From Nostoc punctiforme PCC 73102 (GTDB taxonomy: Bacteria > Cyanobacteriota > Cyanobacteriia > Cyanobacteriales > Nostocaceae): a stretch of 32,000 nucleotides of DNA. The notes under the pieces were generated by a model. The model worked only from the letters and a program-made list of their open reading frames with translations. It did no database searches and was not told where the DNA came from. This document shows, piece after piece, positions 1-32,000 of the stretch (its first letter is position 1; the number at the start of each line of letters is the position of its first letter). Location of the stretch: positions 2,190,001 through 2,222,000 of the forward strand of contig NC_010628.1 of the NCBI RefSeq assembly GCF_000020025.1. The letters are read 5' to 3'. The translations under genes and the position numbers were made by a program.

Positions 1-122
1 AAATCCCACCCATTACTAGGCTATACCAAACTGCTAGGCGGAACCGAGTTTGGTGGAAAATTGGATTGCGTTCCATATTTCTAGAACCTTACTTGTTTTA
101 ATTTTCGCTAAGTTAGCAAAAA

Positions 123-863
123 TTAGCAGCCTGTTTCCGCGCTATGAATATTTAGGCGATAACCCACACCATAGATAGTTTCAATCAAAGATTCGCTATC
201 TTCTTCGCCTAATTTGCGTCTCAATAAGCGAATTTGCGCTGCTACTACATTGCTAACTGGTTCTGCACCAATTTCCCAAAGTTGATTAATAATCTGGTCG
301 CGGCTGATAATATGGTTAGGATGCCTCATGAAATATTCTAGCAATTGAAATTCCTTGACAGTTAACGAGAATACTCGCTTTTCTCTATGCGAATACTGAC
401 GAGTAAGTTCATGAGTACTGTAATTGAGTATCAGGCAACCTACTTGTAAGCGCCGGGGTTGGACTTGAGGTGTAAGGGTTGCTCCTACGTAAGAGGCTCG
501 CCTTTGTAATGCCCGCAATCTTGCCAGTAACTCGGCCATTCCAAATGGTTTAATTAAATAATCATCTGCACCGCTATCTAGACCAATAATCTTTTCTTCC
601 ATCCGGTCTTTAGCTGTTAGCATCAATACAGGTAGAGTTAAATGGCGCGATCGCAACCATTTACACAACTCCACACCCGAAACTCCTGGCAGCATCCAAT
701 CAAAAATCGCTAGCGTGTACTCAGTCCAGCCTGTTTCTAAATACTGCCATGCCTGACTACCATCTAGAAACCAGTCAACCACATACGCCTCATGACTCAA
801 GACTTGTTTAATTGCTGCACCTAAATCTGCCTCATCTTCAACTAATAGAAGTCGCATAGTCAA
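123..863 (-). CDS. OmpR-family two-component response regulator (REC + winged-helix DNA-binding domain)
   Basis: The 246-aa ORF has REC signatures: LLLVEDE acidic pocket, phospho-acceptor Asp in AIFDWMLPG, LMLTAK and YLIKPF. The C-terminal trans_reg_C motifs are LTVKEFQLLEYF and YGVGYRL. No cognate kinase lies next to it in the window. Confidence 0.9.
   Translation of the reverse strand: MTMRLLLVEDEADLGAAIKQVLSHEAYVVDWFLDGSQAWQYLETGWTEYTLAIFDWMLPGVSGVELCKWLRSRHLTLPVLMLTAKDRMEEKIIGLDSGADDYLIKPFGMAELLARLRALQRRASYVGATLTPQVQPRRLQVGCLILNYSTHELTRQYSHREKRVFSLTVKEFQLLEYFMRHPNHIISRDQIINQLWEIGAEPVSNVVAAQIRLLRRKLGEEDSESLIETIYGVGYRLNIHSAETGC
647..654. repeat. HIP1 (GCGATCGC), representative copy of at least 29 in the window
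   Basis: By-eye scan found copies starting at 647, 2517, 2973, 5573, 7047, 7513, 8073, 9925, 11528, 12535, 12664, 13663, 15267, 15396, 16695, 18464, 18716, 20099, 20728, 23099, 24103, 24436, 26621, 26907, 29116, 29382, 31042, 31206 and 31853. The random expectation for an 8-mer palindrome in 32 kb is about 0.5. Confidence 0.9.
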
Positions 864-1125
864 CCCAGTCTTAAAAGCCTTCTTTAATTACCCTTTCATA
901 AAAAAGTGAAATAATTATGAAATTTTTATTTTACTTAAAGTAAAAATAATGCTATTTTAAAAAACTAATTAATAAAGTACATTTAATTGATGATTGTCTA
1001 AAATAACTTTAATTTTAAATATTAAATTTAAGTGCAAAAATAAAGGCAACAGGCAATGGTCAAGAAGCCTCTTTGAGCTATACTAAATTTTTTCAATAAT
1101 CAAATATGATTCCTATATTAGCTAA

Positions 1126-1168
1126 GTACATGGAAATACTTTATTAAGTCTAAAGAAAAATATATCCT
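1126..1168 (+). promoter_or_regulatory. NtcA-type promoter candidate (GTAN8TAC followed by a TAN3T -10 box)
   Basis: GTACATGGAAATAC lies at 1126-1139, and TATCCT lies at 1163-1168, 23 nt downstream. The site is in the AT-rich divergent spacer, about 425 nt upstream of the lactonase ATG. This is a pattern match only. Confidence 0.2.
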
Positions 1169-1563
1169 AGCTCAGATTAAAACTTTAATTACCATATCGC
1201 TTCTGTCTAATGGCTTAATATTTATTTATCTCTAAAGATAGGCTTTGATTTCATTTTAATTTCATTTTTATATATTGATAATGTGATTGGTATATATTTT
1301 ATCTAGTCTTACAACCTTCATGAAACATGAATATATATCTACAGATTGAGGTAAATAAAAACCGAATATACTAAAGTTTAGTGTTCCATTATCTATAGAT
1401 TTATATTTAATAACAAGTGAGTAAATTAAACCATAATATATCTGCAATATTTAAATTTAGACTTTTACAAAAAATATTAACCCCAGTTTTATAGGAATGA
1501 ATTAGTGTGAAATGGAAGCTGTAATTCTTTGCCAAAAACAGAGTTAATTGACAGGAGATTTCC

Positions 1564-2493
1564 ATGTCTGAAATCATCGAAATATATGACGATCGCCTGC
1601 GTGCCATTGTATCTCCAGATGCTTCACTTCAAAAGCTAGCCAACGGTGCAGTCCATAGTGAGGGGCCTGTTTACTTTCACGAAGACAATAGTGTTGTGTG
1701 GAGTGATGCTCATGGCAACCGTTTGTTACGTTGGAGTCCTACTGATGATGTGAGTGTCCTACGTGACCCATCTGATTATCAAAGTGGTAATTACCGCGAC
1801 TTGGAAGGCCGTCTTGTTGCGTGTTCATCTGGTTTGCGTGCCATAATTCGACGCGAAGACAATGGTGAGTGGAAGGTTTTAGTCGATCGCTACCAAGGCA
1901 AACGCCTGAACAGTCCAAATGATTTGGTAGTGAAAAGCGACGGCACAATTTGGTTCACCGATCCGCCTTATGGGATCACTGAGCCAAATCAAGGTTACGG
2001 TGGCGAACAAGAACAACCCGGAAGTTATGTATATCGGTTTGATCCAGCAACCGATGAGATTTATCCAGTAGTAATGGACATGGTGCGTCCTAACGGACTG
2101 GCTTTTAGTCCAGACGAAAATCTACTGTATGTTTCAGATACAGCTGCGTTTAATATTCCTGGCGGGCCTCATAACATCCGTGTGTATGAGGTCGTGAGCG
2201 TATCAGGAACCACCTGTCGTAGACATCACTATGTCAAGAATGGTCGTGTGTTTGCAGTCATCGATCCAGGACAACCTGATGGATTTCGGGTGGACAAGTA
2301 CGGCAATATTTTTACTAGTTCTCAAGACAGCGTGCAGATATATTCCTCCGACGGGACTCAGTTGGGAAAAATTCTTGTACCGGAGACATCCACTAATCTC
2401 ACTTTCGGCGGTAAACAAGGTGAACGCCTGTTTATTACAGCCGGTCATTCTTTATATGCTATTGACCTTAATACCCGTGGTGTACAGCAATGA
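1564..2493 (+). CDS. SMP-30/gluconolactonase/LRE-family lactonase (probable gluconolactonase)
   Basis: The 309-aa ORF carries beta-propeller lactonase motifs SEGPVYF, RLNSPNDLVV, RPNGLAFSPD, PDGFRVDKYGNIF and NLTFGG. An ATG start is preceded by GGAG at about -8. Confidence 0.85.
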   Translation: MSEIIEIYDDRLRAIVSPDASLQKLANGAVHSEGPVYFHEDNSVVWSDAHGNRLLRWSPTDDVSVLRDPSDYQSGNYRDLEGRLVACSSGLRAIIRREDNGEWKVLVDRYQGKRLNSPNDLVVKSDGTIWFTDPPYGITEPNQGYGGEQEQPGSYVYRFDPATDEIYPVVMDMVRPNGLAFSPDENLLYVSDTAAFNIPGGPHNIRVYEVVSVSGTTCRRHHYVKNGRVFAVIDPGQPDGFRVDKYGNIFTSSQDSVQIYSSDGTQLGKILVPETSTNLTFGGKQGERLFITAGHSLYAIDLNTRGVQQ

Positions 2494-3032
2494 TTTATAA
2501 ATTTGCGATTGGTCTAGCGATCGCTTTTTTTCTAGGTTCATTTAATTTCCCACAGCTAGGGACATACCTATTAAGTTCACTTTATAATACTTATCCTGGC
2601 GGATTTCCAGGATTAGCACTTTTACTATTAAGAGTTAGTACTGGTGCGTTATTCATCCTACATGGCTATCCAAAAATTACGCATCTTCGACAGTGGGCTG
2701 AGTCTCTAAAGATGCCTGTCTTTCTTTGCTTCTTATCAGCTGCGTCTATGTTAGGCGGCGGAATTTTTCTAATTATTGGATTCCTGACACTCTTAGCCAC
2801 CTTGCCTATTTTATGCTCAATGATTTTTGCAATATACTTGCACATTTCTGGAAGTAAACCCTTTGTAGCCCAAGATCCATACTTAATTCCAGAAGACCAG
2901 TATCAAGGCCCTTTAGGACAAGGTGAACCGCCAAGTTGGGAAAAAGCGTTTATGTACTGCGTTATGCTAATTGCGATCGCGGCTTTAGGCCCTGGTGTAT
3001 ATTCGCTAGATGCTTTTATTTTTGGACGGTGA
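2490..3032 (+). CDS. DoxX-family integral membrane protein
   Basis: The 180-aa ORF has about 4 hydrophobic helices and a DoxX-like motif (LLLLRVSTGALFILHGYPK). Its ATG overlaps the upstream TGA (ATGA at 2490-2493), which implies translational coupling with the lactonase. Confidence 0.8.
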   Translation: MIYKFAIGLAIAFFLGSFNFPQLGTYLLSSLYNTYPGGFPGLALLLLRVSTGALFILHGYPKITHLRQWAESLKMPVFLCFLSAASMLGGGIFLIIGFLTLLATLPILCSMIFAIYLHISGSKPFVAQDPYLIPEDQYQGPLGQGEPPSWEKAFMYCVMLIAIAALGPGVYSLDAFIFGR

Positions 3033-3128
3033 AAACTATCCGACTGAATCACCAAAACGGTGCTGAAGTTTCATCTGTAGTCATGAGGAAGTCATGCCAA
3101 TATGGTTCGTTTAAAGGGGAAAGGGAAA

Positions 3129-3165
3129 AGGTATTGGTTTTGAATACATCCTTTACCCAATACCT
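3129..3165. terminator. Hairpin in the convergent DoxX / PG-binding spacer (possible terminator)
   Basis: A perfect 9-bp stem (AGGTATTGG at 3129-3137, CCAATACCT at 3157-3165) has a 19-nt loop. A second hairpin (TTGACTTG at 3225-3232, CAAGTCAA at 3245-3252) lies closer to the minus-strand gene. Neither has a clean U-tract. Confidence 0.25.
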
Positions 3166-3262
3166 GCAACACCATTCCCCAGACCACAAGGAAAGTAAAA
3201 AATGCTTATCCGAAACGTATTGGGTTGACTTGAACTCTAATTAACAAGTCAAGTAAATCATC

Positions 3263-3670
3263 TTATTTTAAAGATGCTAAAGTCCGCCGTCCAATTATTC
3301 CATCTGCTCTTAAGCCTTTAGACTTTTGAAATTTGATCACTGCTGAACGTGTCTTATTATCAAAGACACCATTCACATTTGCGGTATAGAATCCTTGCTG
3401 CTTTAAAGCATTTTGAGCAGTTTTGACTGCTTCTCCCGTACTACCTACTGTGAGTACATTACTACGCTTAACTGCTGTACTATTAGATTTGTGCTTGGCA
3501 TTAGCCTTGTGGACAGCATTAGACTTTTTGATAGTGTTGCCTTGCTGAGGATTCTGTGCAACCTGAGTAGCGGTAGCCGTATTGTGGCTTTTTTTATGGG
3601 TTAAAGAGTAACCAGGCAAAGCAGTAGCTAGAGTCAAAACAGGGATCAAAGCAAATACTTTCCAATTCAT
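3263..3670 (-). CDS. Secreted peptidoglycan-binding-domain protein with no catalytic domain
   Basis: It has a signal peptide (MNWKVFALIPVLTLATALPG), a K/N/H/A-rich low-complexity linker, and a C-terminal PG_binding_1-like repeat (GEAVKTAQNALKQQGFY...LRADGIIGRRTLASL). Confidence 0.75.
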   Translation of the reverse strand: MNWKVFALIPVLTLATALPGYSLTHKKSHNTATATQVAQNPQQGNTIKKSNAVHKANAKHKSNSTAVKRSNVLTVGSTGEAVKTAQNALKQQGFYTANVNGVFDNKTRSAVIKFQKSKGLRADGIIGRRTLASLK

Positions 3671-4086
3671 TCTCTTATTCCTTCCAAACTATGAGAGATT
3701 TTGCAATTTTGATTTGAAGAGTCATGCTATGAGGGCTTGTACCTGATAGTGATTCTCTTCGAGCAATTCTGGTGTGTGGATTTGCTATAGAGCGAGTCTA
3801 TTGCCTACCCAGAGCTATAGCATCACACGTTATATTGACAGAGTTATTACAAAAATGTGATAAGAGTGTGACAAAAGCATGACTAATTCATTAAGGATTA
3901 TGTCGCACAAGCTCATACTATTGATTTATGAGAATTTATCTAACAACCCTTAATTATTAAACGTTGTGATTTCCAACAATCATCACCGTAAAAGATTTTC
4001 TGTTCTCTGTTGGATAAAAATCTCACGCAACATACGTTTCTAACACGCTATTAAGTAAGTGGGCGTAAAGAATTGTTGTTGGGATA

Positions 4087-4114
4087 AGGCAATAGGCAAT
4101 AGGCAATAGGCAAT
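4087..4114. repeat. Perfect tandem heptamer (AGGCAAT)x4, STRR-like
   Basis: Direct reading gives AGGCAATAGGCAATAGGCAATAGGCAAT. It lies in the 725-bp spacer between the PG-binding gene and the SBP gene. Confidence 0.9.
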
Positions 4115-4396
4115 AAATATAAGGATTTTAGACTAGTTTATTTTTCTTTGCATAGTTTTATTTTATTGTGCCAACTTACTTAGCCAATACTTTTTAAGAT
4201 GCGTTAACCCTGGTTATTTGCGATAATCTGAATTGTCAAAATATCTTCATTTTACCATAAAATAGTTTTGCAAGAGATTTCATGAGCTGCGCTCACAAGG
4301 AATAATGAAAATGTCTTTTCCTCCTGCCTCGTGCCTTATTTTCAAGGCAGGTCTAATATACTCTCAAATTTCTTTACCATTAATACTAACTACAGC

Positions 4397-5365
4397 CTAC
4401 AAATCTTTCTGGGGAATATCTTCGTGAAACTCTATCATCAATTGCATGGTTTCCACAGCTAAATCACGTAAGTCTCGATTTAGAAATACAACACCTTGAG
4501 AACCAAACCAACGATCAAAAATCGCAACATATTTGGGGTTATCGTTGACAAATCCTTGCATAAACTTGACGAGGGAATAGTTCACTGAATCGAGGAATTT
4601 AGAGTTATTCTCAGGAACCATACAAGCAATTCCTTCTCGTGAATAGGGACGAGGGGGTGCGATGGCAAAACTATCTTGATTTTTTGCTGTTTGTAACCAT
4701 CCCTCTAAAATAATGCTATCGGATGCAAAAGCGTCAATTTTGCCCTGTTCCAAAGCAGCAAATCCTTCTGCTCTAGTCTTAAAATATACAAGTTTAGCTT
4801 GGGTTTGTACCTGCTTGATGGTTTCTTCGTTGGTAGTTCCAGCCAGTACACCCACACGCTTGTTAATGAGAGATTCAGGCGAACCTAAATTGCTGTCCTT
4901 CTTAATTAAAATTTGAGTACCTGTGACACCATAGCTAACTGAAAAATCAATCTTTTTATCTCGCTCCCAAGTAAAGCTACTAGCATCACAGATAATATCA
5001 ACTTGCCGGTTAATTATCTTAGGAATTCTTTCTGCTGGGGTAACTCCAACTAATTTAAGTTGAATCTTTTTGCCTAATTCTTTTTCTAATTGCTTCTGGA
5101 TCAAAGTCAGCATATCCACAGAATAACCGATCAATTTTCCTTGACTGTCAGAGTATGCAAAGGGTAAAGCATCTCTACTTGTACCTGCCGTTAATACTCC
5201 TGTTCGTGCTACTTTTTGCATCACAGTTTCTGCCCCTGCAACACCAGGTAGGGATACTGATAATATCAAACCGAATATGGCACTATATATCTTTGACTTA
5301 GTAAAAGCAGGTAAACACGAGAGATTTATTTTAGTACTAACAAACATATTCAAGTATTTGGGCAT
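4397..5365 (-). CDS. Periplasmic amino-acid-type ABC substrate-binding protein (family 3 SBP), orphan
   Basis: Motifs are GVLTAGTSRDALPFAY, GYSVDML, DIICDASSFTWERDKKIDFS and DAFASDSIILEGW, with a signal peptide ending VAGA/ET. The ORF-track start at 5407 is TTG. In-frame ATGs at 5365 and 5347 fit a signal peptide better. No permease or ATPase gene lies nearby. Confidence 0.8.
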   Translation of the reverse strand: MPKYLNMFVSTKINLSCLPAFTKSKIYSAIFGLILSVSLPGVAGAETVMQKVARTGVLTAGTSRDALPFAYSDSQGKLIGYSVDMLTLIQKQLEKELGKKIQLKLVGVTPAERIPKIINRQVDIICDASSFTWERDKKIDFSVSYGVTGTQILIKKDSNLGSPESLINKRVGVLAGTTNEETIKQVQTQAKLVYFKTRAEGFAALEQGKIDAFASDSIILEGWLQTAKNQDSFAIAPPRPYSREGIACMVPENNSKFLDSVNYSLVKFMQGFVNDNPKYVAIFDRWFGSQGVVFLNRDLRDLAVETMQLMIEFHEDIPQKDL

Positions 5366-5512
5366 CCACAGTATCAAAGTAAAAAAATTATCTCTGTGAA
5401 TTGCCAAGTAAGCAGTTCTAGAAATGATTCTTCACATTAGAAACTTAAATGCCATGACTTTGATAGCATATTTTTGTACTCATAGGAGTATTGATTTGTA
5501 GTACTTTCATTG

Positions 5513-6520
5513 TTATGTGCTTGTTACAAGCAATATAGCGTGTCCGTCAGGATCTTTAACTAAACAACCTTTGCGATCGCAACTTCCACTAACTGGAAAC
5601 TGTACAATCCGCGATGAGACAAACTGAACTCCATTTTGCCGCAGTATCTCTACCGCCTGCTCAATATTATTGACAACAAGCTCAATTTGTATATGTGCAA
5701 TATCGCAACTTTTCCAGTCACTCGGCATTGGGCGGCCTTTTCCAGGCACAAGATAGTCTAGCAATTCAATCCCTAAGCCACCTTGAACAGGTCGCAAGCC
5801 CGTAATTTTGACTTCGGCACCTGGCAAATTATCTAAACGAGCTTGGGTTGCACGCCAGTTGAGACTGCGGCTATCAATTTGCATTCCCAGGAGGTCGCGG
5901 TAAAAGTGTAGACTCTGCTCGGTATTGGAAATAGCGTAGGCGTAGCCCGTCGTAGACATCGCAGTATGGTCGATTCCCAAAAACAAGCGATTCGTGTTTT
6001 GATGCCATTTATCTTGTCCTTGGTGGGGAGGAAACCAAATTAACTCTAAATCATGTCCATCAGGGTCTTTAAACTTAAAGGCACGAACACCACCAGATGT
6101 TTGATTATCAGGTAGGATTGTCTGCGGAGCAACTGAAATGGGCCCAATCGGGAATGAACACAATTGTGCATAAGCGCGATCCATATCACTCACCACAATT
6201 GCTAGATGTTGGAACCAAATGTCATTACTTTGAGAATCTGTGGGAATAGGTTTTCCCTGAATGTTGAGATACTCCATCAACTCGATGAGTTCATCACCTA
6301 GCCGTAAAGTGATAATGCGAATTTTTGCCTCAGTGATTCCTTGTAAGTCGCTGTAATCTTGCCCTTCAACTGTGATATCGGAAACTAATTCAAACCCAAG
6401 TGCTTGGGTGTAGAAATCTAAAGAGCGATTGCAGCTTGTCACTGTTAAGGCAATTGCTCTAATTCTTTGTACCTGTACATCGGTTTGGCTACGCATATTC
6501 AATAGCATTTGTACTGGCAA
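5513..6520 (-). CDS. Two-domain VOC-superfamily protein (glyoxalase/bleomycin-resistance/extradiol-dioxygenase fold)
   Basis: The 335-aa ORF has repeated betaalphabetabetabeta module signatures (IRAIALTVTSCNRSLDFYTQALGFE; FQHLAIVVSDMDRAY; GIDHTAMS..SLHFYRDLLGM; IAHIQIELV; DPDGH twice). The 6520 start is TTG, with alternative ATGs at 6508 and 6496. It lies 25-50 bp downstream of the NDH-2 gene. Confidence 0.75.
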   Translation of the reverse strand: MPVQMLLNMRSQTDVQVQRIRAIALTVTSCNRSLDFYTQALGFELVSDITVEGQDYSDLQGITEAKIRIITLRLGDELIELMEYLNIQGKPIPTDSQSNDIWFQHLAIVVSDMDRAYAQLCSFPIGPISVAPQTILPDNQTSGGVRAFKFKDPDGHDLELIWFPPHQGQDKWHQNTNRLFLGIDHTAMSTTGYAYAISNTEQSLHFYRDLLGMQIDSRSLNWRATQARLDNLPGAEVKITGLRPVQGGLGIELLDYLVPGKGRPMPSDWKSCDIAHIQIELVVNNIEQAVEILRQNGVQFVSSRIVQFPVSGSCDRKGCLVKDPDGHAILLVTST

Positions 6521-6545
6521 TTTACTCTGTATTAAAGGAGATTAC

Positions 6546-7916
6546 CTACTTACTGTTTTTATCTTCATCTCCCAACATTTTCAGTAATTTTCTTGCAGCT
6601 AGAATACCTACAACTCCTACGCCGACTATTTCCGCTGCTTGCACCACTTTTTTCCCGACATCATGAGGGTCAAGGTGCTGATGAAAAACTTCTTCATCTA
6701 CCCATTCAGTGGTGGCTTTAAAGTCATGAATTGGTGCTGGTAATAGCGTTAAATAAGTGCCTTGACGGATTAAATGCGCGGTTTCGCCTACAACTTCAAA
6801 AACATTGAAAAGGTTAGCAGCAGCATCATTTATCCCCAATTTCAAAAGGGTTCCCCGGATGTTAACCTTAGCAGGTTTGGGTTCTTCTCCTAATGCTAAT
6901 GCTTTCAAATTCTGGGCAATATTGGCTCCTTGCTGATAAGCAACTTGAGCCGTAGGCGGTAGCGAATTATCCTGAACTGCTGCACAATCACCACCGACAA
7001 AGACTTCTGGAAAATCGAGTAATTGCAAGTTAGGAGTAACTAAAGGGCGATCGCGACGATCTCGATGTTCTTTAGGAATTGGCAAATCTTTAATCAGTGG
7101 ATGGGTAGAAGTGCCAGCAGTCCAAACTGTAGTATGTGTAGCTAATGTCTCAATTTGCTCGTTACGCTTATATTGAATTGAGGTGGAACCAATAGCAGTA
7201 GCTTCTGCTTCCACAATCATTTCTATTGGCACAGCACGTTTGTTCAATTCCCGTTCGGCAATTTCACGCAATGGGTTATTTATATCACCATCAAGGATTT
7301 CTTTACCATGATTGAGTAGTACTACACGAATTTCACTTGAATTTCCTCCCAAAGCGCTATACCAATGTGGGAGAAAATCAGCTAGAGTTGCTGCCATTTC
7401 CACACCACTTGCACCACCACCAACTATGACTACTGTTAATAGCTTTCGGCGTTGTTCTACATCTTCAGTTTGGACAGCTTTTTGCAAACAGTCACGTAAA
7501 TGACGGTCAAGAGCGATCGCATCTGCTTGCGTCCAGAAAGGAAAGGCATTTTCTCTAGCACCTTCAACTTGATGATAGCCAGTAACGCTGCCCAAAGCTA
7601 ATACTAAATTGCTGTAATTGTAGGAATTTCCCGAAGCTAATTTAACTTCCCGTTGATGCAAGTTTATCGATTGCACTGTATCTTGCACAAAGATGACACC
7701 ACTACCTTTAAGCAGTTCCGAAAAACGCGGCACTACCTGAAAGGTATCCATCTCACCATCGAAATATTCATATAATAGTGGCTTAAAGCAAAAGCGCTCG
7801 TCTTTATCAATCAAGATAACAGAGCGGGGATAATGTTCGTGAGCTAAATGTAAGGCTGTAAATAGCCCGGTAAAACCACCGCCGACAATCACAGTTTGAT
7901 AAACTGGGCTGTTCAT
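6546..7916 (-). CDS. Type-2 NADH dehydrogenase (NDH-2, FAD-dependent pyridine nucleotide-disulfide oxidoreductase family)
   Basis: The 456-aa ORF has two dinucleotide-binding GxGxxG motifs (VIVGGGFTGLFTA and VVIVGGGASGVEMA), VFVGGDCAAV, and a hydrophobic or amphipathic C-terminal tail (VGVGVVGILAARKLL). Confidence 0.85.
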   Translation of the reverse strand: MNSPVYQTVIVGGGFTGLFTALHLAHEHYPRSVILIDKDERFCFKPLLYEYFDGEMDTFQVVPRFSELLKGSGVIFVQDTVQSINLHQREVKLASGNSYNYSNLVLALGSVTGYHQVEGARENAFPFWTQADAIALDRHLRDCLQKAVQTEDVEQRRKLLTVVIVGGGASGVEMAATLADFLPHWYSALGGNSSEIRVVLLNHGKEILDGDINNPLREIAERELNKRAVPIEMIVEAEATAIGSTSIQYKRNEQIETLATHTTVWTAGTSTHPLIKDLPIPKEHRDRRDRPLVTPNLQLLDFPEVFVGGDCAAVQDNSLPPTAQVAYQQGANIAQNLKALALGEEPKPAKVNIRGTLLKLGINDAAANLFNVFEVVGETAHLIRQGTYLTLLPAPIHDFKATTEWVDEEVFHQHLDPHDVGKKVVQAAEIVGVGVVGILAARKLLKMLGDEDKNSK

Positions 7917-7969
7917 AAAATCCCTCGCAAATTTTGTTAAATCAGGATGTTTTATTAATGAAATCTCTA

Positions 7970-8215
7970 CTAGATGAATAAAAACAAAGCTATCAAAATA
8001 GCACTGAGGAACACAGCAAATGCAATAGCATATTCAACTCTCTGACTAAAAAATCCGACAGCAGCAATCAGAGCGATCGCTAGGCCAATAATGCCAGCAT
8101 ATTGCTCTTTTTGTAATCCGCGTGCAATTAGTGGATCTTGACCTGGTGCTGGAGTTTCTTGAATTGTTTTTGGGGCACGTTCTGAGGCTGGTATTTCTTG
8201 TAAGAATAGATTCAT
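7970..8215 (-). CDS. Small hypothetical membrane protein (81 aa, 2 TM helices) downstream of ctaE
   Basis: The internal ATG at 8215 (MNLFLQEIP...) avoids the 43-nt overlap that the 108-aa ORF-track version has with ctaE. It has a hydrophilic Pro/Gln-rich N-terminus followed by two hydrophobic helices (AGIIGLAIALIAAVGFF; AIAFAVFLSAILIALFLFI). I recognise no family. Confidence 0.45.
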   Translation of the reverse strand: MNLFLQEIPASERAPKTIQETPAPGQDPLIARGLQKEQYAGIIGLAIALIAAVGFFSQRVEYAIAFAVFLSAILIALFLFI

Positions 8216-8253
8216 CACATTACTCCTGAAAATATTTGGATATCTGAATGTTT

Positions 8254-8919
8254 TTATGCTCGCCAAAGGTAGAGAAGCGAGAAAAGAAAGACCCAAACTA
8301 CATCAACAAAGTGCCAAAATAGAGTAGTTGCACTTGTCCCGAAGTGAGTTTTATTATAGTTGCCTGGGATGAATGAACGAATCAGCATAATTATCTGAAG
8401 CACAACACCAGCCAGGACGTGTAGACCGTGGAAGCCTGTTAGTAAGTAAAATGTCGAACCAACTAACCCTGTAGTAATCTTGAAATCGAGATTTTTCCAC
8501 TCAATTAGCAGACCAACTAAGAAGTAACTCCCCATTGCGATCGTTATTAACCATAGCCAACGAAATTTCTTGAGTTGATTACGCTTGAGTGCATTTTCTG
8601 CTGGTTGAATGACAAAGCTACTAGAAAGTAATACTACCGTATTAATAACTACAATTGTAGACAATTCCGGTCCCGATATACCGGGTGGCAGCCAATTTTT
8701 AGTATTCAGTCGTAGAGCAACATAAGTAAAGATAAAACTCAAAAAAATGATGCTTTCTGACAGCAGGAACACGGTAAATCCGAACATTCCTTTACCATGA
8801 TGATCTTCATGACTACCGCCACCACTTGGTAAGAAGCGCTGTAACCAATTTGGCAAGCGTCGCCGCCACAAATCAAAACGGATAGGACTTTCATCTATAT
8901 GAATAGTGCGACGTTGCAT
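8254..8919 (-). CDS. ctaE: Heme-copper oxidase subunit III (ARTO-type cluster)
   Basis: The 221-aa ORF is a short 5-TM subunit III. Its motifs are FYLLTGFHGLHVLAGV and TLFWHFVDVVWVFLF. Confidence 0.9.
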   Translation of the reverse strand: MQRRTIHIDESPIRFDLWRRRLPNWLQRFLPSGGGSHEDHHGKGMFGFTVFLLSESIIFLSFIFTYVALRLNTKNWLPPGISGPELSTIVVINTVVLLSSSFVIQPAENALKRNQLKKFRWLWLITIAMGSYFLVGLLIEWKNLDFKITTGLVGSTFYLLTGFHGLHVLAGVVLQIIMLIRSFIPGNYNKTHFGTSATTLFWHFVDVVWVFLFSLLYLWRA

Positions 8920-8982
8920 AATTCGTAATACTCGCCAAAGGCGAGAAGCAAGCTACGTAATTCGTAATTAAAATTTGTCTAA

Positions 8983-9142
8983 GAGGATGTTTGAAAAGTG
9001 GTATGTTGTGATTTTAATCGAATTATTACCCCCTTATAAAGGGGGGAAACAAGAAAATCCGGTTCCCTCACCTTTATAAGGGGAGGGCTAGGGTGGGGTA
9101 AAAAATATTTGATACATCAATCATGACTTTTCAAACATCCTC
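8983..9142. mobile_element. MITE-like element (about 160 bp) in the ctaD-ctaE spacer
   Basis: The terminal inverted repeats are perfect: GAGGATGTTTGAAAAGT (8983-8999) and ACTTTTCAAACATCCTC (9126-9142). TAA flanks both ends directly (8980-8982 and 9143-9145). Two internal GC hairpins are present (CCCCCTTATAAAGGGGGG and CCCTCACCTTTATAAGGGGAGGG). It has no coding capacity. Confidence 0.6.
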
Positions 9143-9149
9143 TAACTCC

Positions 9150-10826
9150 TCACTCATTGTTATTAGAATCTTCGATTATTGAGTACTTTGGATTACCGTA
9201 GTCATAAGGAGGTCTTTTGACAATTGGAATCTCTTCAAAGTTATCTCGCGGAGGTGGTGAAGAGGTTGTCCATTCCAATCCACTAGCGTGCCAAGGATTG
9301 TCAACTGCTCTTGGCCCGTAAAGCCAAGAGCCTACTATGTTAGCAATAAAAGGCAGCGTGGATGCTCCTAGTAAGAATGATGCCAAGCTAGCGATAACGT
9401 TCCATCCTTGATACTGTGGATCGTAGGAAGAGACTCGGCGTAGCATCCCTTGTAAGCCTAGTGGGTGCATGGAGAAGAAGGTGATATTGGCAGGTATAAA
9501 GGTCAGCCAAAAATGCAATTTGCCCCAACCCTCAGCATACATTCTGCCAGTGATTTTGGGAAACCAGTAGTAAATTGCCGCGAAGATTGCCATTGTAATC
9601 GTGTTAAAAACGATGTAGTGGAAGTGTCCCACTACAAAGTAAGTATTATTAACGTGGATATCAAATGGCGTGGCAGCAAGCATTACACCAGTAACACCGC
9701 CAAAAATAAACATGGCTGCACCTCCCATTGCAAACAGCATTGGTGTCTCTAGATGTAGCTTGCTTCTCCAGATAGTGGCAGTCCAAGCGAAGGCTTTAAT
9801 ACCGGTAGGTATGGCAACTAACATTGAAGTAGCCATGAAGGTCATCCGCATCCAACCAGGGGTAGCACTGGTGAACATGTGATGTACCCAAACGAAGATG
9901 CTGATAAAAGCAATACCCAAGGTGGCGATCGCAACTGACCGATAACCAAATAGGGGATTGCGAGAAAATGCAGGCAAAACCTCAGCAAAAATACCAAAGG
10001 CTGGTAGTGCCATGATATAAACTGCTGGGTGAGAGTAGAACCAAAATAGATGTTGGTAAATGACGGGATCGCCATTCCCATCCGGTTTAAAGAATTGTGT
10101 GCCAACGGATAGGTCAAGCAACAACAGGATCAATGCACCCGTTAAGGCAGGTAAATTAATCAGTTGCAATAACTGGGCGCTGAGAACCGACCAAACAAAC
10201 ACAGGCATCCGAAAAAATGTCATCCCTGGGGCCCGCATCCAAAAGATGGTTGTCATAAAGTTGACAGCCCCCATGATGGAAGAGATGCCGATTAAAACTA
10301 GGCTGACTATCCAAATAAATTCACCGTTAATCAGTTCACCACCTGGAATTTGCAGACTAATTGGCGGATAAGACCACCAGCCAGATTGTGCAGTCCCGTT
10401 TGGCAAGAAGAAGCTAGACAGTAGTAAAAGACCAGCTGGCGGCAAAATCCAAAAGGAGATGGCGTTGAGCAAGGGAAAAGCCATATCCCGCGCTCCAATC
10501 ATCAATGGTACTAAGTAGTTAGAAAGCCCTGCATTGAAGGGAATAATCCACAGGAAAATCATGATTGTCCCGTGCATGGTGAACAAACCATTATAAAGCG
10601 GGCGATCAACCAGATTCGATTCTGGGGTGAGTAATTCAGCCCGAATCAGCATCGCCAACAGTCCGCCAATCAGGAAGAACATGAAGGTCATCACCATGTA
10701 CTGAATTCCAATCACCTTATGATCGGTGTTGAAACTGAAATATTGCTGCCAGGTATTACCCTGCTGGTTCTGATAATTTTCCGATTCTTGCTCCCCGGTA
10801 ATCTCTTGACTAAAATCATGTGTCAT
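9150..10826 (-). CDS. ctaD: Heme-copper oxidase subunit I, type A2
   Basis: All redox ligands are visible. They are the heme a His (FTMHGTIMIF), the CuB His plus cross-link Tyr (FYSHPAVY), CuB HH (VHHMF) and the heme a3/a His pair (GHFHYIVF). The K-channel Lys is in TGIKAFAW. I chose the start at ATG 10826 (MTHDFSQ...), which overlaps the ctaC stop by 11 nt. The 33-aa ORF-track extension would lie inside ctaC. Confidence 0.95.
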   Translation of the reverse strand: MTHDFSQEITGEQESENYQNQQGNTWQQYFSFNTDHKVIGIQYMVMTFMFFLIGGLLAMLIRAELLTPESNLVDRPLYNGLFTMHGTIMIFLWIIPFNAGLSNYLVPLMIGARDMAFPLLNAISFWILPPAGLLLLSSFFLPNGTAQSGWWSYPPISLQIPGGELINGEFIWIVSLVLIGISSIMGAVNFMTTIFWMRAPGMTFFRMPVFVWSVLSAQLLQLINLPALTGALILLLLDLSVGTQFFKPDGNGDPVIYQHLFWFYSHPAVYIMALPAFGIFAEVLPAFSRNPLFGYRSVAIATLGIAFISIFVWVHHMFTSATPGWMRMTFMATSMLVAIPTGIKAFAWTATIWRSKLHLETPMLFAMGGAAMFIFGGVTGVMLAATPFDIHVNNTYFVVGHFHYIVFNTITMAIFAAIYYWFPKITGRMYAEGWGKLHFWLTFIPANITFFSMHPLGLQGMLRRVSSYDPQYQGWNVIASLASFLLGASTLPFIANIVGSWLYGPRAVDNPWHASGLEWTTSSPPPRDNFEEIPIVKRPPYDYGNPKYSIIEDSNNNE

Positions 10827-11736
10827 TATTTTGCTTCCTTTTATTGGCAATGCCAGGTTGAGCAGGTGTGACGGTGTACCAGCCGCTATTAAACAATGTT
10901 TTTGGTGGTTGGATATTTTCGGCAACTGCCTGATTTACTGGAGTTGGTTCGCTATTAGCAGTTTGCGTGAGCCACTGGTTATATCGGTCGAGGGATTCAA
11001 CGTATACATCCGTTTCCATTAAGGCAAAGTAAGTACCGCTAAATTGAGAATCTTTCAGCCGATATTTGCCTGGGCGAGTAGGTGTTAGCACAATATCAAT
11101 GTCGCGCCCTGGAATAATATCCTGCTTTAAGCGAAACTCAGGGACATAGAAACCGTGAATTACATCCTGTGCTTGCAGATTTAAGCGAGTGCTACGATTG
11201 ATCGGCAGATGCAGTTGATTGCTAGTAACGTTATTTGGATAACGAAAAGACCAATCCCACTGCTTAACGAAAACATCAATAGTTTCAGATGCAGGTTTGG
11301 GGGCATCGCTGACGGTTTCGGCATAAGCGGGTGCAGATTCTAGGGGTGTGTGCAAATGCACGATTTGCTTTAAACCTAAAATATTTAACTGCTGATAAAT
11401 ATTGAAGCTTTGAAAAGCAATCCACACTACTAACAAAGTTGGGGTTGCTGTCCACAATATTTCTAGCCTCGCATCACCTCTAGAGGGGTGTCCCTCGGTG
11501 TAGTCTTCTGGAGGGGCGCGATGGAATGCGATCGCATAAACCATAACGCCAATTAGCCCAAGTAAGATAAATGCTCCAATTGAGACTAAGAAGCTAAATA
11601 AATCATCTACCCGTTGTGCTTCTGCTGTAGCTTGGGGAGGCATCCAAGAAAACGCCTGCTGGCCAATCCACCGACTGACGACGAGCAACACTGCTACATA
11701 AACCGCTATTAATACATATTCAAAAACACTAAACAT
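10816..11736 (-). CDS. ctaC: Heme-copper oxidase subunit II lacking the CuA centre (ARTO or quinol-oxidase-like)
   Basis: It has two N-terminal TM helices and a cupredoxin domain (DVIHGFYVPEFRLKQDIIPGR...PGKYRLKDSQFSGTYFALM). At the canonical CuA positions, both Cys and the second His are replaced. The start is ATG 11736 or TTG 11745. Confidence 0.9.
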   Translation of the reverse strand: MFSVFEYVLIAVYVAVLLVVSRWIGQQAFSWMPPQATAEAQRVDDLFSFLVSIGAFILLGLIGVMVYAIAFHRAPPEDYTEGHPSRGDARLEILWTATPTLLVVWIAFQSFNIYQQLNILGLKQIVHLHTPLESAPAYAETVSDAPKPASETIDVFVKQWDWSFRYPNNVTSNQLHLPINRSTRLNLQAQDVIHGFYVPEFRLKQDIIPGRDIDIVLTPTRPGKYRLKDSQFSGTYFALMETDVYVESLDRYNQWLTQTANSEPTPVNQAVAENIQPPKTLFNSGWYTVTPAQPGIANKRKQNNDT

Positions 11737-11760
11737 AAAATTCAATAAATTCTCGTTTAA

Positions 11761-12354
11761 TTATTTGTTGTAAACATTTTTAGAAATGGTATTAGCAGCA
11801 GTAACATGAATTCCAAATTCTTCTCCCAAATGCGCCCCCAATGTTCCGTGAACATACAATATGCCTAGCATCGCAATCCCTGCTAACAAGTAACTCCACT
11901 GCACCTGTCTGGAAGCATCCTTCCGCCAGTGGTAGCGTTGCAAACCTCTCCATACAGTCATGGCGACAATGATCCCCAACAGCAAAACCCCACCCAAACC
12001 ATGTAAAAGCATCGTCCAACCAGCACTCAATCCCCAAGCACTCTTTTGATCGACTGGTGGATTTGCCAAAAGTAGCTCAAAAAAACCAGCCGCAACCGTG
12101 AAAAATGTGATACCTGCTGCTGCTATCAGGTTGTACCAGCCGACATCAAAAAAGCTAGAACGGATGGCAGCCAATCCCAAAAATTTGAAAATAGGTTTTT
12201 CTAAAGAAAACAGCACTCCTGCTATATCAAAAAGAATGGCAATGATAAACAAGCCCAGCGTTAGATGCACCAACTGCGGATGTATAGGAATCTCATAAGG
12301 TAATCCGTTAGCACCCAGCCGCAATCTCAACTGCTCAATCAGTTGCGGGTTCAT
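11761..12354 (-). CDS. DUF2231-like 4-TM membrane protein, paralog B
   Basis: The 197-aa ORF has the N-terminal motif LPYEIPIHPQLVHLTLG, four hydrophobic helices, and further intramembrane His residues (LLHGLGG, YVHGTLGAHLG). Its ATG overlaps the upstream stop (ATGA at 12351-12354). Confidence 0.7.
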   Translation of the reverse strand: MNPQLIEQLRLRLGANGLPYEIPIHPQLVHLTLGLFIIAILFDIAGVLFSLEKPIFKFLGLAAIRSSFFDVGWYNLIAAAGITFFTVAAGFFELLLANPPVDQKSAWGLSAGWTMLLHGLGGVLLLGIIVAMTVWRGLQRYHWRKDASRQVQWSYLLAGIAMLGILYVHGTLGAHLGEEFGIHVTAANTISKNVYNK

Positions 12355-12845
12355 GGTGAAACTCCCTGTTTCATGGCTTGAACTACAGGCTCAACGTGCA
12401 ACCCATACACCCAAAACAGTTTACTCCCCAAATACACTTGCAAAAATACTAGGCAGACTAACAATGTTGCAGCCCCAAGGTAAGCAGGTGGTACTTTTCG
12501 GGGGCTGCGGTTGCGAATCACAAAACGCCAAGCTGCGATCGCCGCAACAATCGCTCCCAGTGACCAACCCAAGACGGTATGATAATTCAGCGTTGACTGG
12601 GCTGCTTTCTGGGCTTGTGCTAGTCCTGCTTCAAATTGACCAAAGATAATTGCGATGAAAATTGCGATCGCAGCAACAAACATATTCCAGAAACTCACCT
12701 CAAATAAACGCACGTTGCGGGTGAAATAGCCTAGAACATCACAGAAGAAAGAAAAAAACACCATTGCAATCACAAAGTGAACGATAATTGGGTGCAAAGG
12801 ATCGGGGTATGGTAGATTCTGGCTATTGAGAGGTAAGGCAGACAT
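12351..12845 (-). CDS. DUF2231-like 4-TM membrane protein, paralog A
   Basis: The 164-aa ORF has the N-terminal motif LPYPDPLHPIIVHFVIAM, which matches paralog B. It has four hydrophobic helices and His residues in LNYHTVLGW and YGLHVEP. It is the first gene of the minus-strand array. Confidence 0.7.
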   Translation of the reverse strand: MSALPLNSQNLPYPDPLHPIIVHFVIAMVFFSFFCDVLGYFTRNVRLFEVSFWNMFVAAIAIFIAIIFGQFEAGLAQAQKAAQSTLNYHTVLGWSLGAIVAAIAAWRFVIRNRSPRKVPPAYLGAATLLVCLVFLQVYLGSKLFWVYGLHVEPVVQAMKQGVSP

Positions 12846-13172
12846 CGCTTTTTCCTTGGGGTATCAGGTGCTGTGATTGCTTAGAGGTTTTGTAAAAATA
12901 CTATCCAGTATTGACTGCTTGAAGATTTTTAATTTTGCAGATGCTGACAAGATTTAGAATTCCTAACAATCAATATCTAAAAAATAGAGCAAAAAGCTAC
13001 TATCTTAGGGATGACTTATCGAAAAATAAATTATGATTTCTTGTTAGCTACATCTCTCCAATTTCCAATTTTATTAAGAAAGGCAGATGGTAAAAGAAAT
13101 TAATTAAATTTTATTATAAATAATCATATACACCTGAAAATATGCATCTCTACAAGATTAATAAATAATTTT

Positions 13173-13186
13173 AGTAACCGGTTACT
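13173..13186. promoter_or_regulatory. Perfect 14-bp palindrome AGTAACCGGTTACT, candidate operator in the divergent cox-gdh spacer
   Basis: It is a GC-containing perfect palindrome isolated in an otherwise very AT-rich, ORF-free 735-bp spacer. It lies about 330 bp from the oxidase operon start and about 395 bp from the SDR start. Confidence 0.25.
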
Positions 13187-13580
13187 TGTCATTAATCAAA
13201 CTCTTGTATAAATAAATCCATATCAAAAAATCGAAATTATTCTAAAAGCTATCTCCTGCTTAAGAAAGACATGCAACTGACTTCATACTATAAAGATTTC
13301 ATCCAATAATGAAATTGTGATGAAATTTTTATAGTTCTTTCGGTAGAGATATTTATTATTCCAATGGCTAGAAGCATTAATTTTTGCAAACCTCTAAAGT
13401 GGTGCCAGAATCACCAAAATAGCTGTCAAAAATTAAACACATAAGCCAAATGTGTAATTAGTATAAAAATTTCAACGTAGGACAGATTGCTTCAATTCGG
13501 ATTCAATCATAAGTTTTCAATATCAGCTATCTTCAAACTTTGCAAATGAAAATACATAGCAAAAATTCTGAAAAAGTATT

Positions 13581-14393
13581 ATGAGTTATTCCCCTTATCT
13601 CCTTAAAGGTCAAAAAGCACTTGTGACAGGTGCTAGTTCTGGGATTGGTGAAGCGATCGCTCGCTATTTGGCTGCATCAGGTGCAGCAGTAGCTATCAAT
13701 TACCATTCTGAAGCTGAATCAGCCCAAAAAATTGTTGATGATATCAAAGCTGCTAATGGAGAAGCATTCGCTATTCAAGCCGATGTCAGTAAAGAAGACC
13801 AAGTAAAGGCAATGTTCAGCCTAACCCTTAAACAATTTGGCACTATTGATATTTTAGTAAGTAATGCGGGCATTCAAAAAGACTCAGCATTTATAGATAT
13901 GACCCTCGATCAATGGAATGCAGTGATTGGGATAAATCTAACAGGACAATTCTTATGTGCTAGGGAAGCCGCAAAGGAATTCTTGCGTCGAGGTGTGAAG
14001 CCTGATATTTCATGTGCGGCAGGTAAGATTATTTGTATGAGTTCCGTACATGAGGTAATTCCTTGGGCTGGTCATGTGAATTATGCTACTAGCAAAGGTG
14101 GTATTAATATGATGATGCAAAGTATTGCCCAAGAACTTGCTCCTCACAAAATTCGGGTTAATAGTATTGCTCCTGGTGCAATCAAAACCCCAATTAACAA
14201 ATCAGCTTGGGATACCCCACAAGCAGAGGCAAATTTACTAAAACTAATTCCAGCGAAACGTGTGGGAAATGTAGAAGATATCGCCAAAGCAGCAGTTTGG
14301 TTGGCTTCTGATGACTCTGATTATGTCAACGGTACAACACTATTTGTAGATGGTGGCATGACTTTATATCCAGGGTTTACAGACAATGGTTAA
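13581..14393 (+). CDS. NAD(P)-dependent glucose 1-dehydrogenase (classical SDR)
   Basis: The 270-aa ORF has TGASSGIG, VSNAG, SSVHEVIPWAGHVNYATSKGG (catalytic S...YxxxK), PGAIKTPIN and a C-terminal LFVDGGMTLYPGF. From memory, this is colinear with Bacillus-type glucose 1-dehydrogenases. Confidence 0.8.
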   Translation: MSYSPYLLKGQKALVTGASSGIGEAIARYLAASGAAVAINYHSEAESAQKIVDDIKAANGEAFAIQADVSKEDQVKAMFSLTLKQFGTIDILVSNAGIQKDSAFIDMTLDQWNAVIGINLTGQFLCAREAAKEFLRRGVKPDISCAAGKIICMSSVHEVIPWAGHVNYATSKGGINMMMQSIAQELAPHKIRVNSIAPGAIKTPINKSAWDTPQAEANLLKLIPAKRVGNVEDIAKAAVWLASDDSDYVNGTTLFVDGGMTLYPGFTDNG

Positions 14394-14396
14394 GAT

Positions 14397-14411
14397 AATT
14401 CGTAATTCGTA
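14397..14411. repeat. Tandem heptamer AATTCGT x2, also present at 8956-8970 and 8920-8930
   Basis: AATTCGTAATTCGTA lies 3 nt after the SDR stop codon. CGTAATTCGTAATTA and AATTCGTAAT lie just upstream of the ctaE start. Confidence 0.75.
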
Positions 14412-14504
14412 TTTAAGTTTTGTAATTGGGATTTAAAAAGAGCCAGAAAATTTGCGGCTTGTTGGAAGCGAGGGAATTAAAACCACAGAATTGGTTAATT
14501 GAAA

Positions 14505-16625
14505 ATGCCTACAAAAGTTACTGTCAATTCGGGTTTGATAACCATTAACGATGGTTCATCTTTTTTAGTAACGGCTAGTGATGGTTCTATTGACGAAAAT
14601 TTACCTCAAGGTTTTTTTGTTTGGGACACACGGCTAATTTCTTACTACGAAATTTCTCTCAATCGCTGCCGACTTTCGCTATTAACCTCTAGCAATATCA
14701 CTCATCATAATGCGCTTTACCAATTTACTAATCTGCAACTTCCTACTATCAACGACTCTTTACCTCCTGGTAGTTTGCTTGTAACGGTTCGGCGCGACAT
14801 TGCAGAAGGTATGCATGAAGATATTGATATAACTAACTATCACAGTAAAGCTGTTGAGTTTCAATTAATGCTAGCTGTACGCTCTGATTTTGCAGATATT
14901 TTTGATGTCAAATCACAGCAAATATTGACGCGAGGTGAGACACAAACTAAATGGGAAAATGGTGTACTCACCACTGAATATCGCAACGGCTCTTTCTTCC
15001 GAGGTATTGTGATTGAGCCAGTTTGTGATAATTCTGAGCCACGCTATGCCAATGGTCGTTTAATGTTTGATGTGGTCATTGCTCCTGGGAAAACATGGCA
15101 CACTTGTGTTAATTTTATAGCCTTAGCCGATGGAAATATCTTCAAACCTCAAAGCACCTGCGCTGTGCCTCACAATACGAAAGCTGGGAAGGTTAGGGAT
15201 GAATTCCTGATGAATGCGACAAAGTTGCAATCGTCTAATGCTGAAATTGCCGAATACTATCAGCAAGCGATCGCGGATATGGGAGCGTTGCGGATTGAGG
15301 TGGATGATAATGGACATCAATTTTGGATGCCTGCTGCTGGTATTCCCTGGTTTGTTGCTGTTTTTGGACGTGACTCAATAATTGCTAGCTTGCAAGCGAT
15401 CGCAGTTTATCATGAATTTTCCCGTGGCACGTTACTGAAACTAGCTCAACTCCAGGCCACTGAGTTGGATGATTGGCACGATGCCCAACCGGGCAAAATG
15501 CTGCACGAAATGCGCCGCGATGAGTTAACTACATTAAACTTACTTCCATATCATCCCTACTACGGAACAGTAGATACTACCATCCTTTGGATTGTTACTT
15601 TAGCTGAAGCCTATAACTGGAACGCCGATGTTAGTATGCTTGATGAGTGTCGAGCGCCACTGGAAAAGGCACTAAGTTGGATTGACAAATACGGCGACTT
15701 TGACGGCGATGGCTTTGTTGAGTATTTAACTCATTCGTCAAAAGGATTACGCAATCAAGGTTGGAAAGATTCGGGTGATGCAATAGTTTACCCCGATGGG
15801 CAGTTAGTTGAGCCGCCAATCGCTTTGTGTGAAGTGCAAGGCTACGTTTATGATGCGTGGCTGAGGGCAGCTTTAATTTATGAAGTGTGGGGCGAAAAAG
15901 AGCAAGCTAAAAAGCTGCGTCAAAAAGCCGAAGAACTTTATCAGCGATTTAACGATCGCTTTTGGATGGATTCAGTTGGCTTTTACTGTTTAGGATTAGA
16001 CGATAAAAAGCAGCAAATTCAATCAATTGCCTCAAATCCTGGTCATCTCCTCTGGTCTGGTATTGTCCCACAAGAGCGAGCCAAAAAACTTGTTAACCGA
16101 CTTTTTCAACCAGATATGTGGTGTGGTTGGGGTGTGCGGACTCTTTCATCTGAAAATCAGGCATATAACCCAATTAGTTATCAACGAGGTAGTGTATGGC
16201 CTCACGACAACTCCATAATTGCGGCCGGATTAAAGCGATATGGCTATCATCAAGAAGCTAACCGCATTGCTGAGGGTATCTTTGCTGCTGCTAGTTATTT
16301 TCAAGCTGGACGAATGCCAGAATTGTTTGCGGGAATTGAACGTCAAGATGATAACTTTCCAGTCCCCTACCCAGATGCTAATATACCCCAAGCTTGGGCT
16401 GCTGGTTCAATTTTCTTACTCATTCGTACCATTTTAGGACTCAAAGCTGATGCTTCCAAACAACAGTTAAAAGTACAGCCGAATCTACCAGATTTCTTAC
16501 CCGATTTAGAACTCACAAATTTGTCTGTAGGAGACGCTACGGTGGGATTGCGCTTTTGGCGCGATGGCGAACAAACCCAATGGAAAGTTACCCATCTTGA
16601 TGGTGAATTAGAAGTTTCTACATAA
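14505..16625 (+). CDS. Amylo-alpha-1,6-glucosidase / glycogen-debranching-enzyme-like protein (GDE_N_bis + GDE_C (alpha/alpha)6 barrel)
   Basis: The ORF is about 706 aa. Motifs are AAGIPWFVAVFGRDS, NQGWKDSGDA, CEVQGYVYDA, YQRGSVWPHDN and PQAWAAGS. The ATG is at 14505, two codons after the TTG used by the ORF track. Confidence 0.85.
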   Translation: MPTKVTVNSGLITINDGSSFLVTASDGSIDENLPQGFFVWDTRLISYYEISLNRCRLSLLTSSNITHHNALYQFTNLQLPTINDSLPPGSLLVTVRRDIAEGMHEDIDITNYHSKAVEFQLMLAVRSDFADIFDVKSQQILTRGETQTKWENGVLTTEYRNGSFFRGIVIEPVCDNSEPRYANGRLMFDVVIAPGKTWHTCVNFIALADGNIFKPQSTCAVPHNTKAGKVRDEFLMNATKLQSSNAEIAEYYQQAIADMGALRIEVDDNGHQFWMPAAGIPWFVAVFGRDSIIASLQAIAVYHEFSRGTLLKLAQLQATELDDWHDAQPGKMLHEMRRDELTTLNLLPYHPYYGTVDTTILWIVTLAEAYNWNADVSMLDECRAPLEKALSWIDKYGDFDGDGFVEYLTHSSKGLRNQGWKDSGDAIVYPDGQLVEPPIALCEVQGYVYDAWLRAALIYEVWGEKEQAKKLRQKAEELYQRFNDRFWMDSVGFYCLGLDDKKQQIQSIASNPGHLLWSGIVPQERAKKLVNRLFQPDMWCGWGVRTLSSENQAYNPISYQRGSVWPHDNSIIAAGLKRYGYHQEANRIAEGIFAAASYFQAGRMPELFAGIERQDDNFPVPYPDANIPQAWAAGSIFLLIRTILGLKADASKQQLKVQPNLPDFLPDLELTNLSVGDATVGLRFWRDGEQTQWKVTHLDGELEVST

Positions 16626-16640
16626 TTATTATTTACTCTT

Positions 16641-17579
16641 ATGGCAAATAATTCATCTAATAAAACTATATATGCGGCGATGGGCGCTAACTTAGCGATC
16701 GCAATTACTAAATTTATTGCCGCCTCCATTACTGGCAGTTCCGCTATGATTTCTGAGGGGATTCATTCAGTTGTAGATACAGGCGACCAACTTGTACTTT
16801 TGCTAGGACTGCACAGAAGTCAAAAACCAGCAGATGATAGTCATCCCTTTGGATACGGTCAAGAACTTTATTTCTGGACTTTTATCGTTGCTATCCTGAT
16901 CTTTGCAATTGGTGGCGGGATGTCAATTTATGAAGGAATTACTCATTTAATTAACCCTAGCCCTTTAGAAGATCCAATATGGAATTATATTGTATTGAGT
17001 ATAGCAATAATATTAGAAGGTTTTTCTTGGACTGTAGCTTTAAAAGAATTTTTGCCGACTAAGGGTAAGCAAAATTTTTGGCAAGCAATCAAAAACAGTA
17101 AAGACCCAACAGTATTTACAGTATTATTTGAGGATACTGCCGCAATTCTAGGCTTAGTTGTGGCCTTAATCGGAATTTTCTTAGGAGATTTATTTAATAA
17201 TATTTATTTTGATGGTATCGCCTCTATTATTATTGGTATTATCTTGTCTATAGTAGCAGTACTACTAGCTAGAGAAAGTAAAGGATTATTAGTTGGTGAA
17301 AGTGCTAATCCTCAAACTATAGCTAATATCCGTTCTTTATCAAAAACAGAACCAGGGGTACAAGAAGTTATTCGGGTGCTAACAATGCAACTTGCTCCAC
17401 AGGAAGTATTACTCAACTTGGAAATCCAGTTTTCTAAAAATCTCACAGGCGAGGAAATAGCATTAACTGTAGAACGTTTAGAAATAAAAATTCGCCAGAA
17501 ACATCCTGAAATAAAACAAATTTTTATTGAAGCAAAGTCTTTAGCTGCTACTCGCAAATATTCTCAACCTTTCAATTGA
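16641..17579 (+). CDS. Cation diffusion facilitator (CDF) family divalent-metal efflux transporter
   Basis: The 312-aa ORF has 6 TM helices. Motifs are SAMISEGIHSVVDTGDQ (HxxxD metal site), HPFGYGQE and EDTAAILG, followed by a C-terminal cytoplasmic domain. It starts 15 bp after the GDE stop. Confidence 0.9.
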   Translation: MANNSSNKTIYAAMGANLAIAITKFIAASITGSSAMISEGIHSVVDTGDQLVLLLGLHRSQKPADDSHPFGYGQELYFWTFIVAILIFAIGGGMSIYEGITHLINPSPLEDPIWNYIVLSIAIILEGFSWTVALKEFLPTKGKQNFWQAIKNSKDPTVFTVLFEDTAAILGLVVALIGIFLGDLFNNIYFDGIASIIIGIILSIVAVLLARESKGLLVGESANPQTIANIRSLSKTEPGVQEVIRVLTMQLAPQEVLLNLEIQFSKNLTGEEIALTVERLEIKIRQKHPEIKQIFIEAKSLAATRKYSQPFN

Positions 17580-17654
17580 AGGACAATTTTGTTTCGATAA
17601 ATATCAACTACAGCATTTCCAAATAGCACTCAAAGCTTATCGGCACAATAAATT

Positions 17655-20051
17655 ATGGTAAAGATTATTGGTCAAGAACAGGCTTTTGGCTCACCCGGCA
17701 TCGATCCTCGATGGACTCATGCCAATAAGGATGCAGTCGGAACAGCTTATTTTACCTCTAGTCGCGTTTGGTTTACTGTTTGCAACGGTGTTGTGACAGA
17801 AGTCTACCACCCCACAGTAGACAAACCCCAAATTCGAGATTTGCAATATCTAATTTCTGATGGCAAAAGCTTTTTCCATGAGGAGAAACGGCATCTCGAA
17901 TCAAAAGTTGAACAGATGTGGACTCATGGTTTAGGATATCGCGTCACTAATTCCGATCCACAAGGGCGTTATGCTGCGATCAAAGAAGTGATTGCTGACC
18001 CCCATTTATCCTGTATTTTACAACATACAAAGTTAATAGGAGAGCGCGAGTTTATCTCGCAACTCCAGCTATACGCTTTGTGTGCGCCACATTTGGAAGT
18101 TGGCGGCAGAGGTAACAATGGTTACGTCATAGAAGTTGCTGGACATCAGATTCTAACGGCCGAGAAAGCAGGAAGATGGATGGTGCTAGGTGCAACGGTT
18201 CCCTTCAGCCGTCTTTCCTGTGGTTACGTCGGTCAAAGTGATGGGTGGACAGATTTAGCTGATAATTTCCAGATGGATTGGGAGTTTGACCGTGCTTTGG
18301 ATGGCAACATTGCTTTGACTGGACAACTAAATCTAGATGAGAGTCACGAGTTCACTTTGGGACTGGCATTTGGTACAACTCTGCACAATGCAATTTCCAC
18401 ACTGTTTCAGTCGCTAAATATTCCTTTTCAACAGCAGAAGCAACATTATATCGAACAGTGGAAGCGATCGCGCCAGGGCATCAAGCCATTAGAAAATATT
18501 TCATTCGATGATGGTAACTTGTATCACCACAGCATTAGTCTGCTTTTGGCCCATGAAGACAAAACTTATCCAGGTGCTTTAATTGCTTCCCTAGCAATTC
18601 CTTGGGGTGAAGCCAAAGACGACCAAGACCAAGGGGGATATCACCTTGTCTGGACGCGGGATATGGTTAGCAGTGTATCAGGTTTATTGGCTGCTGGGGA
18701 GACAGAAACAGCAGTGCGATCGCTCATTTATCTGGCCACGAGTCAGCAGGAAGACGGCGGTTTTGCCCAAAATTTCTGGGTTAATGGGGAACCTTACTGG
18801 AAGGGTATTCAACTAGATGAAGTGGGATTTCCTATTCTACTAGCATGGCTACTGCACCAACAAAAAATACCACTGAACTTTGATATTTATCCCATGATTT
18901 TACGGGCAGCAGGTTATTTAATTCGTCACGGCCCGGCTACCCAACAAGAACGCTGGGAAGAAAATAGCGGCTATTCACCTTCTACACTGGCATCTAATAT
19001 TGCCGCTTTAATCTGTGCTGCTCAATTTGTTCGTGAACGTGGGGATGAAGTAACAGCAAAATTTATCGAAGAATACGCCGATTTTTTAGAATGTCACGTT
19101 GAAGTTTGGACAGTTACTACCGAAGGTACTCTTGTACCTGGCATCAATCGGCATTACATCCGCATTACTCCTACAGATATTAATAATCCTCAACCCAACG
19201 AAAATCCTAATCAGGGAACTCTTTTGATCAGCAGTCAACCTCCTGGTGAACCAGCAGAATTTCCTGCGAAAGAAATTGTGGATGCAGGCTTTTTGCAACT
19301 AGTACGCTATGGAATTCGTAAACCTGACGATCCGATTATTGTTGATTCCGTCAAAGTAATTGATGCAGTCTTGAAAGTAAATACACCTGTTGGGCCTTGT
19401 TGGCATCGTTACAACCACGACGGCTATGGACAACAAGAAGACGGTAGTCCTTACACTGGTTGGGGTAAAGGACGCGCTTGGCCTCTCTTGACAGGAGAGA
19501 GGGGACATTATGAATTAGCTGTTGGTGGCGATGTCAAAACATATATCAAGGCAATGGAAGGATTTGCTTCAGACACTTGTTTGCTACCAGAACAGGTTTG
19601 GGATGAAGCAGATAGACCTGAAAGCCACATGTATTTAGGAAGACCAACAGGTTCCGCCATGCCTTTAATGTGGGCGCACGCAGAGTATATCAAGCTGCTA
19701 CGCTCAAATCATGACAATCAGGTATTTGATTTTATCCCAGAGGTGGCGAATCGCTATTTAGGCGAAAGACAAGAGTGCAAATTATTGGAAATGTGGAAGT
19801 TTAACCGTCAAATAGACAAAGTTAAAAAAGGTTATACATTGCGAATTCACGCTTTAGCTTCTTTTCGGTTGCATTGGTCGCAGGATGATTGGCAAACCGT
19901 AAAAGATACGCCTTCTACTTCCACAAAATTAGGAGTGGACTTTGTAGATATCTCTGTTTCAAATAACCAACAACAACCAATAAACTTTACCTTTTTCTGG
20001 ATTGAAAGTAGCAAATGGGAACAGCGAAATTATACAGTTTTAGTTGAGTAA
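17655..20051 (+). CDS. GH15 glucoamylase-family glycoside hydrolase (glucan 1,4-alpha-glucosidase, glucodextranase or trehalase type)
   Basis: The 798-aa ORF has an N-terminal beta-sandwich domain, then a catalytic (alpha/alpha)6 region. The catalytic motifs are GGYHLVWTRD, QQERWEENSGYSPSTLA (WEE general-acid motif) and LLPEQVWDE. A beta-rich extension of about 105 aa follows at the C-terminus. Confidence 0.9.
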   Translation: MVKIIGQEQAFGSPGIDPRWTHANKDAVGTAYFTSSRVWFTVCNGVVTEVYHPTVDKPQIRDLQYLISDGKSFFHEEKRHLESKVEQMWTHGLGYRVTNSDPQGRYAAIKEVIADPHLSCILQHTKLIGEREFISQLQLYALCAPHLEVGGRGNNGYVIEVAGHQILTAEKAGRWMVLGATVPFSRLSCGYVGQSDGWTDLADNFQMDWEFDRALDGNIALTGQLNLDESHEFTLGLAFGTTLHNAISTLFQSLNIPFQQQKQHYIEQWKRSRQGIKPLENISFDDGNLYHHSISLLLAHEDKTYPGALIASLAIPWGEAKDDQDQGGYHLVWTRDMVSSVSGLLAAGETETAVRSLIYLATSQQEDGGFAQNFWVNGEPYWKGIQLDEVGFPILLAWLLHQQKIPLNFDIYPMILRAAGYLIRHGPATQQERWEENSGYSPSTLASNIAALICAAQFVRERGDEVTAKFIEEYADFLECHVEVWTVTTEGTLVPGINRHYIRITPTDINNPQPNENPNQGTLLISSQPPGEPAEFPAKEIVDAGFLQLVRYGIRKPDDPIIVDSVKVIDAVLKVNTPVGPCWHRYNHDGYGQQEDGSPYTGWGKGRAWPLLTGERGHYELAVGGDVKTYIKAMEGFASDTCLLPEQVWDEADRPESHMYLGRPTGSAMPLMWAHAEYIKLLRSNHDNQVFDFIPEVANRYLGERQECKLLEMWKFNRQIDKVKKGYTLRIHALASFRLHWSQDDWQTVKDTPSTSTKLGVDFVDISVSNNQQQPINFTFFWIESSKWEQRNYTVLVE

Positions 20052-20176
20052 TTTATCTCTTCAGAAAACATAATTATCTAATATAGATTCCTAAAATAGC
20101 GATCGCCTCTGTTTCCACTAACTTATTAGTTCTAAATTTTTCTGAGATCGACCCACAATTCAAGAGAGCCATTTTT

Positions 20177-20635
20177 ATGCAGAATAACCAATCACACAAG
20201 CCGACAATTGACTACTGGCATGTCTGGACTGACCGCGATGGTATAAGTCACCAGTCCCGTTGTCAAATTCAGGACTTCATTGAGAAAGGCATAGCCCCTG
20301 ATACCTCACCTCAGTGGCTTTCTCAATTGAAGCAGTCTGGTGCCACAATTACCTTTACTGTGCTACCCGTGGGATGGGTTGGCAACTGGCATGAGAACCC
20401 AAAGCCTCAGTGGGTCATCCCTTTGTCGGGACGCTGGTTTGTAGAGACTATGGACGGGCAGCGAGTAGAGATGGGCCCTGGTGAGATTTCATTTGGAGAA
20501 GACCAAGGCACGAAGGCGGACGCGCAAGGTAATAAAGGTCACTTATCTGGAACAGTAGGTGATGCGCCAGCTGTTCTGATAATGGTGCAACTTGAAGAAA
20601 ATCCGACTTTCGAGCAATTTTGTCGATTTAGTTAA
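20177..20635 (+). CDS. Cupin-fold small protein (hypothetical)
   Basis: The 152-aa ORF has cupin-like motifs (VGNWHENPKPQWVIPLSGRWFVE and GPGEISFGED...GH). Confidence 0.6.
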   Translation: MQNNQSHKPTIDYWHVWTDRDGISHQSRCQIQDFIEKGIAPDTSPQWLSQLKQSGATITFTVLPVGWVGNWHENPKPQWVIPLSGRWFVETMDGQRVEMGPGEISFGEDQGTKADAQGNKGHLSGTVGDAPAVLIMVQLEENPTFEQFCRFS

Positions 20636-20722
20636 CTAGTACCGCAAGGCGGAATTAAAAATTAATACAGTGTAAGCATTTCATTGATTTAGAAGGGGTG
20701 GTTTTCCGCCGTGTTGTACTAG
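20636..20722 (+). other. Long imperfect hairpin or inverted-repeat element immediately after the cupin stop codon
   Basis: The left arm is CTAGTACCGCAAGGCGGAA (20636-20654). The right arm is TTCCGCCGTGTTGTACTAG (20704-20722). They pair at 16 of 19 positions, with a loop of about 49 nt. There is no clear U-tract. Confidence 0.35.
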
Positions 20723-20898
20723 CAACAGCGATCGCTACTAACCATCATCTGGTTAAAAAGTTTGTTTACTTCTGTGGGGAATCATTCGGTAGTTGCTTGG
20801 TGCTAAAAATTATAGAAAATTTTCCTCCACGATATCAAATTTTACGATCGGCTAATTTTCTCGTTGCGTAATGAATGTAGTATCTCAAGTGTTGTGTA

Positions 20899-21953
20899 AT
20901 GACTCATAATCTTATTGGTAAACAAACTGTTTGGCAGAAATTGGCTTTGAGAATTTTTAGTATAGCGTTGCTGCCTACACTAACTACTTATCCCGCTTTC
21001 GGTGCAGAGCGCCTAAAATTTAATTATGGTGTTTTAGAAAGGTCTATCCCCATTAGTTCGCTTGAAAACTATGCTAGAACAGGCAATGTAGATGATGATT
21101 TTGCTGGATATAGTAAGTATGTAGACAAAAAACAACTAACTCAACTGCGGAAAGTTTTACTAACTCGCATTCCCTTAAATGAAGTAGAAATTTCGCAGTT
21201 CCTTTATACACCAATTGGTGAGCGATTATTACAAAGATTGGGGAAAATTATTCAGACAGAATCTAGATTGTCAGGCTTTTATGCAATTCGCTCGGCACTA
21301 ATTTTATCAGCCGCAGATCAAAAAGATTTTACCCTCTTAAATATATTACAAAAGTTTCCTGCAAGCTCAATTTCAATTAACTTAAACCAGACTTTAGAAA
21401 TAGCAGAGACATTACAAGATTTAGTAAATCAAACTCAAAATGCAGTAACACTTATTAACGAAGAATCTCAACAAAATGTAATCACTGTTTCTAAGCTTGA
21501 TTCTATTCCATTGATGGACTTAGGAAAAACGGGAAGTTTTCGTTTCTTAAAGCAAACTATTACCCTTAATGACCTTTCACGTAATCGAAGGTTCTTAGCT
21601 GATATTTACCTCCCAGTTGCTCCAACTCCTCGAAAGATAATTGTTATTTCGCATGGTTAAAAACTTCAAACAAATATTTAACACTTATCAATGGCGGGAC
21701 ACACTTTTCTACAATTGCCGAATCACCCAATGCAAGTATTCCTATTCCTACGCAAGCAGTCGGTTCAAGTCCAGGTTTAGCACGTCGCTATGTTAAAGCT
21801 TTAAGTGTTCCTTTCTTTGAAACGTATATTGCTGGACAGCCAAGTTACCTTCCATACTTGAGTACAGGATACGTTAATAAAATTAGTCAACAGCCACTAC
21901 CGTTAAGTCTAATTACATCTCTGACATCTGAAGAACTAAAAAAATATAAATAA
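20899..21953 (+). pseudogene. DUF1400 + alpha/beta-hydrolase gene disrupted by an internal deletion and frameshift
   Basis: The 253-aa ORF has a signal peptide and a DUF1400-like region (ERLKFNYGVLERSIPISSLENYARTG...FLYTPIGERLLQRLGKIIQTES). It stops at VISHG*, right at the hydrolase oxyanion HG motif. The C-terminal end of the same family continues in a different frame from about 21687 to the stop at 21951-21953 (INGGTHFSTIAESP...YVKALSVPFFETYIAGQPSYLPYLS...). The nucleophile elbow and the acid residue are missing. Confidence 0.65.
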
Positions 21954-21989
21954 CTTCTAATAAAGATGAAGCCAACGCGTTTTATGCAT

Positions 21990-24900
21990 CTACATTTTTG
22001 GATCATTTATTTTTTGGGTAGTCCCTAATGCAATAATTTCTTCAAAGCAGAAGCAGTCTACGAGATTGGTTAGTGCCACGATCAGATGAGCGTGCTGCTC
22101 AGGAATTTGTTTAATCAGCATAAGAATTTCTTTAGCATTTATTCGGAGCGCTGCCTGATGCAGTTGCTCAATCCAGTCGCTAGGCATGACGCTTAAATCT
22201 GCAACCGTTAATTTAGGTGTGATGAATGAAGCGTTAGAAGGCCAAGATGCTTTTTCCTGCTTTTCTCGTTCATCAGCATATACATAACGAACACCCAAAT
22301 ATTCAGCCATCTTTTCAAAAATTATGGTCGTCCGAAATGGCTTACGCACAAAGTCATCAAAACCTACGGACAGTGCTGTTAAGCGGTCTTCCTCAAATGC
22401 GCTTCCGGTCAATGCAATGATAACTGGGGTTTGAGCGCCTGCTGCTTTAATATGTTTGGTTGCCTCAAATCCGTTCATAATTGGCATCCGTAGATCCATC
22501 CAAATGAGGTGAGGCGACCAATTTTGCCAAAGTTCGATCGCAGCTTGACCATTTACCGCTTCCCGTACCTCAAAGCCAACGGGTGTTAACAACTCAACTA
22601 GAAGCTGCCGATTTTCTAGTTTATCCTCAACAATCAGAATGCGATAGCTGGGTTGTCCCTTTTCTAAACCGATAACTTGCCGACTTGGTGCAGGCGTTGG
22701 CAAGGTATCCATAATTACTGCACGAGTTCGGATATCAAAGGTAAAAATTGAGCCTTTTCCTAGCGTGCTATTCACCCTGATATCTCCGCCCATGAGTTGC
22801 ACAAATCGCTGGCTGATGGGTAATCCAAGTCCAGTACCTTCCTGAGCTTTTTGTCCCGCCTCTGTTTGGACAAATGGCTCAAATAGACGATTGAAGTCAG
22901 AATCAGCAATGCCGCAACCCGTATCTTCGACGCTGAAGTTCAGGGTGATGGGTTCATCTGGTGTGATGTTTTGGTTAGGAGTTTCTACCCGCAAGGTTAC
23001 TTGACCGATGCGCGTAAACTTAATTGCGTTTCCTAATAGATTAACTAGAACTTGGCGTAATTTACTCTCATCGGCACAGATGTATTGGGGGATGGTTGGC
23101 GATCGCTCCAAAATGAGTTGTAATCCTCTCGACTGGGCTTTCAATGCAAACATCTGTTGCAGACGATCCAAAAGCCCGTAGAGGTCAAAATTTGTTTCGC
23201 TGAGGATAACTCGACCTGCTTCAATTTTGGACATTTCCAATACATCATTGATTAAGGTCAGTAAGTCTTCGCCACTGCGGTTGATCGTGTCAAGATATTC
23301 TTGTTGCTGTGAGTTGAGCGATCGATTTCGCAGCAGCAGTTGGGTAAAGCCAAGGATGATGTTAAGAGGAGTCCGCAGTTCATGGCTCATATTAGAGAGG
23401 AACTGGCTTTTGGCGAGGTTGGCAGCATCTGCGGTTTCTTTGGCTTGCTTGAGCGCGGCTTCGGTTTTTTTCAGCTTGGTGATATCACGAGCCACCCAAA
23501 GAACTGTATTGTCAGATAATGGCGAAACACTAGCTAAAAACCAAGTTTCTCGATTCTTGTTTGATAAGTGGTATTCAACAAAAACATTTTTGCGACTTCC
23601 ATCCGGGTTTCTGGGTTCTTCTCTCAGATGCAACGCTTGCTGAATGGCATCGAGTATTAAATTGGCGATTTCTTTTGGTAAAACCTCATCAACTTTTTTG
23701 CCAATGCGATCCATATCAGGCTTATAAGCGAAGGATTGTGTTAGCACATACTTTGTTTGCACATACTTTTGGTAACGTCCCTCTGCATCAAAAACCACTA
23801 CCATATCAGTCATAGCAGCGAACATTAACCGGAGTTCTGCTTCGGATGTTTTTAGTGCTTCTTCTACTTGTCGGCGACCCCTTTGGGCAGCTTCGCTAAC
23901 GCGAATTTCCCTCTGAAGTTGGGCATTTTTCTCACCGAGTTCTGTGGTGCGTTGCGTGACTCGGCTTTCTAATTCCTCGTTGGTTCGTGCTAGGGCTAAA
24001 AAGGATTCACGCAACTGATGGGCCATAAGGTTAAAAGACTCCGCCAAAGAGTTTAGCTCGGTTGTACTGTTCACAGAAACCTTTTGGTCTAAGTTTCCGG
24101 CGGCGATCGCTTTGGCTGTACTTCCCAGTCGGAGAATTGGCTGTGTAATCCAGTGAGCGGTAAGAATGCCCAATCCAGTTGCAAGTGCAAAGGCACATAG
24201 ACAAAGTAAAATTGTGGAACGGGTATTCGCATTAATTTGATCCATGAAATCCCGTTCTGGGACAACTACGACGATTAGCCAGTCTAATCCCTGCTGCTTC
24301 ATCGGTACAATTTGTAAAAATTGCCGTTGACCCTCAATGTCAAAATCTAGTTGTTGTTTTTCGGTAATCTGGGTTAAGTCTACAAAGTGTTGCTGCAAAA
24401 AATCAGCAGTGCGCCGCGTCAAAATATCACTACTGGCGATCGCCTGAACTCGAACCGGATTCTGATCTATGATTGGGGCTGTCGAATTTGCAATTATGTA
24501 GGGTTGTTGAGTGGCAGAACTCCCAACCAGTAATCCTGTCTGGCGTTCTAGGATGAAAGTTTCACCCGTTCGCCCGATTTTGAGAGTCCGCAGATATTGA
24601 CTAATCCCAGTCAGTGAAAAATCGACAGCAGCAACGCCGAGCAGATTGCCACCATCATCATAGATCGGCAAGCTGGCATTTAGCACATATTTGGGTGTGG
24701 TAAACAGTTTATAAATTCCACCCCAGCTAGCTGTCTTAGACTTAACTGCCGATTGATACCACGGACGAGTTCGCGGATCGTAATTAGGTTTGGATCTTAA
24801 AAGTTGAGTGTAATGTCCTGGTTGGTCTGCGGCGTAAATCCGAATTTCATTCCCAGTGGACTTACCTGAAAGTTTCACCTCAAACTGACCATCATCCGCC

Positions 24901-25286
24901 CTTTGAACCGCAACGTGTTCACCATATTCTGACCCAACGTAAACTGCTGTTACTGTGTCAAACGTTTTCAGTTGATACCAAAGGTGTTGCTCTAATGTTG
25001 ATAATTTTTGAATATTAAGTTCACCCAGCTTAATGGCATTAGCATTTAGTTGATTGATTTTATGAGGCGTTTCAACATATACCTTTAGGTACTGCTGAAT
25101 TCGAGCTGTGATTTCATTTCGGAGTTGGATTGCAACTTCATTGACTGCTCGTTGCCCATTGTGTATTGATAGCCACCCAGTTAGCCCTACGGCTAGAGAA
25201 ATTTGCAGTACAAACGGCACTACAAGAATGTGGCGCAACTGCACATTTTTAGTCAGCTTTGAAAGTTGAAGGGTGAAAGAAGGCAT
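21990..25286 (-). CDS. Hybrid sensor histidine kinase/response regulator (TM - Cache-like periplasmic domain - TM - HAMP - coiled coil - PAS - HisKA - HATPase_c - REC - helical tail)
   Basis: Motifs are the Cache-type YDPRTRPWYQ, the HAMP segment (PILRLGSTAKAIAAGNLDQKV), the H-box (FLSNMSHELRTPLN), the N-box (LLGNAIKFT), G-boxes (DTGCGI, GTGLGLPIS), and REC (ILIVEDK, IWMDLRMPIMNG, VRKPF). ATG 25286 is preceded by AGGAA. The ORF-track TTG is at 25313. Confidence 0.9.
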   Translation of the reverse strand: MPSFTLQLSKLTKNVQLRHILVVPFVLQISLAVGLTGWLSIHNGQRAVNEVAIQLRNEITARIQQYLKVYVETPHKINQLNANAIKLGELNIQKLSTLEQHLWYQLKTFDTVTAVYVGSEYGEHVAVQRADDGQFEVKLSGKSTGNEIRIYAADQPGHYTQLLRSKPNYDPRTRPWYQSAVKSKTASWGGIYKLFTTPKYVLNASLPIYDDGGNLLGVAAVDFSLTGISQYLRTLKIGRTGETFILERQTGLLVGSSATQQPYIIANSTAPIIDQNPVRVQAIASSDILTRRTADFLQQHFVDLTQITEKQQLDFDIEGQRQFLQIVPMKQQGLDWLIVVVVPERDFMDQINANTRSTILLCLCAFALATGLGILTAHWITQPILRLGSTAKAIAAGNLDQKVSVNSTTELNSLAESFNLMAHQLRESFLALARTNEELESRVTQRTTELGEKNAQLQREIRVSEAAQRGRRQVEEALKTSEAELRLMFAAMTDMVVVFDAEGRYQKYVQTKYVLTQSFAYKPDMDRIGKKVDEVLPKEIANLILDAIQQALHLREEPRNPDGSRKNVFVEYHLSNKNRETWFLASVSPLSDNTVLWVARDITKLKKTEAALKQAKETADAANLAKSQFLSNMSHELRTPLNIILGFTQLLLRNRSLNSQQQEYLDTINRSGEDLLTLINDVLEMSKIEAGRVILSETNFDLYGLLDRLQQMFALKAQSRGLQLILERSPTIPQYICADESKLRQVLVNLLGNAIKFTRIGQVTLRVETPNQNITPDEPITLNFSVEDTGCGIADSDFNRLFEPFVQTEAGQKAQEGTGLGLPISQRFVQLMGGDIRVNSTLGKGSIFTFDIRTRAVIMDTLPTPAPSRQVIGLEKGQPSYRILIVEDKLENRQLLVELLTPVGFEVREAVNGQAAIELWQNWSPHLIWMDLRMPIMNGFEATKHIKAAGAQTPVIIALTGSAFEEDRLTALSVGFDDFVRKPFRTTIIFEKMAEYLGVRYVYADEREKQEKASWPSNASFITPKLTVADLSVMPSDWIEQLHQAALRINAKEILMLIKQIPEQHAHLIVALTNLVDCFCFEEIIALGTTQKINDPKM

Positions 25287-25540
25287 ATCCGAATTCCTGA
25301 AATTAAACAGCAATGTTGGGGTAATAATATTTACACAGAAACCTCTTAATTTTGATGAATTCTATTTGGCATAATTATAGAAGATTAACTCTCTCAGATG
25401 ATATTACCCTCTTGGGTAATATTGAAAACTAATACATCACCCTATTATGTGAGAGTTTGAATTTATCGAAACAGAATACATGCGTCAGTCGCCAGAATAC
25501 AGGAAAGGTATTTTGTGCGACACAACGATCGACGGTAGTT

Positions 25541-25815
25541 GAGCGTAGCCGAAACTCAGTGCATCACTGGTGGATGAATCCAGGGCTTTAAGACCCCCAC
25601 TAAATCTGCATATTTAGTGGTGCAACAATTCAGTGGCAGTTCTAAATCCCCCACTGATAGCGAGTCTTCTCCCAAGGGGAGACGCTAAGAGCGAGCGTCT
25701 TCATTCTGACTCCTGAATTCTGACTTCTGAATTCTTCTTCAACTTTTTAAAAGTTCAAAATCTCCTAAGTCCTTCTCCTTTAGGAAACGCTACACGTAGC
25801 TTGCTTGTACCGAGC
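25541..25815. repeat. Cluster of small dispersed repeat or hairpin modules in the divergent kinase spacer
   Basis: There is a perfect 9-bp stem (CCACTAAAT/ATTTAGTGG, 25597-25620) and a second stem (CAGTGG...CCACTG, 25631-25656). GC hairpins TCTCCCAAGGGGAGA and GACGCTAAGAGCGAGCGTC follow. ACGTAGCTTGCTT (about 25794-25806) is the reverse complement of AAGCAAGCTACGT at about 8946-8958. Confidence 0.5.
25704..25740. repeat. Heptamer-based tandem repeat (TTCTGAC/TCCTGAA/TTCTGAC/TTCTGAA/TTCTTCT)
   Basis: Direct reading shows two near-identical 14-mers, TTCTGACTCCTGAA (25704-25717) and TTCTGACTTCTGAA (25718-25731). A decayed unit follows. Confidence 0.8.
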
Positions 25816-26171
25816 TAACTCTGGCACACTGCCTAGCTACTCAATCTTGAAAAATCAAGCTAAAAAACGGCTAACAATAAGTTTCTAACTTGATTTAAAT
25901 TGTAAAAAAATTATTTAAAATAATTAAAAGGAAAAATTTTTACGTACTCAATTTACTTTTAATTACTGCCAATAAAAAGGACTTAAGTAGCTAAACGGAT
26001 ATCAAACAATATTATAAATAAATGTAAATTTATCAGTGCCTTGGAAATTACAAGTATCATCAATAGATTTGTTACATGAATGGAATTTATTATCACTTCT
26101 AATCCATAATCTATTTACATTACGTTACCAGTAGCTTGATAATTAACGACTCTCTTAGCCCTTTGAGAAGT

Positions 26172-27287
26172 ATGGAATTAAGCCAATCATCCAAGGGAGA
26201 TATTCTCATAGTTGATGACACTCTGGATAATCTTCGCCTTTTATCAGCAATGCTTACCGAGCAAGGATACGAAGTGAGGAGTGTTACCAATGGTTCTATG
26301 GCGTTAATTGGTATACAAGCTCAACCTCCAGATTTGATTCTGCTCGATATTACCATGCCCGGGATGAACGGCTATGAAGTATGTCAGCGACTCAAATCTA
26401 ATCCTCAAACACAAGAGATTCCTGTCATTTTTATTAGTGCTTTGAATGAGGTATTTGATAAAGTGAAAGCCTTTTCGGTTGGAGGCGTTGATTTTATTAA
26501 CAAACCTTTTCAGATTGAAGAGGTGGTTGCCCGGATGGAGCATCAACTCAAACTTTGTCGCTTACAAATGCAACTCCAGGAGCAAAATCGCCGCTTGCAG
26601 GAGACAGAAGCAGAATTAAGGCGATCGCTCGATCATCAAAAAGCGCTGAATCAGCGCATCGAGGAAATGGTGGCGCTAGAAGAACGCAATCGCATTGCGC
26701 GTGACATCCACGACTCTCTAGGACATTCTCTCGTAGCGCTAAATGTGCAAATGGAAACAGCATTAACCCTTTGGGAAACCGATCTTAATCGGGCGCGATC
26801 GTTTTTATTAGCAGCGAAAAAATTGGGTTCTGAAGCCCTGCAAGAGGTGCGGGAATCAGTTTCGGCAATTCGCTCCGATCCACTCCACGGACAATTACTC
26901 GAAAATGCGATCGCTAACCTTGCAGAGGAATTCTATCACCTCACCGATGTCTTACCATACTGCAAAATTGATTTATCACAACCGCTTTCCGATTCAGTAA
27001 ATCATGTTGTGTATCGCATTATCCAAGAAGGGCTAACCAATATTTATAAACACGCCAATGCCACAGCTGTTCAAATTAGAATTCAAACAACGGCGGCGGG
27101 GCTATCGTTGATACTCCAAGATAACGGTAAAGGCTTTGAATGCGATCAATCCGTTGCCGGATACGGACTCCAGGGAATGCGAGAACGAATGGCTACAGTA
27201 AATGCCCAGCTAGAAATTGTCAGTAAACCGGGCGCTGGTTGTCGGATTGTTGCTAACTTTCCCAGAGATGAGGGAGGAGGGGAATAA
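26172..27287 (+). CDS. Response-regulator-fused histidine kinase (REC - coiled coil - HisKA_3 - HATPase_c)
   Basis: The N-terminal REC has ILIVDDT, LILLDITMPGMNG and FINKPF. A Q/E/L-rich coiled coil follows, then the NarX/DegS-type H-box (ERNRIARDIHDSLGH), the N-box (EGLTNIYKHA) and G-boxes (DNGKGF, GYGLQGMRER). There is no TM segment or other sensory domain. The ATG is at 26172. The ORF-track start at 26136 is TTG. Confidence 0.85.
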   Translation: MELSQSSKGDILIVDDTLDNLRLLSAMLTEQGYEVRSVTNGSMALIGIQAQPPDLILLDITMPGMNGYEVCQRLKSNPQTQEIPVIFISALNEVFDKVKAFSVGGVDFINKPFQIEEVVARMEHQLKLCRLQMQLQEQNRRLQETEAELRRSLDHQKALNQRIEEMVALEERNRIARDIHDSLGHSLVALNVQMETALTLWETDLNRARSFLLAAKKLGSEALQEVRESVSAIRSDPLHGQLLENAIANLAEEFYHLTDVLPYCKIDLSQPLSDSVNHVVYRIIQEGLTNIYKHANATAVQIRIQTTAAGLSLILQDNGKGFECDQSVAGYGLQGMRERMATVNAQLEIVSKPGAGCRIVANFPRDEGGGE

Positions 27288-27324
27288 GGGGCCAGGGGGC
27301 AGGGGAGGCAGGGGAGACAGGGGG
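27288..27324 (+). repeat. G-tract array (five runs of G4-G5, loops of 2-5 nt) immediately after the kinase stop codon
   Basis: The sequence is GGGGCCAGGGGGCAGGGGAGGCAGGGGAGACAGGGGG, beginning right after TAA 27285-27287. It satisfies the canonical G-quadruplex pattern on the coding (mRNA-sense) strand. It also looks like a decayed heptamer repeat. Confidence 0.85.
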
Positions 27325-27534
27325 AGAAGAATTAATAAGGGACTTGCGTGAAAATAAAGTACCAGTAAACCGAGTTTCGACTGGTTGGTACACTATTAAC
27401 CCGCAGATCCTTAACCAGTCCCAATGCCCAATTGTTAAATGTTGTAACCTTTCTCCAAGGGTTTCAGTTAATCCTTCATGAATTTTTGGAGATATCTATT
27501 GATCGTTCATCAAAACTAGAAAGAGATAATTACC

Positions 27535-28233
27535 ATGAAAAATGATAAATCCTCTCCTATTCGCCTGTTAATCGTTGACGATCAGAGCCTCATTCGTCAG
27601 GGACTGAAAGCAATGCTAGAACAGGAACCTGATTTGGAAGTGGTCGGTGATGCTGAGAATGGTAAAGTTGCTCTAGAGCTTGTTGCAGAACTTCAGCCCG
27701 ATGTGGTGCTAATGGATATTCGGATGCCAGAAATGGATGGGCGAACTGCAACAAAACTGATTATGCAAAGCTTTCCTAATATCAAAGTTCTCGTCTTGAG
27801 TACATTTGATGATGATTCTTATCTAACAGGGGCAATGCGTGCAGGTGCAAAAGGATATTTGCTTAAAGATATGCCTTCAAGTGAGCTAGCAGATGCAATT
27901 CGCTTTGGGCATTCTGGCTATACTCAATTTGGGCCGGGGTTATTTGATAAATTATTAGTTACAGAAGCAGCTTCAGCTTCAGCTAACCAAAATTCCGCTT
28001 CATCAAAGCCATCGGAAATTACCGCACGAGAACAAGAGGTTTTATGTTTGATTGGTGTTGGTGCAACGAACCGCGAAATTGCCCAACAACTTTATATTAC
28101 CGAAGGAACGGTAAAAACTCATGTGACGAGTATTTTAAGCCGCCTCAATCTCAAAAATCGATCGCAACTGGCAATCTATGCAAATTCTGTTCTCAATCAA
28201 GAAAAAAAACTAGCCGGGAAGCTACCCGAATAA
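27535..28233 (+). CDS. NarL/FixJ (LuxR-type HTH) family response regulator
   Basis: REC motifs are LLIVDDQ, VVLMDIRMPEMDG, LVLSTFDD and YLLKD. A linker precedes the LuxR-type HTH (LTAREQEVLCLIGVGATNREIAQQLYITEGTVKTHVTSILSRL). Confidence 0.9.
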   Translation: MKNDKSSPIRLLIVDDQSLIRQGLKAMLEQEPDLEVVGDAENGKVALELVAELQPDVVLMDIRMPEMDGRTATKLIMQSFPNIKVLVLSTFDDDSYLTGAMRAGAKGYLLKDMPSSELADAIRFGHSGYTQFGPGLFDKLLVTEAASASANQNSASSKPSEITAREQEVLCLIGVGATNREIAQQLYITEGTVKTHVTSILSRLNLKNRSQLAIYANSVLNQEKKLAGKLPE

Positions 28234-28326
28234 ACCAGAGGGCGATAAAACAATTCTAGGACTAGCTCTTTCAAAGTGGGTAAAAATTTTGGTCAAAAAA
28301 TTCCTCTTCAATCTCTTGACTCTGTG

Positions 28327-28524
28327 TTCTCTGCGCGGCAGTCGCTCATGGGGGAAACCCCCTTCTCTACGAGACGCTCCACGAAGGCGTTAGCCTCTCC
28401 CTTTGGGAGAAGACCGCGCTGCCTTGTCTCTGTGGTTAAATAAATTATTTTTAAACCGCAGAGGCACAGAGAAGCCAGTACGTTGGGCGGGTTCCCCGAG
28501 TAGCAACTGGCGTAGCGCAGAGAG
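28327..28524. mobile_element. Imperfect palindromic MITE-like or small dispersed repeat element with an apparent nested insertion
   Basis: The outer arms are TTCTCTGCGC (28327-) and GCGCAGAGAGAA (-28524). The inner arms are CTCTGTGGTT (28428-28437) and AACCGCAGAG (28454-28463), around an AT loop. The arm segments GGCAGTCGCTCATGGGGGAAACCCCC and GGGCGGGTTCCCCGAGTAGCAACTGGC are related as reverse complements. The left arm is about 60 nt longer and carries extra GAGACGCT / TCTCCCTTTGGGAGA modules like those at 25660-25700. Confidence 0.5.
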
Positions 28525-28619
28525 AAAAAAGAGATTTTACGAGTCACCTTGAAAAGGCTAGTCTGAAATTCTTATATAAAATATCTCAACAAGGAGATTT
28601 TTATCTTGTTTGTTAATAT

Positions 28620-29216
28620 TTATTGCTTAATCTTATAAAATAGGTAATCAGCCGTGTAATTTACGCTAGTTTCTCGATTTTCGGATGATTTATCACACCC
28701 TTGAACAGGAGCTTTTCCACCAACTGTATTGATCCGTTGAACCCAATTTACTTGGTGGAAGAGACCATTTCCCTCATGAGATTGCGCTTCTAATAATAGC
28801 CAGGGAATGGCATCGTCTTCTGGTGCATTTACCTTAGATTTCAATTTCCCTAAAACTTTGCTACCGTCTTTGGCTTCCCAGGTGGGGCCTGCATAATGCT
28901 TGCCCAAATCTTGCCCTTGCTCATCTAGTAACACGGCATCGGGAGCCTTAAGCGTCCATTCATATTGCTCAGGAGATTCTGATTTCGGTTTGCAGATATA
29001 GATTTGTGAACCCTTGGCAGATGCTTTTAAAAGAAGTTGCTCACCATTTGGGACTTTTATAGTAGCAGGGATCGCAGCTACATCCGCTATGCGTTGGGCA
29101 GGCTCCATAGTTCCTGCGATCGCAGTTTTTACAGAAACGCCCCACCCATTCAGCATCAGCAGCGAAACAACGAGGCTGCAATTTAGCTGAATAATTTTAC
29201 AAAAAGTAGGTGACAT
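28620..29216 (-). CDS. Secreted DUF3455-family protein
   Basis: ATG 29216 is preceded by a strong SD (GAAGGAGATAAC at 29221-29232). It has a signal peptide (LVVSLLMLNGWGVSVKTAIA). DUF3455-type motifs are GSQIYICK, YEWTLKAPDAVL, HYAGPTWEAKDGSKV, IPWLLLEA, VQRINTVGGKAP and YTADYLFY. It starts 26 nt after the ABC gene stop. Confidence 0.75.
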   Translation of the reverse strand: MSPTFCKIIQLNCSLVVSLLMLNGWGVSVKTAIAGTMEPAQRIADVAAIPATIKVPNGEQLLLKASAKGSQIYICKPKSESPEQYEWTLKAPDAVLLDEQGQDLGKHYAGPTWEAKDGSKVLGKLKSKVNAPEDDAIPWLLLEAQSHEGNGLFHQVNWVQRINTVGGKAPVQGCDKSSENRETSVNYTADYLFYKIKQ

Positions 29217-29242
29217 AGTAGTTATCTCCTTCACTTGTGATT

Positions 29243-32000
29243 TTAAAGCTTTTGTCGCGCCATCAGTTGGGCAAACAATCCTGGTTGATTAGCGAGTTGA
29301 TCAAAACTGCCTTCTTGGACTACACGACCATTCTCGAATACATAGATGCGATCGGCGTTGCGAATGGTACTCAGACGGTGAGCGATCGCAATTCGTGTCA
29401 CCTTCAAACGCTCTAAACTTTGACTGACGATCGCTTGGGTGCGGTTATCTAAGGCACTGGTGGCTTCATCAAATAACAAGATTTTGGGTTTTAATACTAG
29501 CGATCGGGCAATCAATAATCGCTGGCGTTGCCCTCCAGAGATATTAGTTCCTCCTTCACTAATTACCGTGTGCATTCCCATTGGCATCGATTCGACATCT
29601 TCAGCAAAGCCAGCCATCCGCGCGGCTTCCCACGCTTCATCCATTGAGATCATCGCTCCACTGGCGATATTCTCAAAGATCGATGCAGATGTCAATCGGC
29701 TATTTTGCATCACAACTCCTAGTTGCCGACGCATTGCATGAATATCTAACCCGGTTAAATCTTGTCCGTCGTAATAAATCGTGCCAGATTCCGGGACATC
29801 AAACCCCAGTAATAATCGGAACAGGGTTGATTTTCCACTCCCCGAAGCTCCGACAAAAGCGATAAATTCCCCAGCTTCCGCATGAATGCTAACATCATCC
29901 AATGTCAAAGGCCCGTCATCTCGATACCGGAAAATCACATGATCCACAACCAATCGTCCAGAAAGCCGACCTGGATCGGTTTTTTCCGAGTCAACTTCCG
30001 GTTTGGATTCCAGAATCGGCTGCGCTCGTTCCCACAAAGGAACCACTTGCAAGACATCTATAATCGTGCCGCTGAGACTGGTAGCTCCACCGATAAATGT
30101 GCCAAATGCTGCATTAAATGCTAAAAATACACCTGTAGATAAACCACCTTCTGGGGAATTGGCTTGCTGAAGTAAACTGCTGGCGAACCAGAAGAGGATT
30201 GCTGTAGTCAATACAGGCAAGATTTTATTAATCACAGCCAGAGCATCTTCAATGCCTTGGGTACTCAGCATCCATTTGATTTGCTGACTATACTGTTTTC
30301 CCCAAAAAGCAAAGGCGCGGGCTTCTGCGCCTGCAACTCGCAATTTGCTAACGCCGTTGATTAACTGCACCATTACCCCTGAGAGTTGTCCTTGTAACTC
30401 TAGTAAGGGACGAACCTTCCGTAGAGTGTAAATTCCCGAAACCAGAGTAATAGTAATGTTGACAAAAGCAACAAGAGTGGCAATTAACGCTAGCGAACCG
30501 TTGTAATAAAAAAGCAGTCCTAAATTCAGAAACGCGAACAAACTGGTGAAAATACTTCTAAGAACCGTGCTACTAAGCTTTTGGCGGATTTGGCTAATGG
30601 CGCTTACCCGTGAATTTAAGTCTCCAGTTGAGTACTGACGGAAGAATGATGCTTTTAGATTCAATAACCGATCCCAGACTGCTGCTTGGGTGGAAGCATC
30701 GGCAAAGGTTTCCACGCGCATGATTGCAAAGCCTTGAGCAAGTTGAAACAAGGTGCTACCAAATGCAGTTGCTAGCAGCGCTAAGGCAATTTGCACTAAT
30801 AAGCCGCGATTGGCATCAGGAATGGCACTGTCAATCAAGATGGCCATAGCTTGGGGGACAATCATTCCTAATAAACTCGTCGCCATACCCGCAGCCAAGA
30901 CAATCAACAATTCCTTGTAGTGTCCTTGGAGAGCAAATTTCAGTAAATCGATGGTGGTGAGAACTTTATCAGGTAATGGGCGATAGAAGGTATAGCCCGT
31001 TAGCGCCAGTTTAATCGCACTTTTAGCATTAACCGGAGTGCGCGATCGCTTAATTGGATCAAAAATCTCATAGCGGGTATCAGACACAGGTAACAGCGCC
31101 ACAGGATTGTTATCTTCTAGCGTGTAAGCCAGCATTGCACCGCAATCCTTCTTCCACCATTGACCTTGTAAAGCGATCGTTCGGGTTCGTAAACGAGAAG
31201 CACGAGCGATCGCTTGTAGCGGATCTTGAACTCGTTTCAGGTCTTCAGACTTAGCTGGTGGTCGAATCGTCACACCCAAAGTTCGCCCCACAGCACCCGC
31301 AGCAATCAGCAAAGCTTGGTCAAAATCATTGGCTTCAATTTGAGCAGAAGCGGCAATTTGTGGAGATTGCAGCAACGAGGCTAACTCGCCCAGCGTCTCC
31401 TTCATTACATGATCGTTGAGGTGTTGCCGTTCTTGAAATCGGTTTAATTCTACCGCTTTTTCTTGCTGTTCCAGAAGAAAAAGACTCTGAAGAAAGTAGA
31501 CTTGAATTTGGAAAATCCCCCTCAACAGAGTATTTCCATCCTCAATCTCAGACGTAGTTAGGATTTCTAGCTCGGTTGTATCTTCAGCTTGAAACCACAT
31601 ATCTGCGCTCAACGGCACCAATCCTGATTGAGGCATGACTAAGAGTGTCTCAAACCCCATCCAAACCGCATAACCACGCTGAATTTGCACCCAGGATACC
31701 AGTTCTCGCTGTGGTTGGAAAATCTGACCATTGCTGAGTGAGAAATAGCGAACCCCTTCTTCTTGAAACGGCAGTCCAGGTGGAGTAATAGAAGACAGCG
31801 CCAATCCTAGTTGCTCAATCCATCCCTCTATTAAAGTTACGGCTTCACCATTGCGATCGCTAATAAATTCCCGAAAATCTTTCCTTGAAACTTTCATAAG
31901 TTCCGTTTCTTCAATCGACACCGCCAGAAGTTGATACGGTATCGGCTGAGAATCACTAATGATGCCAAACATTGCCTGTCTAGTTCGGGTGGTAAATAAA
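29243..32000 (-). CDS. ABC exporter (fused permease-ATPase) of the NHLP/Nif11 bacteriocin-system type with a long non-peptidase N-terminal region. The 5' end lies beyond the window
   Basis: It has six TM helices plus an NBD with Walker A (GASGSGKST), the signature LSGGQRQR, Walker B (LLFDEATSALD) and the H-loop (IAHR). The N-terminal 330 aa or so include a cNMP-binding-like tail (ELMKVSRKDFREFI). The reading frame stays open upstream of the ORF-track Met at 31972, all the way to position 32000. Confidence 0.85.
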   Translation of the reverse strand, partial: LFTTRTRQAMFGIISDSQPIPYQLLAVSIEETELMKVSRKDFREFISDRNGEAVTLIEGWIEQLGLALSSITPPGLPFQEEGVRYFSLSNGQIFQPQRELVSWVQIQRGYAVWMGFETLLVMPQSGLVPLSADMWFQAEDTTELEILTTSEIEDGNTLLRGIFQIQVYFLQSLFLLEQQEKAVELNRFQERQHLNDHVMKETLGELASLLQSPQIAASAQIEANDFDQALLIAAGAVGRTLGVTIRPPAKSEDLKRVQDPLQAIARASRLRTRTIALQGQWWKKDCGAMLAYTLEDNNPVALLPVSDTRYEIFDPIKRSRTPVNAKSAIKLALTGYTFYRPLPDKVLTTIDLLKFALQGHYKELLIVLAAGMATSLLGMIVPQAMAILIDSAIPDANRGLLVQIALALLATAFGSTLFQLAQGFAIMRVETFADASTQAAVWDRLLNLKASFFRQYSTGDLNSRVSAISQIRQKLSSTVLRSIFTSLFAFLNLGLLFYYNGSLALIATLVAFVNITITLVSGIYTLRKVRPLLELQGQLSGVMVQLINGVSKLRVAGAEARAFAFWGKQYSQQIKWMLSTQGIEDALAVINKILPVLTTAILFWFASSLLQQANSPEGGLSTGVFLAFNAAFGTFIGGATSLSGTIIDVLQVVPLWERAQPILESKPEVDSEKTDPGRLSGRLVVDHVIFRYRDDGPLTLDDVSIHAEAGEFIAFVGASGSGKSTLFRLLLGFDVPESGTIYYDGQDLTGLDIHAMRRQLGVVMQNSRLTSASIFENIASGAMISMDEAWEAARMAGFAEDVESMPMGMHTVISEGGTNISGGQRQRLLIARSLVLKPKILLFDEATSALDNRTQAIVSQSLERLKVTRIAIAHRLSTIRNADRIYVFENGRVVQEGSFDQLANQPGLFAQLMARQKL

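What the first reader, a model, noticed from the sequence alone, without database searches (positions are those of the whole stretch)
11761..12845. Two translationally coupled His-rich DUF2231-like 4-TM paralogs head the CuA-less oxidase operon and may be an uncharacterised electron-entry or assembly module
Seen in sequence: two adjacent ORFs of 164 and 197 aa are clear paralogs. They share N-terminal motifs (LPYPDPLHPIIVHFVIAM versus LPYEIPIHPQLVHLTLGL). Each has four hydrophobic helices and extra membrane-embedded His residues (NYH and GLH in one; LLHG and YVHGTLGAH in the other). Their coding regions overlap by ATGA (12351-12354). The second ends only about 25 nt before ctaC, so they are almost certainly co-translated with the oxidase.

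Established knowledge: DUF2231 has no assigned function, and the oxidase they precede lacks the CuA electron-entry site (see the ctaC finding). From memory, the heterocyst-induced cox3 locus of Anabaena PCC 7120 also begins with two hypothetical ORFs.

Inference: a heterodimeric 8-TM module with paired intramembrane His residues is what a bis-His heme-b or Cu-binding quinol-oxidising or electron-relay subunit would look like. It could substitute for the lost CuA route. Alternatively it could be a dedicated metal-insertion factor.
Basis: partly seen in the sequence, partly recalled or inferred. Interest (0 to 1): 0.75.

Follow-up and report, generated by a model that had tools for sequence, protein, structure and literature searches.

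The report
Paired DUF2231 membrane proteins heading oxidase operon
Two small, related, histidine-bearing membrane proteins of unknown function head the operon of a cyanobacterial respiratory oxidase that has no recognisable electron-entry site; their wider family points to copper handling, probably copper loading of the enzyme, rather than to a new electron-entry subunit, though that is not excluded.

Summary
On the minus strand, A (12351-12845, 164 aa) and B (11761-12354, 197 aa) overlap by ATGA. Both are confident DUF2231 proteins and distant paralogs with four TM helices each. They head a ctaC-ctaD-ctaE operon, followed by a small ORF and an NDH-2 gene. These are Nostoc orthologs of Anabaena PCC 7120 alr2729-alr2730 in the published cox3/Qox operon, so the architecture is known; the function is not.

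New here:
- All conserved His (4 in A, 5 in B) lie on the predicted outer (P) side of the membrane.
- Every adjacent ctaC (73/73) lacks CuA, and CtaD also lacks all four E. coli bo3 quinol-site residues.
- Linkage is frequent but not obligatory: 10 of 78 informative Nostocales loci and Gloeothece keep an intact, purifying-selected A-B pair without the oxidase, and CuA-less oxidase operons occur without A-B.
- Distant family members sit by multicopper oxidases, cupredoxins, a Cu-ATPase and other copper genes. They carry His/Met-rich tails or heavy-metal-binding domains.

Best reading (confidence about 0.4): a P-side copper-handling heteromer that helps mature the oxidase's CuB site. The electron-entry idea remains possible (about 0.2). 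Heme binding is unsupported. No solved structure resembles the models.

The parts
12351..12845 (-). DUF2231 protein A (164 aa). Four TM helices, predicted N-out/C-out. Invariant P-side His at H18, H23 (motif HPxxVH at the start of TM1), H89 (start of the hydrophobic part of TM3) and H150 (G-L-H-V after TM4).
   Evidence: ORF. Pfam PF09990 E = 1.1e-40. Topology. AF2 model pLDDT 91.7. His conservation.
11761..12354 (-). DUF2231 protein B (197 aa), a distant paralog of A. Four TM helices. Conserved P-side His at H25, H30, H118, H169 and H183 (H169 is Q in 1 of 121 close orthologs). H142, in the cytoplasmic loop, and H175 are variable.
   Evidence: ORF. Pfam E = 1.4e-35. BLASTP against A E = 5e-13. 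AF2 model pLDDT 89.0. His conservation.
12351..12354 (-). ATGA overlap of the A stop codon and the B start codon (translational coupling). The overlap or immediate adjacency is conserved in related loci.
   Evidence: junction sequence. (A end coincides with B start in most of the 80 loci).
10816..11745 (-). ctaC / coxB3-type subunit II lacking CuA. Both Cys and the second His of the CuA motif are replaced (D, S, F).
   Evidence: Pfam COX2 and COX2_TM. CuA-ligand columns in 73 sequences.
9150..10925 (-). ctaD / coxA3-type subunit I. Heme and CuB ligands are intact, but none of the E. coli CyoB quinol-site residues R71, D75, H98, Q101 is present. It carries a YSHPAV motif, which from memory is the A2-type signature. 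The true start is probably the internal Met about 34 codons in.
   Evidence: Pfam COX1 E = 5e-160. Alignment with CyoB.
8254..8919 (-). ctaE / coxC3-type subunit III.
   Evidence: Pfam COX3 E = 1.4e-32.
7970..8296 (-). Conserved small ORF after ctaE. It probably starts at an internal Met, giving about 82 aa with two C-terminal TM helices. No known family; not similar to CyoD.
   Evidence: Conserved by tblastn in nearly all related loci. Sequence. No Pfam or NCBIfam hit. No similarity to CyoD.
6546..7916 (-). Type II NADH dehydrogenase (NDH-2), co-conserved with the A-B/oxidase cluster.
   Evidence: Pfam Pyr_redox_2. Best PDB matches are the B. subtilis YjlD, Caldalkalibacillus and S. aureus NDH-2 enzymes. 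Synteny.
13113..13140 (-). Promoter-like -35/-10 pair (TTTTCA, 16 nt, TATAAT) about 270 nt upstream of A. This is a consensus match only.
   Evidence: No perfect NtcA box (GTAN8TAC) lies upstream of A.

Best explanation
A and B are two diverged copies of a four-helix membrane protein (DUF2231) that most likely act together as a heteromer. Each presents a cluster of invariant histidines at the outer (periplasmic or lumenal) membrane surface, forming a metal-binding site, most likely for copper. I propose that the pair captures or relays copper on the P side and helps load the single copper site (CuB) of the co-encoded CuA-less ARTO/Qox oxidase. That would make it a maturation or copper-supply factor rather than part of the electron path.

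Shown: family membership, topology logic, His conservation, synteny, persistence without the oxidase, and the copper signatures of the wider family.

Inferred: heteromer formation, copper as the ligand, and CuB of the oxidase as the client.
For: 1. Distant DUF2231 genes lie in copper or periplasmic-cuproprotein loci in 6 of 8 contexts with readable neighbours:
   - multicopper oxidase-CopB-Cupredoxin_1-DUF2231-YHS;
   - Cu P-type ATPase-Cupredoxin_1...DUF2231-HMBD;
   - multicopper oxidase translationally coupled to DUF2231;
   - DUF326 and HMA;
   - metal-sensitive regulator-DUF305-cytochrome c-DUF2231;
   - cytochrome c3-DUF2231-multicopper oxidase.
2. Domain fusions to the heavy-metal-binding domain HMBD.
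3. In 37 of 101 diverse members the P-side C-terminal tail is 35 residues or longer and is His-rich (8.6% against 3.8% in the core), with HHHH, HxH and MMxM runs. Some members have a signal peptide followed directly by HEHGGHG.
4. Three His are conserved across the family (98/99, 92/100, 95/99). All conserved His of A and B lie at the P-side interface, while the only N-side His varies.
5. The pair stays intact under purifying selection after loss of the neighbouring oxidase: omega is about 0.04-0.08 for A and 0.07-0.27 for B. That suits a trans-acting factor better than an obligate subunit.
6. The oxidase-less Gloeothece pair sits two genes from a 'four-helix bundle copper-binding protein'. 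The T. variabilis plasmid copy lies next to a CopY-family regulator.
7. Cox11-type CuB chaperones are reported only in Proteobacteria and eukaryotes. The alternative factor, Caa3_CtaG, is likewise a polytopic membrane protein with conserved His and Asp, so a precedent and a gap both exist (PMC9145763).
Against: - No direct evidence of copper binding, of A-B interaction or of contact with CtaD.
- Model coordinates are not exposed, so the geometry of the His cluster could not be measured.
- E. coli bo3 needs no known CuB factor, and CuA-less ctaCDE operons exist without an adjacent A-B, so the pair may not be required.
- The cyanobacterial A and B lack the His-rich tails seen in distant members.
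- Many neighbours of distant members (cupredoxin, cytochrome c, Rieske, ferric-reductase-like protein) are redox proteins, which suits an electron-transfer role equally well.
- 24 of 71 family members give weak hits to the cytochrome b561 family.
- The sample of distant contexts is small (8) and partly chosen non-randomly: P0295 was picked for its fusion, and the Croceicoccus and Legionella records were found through similarity to chosen queries.
Confidence: 0.4

Rival explanations
1. A and B are true extra subunits of the ARTO/Qox complex and provide its missing electron entry. Either they form a P-side His-lined plastoquinol-binding site, or they hold a redox cofactor (one heme b or a copper) that passes electrons to heme b of CtaD.
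For: - The oxidase lacks CuA in all 73 adjacent ctaC genes. It also lacks all four CyoB quinol-site residues, while every heme and CuB ligand is kept.
- Tight translational coupling with ctaC.
- The cluster also encodes NDH-2, so it would be a self-contained NADH-to-O2 chain.
- A review states it is unclear whether cyanobacterial Qox has more than three subunits.
- Recurrent sub-threshold similarity to His-ligated heme-b bundles: Ni_hydr_CYTB in 24/71 members, COX15-CtaA in 8/71 and Cyt_bd_oxida_I in 5/71.
- Neighbours of distant members are often periplasmic redox proteins.
Against: - Intact A-B pairs persist under purifying selection without ctaCDE.
- CuA-less ctaCDE operons occur without an adjacent A-B.
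- In one cyanobacterial locus A-B is transcribed divergently from ctaCDE, together with NDH-2.
- All heme-family matches are below threshold, and hhalign against CybB and FdnI gives probabilities of 0.8% and 4.6%.
- The conserved His lie on one membrane side only, at the interface.
- The family's His/Met-rich tails and HMBD fusions are hallmarks of metal binding, not of quinol oxidation.
Confidence: 0.22
2. A and B are copper-homeostasis or protection proteins that act independently of the oxidase, for example P-side copper sequestration, uptake or reduction. On this view they are co-located and co-regulated with a respiratory and sugar-oxidation island rather than serving the oxidase itself.
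For: - Copper contexts and metal-binding tails in the wider family.
- Oxidase-less A-B pairs stay embedded among the same SDR, VOC and GH15 neighbours.
- The GH15 and SDR neighbours recur even beside the single DUF2231 gene of Croceicoccus.
Against: - In 67 of 78 informative Nostocales loci, and in Fischerella, T. variabilis and two non-Nostocales loci, the pair directly precedes or neighbours a CuA-less oxidase, usually with translational coupling.
- Whenever an oxidase is adjacent, it is always the CuA-less type. That specificity is hard to explain by co-location alone.
Confidence: 0.15
3. A and B work with the co-encoded NDH-2, for example as a membrane docking partner or as part of an NADH-driven cupric reductase, rather than with the oxidase.
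For: - NDH-2 is co-conserved with the pair.
- In L092 the transcription unit is A-B-NDH-2-small ORF, divergent from ctaCDE.
- In L059 and L067, A-B, the small ORF and NDH-2 remain after ctaCDE loss.
- In Fischerella the order is NDH-2-A-B-cox.
Against: - Five oxidase-less loci (L020, L021, L025, L027, L029), and Gloeothece, keep A-B without NDH-2.
- NDH-2 acts at the cytoplasmic face, whereas the conserved His of A and B are on the P side.
- Gloeothece places NDH-2 with ctaCDE, away from A-B.
- Cupric-reductase activity of NDH-2 is recalled from memory only.
Confidence: 0.08

Closest known systems
alr2729 and alr2730 of the Anabaena sp. PCC 7120 cox3/Qox (type-1 ARTO) operon
   Same: Same operon architecture: two hypothetical membrane ORFs, then coxB3-coxA3-coxC3 (PMC6616624). 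The same family is named in Nostocales relatives. In Anabaena the operon is heterocyst-specific and NtcA binds upstream of alr2729 (PMC3898017). The window proteins are almost certainly orthologs.
   Different: No function has been published for them in the searchable literature. I did not retrieve the Anabaena sequences themselves, so orthology is inferred from named Nostocales relatives and from the literature description. No perfect NtcA box lies upstream of A in this window.
Caa3_CtaG (Bacillus-type CtaG) and the CopD-like/CtaG fusion protein CtiP of Corynebacterium
   Same: Polytopic membrane proteins with conserved His (and Asp) thought to ligate a metal. They are encoded with heme-copper oxidase genes and are tentatively assigned to CuB assembly or copper supply (PMC9145763). 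This is the closest functional analogy to my best explanation.
   Different: No detectable sequence relationship. Neither family is among the recurrent weak Pfam hits, and hhalign against E. coli YebZ (CopD family) gives 0.4% probability. DUF2231 has 4 TM helices and here occurs as a paralogous pair; Caa3_CtaG has 7 TM helices.
copABCD-type copper-resistance operons (CopC/CopD)
   Same: In one distant locus the order multicopper oxidase-CopB-Cupredoxin_1-DUF2231 parallels CopA-CopB-CopC-CopD position by position. That places DUF2231 in the slot of the inner-membrane His-bearing CopD.
   Different: This is a positional analogy only. There is no sequence similarity and no evidence of transport.
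Prokaryotic cytochrome b561 family (Pfam Ni_hydr_CYTB: CybB, FdnI, HyaC)
   Same: Four-helix membrane bundle with His on transmembrane helices. 24 of 71 DUF2231 members give weak hits (best E = 1.3e-5). The TM3 'H...G...WR' stretch aligns locally with a His-containing TM2 stretch of CybB.
   Different: All scores are below Pfam's threshold. The hhalign probabilities are 0.8-4.6%. DUF2231 has conserved His on one side of the membrane only, and its predicted topology is opposite (N-out). Foldseek finds no significant match to any solved structure (best E = 0.22 and 0.62).
Archaeal SoxABCD quinol oxidase, which has an extra cytochrome-b-like subunit SoxC (recalled from memory, not tested)
   Same: It is a precedent for a heme-copper oxidase whose subunit II lacks CuA and which takes electrons through an additional membrane subunit.
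   Different: SoxC is a di-heme cytochrome b homolog. DUF2231 shows no significant similarity to cytochrome b families, and its conserved His are confined to one membrane face.

Membership tests
Pfam DUF2231 (PF09990) | Score above the curated gathering threshold across the whole domain | tested here: met
   A scores 139.4 bits (profile positions 2-138 of 139) and B 122.8 bits, against a cut-off of 26.4.
Pfam DUF2231 (PF09990) | Family-wide conserved residues: HPxxVH at the start of TM1, a His at the start of TM3, G in TM2, WR at the end of TM3 and GG in TM4 | tested here: met
   All are present in A and B. Conservation across 99 diverse representatives: 98/99, 92/100, 95/99, 99/101, 87/97 and 82/96, 95/98.
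Cyanobacterial cox3/Qox (type-1 ARTO) operon as in Anabaena PCC 7120 | Gene order: two hypothetical ORFs, then subunits II, I and III | tested here: met
   A-B-ctaC-ctaD-ctaE on the minus strand. The same order is found in 67 of 78 informative related loci. The literature gives the operon as alr2729-alr2730-coxB3-coxA3-coxC3.
Cyanobacterial cox3/Qox (type-1 ARTO) operon as in Anabaena PCC 7120 | Subunit II lacks the CuA ligands | tested here: met
   D and S at both Cys positions and F at the second His position in 73/73 sequences.
Cyanobacterial cox3/Qox (type-1 ARTO) operon as in Anabaena PCC 7120 | Heterocyst-specific, NtcA-dependent expression | not testable with these tools
   There are no expression data for this strain. 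No perfect GTAN8TAC box lies upstream of A, but the Anabaena site listed in PMC3898017 is itself imperfect.
bo3-type quinol oxidase (E. coli CyoABCD-like), for the adjacent oxidase | High-affinity quinol-site residues R71, D75, H98, Q101 in subunit I | tested here: not met
   They are replaced by I/V, L/F, L/G/V and G/A in the window CtaD and in three other DUF2231-linked CtaDs, while all heme and CuB ligands align.
Prokaryotic cytochrome b561 / Ni_hydr_CYTB (PF01292) | Significant profile match | tested here: not met
   A scores 16.6 bits against a cut-off of 30.1. The best hit among 71 members is E = 1.3e-5, still sub-threshold. hhalign against CybB gives 0.8% and against FdnI 4.6%.
Prokaryotic cytochrome b561 / Ni_hydr_CYTB (PF01292) | Two bis-His heme sites, with ligand His near both membrane faces (feature recalled from memory) | tested here: not met
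   All conserved His of A and B are at the P-side interface. The only N-side His (B-H142) is variable.
CopD (PF05425) / Caa3_CtaG (PF09678) copper and oxidase-assembly membrane proteins | Sequence or profile similarity | tested here: not met
   hhalign against E. coli YebZ gives 0.4%. Neither family appears among the 25 most frequent weak Pfam hits of 71 members. No Caa3_CtaG sequence was available for a direct comparison.
CopD (PF05425) / Caa3_CtaG (PF09678) copper and oxidase-assembly membrane proteins | Metal (copper) binding and a requirement for oxidase CuB assembly | not testable with these tools
   This needs biochemistry and genetics. Only contextual support is available.

The most novel reading that the evidence does not exclude
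A and B are the missing electron-entry subunits of the cyanobacterial ARTO/Qox. On this reading a DUF2231 heterodimer docks on CtaD and supplies in trans the plastoquinol-oxidising site, or a P-side redox cofactor, that this oxidase lacks. The oxidase has neither CuA nor the bo3-type quinol site. Together with the co-encoded NDH-2, the cluster would then be a self-contained NADH-to-O2 chain for oxygen scavenging in heterocysts.
Probability: 0.2. Interest if true: 0.8.

Novelty: new variant of a known kind. Interest (0 to 1): 0.5.

Why it matters
Heterocyst oxidases protect nitrogenase from oxygen, and the Qox/ARTO enzyme is one of two required for diazotrophic growth of Anabaena. How ARTO receives electrons, and whether it has more than three subunits, is acknowledged as unclear. 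I show that this enzyme lacks both known entry sites.

Cox11-type CuB chaperones are reported only in Proteobacteria and eukaryotes, and further assembly factors are expected but unidentified.

DUF2231 is a widespread family with essentially no literature. Tying it to copper and periplasmic cuproproteins gives it a first testable functional hypothesis. It also nominates alr2729/alr2730, in a genetically tractable model organism, as the genes to knock out.

Tried and rejected
- **Solved-structure homology.** phmmer and a profile hmmsearch against PDB sequences found nothing. Foldseek of both confident models against the PDB gave no match with E below 0.2, only generic membrane four-helix bundles.
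- **His geometry.** The tools do not expose model coordinates, so His-His distances could not be measured.
- **Heterodimer modelling.** AlphaFold-Multimer of A+B was not possible with the single-chain tool and its input restrictions.
- **Profile comparisons.** Comparisons with E. coli CybB, FdnI and YebZ were all insignificant. I therefore reject membership in the cytochrome b561 and CopD families.
- **Third homolog search.** A search with a diverse profile again returned mostly cyanobacterial orthologs.
- **Genome scan.** It returned only close relatives, nearly all Nostocales, so whole-genome presence or absence of A-B against ARTO across cyanobacteria could not be computed.
- **Short contigs.** Several context look-ups landed on contigs too short to be informative.
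- **NtcA box.** None was found upstream of A.
- **Small ORF.** The ORF after ctaE is not CyoD-like.
- **CuA regex.** A regular-expression scan for the CuA region missed 22 sequences. I replaced it with an alignment-based count.
Full report
**1. Observation**

The two ORFs are real and lie on the minus strand: A at 12351-12845 (164 aa) and B at 11761-12354 (197 aa). The stop of A and the start of B overlap as ATGA. B ends 15 nt before the first possible ctaC start (TTG) and 24 nt before its first ATG.

Both proteins match Pfam DUF2231 over the whole domain, at 139.4 and 122.8 bits against a threshold of 26.4. NCBIfam has no model for them. They are distant paralogs: 25% identity, E = 5e-13.

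Hydropathy gives four helices in each. AlphaFold2 models built on diverse alignments are confident: pLDDT 91.7 and pTM 0.86 for A, pLDDT 89.0 and pTM 0.84 for B.

Downstream on the same strand lie:
- ctaC (COX2);
- ctaD (COX1);
- ctaE (COX3);
- a conserved small ORF;
- a Pyr_redox_2 flavoprotein whose best solved relatives are type II NADH dehydrogenases.

A promoter-like site lies about 270 nt upstream of A. No terminator-like site falls in an intergenic region between A and ctaE on the coding strand; the only one on that strand lies inside ctaD.

**2. What is already known**

The window comes from a Nostoc-like cyanobacterium. In Anabaena PCC 7120 the heterocyst-specific quinol-type oxidase (Cox3/Qox, a type-1 ARTO) is encoded by alr2729-alr2730-coxB3-coxA3-coxC3 (PMC6616624). 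NtcA binds upstream of alr2729 (PMC3898017), and alr2729/alr2730 are listed as 'hypothetical protein' in a SigC study (PMC4390870).

Neither gene has an assigned function. DUF2231 is mentioned in only one searchable paper, and a search under PF09990, COG4244 and IPR019251 found one more paper (it holds PF09990); both mentions are incidental.

**3. Histidines and topology**

The two basic loops (TM1-2 and TM3-4) carry most of the positive charge, so the N-terminus, the TM2-3 loop and the C-terminus are predicted to face the P side. Distant homologs that have a cleavable signal peptide in front of the domain agree with an N-out orientation.

| Comparison set | Result |
|---|---|
| 120 close orthologs of A | H18, H23, H89, H150 invariant |
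| 120 close orthologs of B | H25, H30, H118, H183 invariant; H169 in 120/121 |
| Orthologs down to 64% identity, including oxidase-less pairs | the same His all invariant |
| B-H142 (the only cytoplasmic-side His) and B-H175 | variable |
| 99 diverse family representatives | three His near-universal: HPxxVH in TM1 (98/99 and 92/100) and the TM3 His (A-H89 = B-H118, 95/99) |
| G(L/I)HV His and B-H169 | specific to the oxidase-linked cyanobacterial subfamily |

All conserved His sit at the P-side interface. This does not fit a two-heme transmembrane cytochrome. It is compatible with one P-side metal, heme or quinol site per protomer.

**4. Linkage to the oxidase**

Among 80 related genomic loci, nearly all Nostocales:
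- 67 have the full A-B-ctaC-ctaD-ctaE block, usually followed by the small ORF and NDH-2;
- 10 have an intact, still overlapping or directly adjacent A-B pair but no ctaC or ctaD;
- 1 has A only;
- 2 end at a contig edge.

Five of the oxidase-less loci share one deletion architecture (SDR-A-B-VOC). Within that group dN/dS is about 0.04-0.08 for A (one pair reaches 0.39 at very low dS) and 0.07-0.27 for B. Controls that retain the oxidase give 0.02-0.14 for A and 0.05-0.09 for B. The pair therefore remains under purifying selection without a neighbouring oxidase. The number of substitutions is small, and B looks somewhat relaxed.

Some genomes hold two complete copies of the operon (L013 + L033, L007 + L071).

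Arrangements seen in other loci:

| Locus | Arrangement |
|---|---|
| Non-Nostocales L094 | A-B-ctaCDE-NDH-2-small ORF |
| Non-Nostocales L092 | A-B-NDH-2-small ORF, divergent from ctaCDE |
| Fischerella plasmid | heme O synthase-NDH-2-A-B-coxII-ctaDII-ctaEII |
| T. variabilis plasmid A | CopY-family regulator...A-B-cox-GMC oxidoreductase-cytochrome bd |
| Gloeothece PCC 7822 | A-B pair among GH15, SDR and VOC genes, two genes from a 'four-helix bundle copper-binding protein' |
| Gloeothece PCC 7822, 240 kb away on the same replicon | CuA-less coxII-I-III-NDH-2-like operon |

Seven metagenomic loci carry ARTO-like ctaC genes with no A-B in the sequence available upstream, which reaches about 5 kb in three of them. 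The CuA-less motif was read directly in four of the seven.

Whenever an oxidase is adjacent to A-B it is CuA-less (73/73). Cis-linkage is therefore strong and type-specific, but not obligatory in either direction.

**5. The oxidase has no recognisable entry site**

The canonical CuA motif, recalled from memory as QCSELCGxxHxxM, reads KDSQFSGTYFALM in ctaC.

Aligning CtaD with E. coli CyoB shows every heme and CuB ligand conserved. None of the quinol-site residues R71, D75, H98, Q101 is conserved, either here or in three other DUF2231-linked CtaDs. The D-channel Glu is replaced within a YSHPAV motif.

A review notes that it is unclear whether cyanobacterial Qox has more than three subunits.

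**6. The wider family points to copper**

A phmmer scan of 1.84 billion representatives found 519 clusters at E of 0.001 or better.

Of the eight distant members whose neighbours could be read, six lie beside copper or periplasmic-cuproprotein genes:
- multicopper oxidase-CopB-Cupredoxin_1-DUF2231-YHS;
- Cu P-type ATPase-Cupredoxin_1...DUF2231-HMBD, with YHS and Rieske genes nearby;
- a multicopper oxidase translationally coupled to DUF2231;
- DUF326 plus HMA;
- metal-sensitive regulator-DUF305-DUF6692-cytochrome c-DUF2231 in Croceicoccus;
- FAD oxidoreductase-iron reductase-cytochrome c3-DUF2231-multicopper oxidase in Legionella.

Two contexts were uninformative.

Some members are fused to the heavy-metal-binding domain HMBD. 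In 37 of 101 diverse members the P-side C-terminal tail is at least 35 residues long and is His-rich (8.6% against 3.8% in the core), with HHHH, HxH and MMxM runs. Three tails contain CPMH...C..CGM motifs, and some N-termini read signal peptide-HEHGGHG.

These are signatures of periplasmic metal binding. The sample is small and partly non-random, which I weigh in the confidence.

**7. Heme?**

Twenty-four of 71 members give sub-threshold hits to Ni_hydr_CYTB, 8 to COX15-CtaA and 5 to Cyt_bd_oxida_I. The best Foldseek hits are respiratory four-helix bundles, but none is significant.

Profile comparisons with CybB, FdnI and the CopD-family protein YebZ give probabilities of 0.8%, 4.6% and 0.4%. 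The only local match pairs the TM3 'H...G...WR' stretch with a His-containing stretch of CybB TM2.

I treat heme binding as unsupported but not excluded. Membership in either family is rejected.

**8. Synthesis**

The best-supported reading is that A and B form a P-side, His-lined, copper-handling membrane module that serves maturation or copper supply of the CuB site of the co-encoded ARTO. In function it would resemble the polytopic, His/Asp-bearing Caa3_CtaG and CopD-like factors. Cox11 is reported only in Proteobacteria and eukaryotes, and additional factors are expected (PMC9145763).

This reading explains the copper signatures of the family, the one-sided His cluster, the tight but dispensable linkage, and the persistence of the pair without the oxidase. 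It does not explain why only the CuA-less oxidase has the pair.

The electron-entry reading explains that specificity and the missing entry sites. It fits poorly with the oxidase-less pairs and the metal-binding tails.

My weights are about 0.40 for copper handling or assembly, 0.22 for an electron-entry subunit, 0.15 for oxidase-independent copper homeostasis, 0.08 for an NDH-2 partner, and the rest unknown.

**9. Novelty and interest**

The gene pair and its place in the operon are known, and the window is another instance of that operon. What is not in the literature I could search:
- the copper link of DUF2231;
- the one-sided His topology;
- the survival of oxidase-less pairs under purifying selection;
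- the absence of the bo3 quinol site in the linked CtaD.

I rate the finding a new variant of a known kind: an oxidase accessory, copper-handling membrane factor from an uncharacterised family. Interest is moderate (0.5). It makes an acknowledged open question testable in a tractable organism, but nothing here is yet surprising to a specialist.

Noticed in passing
window 9150-10925 (-), ctaD: CtaD keeps all heme and CuB ligands but has none of the four E. coli CyoB quinol-site residues (R71, D75, H98, Q101). It carries YSHPAV in place of the D-channel Glu motif. Together with the CuA-less ctaC, the enzyme has no recognisable electron-entry site.
   Followed up: partly
window 7970-8296 (-): A small ORF overlaps the end of ctaE and is conserved (57-95% identity) in nearly all related loci. 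It probably starts at an internal Met, giving about 82 aa with two C-terminal TM helices. It matches no known family and is not CyoD-like. It could be an unrecognised small oxidase subunit.
   Followed up: partly
window 6546-7916 (-): A type II NADH dehydrogenase is co-conserved with the A-B/oxidase cluster across Nostocales, Fischerella, Gloeothece and two non-Nostocales loci. This suggests a compact NADH-to-O2 respiratory module.
   Followed up: partly
window 1564-3032 (+), 5513-6520 (-), 13581-20051 (+); also L096, L098, L099: Sugar-oxidation genes flank the cluster: SMP-30/gluconolactonase, DoxX, a VOC/glyoxalase, an SDR, a glycogen-debranching-like enzyme and a GH15 glucodextranase. Subsets of the same genes recur next to DUF2231 genes in 'Nostoc azollae', Gloeothece and the alphaproteobacterium Croceicoccus. 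This may be a conserved, possibly mobile, glucose-oxidation and respiration island.
   Followed up: no
L013 + L033 (Nostoc 210A); L007 + L071 (Nostoc P3068); L097, L099, L114 (plasmids): Some Nostoc genomes carry two complete copies of the A-B-ctaCDE-NDH-2 cluster. Further copies lie on large plasmids of T. variabilis and Fischerella. In 'Nostoc azollae' pAzo01 the gene table lists no B and no subunit III.
   Followed up: partly
L045, L059, L067: The oxidase deletion is caught in progress. L045 and L059 retain a ctaE fragment after an intact A-B pair, and L059 and L067 retain the small ORF and NDH-2.
   Followed up: partly
window 10816-10925 (-): The listed ctaD ORF overlaps ctaC by about 110 nt, but only because the ORF list takes an upstream TTG as the start. 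With the internal Met (MTHDFSQE...), ctaD would overlap the ctaC stop by a few bases, which suggests coupling here too.
   Followed up: no
window 16641-17579 (+): A cation-diffusion-facilitator metal-efflux gene (Cation_efflux + ZT_dimer) sits between the glycogen-debranching-like and GH15 genes, about 4 kb from A.
   Followed up: no
L118 (Legionella fallonii plasmid II): The operon-like run FAD oxidoreductase-'iron reductase'-cytochrome c3-DUF2231-1122-aa multicopper oxidase looks like a transmembrane electron path feeding a periplasmic copper enzyme. It would be a good second system for testing what DUF2231 does.
   Followed up: no
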